From contig CM060734.1 of NCBI GenBank assembly GCA_030704615.1, positions 38,192,001 through 38,256,000 of the forward strand: a stretch of 64,000 nt of DNA, read 5' to 3'. The notes below the pieces were generated by a model. That model made no database searches. It was not told where the DNA came from and saw nothing but the letters and a program-made list of their open reading frames with translations. The translations under genes were made by a program, and so were the position numbers. Shown piece after piece: positions 1 to 64,000 of this stretch. This DNA comes from Takakia lepidozioides (Eukaryota; Plantae; Bryophyta). Within the stretch, counting starts at the first letter, position 1. The number at the start of each line of letters is the position of its first letter.

Positions 1-104
1 CTATCTGCAGTTGAAGGTTTACAATTCTGTCAAAAAAAGGGCATTTCAAAGTGAAGTTGCCTGCTGAAAACCAAGTGACAACAGTAAGGGGTAAAGCAGT
101 TCAC

Positions 105-1555
105 CTGTAGGTAGATAGTCATCTCAAGCTCCTCACGTTCAAAGCCCTCCTTCACAGCACAACGCTTCCCATCTGTGCAGCACTCAAGGCCTCCGAGATA
201 ACTTTCTAATAAGGGATCTCCATTGGAGTCCACAGTCACATTGAAGAGATCACACCTACGAGTCCTCCCAAATTAGAACAACCATACAACAGATGCAAGT
301 ACCCATTACACAATCATAGTATGATGTGCTCATCACTATCAAGTGAATGAGACGAGTAGCAAAATGGTTCAGGCACTAATGACATCGTGGCAGTACACTG
401 ACCCACTAGATTCTTCTTTACTTTCTACTTTCCTTCTCGATACTGTTAACACGGCACATGATTACTTTGATAGTCTCTACTTCCGAGCTATCTGTGATGT
501 CACGAGCAAATTTGATATTACTCTACAGTGTAGTTTGATAAGCTCGCCCTCACTCTTTTTCCCCCATGCCTTTATCTCTCGACAGCGTTTCACAGCACAT
601 TTAAAAAAGACGTGTGTCCACCTGCCGCACGCTAGGGGGCTGGAGGAGCAGTGCTGCAATCGATCTCATGCTTTTAAAATGACATCAACATCGGCCCATA
701 AGTTACCACTTAGTTCCCTACAAAGGATTCATGTGGTCGGCTATGGCTCAGTGCCTGCATGTTAATGGAAATTATGGGCTGAGTAAACCAGGCAGGCTCC
801 ACCCATTGGGAGGGCATTTAGTAACTGGCGGGAGGCCCTTATATTCTGTCTTTCTGAGGAAAACTTCCTCAAAACATTGTTCAGGATTTCCGAGAAGAGC
901 AGAATAGAACTAACCGACACTCAGTGCACCCCATTTTGTTGACGGCGCCCCGTGTGTCAATGCCGTGGACATTAAGAATCCAGATCGGCTCGTAACCCTC
1001 AGTAAGCATGGAAGGAGCTGCAGTCTCTCTTGCGAAGGGCGCGGGAATAGTGAAATTGGTGCGCCTGGTCTCTGCACCAGCACCAAAGAACTGCATCAAC
1101 CTCTGTCCGTCTGAGAGCTTCACGCCAGTGCCAGCAGCTGCCAGTGAGGCAGCTTGTGAGGTGAAGTAAGACGGAGTGTGCTTCTTCTCCATAGATTTCA
1201 GTAGCATCTCCTTGTGGGTGTCTACATCGTTGCTCGGTACAGCGAACTCATACATGCCCCAGTGGTGAAGGTACACATCGGTCAGAGGCACAGGCACGCC
1301 CTTCTCGTCCACAAGCTCCGCATGGAAGTCCCTAAGTCCCAGACGGCCCTTCGGAGCATCCATCTCGAAATATTTGTTATTCACGTCCCCAGGATGGAAC
1401 GTCAGTGGACGAGACAAAAAGGTTTTCTTCTGCAACCCACTAGCCTGCAGCGATTCACAAGCACTACCTCCCTCCTGCACAAATCCCCGCGCTGCAGCAC
1501 CTCCCCCTACCGCACACAGCAGTGCCACCATCCACAGCTGCGCTCTGCACTCCAT
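105..1555 (-). CDS. SURNod19 (stress up-regulated Nod 19)-like secreted protein; exons 915-1555 and 105-255, gene continues off the left edge
   Basis: ATG at 1555 followed by a signal-peptide-like segment (MECRAQLWMVALLCAVGG); family motifs YLHHW, FFGAGAETRRT, LNVHGIDTRG..GCTECR|CDLFNVT and YLGGLECC. The GT-AG intron 256-914 keeps the frame (CG|G = Arg); next donor GT at 104. Confidence 0.85.
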
Positions 1556-1639
1556 CACACCTGCTTGCCCCCACCAAACCACCCCCTCTTCAACCAAACT
1601 GCAGCACCGGATCGCCGATCGTCTCTACGAGACCCATCG

Positions 1640-4600
1640 ATGTCATCTAAGTCCAAATGCATTTTTTTTTCCACAGAGCTTACGACCAGATTTGAACCGC
1701 AGACCTTTCCCTTGATATCTCTCTTCTCAAGGCTCCAACCATTGTCCTTGGATTTCCCACTTTGCAATTTTTTGGGATTTTTTCAGCAACCCAAAGTACT
1801 TGAAATTCCACCTTCCCCTCTTTAAAAAAAAAAGGAAGGATATATAATATATATTGGCATGAACATTGATACTAATGAGAGACATCTCCTACTAATGAGA
1901 GACTCCTTCTTCTCGGCTCTCCTGGATGTTCTGGTACCCTAAGGCTTCTCTTCTCTCACTAGGATAATTCCATCAGGCTTCTTGGAACCTTCTAATCTTT
2001 AGTCCTTCTCTAGTGTCGAACTCCTGGTGTATTGCAGTCCCATTATCACTCCTCCGATTCTCCGTTCAGGCCTTATGGCAGCCTAGGGGCCTATGAGGGT
2101 TCTAAATTTTTTTTCCCTTCCATAATTCAAATAAAGTTAATATGGGCTTCCTTCCCTTTCACCTATAATAATAATAATAATAATAAAAAATCAGTTCTAA
2201 AATCTGAAAACTAATAGAGATGTGACTTACAAAGATTATTTTATTTGTCCATAATATTGCAAAACGAGTTTTAACAAAAAAGATATAGAAAACATATCAT
2301 CATTCATACTAGGGTAGCCATGTGTCGTTGGCCCAAGTGTCAAGTGTCATCTAAGCCCAAGCGCAATCTCCTATGTACGCAAGTTAGTCTCTTATGTCGA
2401 GGCCCAAGTGCGACCTCTAGGGTAGCCTCTGCCGTTGGCCCAAGGGTCCAAAGTCGAAATGCATTTTTTTTCCACAAAGCCTACGACCAGATTTTGAGCC
2501 GGAGACCTTTCCCTTTATATCTCTCTTCTCAAGGCTCCAACCATTGTCCGAGGAATTCCCACTTTGCAATTTTTCAGGAATTTCCAACTACCCAAGTACT
2601 TGAAATTCCACATCTCCCACACCGCAGGTCCAAAAATTATGAGACCAAGCCCGTGCATGCTTTCCTCTTTCAACTCTTACCGTCCTTCATAAATGACTTT
2701 ACCCTTGCCCTTTGAACACCACTATTCAAGTGGCAATCAATAAGAGGAAAGCAGGGTTTAATAATAATACATGTATTATGTATTATTATTATTATCTTAT
2801 TTTTCAAAAAACTTGTATGACAAATAGAATAATCTTTGTAGTCATATCCCTATTAGTTTTAAATTTTAGAACTGATTTAAGATTATTATTATCAATATAT
2901 GAAGCGAGATGTTTGAGACGTTTGTTTTATTTTGTAGATTTGAGATGTCCCAAACTCCGGGGCCCCACCCTCAGTGCTTTGTACCGTTGGAAAGCCCTCG
3001 ATGAGGAGGGGTGGTGGCTTGGTCTCATGATTTTTGGACCTACAGTGTGGGAGATGTGGAATTTCAAGTATTTTGGGTAGCTGGAAATTCATGAAAAATT
3101 GCAAAGTGGGCATTCGTTGGAGCCTCGACATGAGAGATATCAAAGGAAAGGTCTCCGGTTCAAATCTGGTCATAGGCTCTGCGGGAAAAAAATGATTAGA
3201 TATGATTGATGCTATTGGACTTAGATAATATTGGACACTTGGGCCAAAGGCACATGCTACCCTAGAGGTCGCACTTGGGCCTCGACATAGGAGACACAAT
3301 TGTATACATATAGATTGCACTTGGACTTAGATGACAAGTTGGACACTTGGGCCAATGGCACATGCTACCTTTGTTTTGTTTTGTGAGATGTCCCAAACCG
3401 CGAGGCCCCGGCCTTGGTGCTTGGTACCGTTGGAAATCCCTCGACGAGGAGGGGTGCTCGGGCTTGGTCTCATGATTTTTGGACCTACAATGTGGGAGAT
3501 GTGGAATGCCAAGTATTTTTGGTCGTTGGAAATTCACAAAAAATAGCAAAAATGGCAAAGTGGGCATTCCGGACAATGATTGGAGCCTCGACAGGAGAGA
3601 TATAAAGGGAAAGGTCTCTGGTTCAAATCTGGTCGTATGCTCTCTGGCAAATTTTTTTTTTGATTATATATGGGATTGCACTTGGACTTAGATGACATTG
3701 GACACTTGGGCCATGGGAGATGCACTTGGATACATGAATAGAATATTGCACTTGGGCTTAGATTTCAATTCTTCACACATAGGCCAATGGTGCAGGCGAG
3801 CCTAGAGGGTTTCTAGATATATAGGGGATTGCACTTGGACTTGGATGACACTGGACACTTGCGCCAACGGCACAGGCTATCCTAGTCAATATATCAAGCG
3901 AGACGTTTGTTTTGTTTTGTTTTGTTTTGTTTTGTTTGTTTGTTTGTTTGTTTGTTTTGTAGATTTGAGATGTCCCCAACCGCTAGGCCCCAACCCTAGT
4001 GCTTGGTACCATTGGAAAGCACTCGACGAGGAGGGGTGCACGGGCTTGGTCTCATGATTTTTGGACCTACGGTGTGGGAGATGTGGAATTTCAAGTACTT
4101 TGGGTTGCTGGAAATTCCCGAAAAATAGCAAAGTGGGAATTTCGGGGACAATGGTTGGAGCCTCGAGAGGAGAGATATCAAGGGAAAGGTCTGCGGTTCA
4201 AATCTGGTCGTAGGCTCTGTGGAAAAAAATGCATTTGGACTTAGATAACATTGGACCTTTGGGCCAATGGCAGAGGTTACCCTAGATGTCACACTTGGCC
4301 ATGTCACACCTGGCCTCGACATAGGAGACAGAGGCTATCCTAGAGGTTGCACTTGGGACTTGCCATAGGAGAGGCACTTGAATACATAGGAAATTACTAG
4401 ATGACACTTGACACGTGGGCTCACACATGGGCCAATGGCGCAGGCTACCCTAGGCCTAGATCTCCCAAAGCCTAGATCTCCCAAACAGGAAGGTCCACAC
4501 TAGACACTTGGGCCTACGGCACAAGCTGCCCTAGTCAATATATGAAACCAGACGTTTGTTGGCTCTCTTGTAGAGAGAGATGTTGAAGTCAACAGAGAAA

Positions 4601-4800
4601 ATGAGGTCAACGGACCTTGTGTCAAGCCAGCTATTGGTGTGTTGTGCTATGTCATGCCCCTTCCTCTCACCTCCTCTTATGTTTTGCCAAAGCAAGAGAG
4701 CCCATCGCCATTTTAGGCTTGTTTTGTTTTGTTTTGTTCATTTTGTAGATTTGAGATGTCCCCAACTGTGAGGCCCCGGCCCTGATGCTTGGTAGGTGGA
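1640..4800. repeat. Cluster of ~350-550 bp diverged repeats in both orientations, each with a tRNA-derived (SINE-like) core
   Basis: Copies at ~1640-1810 and 2310-2660 in one orientation, and ~2900-3370, 3370-3760, 3880-4330 plus a partial 4530-4800 in the other. Core: GGACAATGGTTGG...AAGGTCTGCGGTTCAAATC (A-box-like and B-box-like). Confidence 0.7.
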
Positions 4801-5102
4801 TGGAGTTTGTTATGAGTATAAAGGAAGGCATTAAGTTTTTGCACGGCTTTTTCAAATTCCAACTGTTTTCGACATCCAATAAATACCTTACTGGTAAGGG
4901 CAATTACCATTTCACGAGTGGTTACAATGGGTTCAAAACCACACAAGTGTGTTGAATGCCATAAAGGTGCCATAAAGAAAGGCAATAGCATCATGGGGTT
5001 AAGTGACACCATAAGTTACGCTTGCTTCAGTAAGAGTCCCTATTTATCATTTGTTTTTTCGCAAACCATCCATTTTTTTTTACCATCACGGGCTGACCAC
5101 TA

Positions 5103-6151
5103 CCGTCCCTTGACAACGGATTAGGCATTTTTGCGCCTAAATCCAAAATCAATCAATCAGAAAATTAGGCATGTTTTGAAAACAAGTTCTCAAATTAGGC
5201 ATTGCATGCTACAATTTTTTAGAATTAGGCACATGAGAAGAGAAAACATCTATTTTCTTAAGAATAAAATTACAAAAATAGACACCCAATGCCCATGCGA
5301 GAGAATTTTCTGCTTATTTGTGTCCTATTTATTCCTGCCAATTGCACTTCCAAGCTACAGCCTACCGATGTAATCTTGCAATGACCTCTCAAGTGTGCTT
5401 TTGCTACACTATTCAAGACATGGTCATCACGTAATTGGAAGCAGGCGTGCCCGCTAAAGAGGTAGAGGTGAAGACGGACTTGCCTTCCATGTGTGAACAT
5501 GTAGCAATTTGGATGTGGGAGACTTGGGTGCAGGTGAATGTGCATACAACATGATTGTCTCTGGGTGGGAACAATGTGGGATTTTACGGGCTTTTGAGCA
5601 CACTTTCCAAAGAGAAGCTATGCGAGCAAATTTTTTAACTAATTTGTTTGCAGTGAATGATGATTTGATGGACGGGAATGCTCAAGTCACTCAGGGTATC
5701 CCTAATATCTACCTTGACCTTAGTGTAGAGGAAACTATGTGTAGATGTCTTGCAAATCTGCATATTGAAAATGAGGATATGCCCGATCTCAATGAGGTGG
5801 ATGAAGTAGATGGAGAGATGATGACGATTAGCGAGGATGATGAGTATGATGACATTGTCGAGTCCATGCAAGGGCCTTTCAAAGTTACGCGGAGCTCTTG
5901 CAAATAGGTTGCAATTTGTAGGAAGTTATTTTCGCACGCATATATTTGTATTGATTTTTGTTCAAAGAAATTTTGATCTTATTACAAACAACATGAGAAG
6001 AGGCTTGCAAGTTTTTTGGTGGAATTTTTGGGCATTAGGCACTTTGGTCCCATAATTTCCCGAAATTAGGCTTAAATCTGAAAAATTCACAGAATTCGTT
6101 AGGCACTTTTATTTTGAATTAATTATCGCCTAATCTGTTGTCAAGGGACGG
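5103..6151 (+). mobile_element. Internally deleted Tc1/mariner-superfamily (pogo-like) DNA transposon
   Basis: 24-bp TIRs CCGTCCCTTGACAACGGATTAGGC / GCCTAATCTGTTGTCAAGGGACGG (one mismatch), flanked by TA on both sides. Internal ORF 5509-5907 (IVSGWEQCGIL plus acidic tail) resembles a pogo transposase C-terminus. Confidence 0.8.
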
Positions 6152-7127
6152 TATGTCATATTATTCGGGGAGCTCCGGAGCACTGACAATCACGTGCTAG
6201 ACGCGTCCTTCAACAAAGCCATCAGGGCTCTGGAGTTGTTTTGTGCAGGCAGGCACATTTGGGCTAGTTTTAGACCATGCCATGAGCCTTGGAGCAGGCT
6301 GCAGCAGCAGGCCAAAAATCCCTCGGTGCATTAGTTTCACCAAAGATTTCAACGTTTTAGGAGAAATGATTGTTGCAAGATGCTTGAGACCTGAATTTCC
6401 TGACCAGACACTAGACACAATGGAGGCCGCCTCATGCATCAACCGGTGGTATTAATGGCCATGGGTACGGTTGCAGTGATGACAATGGGTGCTGTGTGGG
6501 TAATGGCAAGGGCTCTGTGTAACTAGTGAAATGGTTCCTACAAGACAAACAACTGTTCAATTCCTGTAAACCTACGGCCACCATAAGTATCCCACTTGGC
6601 TGGTAAGTAAGGAGGCAAAACATGCCTTCGAGGTAAATGAGAGGAGAACTTAGGGACGTATAAGACTACTGACTAGGTAGTTGTGAAGAATAATTAGTCT
6701 CTCAATATGCTTTGGTGAGGATGAAGTACAAGATTACCCACATCCTGTGCGCTTTGCATTGCTCTACAACTATCGTTGTCTTCAGTTTAAGGGTCAAGGT
6801 CAGAATATGATTGTAGTATGAAGAATATTCTAGCAATCTGACATCTTCAACAGTATCCGCGCAACCTGGACCTTGAAGTTGCTGGCCATGTATTATGGTG
6901 AGAATCCAGGAACAGGTCTAACTCAATTGTATTCCATCTCCAGGGCCACTTTGATACTGAGAGAAGAGATGGTTGCAGCAGTCACTCTGGCCCCAAATTC
7001 ACCAAGGATGATCAGTGGCCTGAACACTGACTCACACATGACCCTGTCATCCACGGGCGTAAAGACAACCACACATTCAAAATCGGGAGAAATAAGAGAG
7101 ACTGGTTATCCCTGTAATATCTGCATC

Positions 7128-7576
7128 TTGCCTCCCCAGCTAATTAAAGAATCAACAACTAAATAATCACCAACTACTGTGCTCATCACAGCACACTTTT
7201 AGTTACGGGTAGCTTGCTAACCAGCTAATGTATCACGTTCATCCGTGTAGGCAACTGTATTTTAGCTCTGGAGGTGATGTTTGCAGCAACTCGCCGAGCC
7301 TCTTCAAATATTGCCATCTGTTCAATCACAGTTGCACAATACACCCATTACACTGATTGCCTCCCCAGCTAGGTAAAGAATCAACAACCAAATAATCACC
7401 AACTACTGTGCTCATCACAGCACACTTTTAGCTATGGGTAGCTTGCTAACCAGCTAATGTATCACGTTCATCCGTGTAGGCAACTGTATTTTAGCTCTGG
7501 AGATGATGTTTGCAGCAACTCGCCGAGCCTCTTCAAATATTGCCATCTGTTCAATCACAGTTGCACAATACACCCA
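7128..7576. repeat. Tandem duplication (period 229 bp) covering the last coding exon and start of the 3' UTR of the amidohydrolase gene
   Basis: Near-identical copies 7128-7347 and 7357-7576 with a 9-bp spacer TTACACTGA. Confidence 0.9.
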
Positions 7577-10500
7577 GGAAATCACAGACAGCTGATTCAT
7601 TTTTCAAAGAACATTGACCGATATCATGCTGGATACTGCAAAGAAACAAAGATTACCTCATCAAGAGCCACAATTTTGTGATTTCGCATAACCCACCGAC
7701 CATCACACATCACAGATTGAATATTTTCTGTGCGCATGCAGTACACCAGATTTGCAATCCTGCAAGACATTGCTCAGATTGGATGATCAATGGTGTCAAT
7801 GACCGGAGTCTCTGTAGTTACCTCCCAATCCTTGACCAAACGATCTTTCCTATCCCTCTGAGGTGTTTGATTCAGAGCCTTGCAAGTATGATTAGTGAAA
7901 AACCTGTGGAAGAGACCTGAGGCAGAAGCAGTCCCTTGATTGAAGGCTATTCCACACTACACATACAAAGGTCATGCTGGGGTGAAACAATATCTTTGTA
8001 TATAAGAGGTTGCATTGGCATAGATAGTTGGGTGAATGACTGCTGTTCCACCCTTGTTTCCTAAGTTCTCCCAGAGTGATCCCTGTCTCTTTCTGTGTGG
8101 TTCAATATCTGTGAGGCCAGACTTAACTTCATTTGTGAAAGTAAGCACTCTACTGGATTGTGGTGGCCCCCCTGATCTGCTCTCCTCCCATTCCAATCCC
8201 CACTCTCCACAATACTTGGGGCACAGGGTTAATGGCTATCACCAGCAAAGTCAGATGAATACATGATTGTAAGTACCAAGAAGTCAAGAACTTACGGGTC
8301 ATGGAGAGGAAGCATTGTCCAGAGGTCAGGGTTGACCACGACCAAGTCAGCCTGGATATGGCACATTCAGTATGAAGATGACCAAATGTATCAGAAACTG
8401 AGCTTAATTACCAGCTTGCAGCAACTCTACTTTGCACGTGATCCTGTCCACTCCATCTGGTAGTCTGTTCTAGCACGATGGGGTCCATATGGGTCCCACG
8501 GCGAATATGGCCCACTTACCTGCTCCTAATGGAAGTTCATTCCACAGGGTTTGGTGTCAAGCTGAAACCTCTCTTGTTCACTCAAGCGATATTTTCTCAA
8601 AGACAGCACCAATCAGGATACGCAAGTTTGATGAAAGGCCATCTAAGAGGACTGCAATGTCCTGCCGTCTACTGAATTCAGGCAGTTCTGTAGTGAGAAA
8701 GGCAAGGTTATTGTCAAGCCATTCTAGCTATCTCCAGCCAAGATCATACCCTTTTCCCCAATTCGATGGACCCAATTTCATCTTCCCATAAGACAGCTTT
8801 AGCCCCATTGATAGTTGCCATTTCCAGAATAGTCTCTGCTGGCAGTGCAGTGGGGTCGGTGGTGCCCCTCTCATAAGCTGCCCTCCCTTTGTTGATTAGC
8901 GATGCCAAGTACATTTCATCGACTGCTCGGAAATGCAGAAAGTGTTAGGACCCAATGTATCGCAATCACAACTGATTTCTCTAATGCAGTTTGAAACTAT
9001 CTTAAAAGTAAGAGATGCAGTCAAGCCCTCCAAGTTCACTTTGGGTGCCTCACCCAGGCAACCAGAGGAACCATTTAAAAACCTGAATTCATCCAGTTCT
9101 CCGTTGATGCTAGCATTGGAGGTTCTCTACAAGAAGAATATCCCATCAAGTTAACTTAGGCTTAAAAACTTTATCTCAGGTCTATATAAACATTTCTGCC
9201 AGCGAAGATAATCACAAGACTTGTCAAACACATTAACCCGGACTTTAACACTCTAACAACCCAAAGATTACGGAAAAGAAGCAGGGGAAGTGCAGGGTGA
9301 CCTAGACTCATCCGGTTGTTTGAAGGAGCACCATCAGTTCCTAGTGAAACACACACTCCCACTCTTTGCATCTCTAAGACAGGAGCAAAGCCCAGCATGC
9401 GCATTGCTGCTGCAGGGCAATGAGAGACTTTTACTCCCTCATCTGCCATCATTTGTACCTGACTTCCCAATGCACAGACAGTCCTTAGTACAAAATTTTA
9501 TGAACAGCACATTGTCCTGTTCCTTTTTGGTCTCCACTTGTTTTTAGTATCCTTGCCCTCTGCCTTTCTCAGTTCATTGTCTCTTTCATGCATTTACAAT
9601 CAAGAGAGTGGAGCAAGCAACATACAAATAGCCCAATAAGAAAAACAGAGAAAAACAGAGACGGAGACAGAGCCCCACAGCAGTAGGTTTTCGAAGGGGA
9701 AAATGGGGAGGTGGGGAAAGGGGCATAGCAACACCTCATTTGGATTCACCCAGACAGAATGAGCAGCTAGCAGGTTTTTCCCCAAGAGTCCAATATGATT
9801 TAAGTGAGTGACAGTTCCATGTTGGACATCCCTCGTCTTCACAACCCACTCATTTTCGTAGGGAATCTCTGCCACATGCTATGACAAACCAATGAGCTAT
9901 GTTTGTTAGATATGTGCATATTTGGAAACTAAAGAGGGTATAACACTTGAAAATCATCACTCGGTTGCACTTTAGATCTTGCATCATAATGGAAGAAAGG
10001 GTCCTCAGGTACGCATGCATGGACAAAAACTTAGAATAAGGAAAGCAAGGGAACAAGCTTGGATAAGAGCATTTGCACTCCCATAGCTGAGGTTGCTCAC
10101 CATGTGAATGCCAGTGTTGTGCTTATCAGCTGCAGCTTTAGTGCGGAGCAAGAGAGAGTCGGTCGCATTCAAAATTTGGCGCAAACCAAACCAAACTCTG
10201 ATGCGACCTTCAGCACTTCCATGAAATTTCTCAAAGAGATCTTCCTGAATCTGCTTCCTTACCCAACCACCATGCCAACCACAACCTCTTGAGCAGTATT
10301 TGTACACAAAACTGGAACAAACATCTGATTGGTCAACCCTCTCCTCAAAAGACACTCTTAGACCACTTTGTAGCTTGATAAGCGAGGTAATTCCAAATAA
10401 TTACCAGAAATTTGGCAGGGAACTACCCTTACGCCCAATATTATTGCACATGCTTATCTACTTCAGTCAAGAGGTCATGATTTCCCACCTTCATACAAGA

Positions 10501-11576
10501 GTCTGTGGTCTCAGCAGCCCAAGCTGGAGGCAGCCCCTCACCGCTGTCCATGGTTGAACGGGCCAGACAGGCTCGAATACCGAGGGCCTCAATTGCTCGT
10601 GCCATTCCTGGAACATGCTGGCCCCCTGCTTCAGCAAAACATGTCACCTGTTCCCCTTGTCCATACCATTATAAGCTCTCTGAGAGATGAGATGCTAGAA
10701 AAGAGTTGTTGGGTAGCCGATGTGACCATCGTGCAGAGTTCCAGTTTGGATTTTCCATTGCAGTCATATCCCACGGTTACCAACCTCTGGTAGGTGGTCC
10801 TTTTTTCACTTGTGATTTACTTATCGAGCAGATGACAATAAGATTCAAGTATGACCGGGTCTTGCAGGAACAGCGGCAGTGATGATGTTGCAAAATCGAT
10901 GCCAACGGAAAGCTCTTTCAATCCAGTTGAGAGAACCCCATTCAATTCGAACTACTAATCAACAGGAAAGTGCGGGACAATAGAAAGGGCTCAAGTGAGA
11001 GCATACTCCGGAGTGAATCAGCTCAATGCCGCAGAGCAAAGTGGATATATACGAGTCCTCCTCTGTCATGCTAGACTCATAAGGCCAAATCCGGCCATGT
11101 AGCCAAGTCAGCAAGTCCACATCATCAGCTATCCCACGGGCCAGTTGTTGTGAGGTGTGAACATGTGTATTGATCAACCCTGTTCTCCACGCACATGGCA
11201 AACAGAAAAACAACACTGTAATCTCTCTCCTTGTCTCCCAAACCTTATCTGCAAACGGAGAATGAGACAGAATTCACAGATCAAACCCCTCCCGCATCTA
11301 GTAAACTCAATTGATGTACTCGCACATTCTCTTCAGGCTGCACTCTAAAATCACATCCGAAAAACGATTACCTGGCAGAATCCAGCGACCTGACAGGTCA
11401 ATAACTGCACTGGCGTGGGATCCATACTCTTCCAGAATAACATCGCTCCGCCCAATTGCAGTGATTCTGTCTCCGGTGATTGTCAGGGCCCCATCAGCAA
11501 AAATTCGAGCTTTGGGATCCATCGTCACAATGCCAGCACTGTGCAACACCATCACCTGGACCTTACTCTCCCCCAT
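7454..11576 (-). CDS. Metallo-dependent amidohydrolase, MTA/SAH deaminase (TRZ/ATZ family)-like, ~470 aa, 10 exons: 11372-11576, 11007-11179, 10489-10647, 10101-10250, 9735-9878, 9302-9458, 8750-8922, 8296-8351, 7657-7759, 7454-7546
   Basis: All introns are GT-AG and phase-consistent (1413 nt spliced). Motifs [11 protein letters not shown] (HxH), [33 protein letters not shown] and ADLVVV; stop TAG at 7454-7456. Confidence 0.9.
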
Positions 11577-11844
11577 CTTATCGTTCGTCTCGGATCGGAG
11601 GTCAGGGAGGATACCCACTGGGTTAGGCCGATTCTAGAATCTGTTGTGAGTGATTTGCAGGAGCATGAGAGAGGAGTGCATTGGGGGCGATCAATCTTCG
11701 CTGATGCTGCAGCGTCTCTCTCACTCTGACTGCTCTAAATGTCCATCTCTTGCATTACACAAATACACTTGGATGATGGCTGAAGCAGTCCACGTTCCAG
11801 AGTTCTTAAAAAAGCAAAAACGAGAGTAAGCTTCCCATACCGCA

Positions 11845-12546
11845 TTGATAGTGACAAACAATTCTTATGTTACTTACACCTCGTTGCTACATCTTACAAA
11901 CAATTCTTATGTAGTCTATACCTCCAAGCTACTTACAAATAATTATCACCTTGTTCAATTATCCCCACAACTATCTCCTCACCCACCCAAACCAGCGCAA
12001 AAAATATTCACAAACCTTCCCCTGCTCTCACAACCTGATAGCACTTAACCAATATTTCATCCATCCACAGACGCTCTCATCCATCCCATCATCCACAATC
12101 ATTCACCCACCACACCCTGATCCCCAATACCCAATATCCTCATTATATATCGAGCCAAAAACTTTAAAGTTTTGGTATTTCTACCACCCCAACCCAATTT
12201 ATCCCCAATATATATCCTCCATTCACTCTTTAACCACCAGCTCCACAACTCCTCATATTCACCAACCAACCTCCAAATTTATGTCCCACCCACGCATTCC
12301 CTAACTCCCTATCCACATAATCCAACCATACCCCACAAGTGGCACCAGCCCTCACCCCTTCCCGCAATCCGCGACCCATACACCCTCCCCACCCCCCAAC
12401 CCCTACCCCAAGGCGCGGCGCTACACGGATCGACCACCTCTCTACACACATAGCCCGCGTGGTCGATACCATATCTATCTTGACAAATCTAAATACTATT
12501 ATCACCACCCTCCCACGTCACTTCACTCATACATAAATGCATGTCT
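11845..12546 (+). mobile_element. 5' part of a LINE (C-rich, decayed); left boundary approximate
   Basis: Same C/A-rich composition as the LINE pieces to the right. The open frame from 12422 joins in frame to the inverted segment at 13798. Confidence 0.5.
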
Positions 12547-13798
12547 GTTGAAGTCATCTGCAAGGATGACGTGGTGGTGTTGGTTATCTGGATGGGTAAT
12601 CGTTTGGGATATATTGTGTAGTATGTCTGTTATGAGGGAGAGATCCTCGGGGTGTGAGGGCATGTATAGATGTATTATGGTGATATGACAGAATGCGGGG
12701 GGGGGGGGGGGGGTGCAGCTGGATAATTTGAAGGTGCGATCGAAGGGGGATGGGTACCGTAAGTTTTGTGGTGGTGGTGGGAGAGTGGTGTGAGCGTAGA
12801 ATTTCTAGTGCGACACCTCCCCTGGAGGGTTTGTATGGAGCAGAGCGACGAGATAGGCATTGTCGGGCAGTTAGAGGAGTGTTGTACAGTAGGTAATAGT
12901 CTGGTAGAAGCTTGTTTATGTATGAACTGCTAGTATTGTTCGTGTGTAACTTGGTTTCTTGGAGGAGGAAGATATGTGGTTTAGAAGAGTTGGTGAGGAG
13001 AGTGAGAAGGCTTTGTATACTGGTAGCCAATGACCCTACATTCCAATAAGTAATAGTTAGTGCACAGGTGTGGATATCCGGGGTGGTAGGGGTAGGGCTG
13101 GGAGACGGTGGAACCAATGATGGTTCCACAGTTTGGGTTGTTGAGGTCGGGGGGTTGTATCCAGGTATCAGACTAACTGCGGCGATTGTGGATTTGAGGA
13201 TGTCAGTGGAAATGAAGGGAATTTTGTGGGTAGCCTCGGTATGATGTGAATAAGGAGCGGTTATGGTAGCGAGATGGTCGCCTAGGGTTTTATGTATAGC
13301 ACCTGGTTGGGATTGCATCAGATTGAGGGATGCATGGAGTGAGGATAGGAGGTGAGGTGGGGCTAGGTAGTTGTGCGGATGTGGTGGCAGCCTTTTTAGT
13401 TGTAGGAGGAGGGGGCGTAGTTGGGAAGTGGAGTGGGAGTAGAGAAATCCATTACAGATTTCTGGCAGGGGTGAGATGATGATTATAAGGGAGAAGAGAA
13501 GATGGGGTTGTGGGAAGGATTTAAATTTTTGTAGTGCTTTAGAGAATGCTAGGTAATGGCTATGGGGAGCTCGAAGGTAGTGATGATTTGTGTGGGTGTG
13601 TGGGCGGCGGGAGGGTGTGGCGGGAAGAAGGGCGTGAAGTGGTCACCAATGTGTCTATACTTATGCATGAGCGACGAGGTGTCTGGTTGGAAGTATAATG
13701 AGTATCTGTCTTGCGTGTCGGCGGGAAGATTCTGAATAATGTTCTGAATAGATGTAGGCCCAAGGTTAGGGTGTATGTCACCACAACGTAGTAATATT
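12547..13798 (-). mobile_element. Inverted LINE segment: 2A-like motif plus N-terminal half of APE endonuclease (pseudogene)
   Basis: ORF 12584-13318 has TITYWNVGS, IFLLQETKL and GGVA; another frame ends ILADDFN at 12547. LILLRCGDIHPNLGP at 13800-13756. Confidence 0.8.
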
Positions 13799-15699
13799 AG
13801 ACACTACAACAGATTGCGGCTTTTACGTCTCTGTGTTATGATTGCAAATGCAGTTATGGAAGCCATTTACGACTTCCCGACTCTGAAGACGTAAAAGCCT
13901 AGTCAGTTGTGACATGGCAGATATGACTCTCTAGGCTGGCTGTGACGTGGCGCCTGAGCAGCTGTGGGGGTAGTCATACACGCTGGCTTTACGAATGACT
14001 GAACGGACAGTGTAGTACATGTCAGCGGCTGTGCAAGAGTGACACGTGCTTGATACAGAAAATGACACGTGGCAAAGTGTTCGCTCTCCATGAGAGTGAA
14101 CTATGACTACGGGCGTGCTAATCCAATTGCAACACGTGGCGTGTTGTAGTTTTTACACGTGGTCCCTCAGCAGATTGCCATGTGTTATGATGGGTGATTT
14201 TTTTAGGTATATTGCTTTTTTTTTTTAACATATTTGTATTTCTACAACGTGGTGTAGTACTATTGGAGAGTGAAAATAGATGTAGTCATTATTATGACTA
14301 TGATAGAAGTCATATACATGTCTATTACAACAATGAAATATAATATATAATACAAACAGGACAAGGCAGCAAAACATAACTGCAACAAGCTGAGCAAAAC
14401 CAAGAGATTGTACACCATCTCTATTTATCAATCTATTTATTATTATCATTTTTGTAGTGATCTAAAAATACATAAAATAGTCACATGTTCTCATGTGAAT
14501 TATAGTCTAACTGTAACACTTTGAAAAGTGTTCATCCAAATCTTCTAACTACTCGTGTATTCCATCAATCTGCAACCCATCAAAAACTAGGGCTTGCATG
14601 GCTTTAAGAATCACTACAGCAAGGACATCTGTTTTGTTTTCCAAGTTCTTGCATAAGATGCACCAAGCAACATTGCATTGTGAGACACTCACTTACTATT
14701 ACCCCAAAGCGTCCAGGGAAGGTCACTGAGCAACCTGCCAAGGCGGAAACAATTAAGAGAATTATCTAATACCATATATGAAAAACCAATGCCAGTGTTG
14801 TTTATGGTAACTTCTATCCCATGGACTCCTAAACAAACCAAACAAATAGGTTGGTGTGTGTTGGCGAAGTCAGATACTTCACAAAGAAACATGCACTAAA
14901 AATGAGAGCCAGGAGGATAGGAAGGTCACTCACGTTTATACAAAGACGTCTTGCCCACTGCCCAGCACCCTGCGTCACCCACACTCTATCTCTATTCCTT
15001 CAGCTATCCATGCCTCTGCACAAATCAAGTATTCATCCTTGCCTTGCTGCTAACAAATGACAATGACAGCCTACATTTGGAATAGGAAACACCCAACTCA
15101 GCGTAGCACACTAGGCGCTATGCTGAATTGCGTCTGCTACTCTCTGAAATGTAGCAGACATTCACCTTTCTGCCCCGGTTGACCCATCAGTGACTGGGCT
15201 CATATAAGTATTCATTCCACAGCTTCTCCTCATCTCTGTTACCTGTTTTTTGATACTTCCCTGTTGTCACATTGGCAGTATCATGTCAAAGTCACTCCAA
15301 ACTAGATTCACTCAACCAGCTAACTTGCAGAATTGAACATGGCAATTTAGGGCCGATTCTGATAAGAGGGAAAAACAGGGTGAAATGTGTTGAAGAAGAT
15401 GCCTTCATAAGCAGTGCCTGATTTTATCACTTGTGCCGCTGCTGCTAGTTGACCATCTACCCATGCAGGGTTCTTGTAGCTATTGATCCACAGGGAGTCA
15501 CAAGTAATCTTGTGCTTGAAATCTGGCCCTCTTGGATGAATCTGGACCCACACGAAATCCCTGCTCCTTCAGCTATCCATGCCTCTGCACAAATCATGCA
15601 TACATCCTCGCCTTGCTGCTAGCAGGTGACAATGACAGCCTAGAATTGTCAAAGCAAACACTAGCAGGGAAAATATGTTGAAGAAGGTACCTTCACCAC

Positions 15700-17000
15700 T
15701 TTCCCCATCATTTGCTTTCAGGTCTCCAAAGCCCCATCCCGCGCTCCTCCTCTGCACACCCTGCAAGCATCGCATTCCACGACACCACATCTCGTTCAGC
15801 CATACTCCCTTGGCATCCTCAATGCTCCCACATTTAGCATACATGGCCACCAGAGCAATGTTCAGGATGACATCTTGTGCTCTCTCTTTTTATGTCTCTC
15901 TAGTCATTCACGGCCAGAGAAACAGCATGATCGCGCACCTGATTGTGCAAAGGTTCAGAAACACGGCCACCATGTCACCATGGACCTGTCAGGCCAAGAT
16001 CCACTCAACCAGCTAACTTGCAGAATTCAACATGAAAATTTAGGGCCGAAAACAGGGTGAAATGTGTTGAACAAGGTACCTTGATTAGCAGTGTCTGATT
16101 TTATCAATTGTGCCGCTGCTTCTGCAGCTTCCAGTTGATCATCTATCCATGCAGGACCTATGATGGACCTCTGTGCCCTTTCCCAGAGCTGCCAGGCTTG
16201 CATTGGGCATACATGTCCACTTGGGCATAGTTCAAATGATAAGTGGTACAATTCCAGCTTTGACATTGACACCATGGATCTGCTCCATTTTCCAGGGCTT
16301 CCAGGCTCGCATTTGGCATAGATGTCCACCAGAGCAGAGTTCAGAATGACATCTGGTACATTTCAGCTTTGACAATATCACTGTGGACCTGTCCGTCCAT
16401 TCCACAGCTATCAGACTCACATTTGGCATACATGTCACCAAGGCAGTGTTCACAATCAGATTTGGTGTATAGTTCCGGCTTTGACAATGTCACCATGGAC
16501 CTCTACTCCCTTTTCTAGGGCTGCCAGGCTCGCCTAAACTTGTGTTCAGAATCACATATGGTACATTCCAGCTAATTTGACGATGTCACCATGGCCTCTG
16601 CTCTCTTTTCCAGGGCTGTTAGGCTTACATTTGGCATACATGTCCACGAGGGCAGTGCTCAGAATCAGATCTGGTACAATTCCAGATTTGACGATGTCAC
16701 CATGGACCTCTTTGCCCAGTTCTAGGGCTGCCAGGCTCAGATTTGGCATACATGTGCTGCATGGCAGTGCTCAGAATGACATCTAGTACAATTCCAGCCT
16801 TGACGATGTCACCTAGGAACTTTGCGCCCGTTTTCAGAGGTAGCATGCTCGCATTTGGCATACATGTCCAGCAGGGCAGTGCTCAGAATCATACCTGGTA
16901 CAATTCGCGCTTTGAAGATGTCACCATGGAAGTCTTTGCCCTTTTCCAGCCCGCTGCCATGCTCGCACATGCTTTGCCCCCACAAACCAACGTGATGTGG
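15700..17000 (-). pseudogene. PLS-class PPR gene fragments, including ~6-7 tandem ~111-bp copies of one motif junction
   Basis: LELGKEVHGDIVKSGIVPDLILSTALVDMYAKC, MYAKCGSIEDA and RDVVSWNAML-type motifs with many frameshifts. Confidence 0.8.
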
Positions 17001-18039
17001 TCAGGTTGAAGTACACCTCCCCGTTCCTGATTATAGGGGCACATAGAGGACCTTGAGGATCTTTGCACAAAACCATATGTAGAGAGGTAAAGGAGATAGT
17101 AAATGTCCGACATGCCAACGGCCTGAAGACAATATCCGTTCTTTGATACAATGCCTGAGTAACATCAAAGTCACTCCAAACCACCATGGATCCACCCAAC
17201 GAGCTAACTTACATGACCCATGGAGGATTTGACTGACCATGAACCCAAGAGGACCTCTTGTGTGTGCTGCTTGTGCCTGTAGTCAAGTACTGTCGGATTG
17301 GTCAGTGAGAACCACCACGGTGCATGACCCATGGAGGATTTGGCTGACCATCAACCCAAAAGGACCTCTTGTGTGTGCTGCTTGTGTCTGTCGTCAGGTA
17401 ATCTCGGATTGGGCTGTGAGAAACACCACGGTGCAGATGAGCAGGCAGAGATTGAAACACGGCCTGCTAAGACCAAGCTGACTCTCCCAAGAACCTTGTA
17501 AACATCAGGAAGAATACCAAATCATGGTATTAACAGGAGCCAACAACCCACATTTGCTGGATGGACAAACTTCTTCACATCATACATTAAGAAGAAGCCA
17601 CACCTTGCGATTGCGGTTGTCCCACCATCGTGAAGGATCTTTAAGAAACTCATGCCAGCTCTGCTCCGTGCTGCAAATTCAGGGCCGAGCGGGTAGAGAT
17701 TGAAACACGGCCTGCTGACTCTCCCAAGAATGGCGAGCTCCCAGCCGAAACCTCCTCACACACATACCCTAGTGTTTCTAGGGTTGCTTGCTTCAGATGC
17801 GAAGGTTGCTCCAACGCGGGCCTCCCATGCATGTTTGCCCTCCCTCCCACTCGCTGGCTGTAAGTCCCAGCCCTCTCTCTCTCTCTCCCTCCCTCCCGCT
17901 CTTACGCTCTAAGTCCCAGCTCCCTCCCTCCCTCCCTCCCTCCCGCTCGCTCTAAGTCTGTTCACGGCTATCGCGATTGGCAACTTTTAAAGTTTTTTAA
18001 CCTTTTTGCAAACTATAAGCAACTTTTTGATTTCTTTTT

Positions 18040-18210
18040 TTTTCTTTTTTCTTTTTTTAAAGGAAACCTCAGGCCCTTGAGGAGGGGGAAAAATTAACCC
18101 CCTTTCATTTATGGGCCATGAGACACGAACAATCCCACACACGTGGTAGGGCAGCGGGTTTGAAACCCAAACCACCAAGGTGACACACTGTGCACTTACC
18201 AGCCCATGTG
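18040..18210 (-). mobile_element. tRNA-derived SINE-like element
   Basis: Minus strand TGGTAAGTGCAC...GGGTTTCAAACCC (B-box-like), a 3' body shared with 49370-49540, and an A-rich tail. Confidence 0.5.
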
Positions 18211-18676
18211 TTTTTTTTTCAATCTTTTGCACTTTGATTATTATTATTATTATTATTATTTGAATTCATTCTAGTGGTCAGAGTCTCCGTTTTTCCAAAT
18301 ATAAATACTCATATATTAGATATATAACCAAAAAAACATACACGCGCAGTCATGTAGTGATTCTTCCATGTGATGATTTGGCAGAATGCATTAGAGTGAG
18401 AGTCATAAAGTCATATGTCCGTCTAGCAATATGCACACGACATTCCAGTGTAGCCATGACCGTGACTGGTAGTCATATCCGCCATGCCAATATTCGTGGT
18501 CAAACATGTTTGACATGTGTTGCGCAGAGTCCGGAGTCATGCAGTCGCATATACGCCTTTCTCCAGACCAGCGTTATGACTTCAAAGGCCTTTACGACTG
18601 CAAATGGCATTTCTGCCACAAATCTGTCATGACTGCGCACCCATGGGAGTCATAAAAGCCGCAATCTGTTGTAGTG

Positions 18677-20745
18677 AGAGACATCGCTATGCTGGGGCAC
18701 TCCCACAACGGAACCCACAAACCACCATCTTCTGAGGATCACGAATGGGCTCGTTTCACCCAGCAACTAGACCAAAGATACATCCCGGCGGACCATCACT
18801 ACTCTCGGTAAGGAGGCCTCAACTACTCTTCCTTAAACCTACTGGACGGGTTCTACCTCAAAACCAGCAATATTATCCCATCCTACCTCTTGAGTCACGT
18901 TCACCTTAATAGCTTATGCAACTCTGACCACTACCCGATCTCTGTCTCCCTCCCTCCCTCCCTCCCTCCCTCCTCCCTCCCTCATGTCCTTCCGGCCCAT
19001 TCCAGATGTGCATACCCACCCCCCCCCAGCCCCGCATACTCTCACCCATACCTCAAAATAACATCAAGGCCTTCCAACAACACTTCCATTCAGCCTCCTC
19101 TTATTTCATCCACAAAATCTCTCCCATACTCTCGGACTCCAATTTACTATTATCCCCAGATGCTGCCTGGAATGAAGCCGACACGACAATCAAATCCACA
19201 TTACAAGAAATGACTAAGAGTGTGTTAGTCACATGCTCTGCTCCCTCTGCCCTCTCCCAAACGACGCGATCAACACAAAACGGGGGCTATCTCACCAAAA
19301 CTCAGAAACGTGAATGGACAACGCATCTCAACATATACCACACAATACGCCGCCCGCTTGTTTTTATCCCTCCCCCCCCCCCGGTCCCCTTATTTAATAA
19401 CTGGAGGACGGACCCACGCATCACATGTTTAAACATCCTACCTATATGTCAATCAATTATGCCTCCACCTGCGGACGCCCCCTCTCTCCCTCAATGGATC
19501 GCCTCCCTCTCCAAGCTCGGACGGGAAGCAAAAAGAGCTGCTTACCTTATCACTAAACAAAAAGCCTCCGCCAACCACAAAAAAATTGTCGCCTCCTTTG
19601 GCCAACTACTACATAACCACCCTAAACGGACCCACAAAGCCATCTTCAACCCTGCCATTAACCCGCCCATTGATTGCCTCAAACACAGACTTGGGCACCT
19701 ACTAACCAAACCTGCCAACATCAACAACGAAATCTGGCTCCAAGCCTCGTCTTCCTACATACCTACTGTAGACAACTGTCTACATCTTAGCCATCACATA
19801 CCCAACTGCATGTGTAAAGTCAAACATTACCCATGGCATGATCTTGACGGCTTTTCTCTAGACACACAGGCTCCCCCACAGACCGCCTCCTTGACCTCTT
19901 CACAATTGGCCTATATGACTCGTGCGTGACAACCCCCGTCTATTCGCCATCATGGCGGACCTGGGCTACCCTATAGATGCCACCCAACTCATCGGGAACA
20001 TTTACACCAACAACACCACTGAATACACAGGTTCCTACTATGGCACCACCTCACCTATTCCCATCCTTCGCGGCACCATCCAAGGGGACACTCTGAGCCC
20101 CTACCTATTCAACATCTTTCTCGAACCTCTATTACGATGGTTTGCCCGAGGTAACTTAGGCTACCACTATAAAAGCTCCCCCAATGAAATCAGCGGTAGC
20201 ATATGCTGACAACCTCGCTATACTAGCACATAAGCCTCAACACCTCAACCGACAGGCTGACAAATTATCCGTTTTAATCAATGGTCTGGTATGGAACTAA
20301 GCCTCAATAAATGTGCGGTCATCGCCACTACCCACGGCAGTAAGCTTACAAAATCCCCGATAGCTTCCCATTGCATGCTCCATCTGCACTATCAACAAAA
20401 ATCCTTCCCCTTCTTAGGCCTGGATGAACCGTACACTTATCTAGGCATACAATTGGTTCCATCACTAACCTGGCATATCCAAAGGAGCACCACTCTTTCC
20501 AAACTAACCAATAAGAGTTTAGCTCTACTCAATACCCCGATTTCCATCCGCCCTAAACTAACTATCATCTAAAGAGTTCTCAACCCTCAAATCCAATACG
20601 CCTTTCACACGGCCCCCTTCTCTATACCAGATATCAAACTACTCGATAACAATATTATCCAACTCACCAAATGCATTTGTGGCCTACCCACCAGCACCCC
20701 TAACGTTCTTACCCAACTCCCACAAGATAATTTTGGGATTGGTTC
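18677..20745 (+). mobile_element. LINE ORF2 continuation: APE C-terminal half and reverse transcriptase (pseudogene, 3'-truncated)
   Basis: LDGFYL and NSDHYPI (APE); RGTIQGDTLSPYLFNIFLEPLLRW, AYADNL, MELSLNKC and YTYLGI (RT). Confidence 0.88.
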
Positions 20746-20761
20746 TAGCCCCCTAATCATC

Positions 20762-21300
20762 TTGGCAGAGGGATCCTCGGATTTGAGGGTCAAGACTGCC
20801 ACGGCTGCGCTATGGCAAGCTGCAGCTGCCAGGTTGACAGAGCTGCCAGCTAGGCCAGCCTTTGAGCGCGCCATGGTGACACCTGGAGTTGTCTTGTTAG
20901 ACAACCAGGATGACATTTTCTCTTTGAGTGGACCGGCAGGCAAGAGGTACCGGCCACTGCGGGTCTTGTTGGACTCGGGAGCTCAGCCGCTGATGTTGGG
21001 CAGAGCTGCTATTGCAGGTTTGGGCCTCATGGAGGCGGATATGGAGCCTTGTCCTTTCCAGATACAGACATCTCTGGGATGATCAGAGCAGGCTCGGGGC
21101 ATGACATGGCATGAGTTGGCCATTAGGCTACAGCCGGATCATCATATAGATGGCTCAGTGATGCGAGCCAAGACCATTGTGACAGATGTGGTCTCTTACG
21201 ATGTCCTCGTTGGTGGGGCGGTGTTATATCCCATGGGCTTCACCCTGGATTTTTGGGAGGAGTCAGCATCCTACCAGCCTGGATGGCAGTCAGGGGATGG
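20762..21300 (+). pseudogene. Gypsy aspartic protease domain
   Basis: RVLLDSGAQPLMLG (DSG active site) and YDVLVGG; in-frame stop at ~21080. Confidence 0.8.
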
Positions 21301-21677
21301 TCGTCGTGTACAGCTCCCTGTGACATTCATTGGGGGTGTTGCTGCTGCCCAGCGGGGCAAGATGCCAATACTAGCAGCCTTCATATCTGCAGTTAGTTGG
21401 CCTGGAGAGTTGCTGGAGGGCAATGCCCATGCAGAGGATGTGCCACCTCCAGCAAAGCAGGATGACATGCATGGTACGGCGGAGTTGTTTGCCATGGTTG
21501 CTCACACTCCATTATGGGGTACAAGCAAGGATTTGCAGCAGGCTGCTGATAGACAGGTGCAACAAGCCTGGGTAGAGGCCTTCGTACCGTCAGGAGAGGA
21601 GGAAAATGCGGTGATTGCACCAGGACCACCTCAGTTGTCGCCATTTGACACCACACCTCTTGTGTGGCAGTGCCTGG

Positions 21678-22600
21678 ATTCTGGACTTGTTTGGCGGGAT
21701 CAGCACTGGATTAGCTGCAGTGCTGCAGGCAGGTGTACGAGTTTGACGTTACATGTATGTGGAGAGGGATGAGACTGCACGAAGCGTCTCACTGCGCCAT
21801 GTTGCTCAATTGATGCAGCAGTACCCTGATTGGTTGCCAGTGTCTGCAGTTCGTGGATACCAACAAGCATTGCCAGCAGACATATCTTTGTTGGGGGCGC
21901 ATGGTTTGGAGCGGGTTGACCCTATTTACTTGGTAGTGGCAGGTTGGCCCTGCCAAAGGCATTCATCAGCCGGGCATGACAATGGGTTACACGACTCAAG
22001 GTCACACCTGTTTTGGGAAATGTTGAGGGTCCTACGTTATTTACAACTCTCCAGCATATATCTTGGAGAATGTGCCATTGATGGGTGATTCTCGGGCCAA
22101 GGTGATGGCCAGTGTGCATCAAATGCGGTCTTGGCTTGGGTTAGCAGTGTTGCTGGATGCAGCTGTAGTGGGGTCACGGGCTCATCGCCCACGACTATGG
22201 TGGACCAACTTGATGCCACCTGCACTGCTCAAGCGTGCATTTGATGGGGTGCAACGGCCACCACACCTGACGGTGGATAGCATTTTGGACATAGGGAGAC
22301 AGTTTCAGCGTGTGAGACACGATGACCGATCACCTTTGGCAGTGGTCAATAAGGTGGGTCACCCACGAACCGCATTGCCTACACTGCTCAGTTTTCCAGG
22401 ATCCCATGCTTTTCAGGATGGTGGACTTGGCCTCTTGTGGGATAGCCAGTTGCACCAATTAGTGGAGCCCAATGCTGACGAACGCGAGCGGGCGATGGGT
22501 TTTACCACTGGTACCACGGCAGTGCCATCTCTTTCTGAGGCATCACGTCGTCAGGTGTTGGGGCAAGCAATGGATCTCAATTTCTTGACCTGAATTATCA
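21678..22600 (+). pseudogene. C5-cytosine DNA methyltransferase domain inside Gypsy pol
   Basis: Motif I ILDLFGGISTG (21678), motif II YVERD, motif IV GWPCQ (21942-21956), motif VI YILENVP (~22057), motif VIII AHRPRLWWTN (~22180), motif IX ERERAMGF, motif X RRQVLGQAMD. One in-frame stop (~21744) and one frameshift between motifs IV and VI. Confidence 0.9.
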
Positions 22601-23122
22601 GCTTGGCTATGGCTGAGCAACGCCGAGTACGGAGTACACTTCCCTTGATGGTCTCCCTGCCTACCGAGACGGTACAGGCAGCGAGTGGGGGCGAACAGGT
22701 GAGGACCACAAGGACCACGAGGTGCAGGCCGCATCCATGGCACACGTGGGAGATGCTCGAGGTGCAAAAAGAGTTGGCAGCCAAGGCGGCCATGATGGAT
22801 GAGGTTGGGGATTTTTCTTGGGTTGAGGAGGTCCTCAAGGATGGGATGATGGGGCAGGATGAGACATTGTCACTGACAGAGGAGGCAGTGGTCACTGCTC
22901 AAGAGGTTGCAACATAGCAACCACGGGACGCGTCTTCTACTTCTAAGCTTGCTGGACTCAAGGTTGCAGTCACGGAGGACAACTGGGAGCTTGATGTTGG
23001 ACCTATAGTCACCGGAGGAGAAAGATGACGTATACGGCGGTTCTTGAGGGCTTACAGGAACTGCTTTGCCTTCAGTTTGAAGGACTTATGATCACTGAAG
23101 GGTCAGAGAGATTCGCATTGAA

Positions 23123-24420
23123 TTGGCTACTGACACGCCAATCTTTCGGAGACCCTATAGATACAGTGACATGGAGAGGTCCTTGATTCAGATGAGAACT
23201 CAGGACCTTTGGGAAGCTGGTTTGGTGGAGCTATCTGGGGGAGAGTATGCTTTAGCCACAGTGATGCCAGCCAAGAAGGATGTCTATGGCAATTGGACGG
23301 AGAGACGTATGTACGGTGATTACCGGCCTGTAAATTGTCAGACAAAGTCCGATAGGTATGCCATGCCGACACCAGATGAGATCTTTGATGCCATTGGGCA
23401 TGCCAAGGTCTTTAACACTTTGGATTTACGATCCGGATATCACCAGTTGCCGATCAAGGAGGCGGATAAGCAGAAGACGACATTCTGGGGGTTAAATGAG
23501 CACGGGAAGGATTGCCTATACCAGTGGCGGTTCTTACCATTTGGGCTTAAGAACGCTCCGGCAGAGTTTCAGAGAGTCATGGACAGGATTCTAGCAGGGG
23601 TGGAGTTTGTTCGGTGCTACATAGATGACATCATCATCTTTAGTGCTACGGTGGAGGAACATGAGAGACACCTTCACGTGATATTTGAGCGCTTGAGGGC
23701 GCACGGACTGAAGTTACATCCGGGGAAGTGCAAGTTTTTCCACAACCAAATTGAGTATCTGGGTCACATGATATATCCTGGAGGATTAGGGGTACAGCAG
23801 ACTAAGGTAGAGTCCATTGCACAGATTCTACGCCCCACGGATGTGAGCCGAGTTCGAGCTTTCATGGGGTTAGAAAACTATTATAGACGGTTTGTTAAGG
23901 GATTTAGTGCCATTGCAAAGGCTCTAACCAAACTGACCAAGGTAGACCAGGAGTGGCAGTGGGAAGATGAGCAAGAACAAGTTTTTCAAGAGCTCAAGGC
24001 GAGGTTGACCTCGGCGCCCATCTTGAGACGACCTATCAAGGGGCGTCCTTTTCAACCCATACAGATTTGAGCATGCTGGGGCTTGGAACGGTGCTCACAC
24101 AAGTGGATGATGAGGGAAGAGAGTTCGTAGTGGCTTAAGCTAGCCGCTCAAACAACGCTGCAGAGTCTAAGTATAGCTCATATGAGGGAGAATGCTTAGC
24201 TGCAATGTGGGCCGTGACACACTTCAGGTGCTATCTATACGGCAATCTCTTCACCCTTGTCACGTTTCATCAACCACTCAAGTGGTTGATGGAGTCAGAC
24301 AAGCTTACGGGGAAGCTTGCACGGTGGGCACTCATCCTTCAAGAGTATGACTTTCAGGTTGTGCATCGACCGGGTTTGGTCAATCGGGATGCAGATGGGT
24401 CGAGTCGCAATCCATGCACG
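23123..24420 (+). pseudogene. Gypsy reverse transcriptase and RNase H
   Basis: DYRPVN, LDLRSGYHQ, PFGLKNAP, YIDDIII, YLGH; RNase H LGTVLTQ, YSSYEGECLAAMWAV and LARWALILQEYDF. Confidence 0.93.
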
Positions 24421-24599
24421 AGCCAGCAGGATGACACTGGAGCTCGGTGGCATGGTGAGACGGACGAGGAGATGGTGCCCGGATGGCATGCATCTGCATT
24501 TCTGTATATCTTGGCAGCGGGAGGCCAGGTTGGACCTGCAACAGGGATGACTGTAGATCAAGTGTCTGAGGACCCTGAGGCCAGCAATGAGCAAGGTGG

Positions 24600-25845
24600 C
24601 GCCAAAGATATACATGAGGATTCAGCTGTGTTGGACTACCTCCGCACTGGAGACACGGCAACCACTGTGACTGCCAAGGAGAGAGATCGGATCCTACAAC
24701 GAGCCAAGAGGTTCAAGTGGGAGGGATCACACCTGCTCCAAGTGTGGGAGGATGGTCGAGTGAGGATTGTGCCTCATCCAACACAGCGGGCACGGTTAGT
24801 GCGGCATGCCCATGAGGAGTTGGGGCATTTTGAGGTGCGACGCATTCATAGTCTACTGCAGGGGCAGTATTGGTGGCGTGGTATGCACACAGAGGTGCAA
24901 CAATTTGTGGCTAGGTGCATGGTGTGTGACAGGGTGTGTGTTTCATTCAACGCCCATACTCCACAATTGCACCCTCTTCCGATCATGGGATTGGGCTACA
25001 GGTGGAGTCTTGACTTCGCAGGGCCATTGCCACTGACCATGCGCCACAACAAGTACGTGTTGGTGATGGTGGAGCACTTCTCCAAGTGGATCGAGTTGGT
25101 TCCATTGCCTGATAAAGCTAGTGAGGGAGCTGCGTATGCATTCTTGGATTGTGTACTTAGCCGATTCGGTGCTCCAGCTGAGGTACTCACGGACCAAGGG
25201 AGAGAGTTCTTGGGGGAGTTTCAGGCTTTGTGTGACAAGGCCTTGGTAGACCACCGCACTACTTCTCGGGATCGTCCTGAGGCTGATGGCTTGGCAGAGA
25301 GGGTTGTTCAGACAGTAAAGAGGGGTTTGCGCAAGTATGGCTTGCAGAAGGGACACCTAGGAGATTGGGACCTTCAGTTACCCTGGCTAGCCATGGGCTA
25401 CAGGTTCAGCAAGCAAGCATCACTTGCCTCATTCTCACCATACTTTCTTCTCTTTGGCCGAGAGCCGGATTTGCCTACATCCATTCGTAGAGAAGCTGCT
25501 ACAGTTCTTAACCTTGAGGATCCGGACGTGTGGGCACGTGCATGTGATCAGCATGCAGAGTTGTTCAAGAAAGTCATGCCCATGGCTTTCGAGAATCTTG
25601 CCATTGCACAATATCGTGATACGTTGAGGTATGCTACCATACGTGGTGGGGGCTATCGTCCTGGGATCCGGAGATTTAACCCTGGTGACTATGTTTATCT
25701 GCAACAGACTGCTCCTATGACCTTGGATGTGACTGCAGGACGTGTTATTTTGAGGGTTCGAGAGGTATTGTCCTCAGGTGTCTTGATCTTGGAGGGTCAG
25801 GATGGCATAACTTGGAAGGACCATGTGCGTAATTATGCGCCATGA
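24600..25845 (+). pseudogene. Gypsy integrase (H2C2 zinc finger plus rve core)
   Basis: HAHEELGH...CMVC, WSLDFAGPLP, LTDQGREF, DGLAER, SPYFLLFGR. Confidence 0.93.
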
Positions 25846-25908
25846 CACCTTCCGAATGTTGATGGCAGGATTGACCCAAACCTGGCAGTGGTACCTGCAA
25901 GTTTGAGG

Positions 25909-26043
25909 TGCATGTTGTGTGGGTCTGCTAGAGGGGCAGCCACCATGCTAGTGTGTGATCGATGCTTTAGAGGTTGGCATATGGGATGTTTGACTCCACC
26001 TCTTGAGATGGTTCCTGATGGGGATTGGTTATGTCCGCATTGC
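25909..26043 (+). pseudogene. PHD finger at the integrase C-terminus
   Basis: C4HC3 pattern CMLC...CDRCFRGWHMGCLTPPLEMVPDGDWLCPHC, in the integrase frame after a single TGA at 25843. Confidence 0.88.
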
Positions 26044-26312
26044 ATTGGACAGTGGGAATGGATACAACCATGGAAGGCTAACAAGAAATGCAAGGCCAAG
26101 CTACTAGGAGACCTTGAACACACGAGATCCTGGCTCAAGTTCACAGATTGCAAGACGGCAACTAACGATGGGGCTACTCTTGTACCCGGCCTCTTGGTCT
26201 ATAGAGTTTGAGTACAATAGGGACAGTGATAGAGGACTTAGTACGGCTGTGGCTATTACATCTTGTAGCTATCTGGAGTTAGAGGAACCTATCCACCAGC
26301 TAGGGGGGCGAT

Positions 26313-26729
26313 TGTGGCAGACTACTTTATTGTCCATATATGTGTGGTGTAGTTTGGACAGCGATGTAGTTGTGTAGCGATACGTATGCACACGACAGCT
26401 GTCAAGTTAAATAAACACAGTGTGAAATTAACTAGAATAAAGCTAGTTATTTGTATTTAACACTTGGATTTAGTTCAAGTGTTAAGTCAGGTGTCAAGTT
26501 TAGCTTGACACTTGAACCATCTTATCTTCACGAGAGCGTCAGTCGTGCGGCTCATCTCTCTCGAGTTGAGCCTGCGCGACCGAACTCCTTTACTGCTTAG
26601 AATCTGAGTGTGCTTATGAAGGGAGAATATGATGTTGTGGGGTGGAGTCTCCATAGCTTGGGGTGCCCCTGGCTTTGGACTCTTAGTTTAATGAGTGATG
26701 GTGTTGTATTTCATGTCTCTGCGTCAACA
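26313..26729 (+). repeat. Probable 3' LTR of the DNMT-Gypsy; its first ~83 bp recur at 26753-26835
   Basis: Starts TG just after the PPT and ends ..GTCAACA; direct repeat 26311-26395 / 26751-26835. Confidence 0.6.
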
Positions 26730-26835
26730 GTGTAAGTTTAGTTTTCAATCATTGTGGCAGACTACTTTATTGTCCATATATGTGTGGTGTAGTTTGGACA
26801 GCGATGTAGTTGTGTAGCGATACGTATGCGCACGA

Positions 26836-27201
26836 TAGAAACTTCTCCATCAAAGAATCCTTATTTGGGGAAGCCTCTTAGGGAACCTCCTAATCGCCAG
26901 TATATATAGGAGGCGAGACTGGACACTCTTCAGTCTCGCCAACACCAGTTCAAACTACTCTTGTTTCCAGTTCCCAGTACTTCAGTCCAATTCCCAGTAT
27001 CTGGTACTCCAGTCCAGTTTCCAGCATTCCAGTATTCAAGTCGTGTTCCAATATCTTGCATTCTTGTTCATTGTTATAAAGATCGTCTTGATTCCTATTT
27101 ACTCATCATGCATTCGGCCACGCCGACCTTGACTTCTTGTCTAGTCTTGTACCTCTAGTCTGATTTCTTGTTTGTGTTCAGTCATGCTCTCGTCCTTGAC
27201 A
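26836..27201 (+). repeat. LTR (5'-truncated) of a second Gypsy/chromovirus family
   Basis: TATATATA at 26901; ends CCTTGACA; last ~80 bp match 38480-38558, which precedes a Gypsy gag. Confidence 0.75.
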
Positions 27202-29850
27202 GGTGCCATTAGCCTTGTGTTTCACTTTGAAAATCCATTTCGTAGTGATTGGCCTCTTTCCAAGAGGAAGAGGGACTAGTTCCCAAGTCTGATTCTTGGC
27301 AATGGAGTTTAGCTCCTGTTTCATTGCATCCCTTCAGCCAGAAATTTTGTTAGCCTCGGTGAAAGTTGAAGGTTCATAATGAACCTCGAGTGTGTTTACC
27401 TCATAGTCATGTAGATGTGTAGGGCGTCGTCGTTGTCGGACTGGACGAATAGGGGAGACAAGTATGTACAGTGCAACTCTGGGAGATCCAAGTTCGGGCC
27501 CTGGTTTCTCAAGTGGTGGTTGTGCCGGGACAGAATCTGGTTCTGGAGTGACTTGAGATTGGAGTGTAACCTCCTTTGAGCCTTCCTTATCAACATGAAT
27601 TGGAAGATCAACATGTAGATCTAGGGCCTTCGGTGATGAGGGTGTTGAGTTAACACCAATGGCCAGGGGAGACTCTTCCAAGTTGTCTGTCGGTGGAGTA
27701 GCATAAATAGTTGGTGGATCTATACTTACGGGCTGTTCTATGAATCGGACATCTCTGCTGATGAAAATCTTCCTTGAGAGAGGACTATATAGCCTGTATT
27801 CTTTCGTAGTGTTGTCATATCCAACAAAAATGCATTCCTCAGACTTAGAGTCTAATTTGCTGCGTTTATGTTTCTCTATGTGAACATATGAGATGCTCCC
27901 AAAGACTCTCAAATGGCTCAAGTCTGGTTTGATACCTGAGAAGAGTTCGTAAGGACTTGACCCTGAGTTCGCTTTTGATGGAGATCTGTTCAGCAGATAC
28001 GCCCCTGTATTCACCGCTTCAGTCCACAGATACTTGGTTAGAGTTTTTTCCAGTAAAAGACTTATTGCATGTTCAAGAAGCGTCCTATTTTTTCGTTCGG
28101 CGACATCGTTTTGTTGCGGTGTATGGGGCTGAGTAAGTTGGCATTAGATACCGGTTGCTTGCAGAAACGCAGTGAACTCTCCTGATAAGAATTCTCCGCC
28201 CCTGTCTGTGCGAAGCTTGACAATAGATATGTCAGTGGTATTTTCTATCATAGCTTTAAACACTTTGAAATGTTTCAAGGCCTCACTCTTAGCCTTTAGG
28301 AAATACACCCAAGTAAACCTATTGCGGTCGTCCGTGATGGTCATCATGAAATACCTTGATCCTGAGAGCGATGGCACCACATAGGTCCATATGTACCAAT
28401 TCGAGGATTTTCTTTGCCCTGTTTTGAGATGACCGAGGAAATCTTTCTCGGTGCTGCTTTCCTATGAGACATGCACCACACACCTCTTTCAGTAACGGCA
28501 GTTTCGTTATTCCTTCCGCTTTGTTGTGATTTGACAAATAGTGGAGTCCGTGAAAGTTCAGGTGCCCAAGCCGTCTATGCCACAATCTAGCAGAAGTATC
28601 ATCTTCTAGAGAGAGAACTTCAGTACTATCTACGACATGAGATTCTAGTGATCGTGAAGAGTGCGATTCTACTTTATACAAACTATTCTTTGGGTCCCTA
28701 TTACCACTAAGTCTAATCGTGTGTGGAGATTTTGAGTCTACAAAAATACATTTTCTAGAACTAAAAATTCCTAAGTGACCTGAATCTGTCAAGGCACCTA
28801 CAGAAATCTGATTTTGTTAACTCCAGGCATGTAGAGAACATCAATTATCTTTTTTATTGCTCCATTTGAAAGCTGCAGGTTGGCATGGCCTTTGCCTACC
28901 ACATTGTGATGTTGTCCCCCAGCTGATCTCACGGTGTTTGTACGAGCTGGTATTACTACGTTCTGTAGCAGGGACTTGTTCCCAGAGATATGTCTACTAG
29001 CTCCTGAGTGTATGTACCAATCAGACTCTTTCCCTAAGTCCATGGAAGTTAATGCGACTTCTAGCATATGAGCTAAGTCGGCAATATCATCATCCTCAGG
29101 GTCAGAGCCGTCTTGATCACTTTGATCATTTTCAATCATGTTGGCTTGCTGTGTGGAGCGAATCTTGAAGACTTCCTCATATGGCACAGCGCAGTTTCGA
29201 GCCCAGTGGCCGGGCTTGCCGCATCTATTGCAACAAGATGTGGATTTCTTGATGTGAAAGTTTCCGTGACTGGCCCCTCCTTCCTTTTAATGAAATTTCT
29301 TGAACTTCACCCAAAGTGTCTTATCCTCGTCACTGGTCTTCTTGCTCTTGAGCTCTCGTTGGGATTCTTCATACAACAGCATCCCAGAAAGTTCTTCGAA
29401 ATCCGGCAATTTTTCTTTGTAAGCAATCATGATTGATTGAGTGTAATGCTCGTATGAATCATGGAAGTGTCATCATCTTTTTTGAGAAGAGAGAATTTTT
29501 TTCTGATGTTGAGCCTTCTAGAGTTAGATTTGACCTCAAACACCTTTGCTAGATGATCCCATAGCTCCTTGGGGTCAGTTATATGACTCACTGAGGGGAT
29601 AAGTCTCTCCCAGAGAGTGTCCCGAATAAACGACAAGGCTTTCCTCTGTTGTTTCTCAAACAATTCTTCATTGTCCTCAGTTACTTCAAACTTGGAATCA
29701 AGAACATGAGAAATGTCATCTCTCATCAGAAGATTCTTAACCTTGAAACTCCATACAACATAGTTAGATCTACCAGTTAGCTTGTTTTGTTGAGAGAATC
29801 CTAATCCCATATTCTCCCCCTTAGTAGTCATCGTGATTAAGAAGAACAAA
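27202..29850 (-). mobile_element. Ty1/Copia gag-pol (gag, zinc knuckle, protease, GAG-pre-integrase, integrase, start of RT), decayed and truncated in RT
   Basis: KLTGRSNYVVWSFKVK, CNRCGKPGHWARNC, WYIHSGASRH, LWHRRLGHLNF, LRTDRGGEF, LRVFGS, CIFVGY, WELVPLP...KWIFKVK. Confidence 0.92.
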
Positions 29851-32800
29851 TGGAAAGAAAAGAAACACTATCTATGTTAGTGATGCATGTGTAGAAAGAG
29901 ATTTTGCAACGGTTAGCAGCCGAGGTTTATTCGACAACCAAATAGTCGCAGGTTAGTACAGAAGCAATCAGATCCTGCAGCCCCGATTTCAGCCCGCTTG
30001 CTCCTGGTTTGGCATGTTGATGCCAAGGGTTCTATACAAGTGAGGATTTCTGAGAACCTAAAAACATGGAAACCTATTCAGTCTTCTAACTTGCAAGCTC
30101 CATTTGATGTCACATAGATCAGGACAACTTAAGGCGCATGTATAGGTTCTCTGGTATGTTGTGATCACAACACAAAGAGTCAATCAGCACTGTAGCTCGC
30201 ATCAGGCACAAAACCCTAGAGGAGGCAACCTCCACAATCTACAATTACATGCAAACTCCCTCCTAATTACCTCCTCGAGGTGACTTCAGAGAAATAGGCA
30301 ACATGCTAAGAAAACCTAGTGCGGATGGGCCAAATATTAGACTCATGGATGCAACAATCTCGCACAATGGAGGCGCTGCATTATATCAGTCAGGAAATTC
30401 TATGCTTGTCCCTAGAGAAGAGACAAGAATCAGCCGGTGTATGCGAGTTGACGTGCTTGTACCACCAGTCAGAAGGTGAAGATCTCAAGCTCGGATGGCA
30501 AGGGAAATGAACACAAAAAACAGTGCCAGGACAAATCACACATAAGATCCTACATATCACACGTAAGATCTATGGTGCAAAACTTAAAATGTGCTGGGGA
30601 GAGAGAAGATGCTTGCAGCTATCCAACCCTCAAAGTAAGAACCACAAGCTGAAGCAATAAATGAACCTCCTGGGACCCCAAGTTGTAAACAGTGAAATCC
30701 CGGCAACCAAATCACTTCTGTGCTCTCATACCCCAAAACCAAAAGCCCTAATTAACCACTGACAAGCAACATTAAAGATGAAAAAACAACAACAAGGATG
30801 AAATAGATGGGGGAAGATGATACCTGACCGCAGCTGAGCCTAAGGCTGAGCAGTACAAAACCAACAAATCCAACATGTGGTTGTTAGAGAAGCACATACA
30901 GATCCGGATCATAGCTTGAAAAAAAGTTGGAAATTTTTTGGAGCTAGTTATTGATTTCGTATCAGATCTACTTGCTTATATCTGTGATTATCGAATCTGA
31001 GAGTGTTGTAGTCAAGAAAATGTGGTGGAACTCGTGTGTATAAATGTGAACTTATAATTGGGATCCAACAATACGTTTACTATAGATACTGAGAAAGAGA
31101 AAATTCAACAGCAGACCTTAACATTATCATAAACATGCAGAAGGGGACCAAACAGATAAAAGAGAAAAGGAGTGTTGAACATTGAATATTTGATTTGAGA
31201 GTTTTACTACCGGGTTGGCGCAGTGCAGGGCTGGAATCAATGCATACGGTCCGAGGAGACTCTTAGAAAAGCTTAAAAAGAAAAAACAATAGCAGCTGGT
31301 CCTTCGCAAGGCAAGATTACAGCATTGGGTAGACACAGGTTACCCATTTTGTTTACAGTGTACGTCTTGGAAAAGACACCACGATCCTGTTCAATTAGAA
31401 AATCAACAGGAAGAGAAATATGGTAATAAGCTGAGAAGATGGGCTTCAAAGATGAATACCATGAGTGACCTCTATTATGCTCCCGAAATATCGTTCTCTC
31501 CAGCAGGAGTTGCTCGTAGGATTATATCTTCCGGAGAAAGTCTTTCTTGTACAAAGCAAAAACATGTTCCAGAGGTCTTGCCGGATCAGTTGCTCTTCCT
31601 TCTTCTGAAGGATCTCTTTCTCGTTCCGAAGGTCCTCTCTGTCGAATCTCCCTTACTTCCAAGTCTCTTTCTCTCTCCAGGATCTTTGTCGTTGCAGACT
31701 CGCTCTTCCTTCCGAGTCTCTTGCTCTCTTCATCTTCACTCTCGGAAGGGTTTTCCATCTCTCGGATCTCCTCTTCTTCCTTCCGAGTCTCTTGCTCTCT
31801 TCATCTTCACTATCGGAAGGGTTTCCCATCTCTCGGACCTCCTCTTCCACGCTTCTGATCTCCTCTAGCACTCTCCTGCGCTTCAAGACTGTCTTCCGAA
31901 TCACTAATTTCACCGTCCACAGCTGCAGCCTCCATATTATCAGTGTCCATCGTAGAGCACAGAATCCAAAAGAACTGAGGAGGTCAACCACAAGATGAAG
32001 AAGAAAAGTCTCACGATATTAATCACAGCTGCACACAAGTTTAATGCAGGTTCTCAAGAGCATATAATATAGAATGAATCCACAGATGAAATCGTTGAGT
32101 CATGCAAGCTCAGAATACATTGTATTGATGTGCTGTACTGAAATAGAATGTGTAAGCTGAGTTCAATGCTACGCTCCATCGATATTATTGATCTGGAGTA
32201 TATGTGTACCAGCCTACGGCCAGGGTCCCTCTCAGACTTAATGTGCAATGCTCAAGTTGGCTTGCTCTGGACAAGGGTCACAATCCACTAGGAAACGTGG
32301 TCCTCGTGCCTCTTGAGCAAAAGGTTCCCGGTAAGTTGAATTATTTGTCTATTTAGAACTAGAGCTGTACTTCATGTTAGTATAACTGCTGGCTCTTAAA
32401 AAATATATATCTATAAGTCTAGATATTGTATTCTGCTGCTGTGGAATTTAAGGTTGGGTGTAGAATGCCAACCTCCATGATGCTGAGGACCTGTTTCAGG
32501 AGAATAGGCTCGACGGTGTGGTCATGTCAGTTGATGTCCTTGTCGGACCTCAAGTAGAAGGTCTCTCAAACGAGCGGGCTCCATCTCAGACAGGGATCAG
32601 GATTAAAGAGCTCCATTATATGGAGTGAAATGTTCTGTACATGGTTACTTCATTAGTTGGTCCTGATTTAGAATCAATCTGCGGCCAAAGAAAGGATATT
32701 AATCAGAAATATTGCACAACCACTTTGAGCAGAGATTCTTTCGTGACCAAGTAACCCATCAGCTTTGAGTTTGGGAGTATGACCAAAAAGAATGTGGCGA

Positions 32801-33411
32801 TCTCCTTCGGTATGTAAAGATGGTCATGTCAGCAAGATGGATAAGTTTTGCAAAGAGTGTTAAAGGAGTGTTAAAGGAAAAACTCCTTGGATCTTGAGAC
32901 AGCAGAGCTCTGATCTGCGTACGATCTCTTGACAGCTTTGTAAGGTCAATTAGCATATGATGTGGCTGGATTGTACGTACTCCAGCCACATCCCAATCTA
33001 GCAAGTAGACCATAAGTGGGGGTTGCACAACTTGAAGCTGGTGAAGTCCGTTGGAGGAATGGGCATGATTAAGAAAGTACTTAACATGATGCTGAGATCA
33101 CCTAACTTCTAGCAGAGGAATTATTTAGACCCTGCTCAGGGAGCTTCCCGAACTTGGACTAGCTGGTTATAAGGTTATAAGGAAGCGCATCTTCAGTATC
33201 AAACTACTTCTATATATACACACACACACACACACGTAGTATTCACCTGACGGTAGCGTCGATCATGATAGTCGTAATTAATCATACTTGTAACAGATTA
33301 CTCTTTGCTCGGATGTAATAAGTTCATTCTTCTATTAAACATCTTCTAAAGACTAAGTACTGGGAGCAACAACACTTGATGAATATATTATTTAAGTCTA
33401 TATATCGATCG

Positions 33412-34103
33412 CTCTGAGTACTATGGGAACTAGGTTTGATCAACACTTTCCTTGCCCACAGTAGTTTGCAATATTCCTCATGGGGGCACAACTTGTAGGA
33501 TTGATAACAAGCAGATCTTTAACGTATAATGTGCATTTGAATCGGAATCGCAAACCTAGCACGTCATCCATGAGAGGACCGAGAGGCTTCTCTAGATGTA
33601 GGTGCGGATCCACAGACTGTCTCGTGGATTTTGGGCCTCCAGGCTCTTCCCTCCGCAATTAATCTCGTTTGAGGGACAAGTGTCTGCCGCCACTTAAGGG
33701 ATATATCTAGGCTATATTAGTGGGCCATAGACTTTTTTTGGACTGTCGTCCGATTGATTCCGTGGTCTAAGGGGGATTCTGGATGCCAAATAAGCATTGT
33801 TCCTCCATACATCTGCATGGACGGATGTTGGAAGCCTCAGGTTACGGTTGTGACCAGGTTGCACAGACCACTTACCTTCTGACCGCCAGCGAGATGAGAT
33901 TAGACTAACAATAAATATGTATGTACATATTTTAGATTATATTCATGTGCTTAGTTGTCCGTGTAGCTCAATCGTGGTGTGAGCTTCAAATGGTTGGGTG
34001 GCAAGTAAGTTCACATAAAAACGTGCTTGGCAATTGAATGGCAGCTCGAGCCTGGAATCGTAGAAAAACGTTCCTCTATTATCTTTCTCACAATTCCGTC
34101 CCA
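33412..34103 (-). repeat. Possible 5' LTR and degenerate tRNA-iMet PBS of the minus-strand Copia
   Basis: Minus strand TGGGAC...GTTCCCA then TAGTACTCAGAGC (compare TGGTATCAGAGC). There is no partner LTR to confirm it, and it may extend to ~34560. Confidence 0.35.
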
Positions 34104-36080
34104 CTAGAACAGACTCTATCAAATCTCAACTAAGCATAGTACTGGAAACTGTCCAGCCCGCCCAACCACCACGTCGCCATGCATCTATAATCAAATCTAT
34201 CATCCATCAATCCATCAATCGTCTCAATGTGTCAATCTATCAATCTATGTCAAAGTGTCTATCGATCCTCAAGTTGTGTAATTCTATTCTGAAACTCCTC
34301 CTCCTTATATAGGCAGTCCGGCGGCTCCTTCAGTGCAACCTGCAGTACCCATAAATATAAACCCACGTATATCAATCTGGAAAAAGAGTTCAATAGAGGG
34401 TTAAGACAGCTCCTTCCATCAAATATCAATACCAATATAGTGTCGCGGTCGAATATATCATCTTGGTTACCTTAAACAGTGCTTTACCAATTAAGATAAC
34501 TTGATTTATCAATGCACAAGCCATCGGTAGCCTTGCCCAATATATCATTGGTCAAATCAATCTATGGTCAATTTAAACGCCACCCAACTGGATCAAGCAC
34601 TAAATCAAACACCATCCATCTTTAGCATTGCTAAGTTAATATCTTGGTCTAAAACCGTTATATTCAATAGGTGAAGATAGAGGTACATGATAGGTAGATT
34701 AAATGCCAGGTTCATGCAATAGTAGACAATATTGTGCACTATTTGCACGAGCTGCATTGTAAGTCTGGGAAGTCGACCATTGGGAACCACATTTTGCAGA
34801 TTTTCATATATACGTCGGTTCAAAGTAGGCTCGTCAACTGCGCCCCCATGGCTACTTCTACCCTAGGTACATGGCTCGTAAGCTCAAACGAGCAATTTTT
34901 TAACTTTCAATCCAGTGTTCTTCATGTTGGAAATCAACTCTTTACCAAGTTACTGCTACTTAGAGTTACTGTGATGATAAGTCAAGCTTCCATAATAGCA
35001 GTGTTGACAAGTCGCACTTAACAATAGAGATAAGCCTCAGTTAGCTAAAATATAGCTAAAGTTAGCTTCAGTTATTAGTGACTCAAGTCATTGTACCATA
35101 ATAGCAGGTGGAGATAACTTAAGTACAAGCATGGAGTTATGCACTATAGAACTTTATCTCAGCTATTCTTGGATTAGACTTTGAGTAGAAATAGGGAGAG
35201 CTCGGAGGGTGGACACATAGCTTGTTGTGGTCCTATGGTTGGATGGAGAGTTCTCAGTAATCGATTCATCTTTTATCTCTATTATCTGTCGAATTCCAAC
35301 ATGGTATCATAGCAAGGTTTTGTCTAAGAGATAGAGCCTGGAGATGAGTATTTGATTTACAACCTATAGGCTTGAGTGCTTGGTGTTAGATTTGGAAGTT
35401 TGAGGGTGTTTTGTACTTGGCAAAACATCAAACTATCATAGGGCATCCTCTGCTGATCATACCTAAGTGGAGAAGTGAGATGGTTTAACAATTTTTCATA
35501 CATGGAAGATTAAGATGGACTTCATTCTTCATGAGAAAGATCGGTGGGAGATCACATCAGGAGAAACGGTTGAACCAGTTCAACTGCAGCCTGAAGATGG
35601 AGAGATAATAGCCATAGGGATCACTCCTGAGCAACGACTTTCTGAAAAGAAATATAAGTTAGCTTGATGAACCATGTTGTTGAATGTAGCAGGTTCAATA
35701 AGTTAATTCATCATGTTGCACATGCTAAAACTGCTAGAGAAGCATGGTTCAATCTATGTGTCAGTTTTGAAAGAAATCATGTCGTTAATCGGCTCTATCT
35801 TAACCAAAAGTTGTAAGATGGAGGAAAGAATTTAAATTCAAGAAGAAGAAACACAAAGTCTGTTTCTTTTGTGGCATAAGAGGTCATTATGCACGTGACT
35901 GCTTCAAGAAAAAGCTAGACGATGAGAAGAAGGAAAAGTTACAGAGTGAAATTTCATCGGCAATTATGGCTGACAGAACTAAACTTTTTGTTGTAGCTTT
36001 GTCAATATCTCATAGTTGTAAAGATGTGTGGTGAATCATTGATTCAAGAGCATTTCAACATATGACGTTCCAAAGGGAAG

Positions 36081-36495
36081 CATGCAAAAGACAATGCTCG
36101 ATTGACTCTACCCTTCATTCTTGACAACATCTACAGTGCACGTGGTACTGTCTCTTGGAACTCCAACCATTGTCCAACCTTGAGGACCCGACTGGCGATC
36201 TGCCAGAGAGAAGCGCACATCTTGGCGGTGTGGTTATGTTCCAGATGGAGCTCCAGATTCCGCTCCAGTTTCTGTTTTGGAAATCATAATCTTCCCATTT
36301 TTTGTCCATTCACTGTAGATATCTCCTTGCCAATTGCTCCAATTGTGGTGTGCTATGGCTTGAAACATTTCTAACAACTAGTGTGATCAAGGTATGGTGG
36401 CCTCATGAGCTCTGAATTTTCTTAAGGGGTTGCGATCTGGCCCCCAACAGATCTGCACTTGTTGTTCAAGTTTCCGGACGTTTAGGTACTCAGGT
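36081..36495 (-). mobile_element. L1-like LINE 3' fragment (zf-RVT) inside Copia
   Basis: WSGIWSSIWNITTPPRC..LWQI..CRCC..ESIEHCL, read across frameshifts. Confidence 0.6.
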
Positions 36496-36981
36496 GGGAC
36501 ACGAGGTGTATCTTGGAGTTTTGATATTCATAAAAAATGTACTATTGTGTTTCAATTATCATCTGGAGTGTCAAAAGAGATTGGAGATGTTATCTATGTT
36601 CATAGATTGACAAAGAACCTATTGTCAGTTAGTCAGTTAACTGAGCAAGGTCTTACGGTTGAGGTTTCTACCAGTCATTGTTGGTTGAGCTGAGGTAGTT
36701 CAAGATGCAACAACTTGGTTAGGGCAGTCTAGACTTTACATGTGGATTGTAATACACTCTCAAGCAGAGTGACCTCGGCCATTAGAAACTTGGACATGTC
36801 TCAATGCAAAGTTTGGCATTCATGTAAGCTAACAATCTGGTTGAAGCGTGGATCTTACAGGAGATCGGGTCTTGCGTTTCTGTGACGGATGTGTGTATGG
36901 TAAACACCATCGCAACTCATTTCCAAAGATGGAGGCTCTCGAACAAAGAAAGTTATTGAGCTGGTACATAATGATCTATGT

Positions 36982-37707
36982 TGTCGCGCACCTCGCTTCG
37001 GTAAGCTCCCCTTCAAGTCATAGTTACTCACTTTGATGCGCGCGCCAAACTCCCAACCTGGCCGTCGAGCCAACTTGGAGCTTCGGCTGCTCATCGGGAC
37101 ATAACGGTCCCCCTTTCTTCCCCCAACAGACCCTCTACCAATTTGGGCCTAGTGGAAATTCCCTTTTGGTGGATGGCAGTCCGGAATAGCTCCCCACTCC
37201 TTGATCGTTTTTCGGCTCGCTCGCTTACTCATTAGTTTTTTGTCACCAACGGGCTTGCACCGTTCTCGGGGTTACTACTCCCTATATATTCTTCTGTGAC
37301 TGTCCGCGAGGGTTTCACAAACAACCATGCCATTTTATGGCAAACCACCACGAAGACCCTCGATTCCCGGTGATGAGTTGCGGTGAGTCTTGGCCCACCC
37401 ACCACGGCCCCATTGGACCGTGGTGAGTCCCAAGACTTCCCACGACTCCCACCACAAGGTCTCCGCCCCATGGTGAGTCCTATGTCACCCCCACTAAGTC
37501 TCACTAAGCTACCACCACCCCTTGTTGAGCCACCCCCACCGCAACCCGGTGTGCGGGGCTCCACCTAGTGAGTGCCTCCGCCTCCTTGAGTGCCTTGGGT
37601 ACTCAAGGTTGCTTCAGCCCCCCGTACCTATTGTTGCCACCGCCCCAACCACAGGGGCAACCCCTCTGCGTCCTGACCCCCTGCCCTTAAGGCAAAGGGC
37701 CGCGACA
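36982..37707. mobile_element. Solo LTR inserted in the Copia integrase
   Basis: TGTCGCG...CGCGACA termini and 5-bp TSD TATGT; removing it restores ELVHNDLCGHM. Confidence 0.88.
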
Positions 37708-38468
37708 TATGTGGTCATATGTCGTCTGAATCTCATGGATGTGCAAAATATTTCCTGACCTTCATTGATGAGTTTTCCAAGAAAATATTTATTTACATGA
37801 TGTAAAATAAGTTTGGAGTTCTTGATAGGTTCAAAACGGTCAAAGCTTTGGTGGAGAATCAACTGGAGAAATGATCAAAATACTTCGGTGTGATGGCGGT
37901 GGTAAGTCAATCTCAAGGAATTTTAATCAATTTTGTAAGGAGAATGGTATTGTGAAACAATCAATCACACCATATACGCTAAAGCAGAATGAAGTTGCAG
38001 AGATAAAGAATCGAACGTTTATTGAAAGTGTGAGGTGTATGTTGCAACACATGAGATTGGACCACGTTTCTGGGCAGAAGCAGTGGCGACTGCAACATAT
38101 CTCCATAATCGACTTCCAAATAAGACAATATCTGCAAAGACACTTAAAGAGGTTTGGAAGGGTGAGAAATCTTAAAGTGATCATTTGTGAGTGTTTGGTT
38201 GTATTATTTTTGCTCATGTTCCAAAAAGGATAAGGAAGAAATTGGATGTAAAAGCAATCAATTGTATCTTCATTGGTTATTGTGAAGAGATCAAAGGGTA
38301 TAAGTTGTATAACCCTGAGTGCAAGTATCTAATCATCAGTCGTGATGTTATATTCAATGAGTCTAGGAACTTTCATCAGGAAACAGTAGTTCCAAGTTTG
38401 GACTATGAAAAAGAGAACTTGGCTCTAATTCATAAAGATAAAATGGAAGAGGAGATTGTTGAGGAGAT

Positions 38469-39640
38469 TGTTAAGGTTCGCCGACCTTGACTTCTTGTCT
38501 AGCCTTGTACCTCTAGTCTTATCTCTTGTTTGTGTTCAGTCATGTTCTCGTCCTTGAAAATTTGACGAGACTAAATTTTGTTCTTTAGTTAGTTAAGATG
38601 GAAGGCACATTTGCGGAAATGGTCACCACATTGCAGAGTCTTCAGCTCCAGATGCAAGAACTTCGTACATCTACCGCCCAATTGCAAGCTGATCAGTCTC
38701 AAGATCTTGGCAACGCTTTCCACAATTTGCAACAACAAATTTTAGAGTTAAAAGAGTCGAACAATGGATCTTCAACCATACGAGTCCCTACTGCAACAGC
38801 TCCTACTGCAACGGTTTCTCTTCAACAGATTACGAGATAACCAAAGATCAGTATGCCCAAGAATTTTGATGGGACGAGATCAAGATTTCGCGGTTTTGTT
38901 CAACAAGTACGACTGTTCCTACGACTATATCCACAACGCTACCCCGATGAAGGTATTCAAGTGGAATCCGTGGGCACTCTTCTATCAGGCACTGCCATAT
39001 CTTGGTTTGCACCGCTATTAGAAAAAAAATTGCATTTACTATTTAATTTTAAAGCATTCATGTCCGAGTTCACTGCAACGTTTGGAGAGAATGATAGAGA
39101 GAGAGTTGCAGAAACAAAGATGCGAAATCTTCGACAAGGAGCACGTCCTGCTTCCGTTTATGCTGCCAAATTTCGACAACTTGCGTGCGCCCTCGACTGG
39201 AATGAGACGAGCCTCATTAGTCAGTTTCGATGTGGACTAAAAAATAATGTAAAAGATTTGTTGCTGACAATGTCAAACGTGAGCACACTGAATGAATTCA
39301 TCACCCAAGTCATTGCATGCGATAATCGTTTGTTCGAAAGACGTCAAGAAAGCGATTTGGATTGTCAACGACGCATCATGTCACTGCTACTACGACACCA
39401 AATACAATGATCCATCAGACATCCAGTAGTGATCCTATGCAGATTGATGCTGTCCGATTCAAACCATTGACGCCACAAGAAAAACAAAGACGGCGCTCGA
39501 ATGGATTATGCCTCTATTGTGGAGAAGAAGATCACATAGCATTAAACTGCCCCAACAAGAAAAGATTCAAAGCTCGGGGCACAACTCAAGTGTTCGATAC
39601 GAGGAGGTCGGAAAACGACGATGTTCAGTCACAGTAGGGA
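38469..39640 (+). mobile_element. Gypsy/chromovirus 5' remnant: deleted LTR (38469-38558), PBS and gag (38598-39637, disrupted)
   Basis: PKISMPKNFDGTRSRFRGF, LRQGARPASVYA, PMQIDA, CLYCGEEDHIALNC; pol deleted, joined directly to Copia RT. Confidence 0.85.
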
Positions 39641-42600
39641 CCATGCGATTCTTGCATTTGATGCCATTGAAAATCTTGAGGTACATCATATGGATGTATA
39701 TACATCCTTTCTCAATAGAGATCTTATGGAGGAAATATGCATGGACCAGCTAGATAGATTTGCTGTAAAATGGAAAGAGGGGATAGTGTGTAAACTCCTA
39801 AGTCCTTGTATGGTTTGAAACAATCCCCTAGGGCGTGGAATGACAAGATTGATGCATATTTCATGGCTGAAGAGTTTAAGAGGGGCTCTGCTGATCATAG
39901 TGTTTACTATAAGAGGGCTCATGAAACTCTTGTGTGATCATAACATTGTATGTTGATGATCTGATCTTGGTATCTAACGACTTGGCTATGTTGAAACACA
40001 TACAGAGTAATATCTCAAATGAGTTTGAGATAGTGGATCTGAAAAAAATCATGTGATAATGTATTGATCAGGCTTTTGTGAAAAGACAAAGTGATATCTC
40101 AAAGAAGTTTGAGATGGTAGATCTGAAGAGATCTAGTACTGCTTGGGGTATCGGTATCTCGTGTTCGACAAGACCGAACGATTTACCTGAATCAGCGTAA
40201 TACCCTTGAAGATATCTTAAGACGCTTTGGCATGGCTAAAAGTATGCCGGTAAATACCCCATTTGTCCCAAATTGCAAACTCTAAAAAAAGATGAGTCCT
40301 AAGAGTGCTGCAGACTTGGAGACAATGAGAGATATTCCCTATCAGAGTATTGTGGGAAGTCTCATGTATGCAATGGTCTATATTAGGCTAGATATTGCAC
40401 AAGCAGTGGGGGTCATATGCTAATTTGTGGCTAACCCTGGGCAACTCCATTGGGTTGCAGTAAAGCGGATTTTCTGTTATCTGAGAGTCACACTAGACTA
40501 TGGTCTGTGCTTGAGAAAGAACAATGATAAAGTTCAGTTGGATCAAGTGGGTTCAGATGGTATCTCAGATAGTGCTTGCTAAAGTACAGAGCTATACGGT
40601 TATTGTGATGCAGATTGGGCTGGTAATGTTGATGACCGTCATACTACATCTGGCTATGTTTTTATGCTAGCAAATGGAGCTGTTAGCTGGAGAAGCAAGA
40701 AGCAATCTACAATTGTTATGTCATCAACTGAGGTAGGATATATAGCTACATCTCAAGTTACAAGGCAAACATTATGGTTATCATCATTTCTCTCAAGTAT
40801 TGGTCGTCCACAGGGGATATCATGGTAATATATGATGATAACCAAGGGTGTAATGCTCTCTTTAAGAATCCAATATTTTATGCTCGCACAAAGCATATTG
40901 AAATTCATCATCATCTAGTACGAGAGAAGACTGAAGCTGGAGTTGTCATGCTGGTATATTGCAACACCAACAACATGGTTGCAGACATACTGACAAAAGG
41001 GCTCAGTGCTGAAAATCATGAACGCTTTCAAGGGTTGATGGGAGTAGTTAAGTGTTTAACTTGGTAAATCGTTGAGTGGGGATGTTGGAAATCAACTCCT
41101 TATCAAGTTACTGCTACTCAGAGTTACTGTGATGACAAGTCAGGCTTCTATAATAGCAGTGTTGACAAGTCACAGTTAACAATAGTCGAGATAAGCCTCA
41201 ATTAGCTAAAAGATAGCTAAAGTTAGCTTCAGTTATTAATGACTCAAGTCATTGTACCAGAATAGCAGGTGGAGATAACTTAAGTAAAAGCATGGAGTTA
41301 TGCTATAGTTATCTCAGCTATTCTTGAATTAGACTTTGAGTATAAATAGGGAGAGTTCGGAGGGTGGACAGGCAGCTTGTTGTGGTCCTATGGTTGGGTG
41401 GAGAGTTTTGAGTAATCAATTCATCTTTATCTCTATTCTCTGTCGAATTCCAACACTTCCAGGGTGTATGATCCTTATCTGTGCTGGAGATCCTTATCTG
41501 TGCTGGAGCCCACGACCCTCTGACACGGGATCTTCAGAATTTTTATTCCCAATTCAGATAATTAGTACTGGTACAAATCTGTCCCCATCCATAGTTAACC
41601 TGAGTGTTGTGGACAAGGGAGATTTTTAAATGAAAACACGAGATTGAATGATGCTAGAGTGGACAAATTGTCTTAATTGATATTTATGAACTCCCCAATT
41701 TGAATTAGGAGGTACTCTTCTGTACACTGATCACTCCTAATCTCATTAAGGGCTTTGTAAGTACATATATCACATGGTGATCTTCTACTCCAGGGATAGC
41801 CTGCCTGCTCAAGTGTGAGCGCCTGAGGAACCGGCAACATTAACTCCTGTCGTTCGCTGCAAGAGAGTCGCAAATATATTGTGGATGGCTTCATGCAGGA
41901 TGGCGTGAGTGGCCAGTGGCGCCGATATCGTGCATAACATCTGTGAGCTTTCAATGGTGAACCCAAGTTGGTTCCAAGGACATTGCGATCAGTCCTGAAG
42001 ATCCTGGCACAAAAGAGCTCTAGCTAGTGCTTGCAATTAATTAAATTGTGTACTTTCTTTGAACATTAAGTTACAAATGATTTTGTTACCTACATTATTG
42101 CTTACTGCACAGTAAGTGAGCACAACGATCAGAAAGGTTAATGACCAGGTTTGAAGGGCGGCTCAATACCTCGACATTCATGTTGCAGGGCACTGTTGAC
42201 AATTGCCCACGTTATTTGAAGGAAAAATCGCGCCTTGTCAAAGGGCAGGAAGGGTGTCAATTGATGGTAACGACTTACAGTAGCAATGAAATCAAATGAT
42301 CTAGACTGCAATGAGTATCGTATGCAGATAAAAGCTCATGGCTATTGTGAACCAAAATTTTGAACTGCTTGGATTGACCTGCACGAAGTCGTAACTTTCA
42401 TGTACGTGTGAATGAACCACGACGGTACATACTTGTATCCTCTCGAGCTAGTGTCTGTTGAAAAACACTGGAGGAACCATATGGATATTGAAACCTGCAC
42501 CTTTGCAGCAAGCTATAGCTGGTAGGTACTGCATGATATGTTGTATAATGATGAGCTTTAAGAATGTTTAACAAGTATATCTATGTACACTTACAATGTA

Positions 42601-43861
42601 AACTCTTTGAAAGGCTAGAGGTTCGGCTGTCTAAGTGGTTGTACCGCCAACCAGGAAAAATCCAAAAAACCTTACCGCCCCTTGGATTAAGAGCTTCATC
42701 TTGTGTAGCTACACGAAAATCTCCACCGAACCTTGCAGTAGCAAGACTCAGGATGTTATCACTGAAAATCTCGATAAACTCCATGGATCCACACGGGCCG
42801 GTCGGCATCATGACCAGGTTCAGTGAGTCCCCATAAAAAGAGCCTTGACGCGAGTGAGTGGATCCGATCATCTACAAATCTGGCCAGCGTTGCAACTTGC
42901 TCCTGCAGAGCGACGACGTCTTCGTCGACCTCAGCGTCCATTCTGGTCTTGGTCCAGCCCTGACTACAGTGAAGTGAAAGTGAAATTGTACAGATGCCAG
43001 GCATGCTGCAAGACCTGCTTCACTTTTGCTTTTCAGCATCCTGGAAGCACCAGTTGTCCACATCTTCTAGCCACTAGGAGTCTTCTCATCGCCTCTGTGC
43101 AGCGCGCCAACTTGCACCGTGAAGCTTCCTGGTTTTACCACAGGTTATCAATCCATGGTTGTAGACACAACCCCCAGAAATCCAACGGTCAGGGTACTTT
43201 GAGACTGGGACAGTTTTGGCGCTGACGATCCCAAATTTACAACAGTTTTGCCGCCTGACCTCTCCCGCCTTCGACAGTAAATAGGGCCACGCTGGACAAC
43301 ACTCAAAGTGGCGCTCCTTCAAGGACGGTATGACATCCAACCCATCCCATCTCCACATGTTCCGCATGTTTTCGATAACCGATTCATAGTGCAATTTGCA
43401 ATACACTCTGTGCGATTACTTCCATGGAGGTTACTTGACACTTTGATTTAATACCTATTTACAAATATAAACATTTAAAATTTACAAATATACAAATCTA
43501 AAATGCATGCTCATTCCGACGAGTTCTACCAAAGAGAGAGGAACCTGCTGAGCAACCAAAGTATGCGTTGACTATGTATTGAATCTACAGAACCGGACAC
43601 ACCCAATCAACAATAGCCTTTCAGTACAATACAATTTCCGTAAACGGGAACTAGCTATACCACAAAAAGATGAAGTAAAAAAGTATGACGCCTCCCAAAG
43701 CAAGCGTAACTTATGGTGTCTTTTCACCCCAAAGGGCTAGTGCCTTCCGCTAGGAAGTTGGACACCTTTGTGACACCAAGGGTAGATTGAACGGACAACC
43801 ACTTCCGAGGTGGTATGTGCCCCTTACCAGTGGGCTACAACTTGGTTGTCGCTGCACCACA

Positions 43862-44610
43862 TTAAAAAAAAATCCGTACTACATCTACCATTTCCAACAC
43901 ATGCGGCTCGATCATTGCCTTCTAGATCAATTGAGCTATGTTGAAGTCCATGCTGTTATTTTTAAACGGAACGACCAAAGATGCTACAGAATAAAACTGA
44001 CCAAACTTCAACATATTGAACAGAACACGGGGCAGGGCAATACCAAGTTGTCTTCCCATTTTGTGCTTCGACCACATTTGTGCACGTTCCAGTAGATTTT
44101 GATATGTCAGACACACTCGGTTTTTAATTGATGAAGCGCCATACTTGACATACTCATCAAGCCCATTCTGCATTTGTTCAACACTAATATTGCAATGTAC
44201 AAATTTGAAACCAGGTTTGTAAATATTCTTCAAACAATAACCAACCATCCCAATAAAAGTGTGTAGGTCTTTTCCACGAAGGGCTTTGCAATGAATTATC
44301 AGGTGTCCGGGAGGCGCACTTTTGGGATCATCCCATCCAAGTTCTTTTTTGATCAGTCTATTTAACATCAACAAGCTAGAAACATAGAGCGTACAAACCA
44401 TTTGTAAGTGAAGGTGAAATAATGTGTCACCCCTTTCCAATGCACACACTCTGGAGATGCAGACGCAGTCGATGAAATTCTTCATCTTCTGTAAGCAGCT
44501 GACTATCTGCTGCACCGACACCAATGGTGACACTAGCTTCCAAATATTTTTCAGTGCTCTTGCATTTTTCCTTTGACCTCTCCCTAGCCGCTGCCAGGGT
44601 TGCACACGTC
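43862..44610 (-). pseudogene. Replitron-like HUH endonuclease (main part)
   Basis: Motif I-like EKYLEASVTIG (shifted frame), motif II ALERGDTLFHLHLQ, motif III FIGMVGYCLK; no helicase follows. Confidence 0.8.
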
Positions 44611-44823
44611 AGTGACGTCACGTCACGTCGGACCTGACGCTGACGCGACCAACGTCACGTCAGTTTTGCCGAAAAATCAGTAAAACATGAGTTACGTGAA
44701 AAATATGCCACGTAGGTGGACACGTTGTATTCCAAGCGACACCTTGGCAAATGAATGAATTGTTTTATAAATTACTACATCCGCCAATAGTTGAGGTCAT
44801 TTTTAAATCATTATTGTTAAATT

Positions 44824-45478
44824 GGTGCAACCTCCAAATGGTGGTGGTCGCAGAATTTATCTTATTTTTTAATAGTTGCGACCACCAGTAGAGAGGTTAT
44901 CGCAGCATTTTTTGTTTTTTAAAAATAGATGCGACCACCAGCAGGGGTGGTCACATTTTTTTCTTTTCTTAAACAGTTGCGACCACCGCTACTGGTGGTC
45001 GCACAATTTTTATTTTATTTGTAATAGGTGCGACCACCATCAGGGGGGTGGTCGCAACATATTTCTATTTTTTAATATCTACGACCACCAGCATGGGGGT
45101 GGTCGCAGCATTTTTCTGTTTTTTTAATAGGTGCGACCACCAGCCAGGGGGAGTCGCAGAATTTTTTTTTTTTTTTTTTTTAAATATTCTCTGTGACCAC
45201 GAGCATGGGGGTGGTCGCAACATTTTTCATTTTTTTAATAGGTGCAGAAATTTGTTTAATAGGTGCGACCACCAGCAGGGGGGTGGTTGAAGAAATTTTC
45301 TGTTTTTTTAATAGGTGCGACCACCAGCCGGGGGGTGGTCGCAGCAAAATTTTGTTTTATTTATTTTTAAATAATCTCTATGACCACGAGCATGGGGTGG
45401 TCGCATCATTTTTTTTTTTTTAATAGTTTTTATAAAAAAATAACATGCGACTTCCTCGTGCGACCTGGAGCGGTCGCA
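44824..45478. repeat. Array of GCGACC-N~12-GGTCGC palindromes with T-rich spacers (~45 bp period)
   Basis: e.g. GGTGCGACCACCAGCAGGGGTGGTCGCA repeated; TATATAAGG follows at 45526. Confidence 0.9.
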
Positions 45479-45844
45479 GCATTGGATCTGATTCGTCAAG
45501 CGTGTGAGGCATGGAGGCTGGAGGATATATAAGGTGGTCCCAATGCCCCTCACTTCTTTTGTGGCAAACACTTTTGTGGCGAGTGAATATTCTCTATTCT
45601 TTGAGCAAGAGTGTAAGCCCAAAAGAAGGGTGCGGACCGTTTGCTGTTGTGGCTTCCACCAGAGCCACTGCAGCAAATTATCGAAAAGCACAATACTACA
45701 TGGTGCATTGATCCACTTGGATTGATGTCGTAGTGTTGGGCCATCGCATTCTGTTTTAACTTCTATTGCTCTTGATAAATCTACCAAGTACACTAGTGTT
45801 CTTTGTTCAACCTTAAGTCTGTGGTTAGGGTTTTGGGTGTGAGG

Positions 45845-48828
45845 ATGAGGGAGGAGTGGATCCCTTGGTTCACCATAGACCCGCACAAAAATGACGGTGT
45901 TCAATGCAATCTTTGTGCATTGAAGTTGGCGGGTCGCAAAGATCGCATGTTATATCACCTCGGCTACAGAGATGGGAAGAATGCATGGGTTAGTTTGTGC
46001 CCAAAAGCCTCCATGCGAGTGAAAGCCCACTTTGCCTAATATGGAGGCAATATCTCACCGTCTCTTGATATGGCCGCGGCTTCTGAGCCAAATACTCCAG
46101 GTTCGAATCAAACTGTCCCTCAGAGTTGTACCCAGGGGGATATTTGCGAGGCGTCTGCTGTTCGTGGAGAAGCCGGTGGGTCAGGAGCAACATCCGATTA
46201 TACACCAGCACTTGTACGGACCAGACCATTGAGGCAACAATCATTGCAAGAAGGCTTAAATTTTTCGCACAGGAGGACTCTAGATAAGAAGTGGACCCAA
46301 TTTTTCTACGAGGCCAATATTCCGTTCAATGTCTCGAGGCTTCCTACGTTTGTGGCTGCTGTCAAAGCCACGTCCGATCCCAAGTCCACATACACACCTC
46401 CGAGTTATCGCGATCTTCGCACAGGATTGCTAGAAGATGCTATGTCTGACCGCACCCAAAAGGTGAATGAAAAGACAGGTGATTCTCTCCGGAAATATGG
46501 AAGCACTATATGTGCAGACGGTTGGAGTTCTGTTACTAATCGACCACTGTTCAATGTCATGCTGGTCTGTCCTACGGGGGAACAATTTTTGGGATCCGTT
46601 GACACAAGCGGGGAGAGAAAAGATGCACGTTATCAAGCAGGGTTGTTGACGAGTTACATCGATAAAATTGGAGCTGATAAAATTGTTCAAGTGTGCACGG
46701 ACAATGCATCTAACATGGTTAATATGGCCGATATTTTGATGGTACGATATCCCCATCTATATTACCAAGGGTGTGCTGCTCATATCTTTGATCTCTTTTT
46801 GGAGGATTGGGGAAAAGAATCATGGATGAAACAACTACTAAAAAGGGCAAAGTCGGTTATGACGTTCATTCGTACATATCACATCCTTCTGGCATTGTTT
46901 AGAAAGCATGAACCCAAATACATCCTTAGAAACCCGGGTGAAACCCGCTTTGCCACAAATTTTTTGATGGTGGATCGACTGGTGACTGTGAGGGCGGGTC
47001 TAGAGCAGGTGATCATTGACCCTCAATGGGATGCATATGTGGGCACCTTACGTGACTCTCGTAAGTCCAAGTCTTTGAGCAAAAGTCGGAGGGTCCGCGC
47101 AATCATTCGCTCCGACAATTTCTGGGCGAAATGTGCAAATTTTGTGTACATGGTGGAGCCGGTGTTGATTGCTTTGCGGAAGTTTGATGGAAAACAACCA
47201 ATAATGGATAAAGCATGGTTGATATTGGAAAACCTTGAGAAGCACGTGCAATCCTTGAGACGTCCTCCATTTTCTATGGACGATGATTTGGCGGCAAGGA
47301 CCGAGGATGCATTTTACGACCACAAACGGATGGTTCGCACGGACTTGCATTATGCGGTGGCCTTGCTGAATCCATTATTGCTAGATAATACGGATTTGAG
47401 AGACGATGTGGATGCCAAAGCCGGGTTTGTACGGGTCATCATGCAATTTGCGCCCTTGAACATGGCAGAGCGAGCGTTGTCCGAATACCAGTGCTTCTTG
47501 GATCGGCAGAATCCTTTCCATGACATGTCAAATCCAAAAGCAATGAACATGTTGCCACATGAATGGTGGGATTTGATTGGAGCTGGAGCAAGAACGTTAG
47601 CTCCTATTGCAAAGCGTATTCTTGCTCAAGTGTGTTCTGCCTCGTCCTGTGAGCGGAACTGGAGCAGTTACTCGTTTGTTCACAACAAGATTCGCAACAG
47701 GTTGAATCATGCCAGGGCTGACAAATTGGTTTATGTCTACACGAATTGTAGGCTACTGCGAGAGAAGAGAGCAAGTGGCGCATCTGCATGGTACAAGAAG
47801 AATTTGTTGTCTGAAGAATCTGCCTCAGAGGTCCAATCTAGTAGCAATGATGACACTGACGCCGCGAGGGACTCCGTCTCTGACGATTGGGATGGGTCCG
47901 ATGATGTGGGCAATCCTCCACATGACCCATATGAATTTAATGACGATGACGCTACAATGCATCCATCCTTTGATGACCTTGTTATTGATGAACTGCGACA
48001 TGGTGTCATCCCAATTGCGGACCCCCTTCCCCCAGTGGAGCACACTCTCAACAATGTAGTTGAGGTCAACTCTCCCCCACCACGAGTTTCACGGACTGCG
48101 GGAGATGTGCAGGTTGAATCGTCGGATGATGACAACCGGCCGTTGTCATTCATTCACCGACATCGTGCCTCTGTGAACCGTGCTTCATCTCACCCCGCTC
48201 TATCTCATGTTTCTCTTTCTCAAGCCGATCCATCCCATGCTGGTCCATCTAGTCTCTCTCCCCCTCATGTAATTCTTTCCATCGCTACTCCGATCCTGGG
48301 AGATGGTTCTTCTGCTGCGGAACTTCTGCAAATCGAACCATCGGATGACGACCACCGGCCATTGTCGTTTCATCTGGCCCGACGACGTCCGCATGTGAAC
48401 CGTGCTCCCTCGACCCTCGCTGGTCCATCTCATGTCCCTTCCTCTCATGTCCCTTCCTCTCATGTCGGCCCCTCTGATGTACGTGCGAGTAGCCTTCCTC
48501 ATACGAGACCTGCTCCCAAGCCACCACAAAATCCGGGACAAACCCAGAAATGGCAGAGAATTGTGCAACCTTTTGTTGGTGACCGACCTGTGAACAGGCC
48601 TGATACCCTAGATGGTATTCATGATAGGAGTGGAAATCGACCAGAGAGACAACTGAACGTACTTCGAGGATGACTACAGGTCCAACGGCCAATTGCCTCT
48701 GGAAACGAAAGAACAGTTGGAGATCATGATTCTAGCACTGATCATGGGAACGGGGGTGAAGTGAGTGGGGACAAAGATTTTGTACTAGACGTGAGATCAT
48801 ACCATCGTCGTCGTGCCAGACGGAATTA
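45845..48828 (+). pseudogene. hAT transposase (BED finger, DUF659-type catalytic domain, dimerisation domain, long disordered tail)
   Basis: CNLC..HL..CP BED finger in frame with ORF 46070-48673 across one TAA (46037); ICADGW, VCTDNA, CAAH, TRFAT, WW, ASSCERNWS; probable frameshift near 48660. Confidence 0.9.
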
Positions 48829-49149
48829 GATACAGCTATAACTTTTGTGACCTATCACATGATGTGTAGTATGTTTCCATGGATATCCATGTTTCAGTTT
48901 GGGTACATGCATACGTATACAGAAATAAAAATGGTGAAATATGTGTACCCAAGAAAGGATTTGGTGGTGTGTGTGTGTTTGTGTTTCGTCATTACCTTTA
49001 CATTGTTGATTTCCTATTATGGTTTCAAAAGCCACAAAGGTCAGGTGCAGCTCCCAACATTTATATTCCCCTTCACAAATCCATGGGGAGTCGATACATG
49101 TGTTTTTCATCTGCCTCTCCAAACATACATACAGGTGCAAGGGGACCAA

Positions 49150-50012
49150 CCTCCTGGTGGTCGCACCTATTTTTAAAAAAACAATTGTGTGACCACCAGT
49201 AGCGGTCGTCGCAACTGTTAAAATAAATGAAAAATGTTGCGACCACCCCCCTGCTGGTAGTCGCACCTATTTACTGATTTACTGATTACCCCTGTTAATG
49301 GTCGCAGATTTGCTTTTACTTTTTTATTTTTTATTTTGGGAAACACCTGGGAGCGACAGCTCACAAATCAGGCCCCTTAGTAGTGAGAGAAGAAAATAAC
49401 CTCTTTCATTTATGCGCCAAGAGGCGTAGGAATGGGGCACCACACACGAACCATACCACACCCATCAAGTAACAAGATTTGACCCCAGAATCGTCTAGGT
49501 CGCACTCAGTGCACTTAACCAATTGAGCTACTGACTGTTGGTAGATACTAAAAAATCGGAAAATTATGCGACCACCCCCTACGACCACCCCCCTGCTGGT
49601 GGTCGCATCTATTAAAGAAAAGGAAAATAGTGCGACCACCAACAGGTGGTGGTCGCACCTATTTGTTTTAAACAAAATTTGTGCGACCACCCCTCTGCTC
49701 GTGGTCGCGCCTATTAAAAAAAAAAAAAATTATGCGACCACCTCCCTGTTGGTGGTCGCACCTATTTAAAAATAAAAAAATCTGCGACCACCCCCCTGCT
49801 AGTGGTCGCACCCATTAAAAAAAATAAACAAATCTGTGACCACCCCCCTGCTGGTGGTCGCACCCATTAAAAAAATTAAAAAAATTTGCGACCACCCCCC
49901 TGCTGGTGGTCGCACCTATTAAAAATAAATAAAAATTGCGACCACCATCCTGCTGGTGGTTGCATATAATAAAGGAAAAAAAAAAATGCAACCACCCCTA
50001 CTGGCGGTCGCA
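49150..50012. repeat. Second GCGACC..GGTCGC palindrome array (A-rich spacers), interrupted by a SINE
   Basis: TGCGACCACCCCCTGCTGGTGGTCGCACCTATT repeated; TTATAAGG follows at 50072. Confidence 0.9.
49340..49540 (-). mobile_element. tRNA-derived SINE
   Basis: Minus strand A-box TAGCTCAATTGG and B-box-like GGGTCAAATC; 3' body CATAAATGAAAG..GGGCCTGA shared with 18040-18210; A-rich tail. Confidence 0.65.
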
Positions 50013-50440
50013 GCTATTACTAGCATGTGCAATCATGATGACAGCGCGCGCCCCGAGTGTGGAGGGGGGGCTTATAAGGCCTTAGAAGCCATTCTCTCCC
50101 TTACTTTTCTCCACACCAGGACTTGGCGGACGATGGGATGTTGCATTCCTTGTCATTGAGTCCAAGTGGAGAAGGGTGCTATTGGTTGGGTGGGGGGTAT
50201 TTTGGGCCGTTGAATTCTACGAATTTGATGTTGAGTACCTCCCGAGAAGCCCTCTTCTGGCACCCACGTTTTTTTCATTGCACATTGCGTCATTTCTCTT
50301 AGAACTGCCGAGGGAGTGACACGTGCCTCTAGTACTTGGGGAGGATTCATTAGGGAGTAGGATTAGGTACGATTTAGGAGGGTTGGGAGAGCATTTTTCT
50401 TAGCAAACACCTGTCGAGTAGGGGTAAGCCAGAGCCATAA

Positions 50441-52966
50441 ATGGCGGAAGAGGAAGACAGAGGAGGTCATCCCAGGGATGACGATAATGAACCTGGACCT
50501 CCCAAAAAAAAACCAAAAGGGGTCAGGCGCGAACTTCGTTGGGACATATACAATGATCCCAACAGTCTTGCGGAACCAGGTTGGGAAGTTTGGAAGTTGG
50601 GGCAGCGGTGGTCGCTTGATGACTACAGGAAATTTGTGGACTGGTGTCACATAAATCGTTTGTGGCCCAGAGATAGGCATGATCCACAAACCAAACAAAA
50701 TCAAGCTAACTTGCATTCCTGCGCCAACCCGTATTTCTGCCACAGGGCAGAGGAGGTACATACAACATTGTGGGGTCAACCGCTCGTCAATAACAAGGTC
50801 CCGTATTTATTTGCGGCCATGTTATACACAAAGTTGATTTTATTGCGACCGGTGGATTGGCAAACTGCCACTGCGAGACAGCGTACTAGACTATACACGT
50901 TCTCTGATATCCCATACTTGTATATACGTCAAGGGCAGGACATCATACGGTTCGATGGAAACGACGATGTGGAAGAAGAAGGAAATGCAGACCAACCTCC
51001 AAATTATACGCCGCAACAGGTCTCCGCAGTCGGGCCTTCAACGTCTGAGGTGGAGGGGGGCGAGGTACGCTTTCCGTTGGAGGAACAGTTGGTTGCACAT
51101 GAACAACACATCAAAGACCTGCAGGACATTGTTCATTTGCAACGGTGGCAAATATCGAAGTTGCTAGAAAGGATGGGGTTGGGGACTCTCGACAGCGTAC
51201 GCGGTGTGCTTTAGGACCCAAGGCCAATCACCAACGAGCAAGACATATTGGCGCGTTTGAATATGCCATCAATGGACATTGACCGCGTCATCGACGGGAT
51301 TGACTCAATCGGGCATGGGAATGAAGTGCAAACGTCTGAACTGGACCCGACGAGGGTTGAGGAAAAAGACTTGCAGCGGAGAGGGCATGAAAAGGAAAGG
51401 AGCCCATAGTGAAAACTGGGGAATGTTCAGCCGTGCAAATTACATCGGCCCAAGAACAGGAATTAGAGGAGCTTGTGGGGGAACGCGAGCAAGCTAGGGC
51501 TGTTGCATATCGGTACTCAAATGCCATGCAAATTCGATCGTGGCCATGGTTGAAAGGGAATTGGCAGAATTGAATGACATGCGCGGGCCATCTAGCATCG
51601 CGGGAAACACGGATAGAAGAAGCGTTGTTCTCCCTCCATCGTGCAGCACGTTTGTCGAATCGAAGTGTAGATAGCATCTATGCTAATTTGCAAAGGCACT
51701 GTGCGTGATGTATTCACGTCGAAGTACACTAGATTCACCACATGGGCTGATGTGGATGTCATGTTTAAGCACTGTGTGCATACAATTTCCGATACCAATA
51801 ACAGCATAAACTGGGATTTGGAAATAGAGGAGGAGTGGGACACCAGGCCGAGGATGTCATCCTACATTCATGAGAATAAACGGACGTGGATACCACAGAG
51901 CAATCCAGCGTCATGGGTAACAGATGGTACGGTGTGCACAATGTGCCTAAACCCTTATGGACCGGAGGGAGGCTATATGTTTGGTTCATGTGGCCATTTG
52001 TTCCATCACGCATGTCTCATATCGGCAGCCATGCGAGCCAGCCAATGCCCTGACTGCCGTGGACCAATCCATCGACGTTTCTACGAGTTGTTTGGGTTGC
52101 AAGACAATATGCCCATGGGATATGAGTACAACCGGTACAACATGCTATTGGATGTATCGCCTTACGATTTTTTAAATTGGCAACACTGGGGGGAGACAAT
52201 GACATGGGATGTTCCAAGAGAGATGCATGCCTTGGATGCAAAGACGTTAACTAGGGTTAAAGATCCGGTGACCTTTTGGGTGACATCCAACTGGGAAATA
52301 ACCGTGCGTGCTAGAGGCATACGGGACCCAGTCCAAATGGAGCTTTTTTGCCGGAACTTGGGAGGGCATTGGAGCTGTACCAGACAAAGATTCTTCCGAC
52401 TGCCTGAGGATCCGTGGGTGCCAGTGGAAAACGACCCATACAATCGCGAACCGATTGGGAGAGACCTATTTCTGAGGGAGTTGGAGGCCGCTAGCATCCG
52501 TCGGGAGGATATGAATGAGACGTACTGGGTGCCTCGTCGGGATGAAGGGTCATTTCTTCCAGAGTTGCGCAGAGACCCCCAGCAGGAGGAAGTGTTGGAC
52601 AATTTCAAGGCTGCCATCACGAGTGTTGTAAAGTATTGGCAGAACACATGGCGTGACCAAGTTGCCTCTATTCCAGGGGTGTTCTTGCCACTTCCAAACA
52701 TATCGGATTTAATTGAAAAATTGCATGTCACCGTAGCAAGATTGACACACCCGGCTCTGGCAAATATAGAAGAGAGTCAGCACTCGCCTAGAACGCTACG
52801 CATGATGGCAAAGGTGGACCACACAACAATGGGTCCCTCTTTGACTACTCGAGCCCAGGCTCGAGCTCTCCGTACTGGTGGAGGCACGTCCTCTACACCC
52901 GGAGCATCTTCATCAACATCTGGAGATGACGACAACGAAATAATAAATCTAGATGAAGATGACTAG
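50441..52966 (+). pseudogene. Transposon-borne ORF: basic NLS, unknown N-terminal domain, probable coiled coil, RING-H2 finger; disrupted 51214-51680
   Basis: PPKKKPKG; CTMC...CGHLFHHAC...CPDC (C3H2C3); acidic C-terminus EIINLDEDD. Confidence 0.7.
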
Positions 52967-53059
52967 AAAGGCTAGAAACGTAGGAAGTAGGCCAAAAGTC
53001 TCAGGTTGCGAAAACTTAAATATGCAACCCACTGTATAGTCTACGTAATTTTTAGAAAT

Positions 53060-56000
53060 ATGAGGTTCATCCATTGAACCATTTTTGAATGACCTCATAC
53101 TTGTTCGGTACTTGTTTGACGGTACAATATACTGGTAAAGTTTCAAAACAACCAAAAATTGCTGAATGAAGATACCATTGGTTCACCCATTTCTATATTT
53201 TAAATCGAACTCATACTTGTCCGGTACCTTTAAGAGGGCATGTACAATGCAATGGCAAAGTTTGAAAGCATTCAGAAATCGGCACATCAAGTAACCATGG
53301 TCCATTGGTTCCTCCTGTGAACCATTTTTTATTGATCTCATACTTGTCCGGTCCATGTAAGAGGCATGTAGAACATACTGGCAAAATTTCAAACCATTCA
53401 AATTTTTTTTGATCAAGGATCCTTTGGTTTATCCTTTTCACCATTAACGATTAATCACAAATAAATGAACAGATGAATAAATCATTTGTCTCCAAATGAT
53501 TTTGGTTCGCTTTGAGACTTGGCCAGTATATTCAATGTACCTTGGAAGAGGCCCCAGAGTAATATGAGATCAATCGAAATTCGTTCAATGGGCCAACGGA
53601 TGGGTGCCCATCCAAATGATTTTCGTTTGCTTTGAGACTTGGCCAGTGTGTTCAATGTACCCTCTGATATGTCCCAGTGTAATATGAGATCAATCGAAAT
53701 TCGTTCGATGGGCCAACGAGGCGTTCAGTTGTCATCTGGTTTTTGTTCATTGTGAAAAAGAAATCTTGCAATGCGTGCACAGCTATTGCACCCATTGAAC
53801 GGATGTTGTTGAAGCCCCTCTTTTGCCCGCATGTGCTTGAATATATGAGCGACACATGTGCGGAGACACAATAGACGAATAAATCATTTGCCTCCCCATC
53901 GACACCAAGCCATTCCATAATGTAATTGAATTTAAATTAATTTTAAGCCAATAAATAGGTTTGCACTGCCTTTCATTGGGGGTTTTTGGCACGTATCGAT
54001 TTTTTTTTTTGGCTCAATTTTATTCTGCGGCTTCCAGCATCCCACCACTACTCTCCCCGCCAAAATTTGGACCAATCAAAAATGCCCCAAAAAAAAATGT
54101 TCTCTTCGCTCATTATTGCAAAACTCTATATGAAGAGTGCATGAAGTTGAACACAAATCAAATTTGGAGTGCAAAACAGGGAAGAAACTGTGGTTTTGGG
54201 TCCAAATGAATTATGTTCGCTCCCAAATTTGGCACGCACGTTGCATGTGGCTACATTACACACCCCATTAAAAAACAGAATGAAAAAAAAAAATCGTGAG
54301 CACGCGAAACACAGTCCAACGAGTCCCAAAGCAATAGCAGATCCAGTGGAATACATTCAATGGGTGAACGATGGTTGCCAACCCAAATCATTTTTGTTTG
54401 CTTCCAAACTTTGCCAATACGTTTGAGACACCTTCTCACAGGTCCCAGACTAATATCAGATCAATCGAAATTCATTTGATGGCTCAACGGATGGTTGGCC
54501 ATCGAGATGATTTTGGTTCGCTTTGAGACTTGGCCAGTATGTTCAATGTGCCATGGAAGAGGCCCTAGAGTAATATAAGATCAACCGAAATTTGTTCAAT
54601 GGGCCGACGGATGGTTGCCCATCCAAATGATTTTCGTTCGCTTTGATACTTGGCCAGTGTGTTCAATGTACCCTCTGATAGGTCCCAATGTAATATGAGA
54701 TCAATCGTTAACGATTAATCATGAATCATCCAACAGGGGAACTGTTGGTTCACCCTGTGAAGCATTTAACATTGACATCATACTTGTCCAGTAACTTTAA
54801 GAGGACATGTACAAGACACTTGCAAAGTTTCAAATGAATCCAAAATCATTTGGCAGGGGAATGATTGGTTCACCCATAGCTAATTTCAGGGGCTGAAATT
54901 GTCATTTATGGGGCTCGAATTGCCAATTTCAGGGGCTGGACTTGCAAGTTGAGGGGTTGAAACTGCCATTCCAGGGGCTTCAATTGCCAATTTCAGGGGC
55001 TACACTAGCAATTGCCATTTCACAGGCTACAGTTGCAATTTGAGGGGCGGGAATTGTCATTTCAGGGGCTAGAAGTGCAATTTGAGGGGTTGGAATTGAC
55101 AATTTCAAGGGCTCAAATTACAATTTGAGGGGCGGCCGGGGTTGGTCATTTTAGGGATTGGCATTACCAATTTTAAGGGCTTAAATTGCATTTTGAATTG
55201 TAATTCAAGGGTTACAATGGGCCATTGGGGGGCTAGAATTACTAAAGCAATGACATCCAAAGCAATATAAAATCATTTGATAGCGGAATGATTGGTTCAC
55301 CCTTTCAACCATTTTTTATTCACGTCATACTTATCCGATACTTGTAGGAGGGCATGTGGCTGACACTTGCAAAGCTTCAAAGCAATATAAAATCATTTGA
55401 TAGTGGAACAATTGGTTCACCCTTTCAACCATATTCTACTGACCTCATACTTGTCCGGTACCTTTAAAATGGCATGTGAAATACATTTGCAAAGCTTTAA
55501 AACACTCCAAAATCATTTGATATGTTCATGATTGATTCACCCTTTCAACCATTTTAGATTGATTTGAAACTTGTGAAAGACCTGTAAGAGGGCATGTACA
55601 AGACACTTGCAAAGTTTCAAATCAATTTAAAATCATTTGGTAGGGGGACGATTGGTTCACCTTTTAAACCATTTTAGATTGATGTCATACTTCTCAAAGA
55701 CGTGTAAGAGGGCATATAGAAGACACTTGCAAATGAGGGAATAAAATATGTTTTGGATGCAGACGATGTCTGTTCATGGTAATATTTTGCATGCAACTCT
55801 TCATGTTGTTATCAAGCATATGGCTTCATAATGGAATTAAAAACAATTCATGTGCAGGCGAAAGGTTGTTTCTCCTTATGAATTTGAATAACCGATTCAA
55901 ACAACTTTGTTGAAGTTCAACTTTGGTCTCTATGTGCTTAAGTATATACAAATCACGTACACAAAGTTGCAAGCGAAGAAATAATCATTTGCCCCCCGAA

Positions 56001-56190
56001 CGACTCGTTAAACCTTTCAACCAGCTTTCAATCATTGAATCATTTAATAGGGGAACTATTGGTTCACCCTTATAACCATTTTAGATTGACCTCATACTTG
56101 TCCGATAACTTAAAGAGGGCATGTACAACACACTCCCAAAGTTTCAAATCAATCTAAAATCATTTGGCAGGGAACGATTGGTTCACCCAT
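53060..56190. repeat. Diverged ~120-bp tandem repeats (two subtypes) with an embedded ~21-bp minisatellite at ~54880-55230
   Basis: Units ATTGGTTCACCCTTTCAACCATTTT..GAGGGCATGT..AATCATTTG and GCTTTGAGACTTGGCCAGT..GATCAATCGAAATT; 21-mer TTGCCAATTTCAGGGGCTGGA-like. Confidence 0.8.
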
Positions 56191-56360
56191 TGACCCGGTG
56201 TACACTGTCACTCTTCAAGATTCGTGGGTGTGGTGCTTGATTATCCCATATGATGGACCCAGGTGCCATGGCCAAGTAACAAACCATTAAAACATTATGG
56301 TACGAGACAAACACAATTGAGAAAATAACATTTATTCAAACATGATGTAGCGTCAGAGGT

Positions 56361-57783
56361 CTACAAGTTTCTATTCATCCTCCAGCAATTTTTGGGCTCA
56401 GGCCAATTGAATAGCCCCGTCATGAAACGCTTCACAACATTTTCTAGTTTGTACCGCAATTCTATTGTGTCTACACATAAGTTTTCCAGAGCGGAAGCAA
56501 AACAGGTTCCAGTAGACATATCGTTGAACAGGCTTGCATCGAACGTGTTACCCTCATTTATTGTCTGGGCTATCTTCCCAATTGCAAAGGTCTCTGATGG
56601 CACGGTTAGAAGGGGCATACGAGGTGTGTCATCTGACTGGTTGTTGGCTACATTATGAACAATTGCAATTTCAGGTGCAATCCACCATCTATGTGCGAGA
56701 GTCTTTATCATCTTGTCTCTGCTCTCGATAATGTACAACGTGGTTTTTGGGTCATCCGTCGTGGAGGCCATCCCCCAATCGCATACCCCGATGTACATAT
56801 CTTCAGACCCTTATGGAAAATGTAACAAGATGTTGTCGGGGGACATGTCGTTGTACAAGAGGTGGTGATTATGGACATTGAGCATGATGTGCAAAAGCGC
56901 CCATGCCAATTGGGTGCGATTATGTCGGAATCGAACCAGTCGGTTGACCTCCTGCATTTCCTGCTCCGTCCCCCGTCGTTCCATTAACTCCCTGGTATCC
57001 CGATCATTCCCCCATTTCCTGTCAATACTCAACCATGATCGTATGGTCCCCCCATTCCACCAATGTGTGTAACCTTCATTTCGACGTGGATGCAACGCAA
57101 AATACTTTATGATGCCGAAATGATGGAACTTTGCAGCCAACGCCTCATTGTTATGTTGGACTTTGGCAATCTCAGCATTTCTTTCCCTGGGCGTTTTCTC
57201 TGCTAGCTCCCAAGATGGAGGAATGAATTGATCCCCACACGTTCAATGCCGCATCCGCGGACGATGACCCTGCCTTCCATGGGAGTGATTTTGTACGTCG
57301 TTTGGCATGGGCCTTTGCCATGTCAGACCACCAATCCACAAGCACAAACAACTCCTCCTCCGAAGTTGGCATGCGACCTTCAGCTACAGGTGTTCTTGTA
57401 ACAAACTTGTCCATGGTTTGCCTCAGATTCCATGTGGCATCATGGGCCCGGTCCTCCATCCATTTCGTGAACTGGAACTTCGCCCTATCCTCCTCCCATT
57501 CATCCCAGGCCAAAGCCTCCCTCATTCTCATCTCCATATTGTGCTGGAATCTAAGGAACCCCTCATTCCCATGTCGGACATACAAAATATTCAAAGGCAT
57601 TATGTCATTGTCCTTCAAATAATCCAGTACTACTTGCTTCACCACCTTCGTGGCCTCTGCGCTTGGATAGTCTTTTTTGTTGACCTGACTATCCCGTTCA
57701 TGTGCATGTTTACGCTTCCTACCTTTACGCCCACTTCCCGAGGAACCCCCTGACACTGCGTTCGAAGCAACGTTTTCGGACAT
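56361..57783 (-). pseudogene. Transposon-borne protein kinase-like ORF
   Basis: N-terminal GRKGRKRKH; NEALAAKFHHFGIIK (III/IV), YNDMSPDNILL (VIb), VCDWGMA (VII), WIAPE (VIII), SETFAIG (IX); one in-frame stop at 56811 and a frameshift near 57200. Confidence 0.75.
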
Positions 57784-58104
57784 GATGAAAGTACTATGCG
57801 GAATAGACGCGGCTTCGTAACGGAAAACTAAACCCAGACTATTGATAACCTTATATACTAGCAGACCAATTTCCCCACCCTCTATTGGTATAGTACCCAA
57901 AGCAAACTCTCCCGCAGTTCCAAGAAAAAAAGACAAAAACTCCTCCCCTCCACAAATCCACTTTCTCCCCCCCCCCCCCCACGCTCAGTCCTGGCCACCG
58001 AAGTTCAAACTCCAAGAAGCCCCAGAACCGCATTCACAGAGAGGGAAAAAAGTGGGTTGGGAATGAGGGGTAGGCCCTTATATACTGCTTGGAGAGGCCT
58101 GACA

Positions 58105-58522
58105 TGCGACCGCCTCTGCTACCCATTCACGCCTCGCAACGTGTCCAGGGAGCGGTCGCACCTAATAACAAAAAATAAATAAAAATCTGCGACCACCACC
58201 GGCTGGTGGTCGCACCCATTTAAAAAATAATTAAAAATGTGCGACCATCCCCTGCTGGTGGTCGCACCTATTTAAAAAAAATGAAAAAGTTGAGACCACC
58301 ACCTGCTGGTGGTCGCATCCAATTTTTAAAAAAGAAAAAATGTGCGACCACCCTCTACTTGTGGTCGCACCTATTAAAAAAAATGAAAATGCTGTGACCA
58401 CCACCTACTGGTGGTCGCATCCATTTAAAAAATAAGAAAAAATGTGCGACCACCCATTTCTGGTGGTCGCACCTATTTTAAAAAAATAAAAATGTGTCCG
58501 ACCAACCTTTGCTGACGGTCGC
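58105..58522. repeat. Third GCGACC..GGTCGC palindrome array (right subterminal)
   Basis: Mirror image of 44824-45478; minus-strand TATATAAGG at 58084-58076. Confidence 0.9.
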
Positions 58523-58742
58523 ATGATTGACAATATAAATCATAATATATGAATTTTACAGATAAATGAAAGAAGTCCACGTAATGAGGCCACATCGGTT
58601 GCCACGTCGGTTTTCATAGTAAATAGTCAATAATAAAGTAAGAAAATAAACATATTTATGTACAGTAACGTCGGTTTAGGACGTGACGTGACGCACATCC
58701 GTCGCTGACGTCGGACGTGACGCTGTCGCGTCAACGCCACGT

Positions 58743-58850
58743 CACGTCCAAATTTGCAACTAAGGCCGTTGTTTTCATCCTCGGCATTTCCTACCTTGTG
58801 CACCATACGCAAGTGATTCGGCCCCACGCTACTCGGCACTAGCTTGTTCC
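58743..58850 (-). pseudogene. Probable N-terminal piece of the Replitron HUH ORF
   Basis: ..GNAEDENNGLSCKFGR joins in frame to VQPWQRLGRG.. at 44605 via the shared CACGTC. Confidence 0.55.
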
Positions 58851-59044
58851 TTATGCATGAGCGTAGCTACGGTGTGAGCCTAGCCGCGTGAGCCTAGAAG
58901 CTCGGCTCACGCTTTGCCCTCTAAGCGTGAGCCCAGGGTTTAGTGGAGGGAGAAGCAGGGCCCATACCCGAGTCATCTGTTTAGAGAGGGTCCTATTATC
59001 GTGGAAGCAGTTATAGCGCTTAAAAAAGAGGTATAGAAAAAATA

Positions 59045-59785
59045 GAATGGTCATTGTGAAGCTTACGGAGGTTTTGTTATTGAAGAAGAGGTGAAAAAAA
59101 AAAAGCTAGGTGAGTCATCATGAATCTTATTTAGGGTTTCTTGCATGAACAAGAGGTAAGAAAAGTTTGGATGTTCATTGTGAATCATTGTGAAGCTAAC
59201 TGACGTTTCCAATATTCCATCCATGGTGGATGGATGATGGATGGATGAAATATTGAACGAGAGGTTAAAAATAATGCGGATGGTCAAGAAGAGACCAAAA
59301 AAATGACCTCTCATTGTGAAATAGGCAAAGGTTTTTGTTAATGAAGATGAGGTGAAAATTAAACAGATGGTCATCTTCAAGCTTATTTAGGCTTTGTTTG
59401 TGAAGAAGAGGTGAAACAAAATGAGCGGTTTATTGTGAAACTTGTTCAGGTTTTTGTTATTGAAGAAGAGGTGAAAAAAAAACACATGGTCATTGTGAAT
59501 GCTTATTTAGGGTTTGTTTGTGAAGAAGAGGTGAAAAAAATTGAGCTCTCTCACTGTCAAACTTGTTCAGGTTTCTGTTATTGAAGAAGAGGTGAAAATA
59601 AAATCAGATGGTCCTCATGAATGCTTATTTAGGGTTTGTTTGTGAAGAAGAGGTGAAAAAAAATTGAGCTCTCTCATTGTCAAACTTGTTCAGTTTTATG
59701 TTATTAAAGAAGAGGTGAAAAAAAAATCAGATGGTCATCCTGAATGCTGATTTAGGGTTTGGTTGTGAAGAGGAGGTGGAAAACA
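59045..59785. repeat. ~61-bp tandem repeat (dimeric ~122 bp)
   Basis: TGAAGAAGAGGTGAAAAAAA recurring with alternating CTTATTTAGGG / CTTGTTCAGG spacers. Confidence 0.85.
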
Positions 59786-60659
59786 AAATGGAGCACCTTA
59801 CAAGTTACATTGGTATGTGGAAGGGTGTGAGCTCGCGACTATGCTACTTGAGACTTAGGACCTAGTTCCTGAAATTTAGAGATGGCCTTGGAAATATGCC
59901 TATTTTGGCATTCTGGAAGTAAATTGTCTTTCATTGGTGTAGCTCTGCCGGTGGAGGTAAATGGTTATTTGCAAGTCTTCCTTGAAGGTGGCCTCAATCA
60001 ATAGCGTATGGGGGTGAGATCTTTTGTTATCCATTCTGTCTTTGCCATCTACATCACTTCAAGGTTGATCAATCTTATGAGTGCAAGGCTCCCACCCTCC
60101 ATGATCAGACAAGTCCCACAAGTGTTCAGGCACCTTTACATTCTGCAACAATAGGAAGGTCAAGGAGTGAAACACTACTTGTAGAGAGAAATCAATCTGG
60201 TGCATAAAAGCCTGAGAGGAATGAATGATAAGAAAAGCTAACCATGGATCTAAACACAGTGAAAGTTCTAGAGAGATACCCACCGGTTGGACATCACTGT
60301 CGCTTTTACATGTGCAAAAAGTTGCAAATAACGAGATCAAGATGTGGGGTGGCACCATTAGCAAAGATGGACACTTTCAGGCATTTCACGCATTGGTGCA
60401 AAGTTCAAAAAGTCTCATCTCACAATATCATTTGAAGGAACTGGTGTAGCTTGCAGTTTCTGGCAGCAATCAGAGGTTATTTATGCTTACACACCTACAT
60501 ATTTGAGTGACAATTAGAGCCCAATTTGAGAACCAAGGATGTCTCATCCAAACAGAGACACTTGCAGCAGGCCACGTCTTGGCACAAGAATCCATAAGAG
60601 CAGCATGCCTAGCTTTTGGAGACTCCCATTCCTGAAAATCAACCACAAGGCCTCAACCT

Positions 60660-62861
60660 AGGGAAAACAAGGGAAAACGGGGTGAAATGTGTTGAAGAAG
60701 GTTGCCTTCATTAGCAATGCCTAATTTTATCAATTGTGCCCCTGCTATTGCGGCTTCTAGTTCACCATCTACCCATGCAGGTTTCTTGTAGCAATGGATC
60801 CACAGGGAATCATAGGTAATCTTGTGCTTGAAATCCGGCCGCCCTCTTCCAGCAAATACCCCAACCCTAATGATGAGAAAACAGACTGAAATAGGTTGAA
60901 GAAAATGGTGCCCTCGCTAATTTAGGGCCGATTCTGATAAGAGGGAAAAACAAGGTGAAATGTGTTGAAAAAGGTGCCTTGAGTAGCAGTGCCCGATTTT
61001 ATCAATTGTGCCGTTGCTGCTGCGACTTCCAGTTGACCATCTACCCATGCAGGTTTCTTGTAGCTATCTTTCCATAGGGAGTCATAGGTAATCTGGAGCT
61101 TGAAATTCGGCCCTCTTGGATGAATCTGGACCCACACTCTATCCCTGCTCCTTCAGCTATCCATGCCTCTGCACAAATCATGCATACAATTTCTTTGCCT
61201 TGCTGCTAGCAGCTAACAACGACAGCCTAGAATTGTTCCAGCAAACAACCTAACCCTAGTTATCACACTAGTCCATATGCTGACTTGCATCTACTTCCAG
61301 CAGACATTCACCACGGTGTAGCTGAGCGGGCAGAGATTGAAACACGGCCTGCTAAGACCAAGCTGACTCTCCCAAGAACCTTGTAAACATTAGAAAGAAT
61401 ACCAAATCATGGTACTAACAGGAGCCAAGAGCCCACATTTGCAGGATGGACAAACTTCTTCACATCGTACATTGAGAAAAAGTCAAACCTTGCGATTGCG
61501 GTTCTCCCACCATCGTGAAGGATCTTTAAAAAACTCATGCCAGCTCTCCAAGGTAGAGGTTTGTGATCAAAAATCCGACAACATCAACATGTTGACATGG
61601 TCCTTTACTGAGGGGTGTTAGTGAGTTTTCAACAACATTCATGCAAGTTGTTTTGGGCTCCATTGGGCTCTACACGATGAGGAACAGCGAACAGCGAACT
61701 CCAAACTCTGCTCAAAAAATAACGTAATGTCCTATCAAAAACTCATGCCAGCTCTGCTCTGCCGAGCAATCCAAGGCCGAGTTTGATGAGAGGGAAAAAC
61801 AGGCTGAAACGGGTCAAAGAAGAATTGGCTCGCACACGCATTGCATCTACAAACAAACGTGACCAAGTCTGCCTTTACCCCTTCCCACATCATTTGCTCA
61901 TAGGTCTCCAATGCCTCCATCCCGCATCCCTACTGTGCATATCCCGCGATCATCGCACTCTAGGACACGACATTTCGTTCGGCCATATTCTCAAACACTC
62001 CTTTTGTATCCTCAATACTGCCACATTGTCCACGAGGGTATTGTTCAGAATGACATCGGCTACAATTCCAAATTTGACAATGGCACCATGGACCTTTTAC
62101 CCTTTCTTAGGGCTGCCAGGCTCGCACACGCATTGCAAACACAAACGAATGTGACCCGGTCCACCTTCACCCCTTCCCGCATTATTTGCTCATACGTCTC
62201 CGAAGCCTCTATACCACCTCCACGCTGTGCATATCCTCATTGTGCCTATCCTCGCCCCTTCCTGCATCATTTGCTCAAGAATAGGTCTGCAAAGCCTCCA
62301 TCCCACGCCCCTGCACATCCTCCGATCATCGCGTTCCATGCTCTAGGCTCGTGGATACTAAGAAAACATATGGTGGGGCGGGAGACAGAAGACCAAAAGG
62401 AGGCCAAGTCCCAGCCCTCTGTTCACGGCTACCCTAATGGGCAACCCTATAAGCAACTTTTTGAATTTTTTTAACTTTTTACACTTTGATCATTGATGAA
62501 TGAACTTACCCAATGGATGAATACATTCGGGTATGTGCCTTCAAAATGACACGTGTAGTGATGCAGTCGGATAATTAGAGCTGTGAAACCATATTTAGTC
62601 ATGAAGTCATACTATTCTAGGAAAATTCATCCACGTGTAGTCCTCCATATGATGCGAGTCATATAAACCATCCATGTCATCGTGGTCAACAATGTTTGAC
62701 CAATGCTCCCTACCTTTCCGGAGTCATGGAGTGATATCCATTACTACAGAGTGATAAAACTATGATTACAATGCAATTCGGCATTCTGTAGTGGTGTACC
62801 TAGTGCCGTTTTTATGACTCCAAAAAAGTCGTAGTCCTAAAAACGCTCATCTCTTGTAATG
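60660..62861. mobile_element. Right part of a second Pack-CACTA-like element with the same PPR-derived cargo (PPR fragments 61800-62350, minus strand); left end not found
   Basis: Blocks similar to 15345-15660, 17445-17660 and 17955-18030; MEALETYEQMMWEGVKADLVTFV; GAGTCAT subterminal motifs; candidate ends CTGTAGTG (62793) and TTGTAATG (62861). Confidence 0.6.
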
Positions 62862-64000
62862 TTGCCTGTCGATGTCGCAGAGTTGTATTGGTACTCACCA
62901 TCGTATCTTGACCACATGACTTCTCCTAATGACGAGGCCTTCGCCAAGTCTCACTATACTGAAGAACCTTGCCCTTTCAGTGCCGCGGCTGAAGATGACG
63001 GTTTTGATGTGGTGGAGGAGCATGTTCTGGCAACAAGGTTTAAGCTCGAGATTGGCTGTGTTTTTGTTGAGAAAGAGATTTATGACTTGGAGGGAAACGT
63101 ACAAAGAACGTTGTTCTAGAAACCGATTATTGCACAAAAACACAAGGAATGGAGAGTTCTTCCTGGAAAATATCGTGTATTCCGAAGTGAAAGAAGACAA
63201 TCCGGTGGCTCCATTGTGACGCCTGGGACAGCTGCCACTGTCGTTCAAGGCAAGCGGCATGTGACTGTAAAGCAAGAGGACACCACTTCAACAACTTTTG
63301 TCAAAATGTTGGATTCCTCGGATGATGAATTCGCGGAAATACCGGCTCCCAAGTTCCTCATAGTGTCAACTCTCTTTGTGTTGCCATCCTAAGCAGCCCA
63401 TCACAGTGTTGAAGGAGTCTGAATGGATACCTTGCTTGTAGACATAGTGTAATCAACTCCTTCATCAGCTTTAGGTTAAGACCTCTAGGGTGAACCCTAA
63501 TAAGTCACCCTCATGAGTCATCCTAGTGAGTTATGCCGTTATCCAATTCCCTGTTCCATTCTAGACAAAAAAATCTGAATGGAATAACGGGATCAGACAA
63601 TTCTTGAATGTTGTCTATAAAGATCTTAGCAACATTTAAGGAAAGAAAGAGAGAAAATAAATTCCTCAAGCCTCTCATTTTCAGGTTTCCTAATGCTGAT
63701 ACAAGGCATTGGCTACAGTAGACCAGCCAAAGAGAGCAATGTACATTGACCGGATCATGTAGAAGGTGTACACATATACTCTATTATGCTGTTGCTACAG
63801 GGCCTAGCTCAAGATATCATGTATTGGTTTGCCATCAAATGTCCCTATATGTCCAAGGCTAGATATGAAGGGATCAGGCAATTCTTGAGTGTTGTTACAA
63901 AAAACATATCCACATTCAAGTATAAAGAGAGAGAGTGAAGAGAGATAGTTCTTTCTCTCCTGATACCTTTTCAAAAAGGGCAAAGAAGTCCATAGTGACG

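Follow-up and report, generated by a model that had tools for sequence, protein, structure and literature searches.

A decayed 2A/StopGo-like peptide ahead of the APE domain in a Dualen/RandI-related LINE from a land-plant genome

The window (the whole 64-kb stretch of land-plant DNA that was analysed) carries a decayed Dualen/RandI-related LINE with a 2A/StopGo-like peptide in its ORF2. The reading preferred here, to which we give a probability of roughly two in three, is that intact copies of this element skip at NPG/P, releasing a dispensable leader and an enzyme that starts at Pro. Comparison of the reading frames of the window copy with those of its relatives shows an ORF2 layout of leader, 2A, helical domain, APE and RT.

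The peptide lies on the minus strand at 13756-13800, where the bases from 13800 to 13756 translate to LILLRCGDIHPNLGP. Both this translation and the family motif identify it as a decayed 2A/StopGo-like peptide of LINE ORF2, with N-L-G-P and with His at the Glu position. L-I-L-L precedes the core, which gives the leucine-rich upstream stretch of a class A 2A; the core itself departs from the class A pattern, (D/G/C/N)(V/I)ExNPGP or a listed functional variant of it, in having His and Leu in place of the canonical residues. The APE domain begins about 237 codons 3' of the motif on the same strand (Pfam PF03372, E 0.005; PF14529, E 0.0012; both under the curated cut-offs). An earlier, sequence-only reading had placed a 2A-like motif 5' of APE in a plant LINE, and the translation and the strand of the APE domain agree with it. 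The motif is the sole one of its kind in the six frames of the whole window; when 100 windows of 64 kb were simulated with its dinucleotide composition, they contained D[IV]xxNxGP eight times and GD[IV]xxNxGP not once. A stop codon two codons before the motif closes the upstream frame, because the minus-strand bases 5' of 13801 belong to a DNA transposon, whose end they form. The 30 upstream residues once proposed for a skipping assay are therefore, in the window, transposon end and the wrong peptide.

The family state is NPGP, and the Leu of the window copy (codon CTT at 13764-13762) is decay. Contigs from four runs were aligned to 11500-14400, among which runs X1 and X2 represent one sample. 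Position 13763 is G on the plus strand (CCT, Pro) in two contigs of X1 (depth 208.9 of 208.9) and three contigs of X2 (depth 116.1 of 116.1), and the minus-strand C>T at 13763 (Pro to Leu) is private to the window copy. The suggestion that a single C>T separates CTT from the CCT of NPGP is thus borne out, and a check for NPGP in other copies found Pro in every listed contig covering 13763. The lost C had stood in a CHG context, and deamination of methyl-C is a likely cause of the change. To judge from the contigs, the His variant with Pro, an HxNPGP-type core, is present in other copies of this genome. Summed X1 depth across the LINE piece is mostly several-fold that of the flanking gene, which indicates a multi-copy LINE family, depth itself being no copy number. 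Two further runs, taken as RNA, covered the host gene end only and are uninformative on LINE expression.

Next to the LINE lies a host amidohydrolase gene with introns (7460-11576, minus strand), recognised by its similarity to land-plant proteins, to which one of its exons is 89-98% identical. With the exons summed, a Sphagnum protein tops the 89 full-length orthologs at 74%, a liverwort protein is equal in identity (74%) and the listed seed-plant proteins reach 57-72%, all of these sums being rough since the matches overlap. These matches place the locus among non-seed land plants, with a bryophyte the likely host. The 5' region of this gene and the LINE edge are spanned together by X1 record 1 and X2 record 9. 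A 220-bp tandem duplication (7128-7347 and 7357-7576, 97% alike) takes in the last amidohydrolase exon.

The LINE itself is present in three parts. Its native ORF2 leader, at 11850-12546 on the plus strand (5' edge approximate), was assigned from one X2 contig that links 12543 to 13800 on opposite strands and from a frame check: after correction for the inversion described below, it is in phase with the motif, with 3 stops in 230 codons. It contains 42-bp repeats at 11854-11944. The helical domain and the first part of APE, as far as DFN, occupy 12547-13755 on the minus strand (tblastn, Pfam and the fold of a relative's domain), with two frameshifts, near 13635 and near 12700. The rest of ORF2, comprising the end of APE, a linker and RT, runs from 18677 to 20760 on the plus strand and was assigned by similarity to relatives and by PF00078 on one piece (E 4.4e-5); about 160 RT codons are absent between 19884 and 19928, and five stops fall within the matched stretches. 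APE is split exactly, with ...DFN on the minus strand ending at 12547 and RDIA... continuing on the plus strand from 18677, where relatives read GDFNRDIAL. The relative P0001 (P denotes proteins and L metagenome loci) matches in the same two orientations, its residues 239-301 to minus-strand 12750-12544 and its residues 301-385 to plus-strand 18677-18940.

Between the second and third parts sits a 4875-bp DNA transposon (13802-18676), recognised by its terminal inverted repeats, AGA flanks and read depth, which from its terminal letters and 3-bp flank we take to be of CACTA (En/Spm) type. Its 30-bp terminal inverted repeats are 93% alike, AGA flanks both ends, and it is inserted in the leading part of the 2A peptide, at its Cys/Leu codons. 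Read depth, about 80 on the flanking gene, climbs above 100,000 (maximum 127,523) immediately 5' of the motif, and loose ends occur at 13802; the CACTA end is high-copy. The transposon entered the front of the peptide, and the block of LINE piece and CACTA element at 12547-18676 was inverted, with three letters shared at each end. Together, the matches in two orientations, the split APE and the joint of 12543 with 13800 give the intact order as leader (plus strand, 11850-12546), peptide, helical domain and APE, and then the plus strand from 18677 on. X1 record 2 and X2 record 10 span the left inversion junction without differences, the read support being for this junction only. An inversion confined to 12546-13798 is ruled out by the second transposon end and by the continuation of APE at 18677. 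From about 20760, GC-richer LTR-retrotransposon-like sequence (20761-26000, plus strand; Ty3-like by motifs read by eye) removes the 3' part of the LINE, and neither a 3' continuation nor an ORF1 was found within the 64-kb window. With its CACTA insertion, inversion, frameshifts, stops, RT gap and lost 3' end, the window copy is dead and yields nothing functional.

Several other features were seen in and around these elements. The CACTA element contains PPR-like repeat fragments at 14977-16967, labelled by eye, with similar ones at 60663-62126; one piece had no Pfam match, and the fragments within the element suggest captured gene pieces. An additional CACTA-like terminus at 14459, 658 bp from the left end of the element, is possibly that of a nested short element. 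Farther along the window are Copia-like LTR pieces (gag, zinc knuckle and integrase by motifs) at 29867-27337 on the minus strand, and dispersed short-unit tandem arrays of two families (44798-45426, 49144-50020, 58154-58523 and 53064-56191).

Relatives of the element were drawn from HMMER, cluster members, RT matches and metagenome loci. Thirty relatives with 25-43% identity came from the full HMMER search, and a word-indexed search of longer proteins with the 352-aa window ORF gave no match. The family loci number 11 of 80 fetched, 69 weak ones (20-30% identity, endonuclease only) having been left out; nine of the 11 carry one shared contig-name prefix, and the window copy is the one family member linked to a plant. 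Sixteen relative proteins could be anchored at the motif position, 13 of which extend upstream of the Pro. D-I-x-x-N-x-G-P is found in 10 of these 13 (nine NPGP, one NFGP; seven clusters at 90%), with position 14 being E in five, H in three and Q in two, and the remaining three proteins, all of one cluster, keep K-P-G-P alone. Eight of the 11 loci reach the motif position and seven have the motif, in six of these as canonical D-I-E-x-N-P-G-P, the class A 2A core; L002 lacks the motif region. Two to four Leu/Ile lie upstream of the core in relatives, and the motif-to-APE distance is 202-217 residues in all nine relatives measured. Directly after the motif, Met is present in all seven loci and in four of the 10 proteins, and absent from the window copy and the other six proteins. 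Across seven DNA sequences (six loci and the window), the codons of the six invariant residues differ at 6 third-position sites and at none in the first or second position, a pattern that rules out an RNA-level motif. A lack of conservation, which would have counted against the original claim, is not what is seen, since relatives with only 25-35% identity keep the motif at the same place. To judge from these alignments, it is a 2A-like element conserved by the family and not a chance resemblance.

The relatives also provide the parts that the window copy has lost. In P0037 a single open frame of 1271 aa consists of a 171-aa leader, the motif, a domain of about 210 aa, APE and RT; PF03372 and PF14529 score above cut-off, giving the N-terminal APE of Dualen/RandI. 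The motif is in frame inside an open ORF on both sides in L004, P0004 and P0037, and is not so in the window copy, L003 or L006. In L004 an ORF1 frame of 1276 codons (49-3876) has a stop that overlaps the first ORF2 AUG (AUG, two bases, UAG), and the 663 leader codons past this stop are free of stops, where 26.1 would be expected from shuffling and none of 300 shuffles came down to zero. The ORF1s of L003 (3-1787) and L004 are homologous (30% over 412 aa, E 9e-50), with no Pfam family found for either. In L003 and L006 the leader is closed in the motif frame (17 and 22 stops; 3 and 1 in other frames), and is frameshifted or not read through. No Rfam family reached the gathering score in L003, L004 or L006, and hence no HDV-like ribozyme was found there.

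Leaders scarcely align between relatives, whereas all 15 pairs compared align over the 200 residues that follow the motif. The window leader showed no significant likeness to the leaders of relatives. A hydrophobic start is common to the leaders of L004, P0004 and P0037 (hydropathy 1.8-1.9 over 19 residues) and absent from those of P0005, P0028, P0059 and the window, where the true starts may be missing. The domain after the Pro (L004 5891-6550; window 13755-13060, minus strand) is all-helical, about 200-210 residues long and conserved between 2A and APE. That of a relative is predicted to fold from residue 1 (mean pLDDT 80.6), and the model shows the motif at the exact predicted border between unconserved leader and folded domain. 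Searches with this domain in Pfam, Foldseek PDB and the Atlas (best there 0.77) gave no match.

Published work bears on both the activity and the distribution of such peptides. A 2026 preprint reports 2A peptides in ORF2s of Haematococcus lacustris, including Dualen/RandI, five of which were active in a reporter, one by skipping and four by fall-off with reduced protein (PMC13405545). Of the peptides assayed so far, the nearest one, LFCNTLSLLRCGDIHPNPGP, shares its last 13 residues with the window motif but for the Pro and was non-skipping in human cells; of 10 assayed HPNPGP peptides, two skipped, two caused fall-off, one only reduced protein and five had no effect (PMC13405545). Three N-L-G-P peptides with a 2A-like core are listed in the same material, two classed as skipping and one not, so that Leu alone need not abolish activity (PMC13405545). 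The expectation that His at the Glu position lowers activity is only partly upheld: the E>H change left very low activity in Crack-15_BF (PMC3708506), whereas His at p14 was >95% active in a viral context (PMC12846837).

As for distribution, 2A peptides are described in six animal and trypanosome clades of non-LTR elements (PMC3708506). StopGo is functional on plant ribosomes in constructs, and no natural use by plant viruses was found in the portion of the source at hand (PMC12846837). A class A table of about 2,000 peptides has, as available, eight Viridiplantae rows (Chlorella, Klebsormidium) and no Embryophyta (PMC12338488). Row 92 of supplement file 2 to the same paper puts an Embryophyta lineage on Ingi-1_AC, a sea-slug element according to PMC3708506; this looks like a mislabel and no land-plant precedent. 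Plant datasets are missing from the hosts given in the available part of another preprint (10.64898/2026.09.24.754024). The Haematococcus preprint speaks of ORF2 clusters "including plants and animals" with species not named in the text at hand, and a land-plant entry may be within its data; two family-specific upstream strings and the string of the window copy gave 0 matches in its four supplements, as far as these were available (PMC13405545). The sequence-only reading had not known 2A as a feature of plant LINEs. That holds for land plants, where no report was found in a literature that mostly excluded subscription papers, but does not hold for green algae, given the Dualen/RandI peptides of the preprint (PMC13405545).

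In the proposed mechanism, ORF2 would start at an AUG overlapping the ORF1 stop, an overlap seen in one relative, L004. Ribosomes would translate 170-670 leader residues and, as in known 2A behaviour, probably pause on the leucine-rich 2A peptide. The leader would then be freed at Gly, and either the enzyme would begin at Pro or the ribosome would fall off. The outcome would be an enzyme with a fixed N-terminus at low dose. A bolder version is put forward more tentatively and is, in our estimate, less probable than its negation: that land-plant Dualen-related LINEs naturally use StopGo and keep ORF1 together with 2A, with the skip freeing APE-RT from a leader that is selected to stay open and whose hydrophobic start would tether or remove it. 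The 2A would in that case be a switch of dose and localisation and no stand-in for ORF1.

It is also conceivable, at odds of about four to one against by our reckoning, that the peptide is a signal for stalling and fall-off that lowers ORF2 output and does not give two usable proteins. Abundance was reduced by 59% of tested ORF2p peptides, an effect tied to three to six upstream leucines, and fall-off with reduced protein was the result for four of five Haematococcus peptides (PMC13405545); the window copy has L-I-L-L before its core, and the leader, being unconserved, probably makes no working protein. A folded domain predicted to start exactly at the Pro, however, fits a released product with a defined N-terminus, and the full canonical core is kept in six of seven loci. 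Skip and fall-off can coexist as outcomes. More doubtful is a reading of the motif as a plain linker or inherited relic, with ORF2 beginning at the Met that follows or being produced as one fusion. The Met that follows the motif in every motif-bearing locus and four proteins would suit such a start, position 14 drifts among E, H and Q, and the leader is out of frame in two of three long loci. Yet this Met is missing from the window copy and six of 10 proteins, the invariant codons vary at third positions only, and the 663-codon open leader of L004 points to selection for read-through. A chance match, contamination or an assembly artefact is very improbable. The window motif is off canon at two places and lacks an open upstream frame, but GD[IV]xxNxGP is absent from the 100 simulated windows, relatives have the same motif at the same place, and contigs run without differences both from the plant gene into the LINE edge and over the left inversion junction; for the motif as such, simulation and relatives together refute a chance origin. 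Skipping in intact copies remains the preferred reading.

The clade of the element was assessed from its RT. In a quick tree, the window RT groups with family relatives in a clade of 24 rows at 100% SH-aLRT; the tree was limited to the 99 rows, out of 124, that span the RT stretch, and the 98 rows other than the window came from the family's own RT search, with no outgroup clade. Among the matches listed, the nearest named relatives are Haematococcus, Pleodorina and Symbiochloris proteins (40-46% identity), which bear Josephin, APE, RT, RNase H or PHD domains. Among solved structures, R2 RTs outscore L1 (E 1e-27 against 1e-14 for human L1 ORF2p), and no named plant L1 is among the 120 RT matches listed; placement in the plant L1 clade was rejected on these two grounds. 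The RT search in the Atlas gave generic RT clusters only. The description "plant LINE" stands as to its land-plant host, but the element is no typical plant L1, its RT being probably Dualen/RandI-related.

Dualen/RandI elements are defined by an RT that lies between the RLE-type and APE-type clades, by an N-terminal APE together with a C-terminal RLE and RNase H, and by a single ORF with an N-terminal Josephin-like protease. In the present family L003 and L004 have two ORFs, and no Josephin match was found in leader or helical domain. Dualen has reportedly also been found in Arabidopsis, according to its founding paper. An RLE-like end (CCHC knuckle and PD..E-K/G) occurs in 12 of 37 more distant RT relatives of at least 1600 aa. 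The family sequences end at a PF12237-like domain, short of the RNase H/RLE region, and the family 3' end was not found in viral and prokaryotic contigs. A PF12237-like (PCIF1-like) domain follows RT in the family and in algal relatives (P0071 residues 626-717, 27.5 bits against a cut-off of 31.1; P0089; P0095). PCIF1 is a cap-adjacent adenosine methyltransferase, and a PCIF1-like domain would be unusual as LINE cargo. The combination of RLE and APE is unique to Dualen in the available text of PMC9977147, and RandI is listed under green algae only in that of PMC3747384. Given the Josephin-free layout of two ORFs and a family readable only as far as the RNase H/RLE region, the element is termed Dualen/RandI-related and is not filed as a member.

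What is new here is the land-plant host, and ORF1 together with 2A; 2A in animals and algae was already described. The land-plant gap in StopGo surveys is not absolute, as this LINE of a land-plant genome with its conserved 2A shows. The family offers peptides evolved on plant ribosomes for co-expression use, and with relatives in which ORF1 and 2A occur side by side, the published proposal of 2A taking over from ORF1 as a brake on ORF2 can be tested directly. To go from algal Dualen/RandI to a land plant is a modest step, and activity in this family is predicted from sequence.

Taken against known systems, the family is closest to Dualen/RandI of green algae, which supply its nearest named RT relatives, have a 2A-like peptide before APE and share the PF12237-like domain after RT; Haematococcus P0133 has the canonical motif, as does this family. 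The family differs from them in the land-plant host of its window copy, in its separate 24-row RT clade, in the upstream ORF1 of two relatives, and in a 2A-APE interval made up of a helical domain and not Josephin. L1Tc/Ingi, Rex1, L2, CR1 and Crack likewise have a leucine-rich stretch and GD(V/I)xxNPGP in the N-terminal region of ORF2 (PMC3708506, PMC3894237), and drift at the Glu position is seen in animal elements too, with GDIHPNPGP in amphioxus CR1 elements (PMC12338488). Unlike these trypanosome and animal APE-type elements, the present family belongs to a different clade, with an RT nearer R2 than L1. In the trypanosome and animal elements 2A is linked to the loss of ORF1, for which it substitutes in a published model (PMC3894237; see also PMC3708506), whereas L003 and L004 have ORF1 and 2A together. 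Viral class A 2A peptides, including the rare ones with His at p14, have the same core octapeptide and upstream leucines (PMC12846837, PMC12338488), but here the peptide is part of a cellular mobile element.

Follow-up and report, generated by a model that had tools for sequence, protein, structure and literature searches.

A dead Ty3/Gypsy element of Takakia lepidozioides with a DNMT3-type methyltransferase, a PHD-tipped integrase and split terminal repeats

Retrotransposons bearing their own cytosine methyltransferase were, according to the available sources, earlier known from dinoflagellates and one charophyte, and the accessible text of a review states that land plants, tracheophytes for example, lack them (PMC6338049). 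By its description, the closest known system is KnitGypsy-Dnmt3 of Klebsormidium nitens (de Mendoza et al. 2018, PMC5890265). It is like the element described here in its Gypsy domains, in an intronless DNMT3-like domain within the polyprotein which is under purifying selection, and in DIRS-like split repeats (Fig. 4c legend; A-coding-B-A-B according to the Fig. 1e legend). Unlike KnitGypsy-Dnmt3, the present family occurs in embryophytes at high copy number and carries a PHD finger after the integrase, whereas the term 'PHD' occurs 0 times in the text and searchable supplements of that article. The methyltransferase (DNMT) and reverse transcriptase (RT) of KnitGypsy-Dnmt3 share an open reading frame (PMC5890265, supplementary file 1); here they lie in the same frame but are split in this clade by a conserved stop between gag-protease-DNMT and RT. 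The deeper relatives P0206, P0209, P0214 and P0220 have no such stop and read continuously from DNMT to RT. No named Klebsormidium sequence was found among the homologue-search matches (86 homologues, 91 polyproteins).

SymbioDIRS-Dnmt3 and SymbioLINE-Dnmt (PMC5890265) are likewise described as retrotransposons with a C5-methyltransferase, and SymbioDIRS also combines a DNMT3 with split repeats, but they use tyrosine recombinase or LINE machinery, whereas our family has a DDE integrase and 4-bp target site duplications. The EpiLTRs of Cymbomonas and Euglena are similar in being LTR elements which carry both a DNA methyltransferase and a chromatin reader; as far as described, theirs are DAM, a DNMT4-related DNMT and a chromodomain in contrast to the DNMT3-like domain and PHD here, and their authors consider them distinct from Gypsy-DNMT3 (bioRxiv 10.64898/2026.05.21.726589). 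A polyprotein chromatin reader proposed to guide insertion is also described for chromoviruses and for PHD- and MBD-bearing retrotransposons (PMC6673714, PMC8557442), although the reader here is a PHD finger, not a chromodomain or MBD, and targeting by it is putative. No report of a DNMT-bearing Gypsy element from a land plant, or of its end structure, was found in the open literature (most subscription journals and Repbase lie outside this scope), and as far as this literature goes, the kind was previously in print only from an alga.

The window (the whole stretch of 64,000 nucleotides analysed) contains on its + strand the gene order protease, intron-free C5-methyltransferase, RT, RNase H, integrase and C4HC3 PHD finger. 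The initial annotation had proposed a land-plant Gypsy element that carries its own C5-methyltransferase and a PHD finger, and Pfam matches and motifs, found in the order it gave, have now confirmed this. A remnant of the gag-protease linker (20762..20950, about 50% identity to Marchantia ORF1 proteins) is followed by the aspartic protease (20951..21331, DSG at 20972, one stop), which scores weakly against profiles (Asp_protease_2, E 0.024), yet is 58% identical to its Marchantia homologue. The DNMT domain (21678..22602; DNA_methylase PF00145, E 2.8e-8), interrupted by stops and a frame change, has motifs I–X in unpermuted order, including DLFGG (21684), GWPCQ (21942), ENV (22066), HRPRLWW (22183), ERAMGF (22486) and LGQAM (22558). 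RT (22918..24034; RVT_1, E 5e-32) has a lead-in from 22918, its core from 23099 and YIDD at 23618; RNase H (24049..24414; RT_RNaseH, E 7e-21) is also supported by alignment to relatives. The DDE integrase (24739..25842; rve, E 7e-14; Integrase_H2C2, E 3e-13) comprises an HHCC zinc finger from 24805 and a C-terminal region. The C4HC3 PHD finger at its C-terminus (25903..26043; PF00628 at 25909-26043, E 6.7e-11, and PDB matches) stands just where the initial annotation had placed one and ended the element, the right boundary of which we set at about 26837. The PR-RT-RH-IN order, the Gypsy-type RT and the DDE integrase are those of Ty3/Gypsy elements, and so are the TG...CA termini and target duplications of relatives and the polypurine tract of the window; two full direct LTRs with a primer-binding site after the 5' LTR are absent. 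An rve integrase in the window and in L012 sets the family apart from the tyrosine-recombinase elements (DIRS, Ngaro, PAT), and no recombinase family gave a profile match. A PHD finger takes the place of the chromodomain which chromoviruses have at the integrase C-terminus. Judged from its sequence, the Takakia copy is a dead Ty3/Gypsy element which has lost its 5' part, codes for a methyltransferase of the DNMT3 type and an integrase tipped with a PHD finger, and has split terminal repeats.

The DNMT is colinear with the Marchantia protein P0005 (72-74% identity) and has no intron, which bears out its intron-free position between protease and RT. The family profile matched DNMT3A (E 1e-24) far better than DRM2 (1e-9), M.HhaI (1e-7) or DNMT2 (5e-6), and the best Foldseek matches were DNMT3A/B, all of the matches listed being DNMT3A/B/C; the N-terminal piece alone scored best on M.HhaI. 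By profile, predicted fold and unpermuted motifs, the domain is thus assigned to the DNMT3 type. The catalytic Cys is present in 39/41 and ENV in 41/41 DNMT-before-RT sequences, and both, together with the motif VIII arginines, are near-invariant in both architectures. The dN/dS ratios were 0.10-0.23 in nine between-subfamily pairs with estimable dS and 0.38-0.50 in three within-subfamily pairs, with dS near saturation and 9 of the 21 pairs giving no estimate; these values indicate purifying selection on the DNMT. The RT and DNMT trees both recovered the DNMT-before-RT clade, with the window sequence among the bryophyte ones. This congruence shows that DNMT and RT have been inherited together.

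Relatives up to 74% identical were found in Marchantia, Calypogeia, Riccia and Sphagnum, and those in Closterium, Haematococcus and Cymbomonas are more distant. The search yielded 86 DNMT homologues, the named ones in liverworts, Sphagnum and Closterium, and 91 long polyproteins, including those of Haematococcus and Cymbomonas. Among informative loci, gag/protease lies upstream of the DNMT in 42/48 and RT/PHD downstream in 42/43. A single 5009-nt contig from a second organism covers DNMT through the polypurine tract (PPT), and several copies in Marchantia polymorpha are annotated as hypothetical genes. These sequence data indicate a family abundant in seed-free land plants at high copy number, not a one-off capture. 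The IMG/VR scan gave 11 weak phage-type matches (31-53% over short stretches), none to this element type. Two loci from the GTDB scan, both complete retroelements on small contigs within bacterial bins, are read as stray eukaryotic DNA, and the scan gave no sign of a bacterial donor.

In this clade, ORF1 (gag-protease-DNMT) ends at a conserved stop and ORF2 (RT-RNase H-integrase-PHD) continues in the same frame. The stop of the Takakia copy, TAG CAA CCA at 22915..22923, is where homologous ORF1 proteins terminate and is a family feature, not a lesion; in L012 both ORFs are open around TAG CAA TCA. The in-frame TAG-CAA-YYN after the DNMT is conserved: TA[GA]CA[AG]YY was found in 39 of 44 deduplicated loci (clusters), most of them from one subfamily and hence not independent, with a background of 0.067 per 200 nt, and RT is in frame with ORF1 across the stop in 28/38. 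The type I read-through motif is UAG-CAR-YYA according to the available text of PMC3542737, and the stop is likely to be a leaky, read-through signal judging by this resemblance. The DNMT would therefore reach Gag level, and RT-integrase-PHD would be produced only via read-through. As in the tobamovirus type I system (PMC3542737), an upstream ORF is split from the polymerase, and the window, L012 and L022 fit the consensus; unlike it, most metagenomic copies read CAA-CCC (31/39 motif-bearing clusters), and only 5/39 have the strict CAR-YYA. In most CAA-CCC clusters an in-frame ATG follows, so that reinitiation is possible instead of read-through.

Insertions of the family read A-coding-PPT-B-A-B or A-coding-B, starting with TG and ending with CA. 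The full A-coding-B-A-B is present in three insertions (L057, L059/L061 and L067), its 3' half in the window, L023 and L054, and A1 together with A2 in L014, L057, L059/L061 and L067; L013 ends in CACGACAGCTG. In the window, the PPT (26300..26311, CTAGGGGGG; a tract also in L012, L023, L025, L033, L039, L054 and L067) lies immediately 5' of repeat B1 (26311..26397). B1 forms an 88-nt direct repeat (97.7% identity) with B2 (26751..26837), which is the right end of the element as judged by the ends of relatives. Repeat A2 (26400..26750), the 5' partner A1 of which is lost in the Takakia copy, was placed by its position and TGTCA start because blastn gave no match between the window's A and that of L057. 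At the B/A junction (26391..26404, CACGACA-GC-TGTCA), right and left element ends abut, likewise in L012, L014 and L023 and in a variant form in L067; the palindrome CA-GC-TG within it is likely, from its sequence, to be an integrase cut site. Foamy-virus integrase is described as cleaving a palindromic circle junction (PMC1180852). Target duplications of 4 bp were exact in 4/6 relatives and had one mismatch in 2/6. No TGG primer site followed A1 in any of nine loci inspected, and no tRNA primer site was found; neither B directly 5' of A1 nor the second circle-junction product A-B-A-coding-B occurred in 18 loci. Split ends combined with 4-bp duplications point to an unexplained route by which the substrate of a DDE integrase is made, and LTR finders which demand two full LTRs would miss such elements. 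Both the conserved stop and the split repeats had escaped the initial annotation.

H3K4me3-reading PHD fingers have an aromatic cage with a Trp two residues before the zinc-binding His, and H3K4me0 readers need an acidic residue before the first PHD Cys. The cage Trp is absent here: Gly is found at that position in 77/78 relatives and in the window. The acidic residue is present in only 7/78 relatives. Of the 'writer-plus-reader' element proposed initially, the presence of both a DNMT and a PHD finger stands; as a unit it has to be qualified, since the two lie on opposite sides of the conserved stop, PHD fingers on retrotransposons are common in print as far as the available sources go, and the DNMT-PHD pairing is old, being found also in chlorophyte elements.

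Taken together, the DNMT is likely to be packaged in bulk with Gag, and it probably methylates the cDNA of its own element prior to insertion; with the co-inherited lineage, this is our best explanation, and we give it about an even chance of being right as a whole. Most ribosomes would halt at TAG and a minority read through, so that particles would hold far more DNMT than RT or integrase. Plus-strand priming at the PPT would put B leftmost, yet insertions start with A; we therefore infer an internal cut, by which integrase would produce the joined ends at the CA-GC-TG palindrome in circular or end-extended cDNA. Released DNMT may then methylate the cDNA de novo, and new copies would arrive pre-marked. 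The PHD finger may anchor the integration complex on nucleosomes whose H3 tail is unmodified rather than at promoters marked by H3K4me3. Several points stand against the model. The CpG o/e of the Takakia copy (0.51-0.63 in DNMT, RT and integrase) is on a par with that of the window (0.56) and neighbouring elements (0.56-0.66), and since it shows no excess depletion over them, the copy bears no footprint of self-methylation. A circle with two repeats offers two equivalent junctions and should also give A-B-A-coding-B, yet this was seen in 0/18 loci. The acidic PHD residue (7/78) and strict CAR-YYA (5/39) are both rare. The most elaborate version, in which a Viridiplantae-wide lineage, abundant in bryophytes, has a replication mode of its own that combines opening of a circle at the palindrome by integrase, premethylation of copies by Gag-level DNMT3 and a PHD finger choosing H3K4-unmethylated chromatin, would in our judgement probably not hold; if it did, these elements would supply land plants with de novo methylation from a mobile source.

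The DNMT may have been retained for another job, such as binding or protecting cDNA or RNA in the particle, or acting in trans to methylate the insertion site or host chromatin. The CpG parity with neighbouring elements fits this, as does a Gag-level supply exceeding the need of one cDNA, if read-through holds. The KnitGypsy DNMT, of the tested enzymes the closest, gave no methylation in yeast, a result its authors call inconclusive; the SymbioDIRS DNMT3s, a precedent for our model, did produce CG methylation there, according to the accessible text (PMC5890265). However, the near-invariant catalytic Cys, ENV and motif VIII arginines fit catalysis, and the fold is closer to the DNA-acting DNMT3 than to DNMT2, which leaves such a role possible but doubtful. 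A TAG which is a true stop, with ORF2 expressed via reinitiation, an internal start or a spliced RNA, is an unlikely reading: the in-frame ATG after TAG CAA CCC in the main metagenomic subfamily and the deviation of CAA-CCC from CAR-YYA speak for it, but the window, L012 and L022 lack an ATG at this place and have CAR-YYA-compatible contexts, and the CAA directly 3' of the stop persists in lineages that share only about 50% identity in their DNMTs.

Ordinary linear LTR cDNA, its ends formed directly when a full-length A-to-B transcript is reverse-transcribed, with the B-A palindrome only the template that restores them, would account for the single permutation seen (B or A-B before A1 in 0/18) and for the TG...CA ends and 4-bp duplications typical of normal DDE integration. 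We consider it less probable than an internal cut at the palindrome, though a real contender, because the PPT precedes B, not A, so that standard plus-strand priming would give no A-first end, and the primer site is absent after A1 in all 9 loci. That a host DNMT3/DRM gene was captured once, or left a processed pseudogene, within a Gypsy copy can practically be dismissed. The only foothold of this reading is that the summed contig depth over the DNMT, which is not taken as copy number, reached in run X1 about half of the RT and integrase value and in X2 a third to half of it; some related copies may therefore lack the DNMT or be more diverged there. In elements of liverworts, moss and algae the DNMT occupies the same position, RT and DNMT trees are congruent, and the motif order is unpermuted, unlike that of DRM. 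The initial annotation had itself named three signs of capture: copies without the DNMT, a DNMT with its own duplication or termini, and grouping with a host gene. None of them applies: gag/protease and RT/PHD flank the DNMT in nearly all informative relatives, no separate termini delimit the DNMT, and its nearest relatives are all element-borne and none are host genes in a tree built without host DNMT3.

The kind is now known from liverworts, Sphagnum and a Takakia genome. Its presence in the model Marchantia polymorpha means that the role of a transposon's own methyltransferase can be tested in a plant for which genetics and methylomes are available.

The Takakia copy itself was rightly called dead: it has seven in-frame stops as lesions (21080, 21744, 22591, 23026, 23089, 24136 and 25843) and frame changes near 21677, 22045, 23105 and 24055. 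Gag and the 5' A repeat are missing; Marchantia ORF1 proteins extend about 550 aa further upstream, and this part is absent from the whole 64-kb window. Rfam gave no match. The truncated 5' end abuts a decayed LINE fragment (18678..20761, + strand; RVT_1 at 19919-20206, E 4.4e-5) with a summed contig depth far below that of the element. The stretch 26752-27201 was considered as the element's 3' LTR and rejected, since relatives end at B2 with a target duplication and the tail matches another Gypsy family. The part beyond B2 (26838..27201, + strand) is an LTR remnant of that family, likely the insertion target of the element; its final 80 nt or so match 38479-38557, which precedes a Retrotrans_gag ORF at 38841.

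The Gypsy element at 20762-26043 is real, and the initial annotation described it correctly. On the forward strand it encodes, in this order, the last part of a gag-protease linker, an aspartic protease (DSG at 20972), a C5-methyltransferase (DNMT; DLFGG at 21684, GWPCQ at 21942, ENV at 22066, HRPRLWW at 22183, ERAMGF at 22486 and LGQAM at 22558), reverse transcriptase (RT; YIDD at 23618), RNase H, a DDE integrase and a C4HC3 PHD finger. The DNMT between protease and RT and the PHD finger after integrase, both first read from motifs, were confirmed by the HMM searches proposed with that reading (Pfam E-values of 2.8e-8 for DNA_methylase, 5e-32 for RVT_1, 7e-14 for rve and 6.7e-11 for PHD), and the DNMT aligned without introns to a Marchantia protein at 72-74% identity. 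The copy was rightly called dead, since its reading frame shifts about four times and is broken by seven in-frame stops besides the TAG at 22915. Gag is absent where relatives extend about 550 residues further, a LINE fragment upstream of 20762 flanks the 5' side, and the CpG observed/expected ratio showed no depletion beyond that of neighbouring elements.

The element very probably belongs to the same kind as KnitGypsy-Dnmt3 of Klebsormidium nitens, described in the available text as combining Gypsy domains, DNMT3 and DIRS-like repeats (de Mendoza 2018, PMC5890265). In comparison with KnitGypsy-Dnmt3, as known from that description, the family studied here adds a land-plant range, a PHD finger, a conserved stop and defined termini. 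Later citing passages speak of 'streptophytes' (PMC12344493; bioRxiv 10.64898/2026.05.21.726589), and according to a passage in PMC6338049 retrotransposon-borne methyltransferases are lacking in land plants such as tracheophytes. Passages of PMC6453930, PMC10952607, PMC9477723, PMC9985172 and PMC6317226 do not mention DNMT-bearing Gypsy elements in land plants, and our literature search found no land-plant report of them.

A search with the C-terminal DNMT piece retrieved 86 matching proteins among 2310 candidates, with named owners in Marchantia (up to 74% identity), Calypogeia, Riccia, three Sphagnum species and Closterium, and one protein labelled as a bacterial MAG. The family profile search yielded 91 long polyproteins (named owners Haematococcus and Cymbomonas). 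Named vascular plant, hornwort or Klebsormidium proteins were found in neither set, word-seeded searches being weak evidence of absence. In a 50%-identity library, 642 clusters carried the DNMT family profile at E up to 1e-30; among 132 new profile-search representatives, 94 had another element domain and 38 were short DNMT-only pieces. In sequencing run X1, 60,718 contigs matched the stretch, and summed depth, which does not equal copy number, was 0.5-1.2 million on the element versus 200-2,800 on the adjoining Copia and LINE, with DNMT bins at about half of the RT and integrase bins. A single 5009-nt contig from a second organism spans 21377-26317.

A one-off capture of the DNMT, the alternative named in the initial annotation, is opposed by its retention across the family. 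It was present in 70 of 72 fetched loci. Three of these had the order RT-RH-DNMT-IN-PHD; in the others with enough flank, gag or protease lay upstream of the DNMT in 42/48 and RT or PHD downstream in 42/43. The RT-RH-DNMT-IN-PHD order occurred in 71 proteins, the named ones from chlorophytes, and bryophyte and Closterium proteins had the DNMT ahead of RT. The phylogenies called for at the outset were built with FastTree from the family's own sequences only (158 DNMT and 94 RT domains), with midpoint rooting. The sequences with the DNMT before RT grouped together in both (support 0.98 in the DNMT tree and 0.89 in the RT tree), which indicates that the DNMT has travelled with the RT for a long time, and in both the window element stood among bryophyte sequences beside Marchantia and Sphagnum-like copies. 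The PHD finger was found in both architectures, from which we infer that the DNMT-PHD pairing is older than land plants. In two Haematococcus proteins (P0232 and P0233) the PHD lies N-terminal of RT instead of after integrase.

The DNMT profile scored best with DNMT3A (E = 1e-24), followed by DRM2 (1e-9), M.HhaI (1e-7) and DNMT2 (5e-6). An AlphaFold model of the natural relative P0006 (pLDDT 89; 71% identical to the window piece) gave only DNMT3A/B/C among the Foldseek matches listed (best E = 2e-19). The N-terminal piece alone scored highest with M.HhaI; searches with short pieces therefore mislead. The catalytic Cys was kept in 39/41 and ENV in 41/41 DNMT-before-RT sequences, and the Cys in 93/94 of the other architecture. 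DNMT dN/dS was 0.10-0.23 in nine between-subfamily pairs (dS near saturation) and 0.38-0.50 in three within-subfamily pairs (RT there 0.29-0.47), no estimate being possible for 9 of the 21 pairs.

Among the top PDB matches of the PHD finger were CHD4, KDM5B, ATXR5, PHF12, KDM5A and PHF21A, mostly readers of unmodified H3. PHDs that read H3K4me3 carry a cage Trp; this position is Gly in 77/78 relatives. Only 7/78 have the acidic residue characteristic of K4me0 readers. Binding to the unmodified H3 tail is a guess, moderately supported. Retrotransposons with PHDs are described as widespread in passages of PMC6673714, PMC8557442 and bioRxiv 10.1101/2021.11.30.470311.

ORF1 (gag-protease-DNMT) proteins of Marchantia, Calypogeia, Sphagnum and further relatives stop about 85-140 residues past the DNMT, matching the TAG at 22915. 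In 44 clusters (97% identity) of 52 sequences covering the region, a stop occupied the aligned column in 41, TA[GA]CA[AG]YY lay 200-400 nt past the DNMT in 39 (background 0.067 per 200 nt), and RT was in frame with ORF1 in 28 of 38 measurable clusters. In relative L012, ORF1 and ORF2 are both open on either side of TAG CAA TCA. Among the rows listed for runs compared on 22640-23060, 22915-22923 showed no differences, and the stop at 23026 differed in nearly all other copies. Read-through of the stop is probable, in which case the DNMT would belong to the abundant Gag product and the PHD to the rare product. Counted against read-through, the type I read-through motif UAG-CAR-YYA (as given in an excerpt of PMC3542737) is strictly matched in only 5 of the 39 motif-bearing clusters, CAA-CCC stands in 31 of them, mostly with an in-frame ATG next, a single subfamily accounts for most of the clusters, and four deeper relatives lack a stop between DNMT and RT.

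The 3' end consists of a polypurine tract (26300-26311), a first repeat B (26311-26397) followed by GC, repeat A (26400-26750) and a second B (26751-26837). Complete relatives (L057, L059/L061 and L067) have the order A-coding-B-A-B; in L025, L033 and L039 the element terminates at the first B. Inserted copies have TG...CA termini flanked by 4-bp target duplications, which are exact in four of six and have one mismatch in two. The junction CACGACA-GC-TGTCA between B and A is common to the window, L012, L014 and L023; L013, which has the other architecture, terminates with CACGACAGCTG. A TGG primer site after the 5' A was absent in all nine loci inspected. In the standard retroelement mechanism the polypurine tract sets the left cDNA end, here B, and therefore the joined ends must arise elsewhere. 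A two-repeat circle opened at the internal junction would give exactly A-coding-B-A-B, and a one-repeat circle A-coding-B. Foamy-virus integrase, which cleaves a palindromic circle junction, offers a precedent, as summarized in part of PMC1180852. Against circle opening, the mirror product was not seen among 18 loci (B ahead of the 5' A in 0/18), and the A-coding-B form can also come from B-B recombination after insertion. Self-methylation of cDNA was proposed by de Mendoza 2018 (PMC5890265). Taken jointly, a leaky stop, an integrase cut at the B/A palindrome, DNMT action on the element's own cDNA and a PHD tether have about even chances of being correct.

In the window (26491-26511), L012, L057, L059 and L067, every A repeat contains a short hairpin with a perfect stem of 8-12 bp, although the sequences of these repeats cannot be aligned. 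Small contigs binned with bacterial genomes contain two DNMT-PHD retroelements that have open frames and are complete or nearly so, L012:1-9285 (assembled as a 9158-nt circle) and L013:1-10362; such contigs, and P0034, can be mistaken for bacterial methyltransferase genes. The Marchantia gene models P0001-P0012, P0037 and P0083 (e.g. Mp_4g09160, Mp_6g11220 and Mp_8g17980) are element ORF1s annotated as hypothetical host genes, some apparently spliced across the conserved stop.

Elsewhere in the window, a SURNod19 gene (881-1624) had its best named match in Sphagnum (47%; named seed plants 32-41%), with matches of unnamed origin reaching 51%. Together with the position of the element among bryophyte sequences in both trees, this points to a seed-free land plant, probably a bryophyte, as host. 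A decayed Ty1/Copia (27202-29870, reverse strand; gag, zinc knuckle, integrase) adjoins the LTR remnant flanking the DNMT element; this remnant belongs to another Gypsy family, also represented by an LTR end and Retrotrans_gag nested in Copia sequence at 38479-39410 (forward strand). A Replitron HUH endonuclease domain (43922-44608, reverse strand; PF21859, E = 2.5e-12) is adjoined by arrays of a repeat of about 52 nt, GCGACCACC...GGTGGTCGC (44807-45421, 49122-49987 and 58171-58547). An open 877-aa hAT transposase (46040-48673, forward strand; DUF659 and dimerisation domain) is flanked by a pair of inverted repeat arrays (near 45000 and near 49700), and possibly forms one large composite element with these arrays and further ORFs, including a RING finger, at 50441-52966. 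Repeated fragments at 15372-17000 and 60675-62124, presumably PPR-like in translation, lie on either side of the transposon cluster, and tandem arrays with units of about 120 nt and 21 nt occupy 53061-56172.
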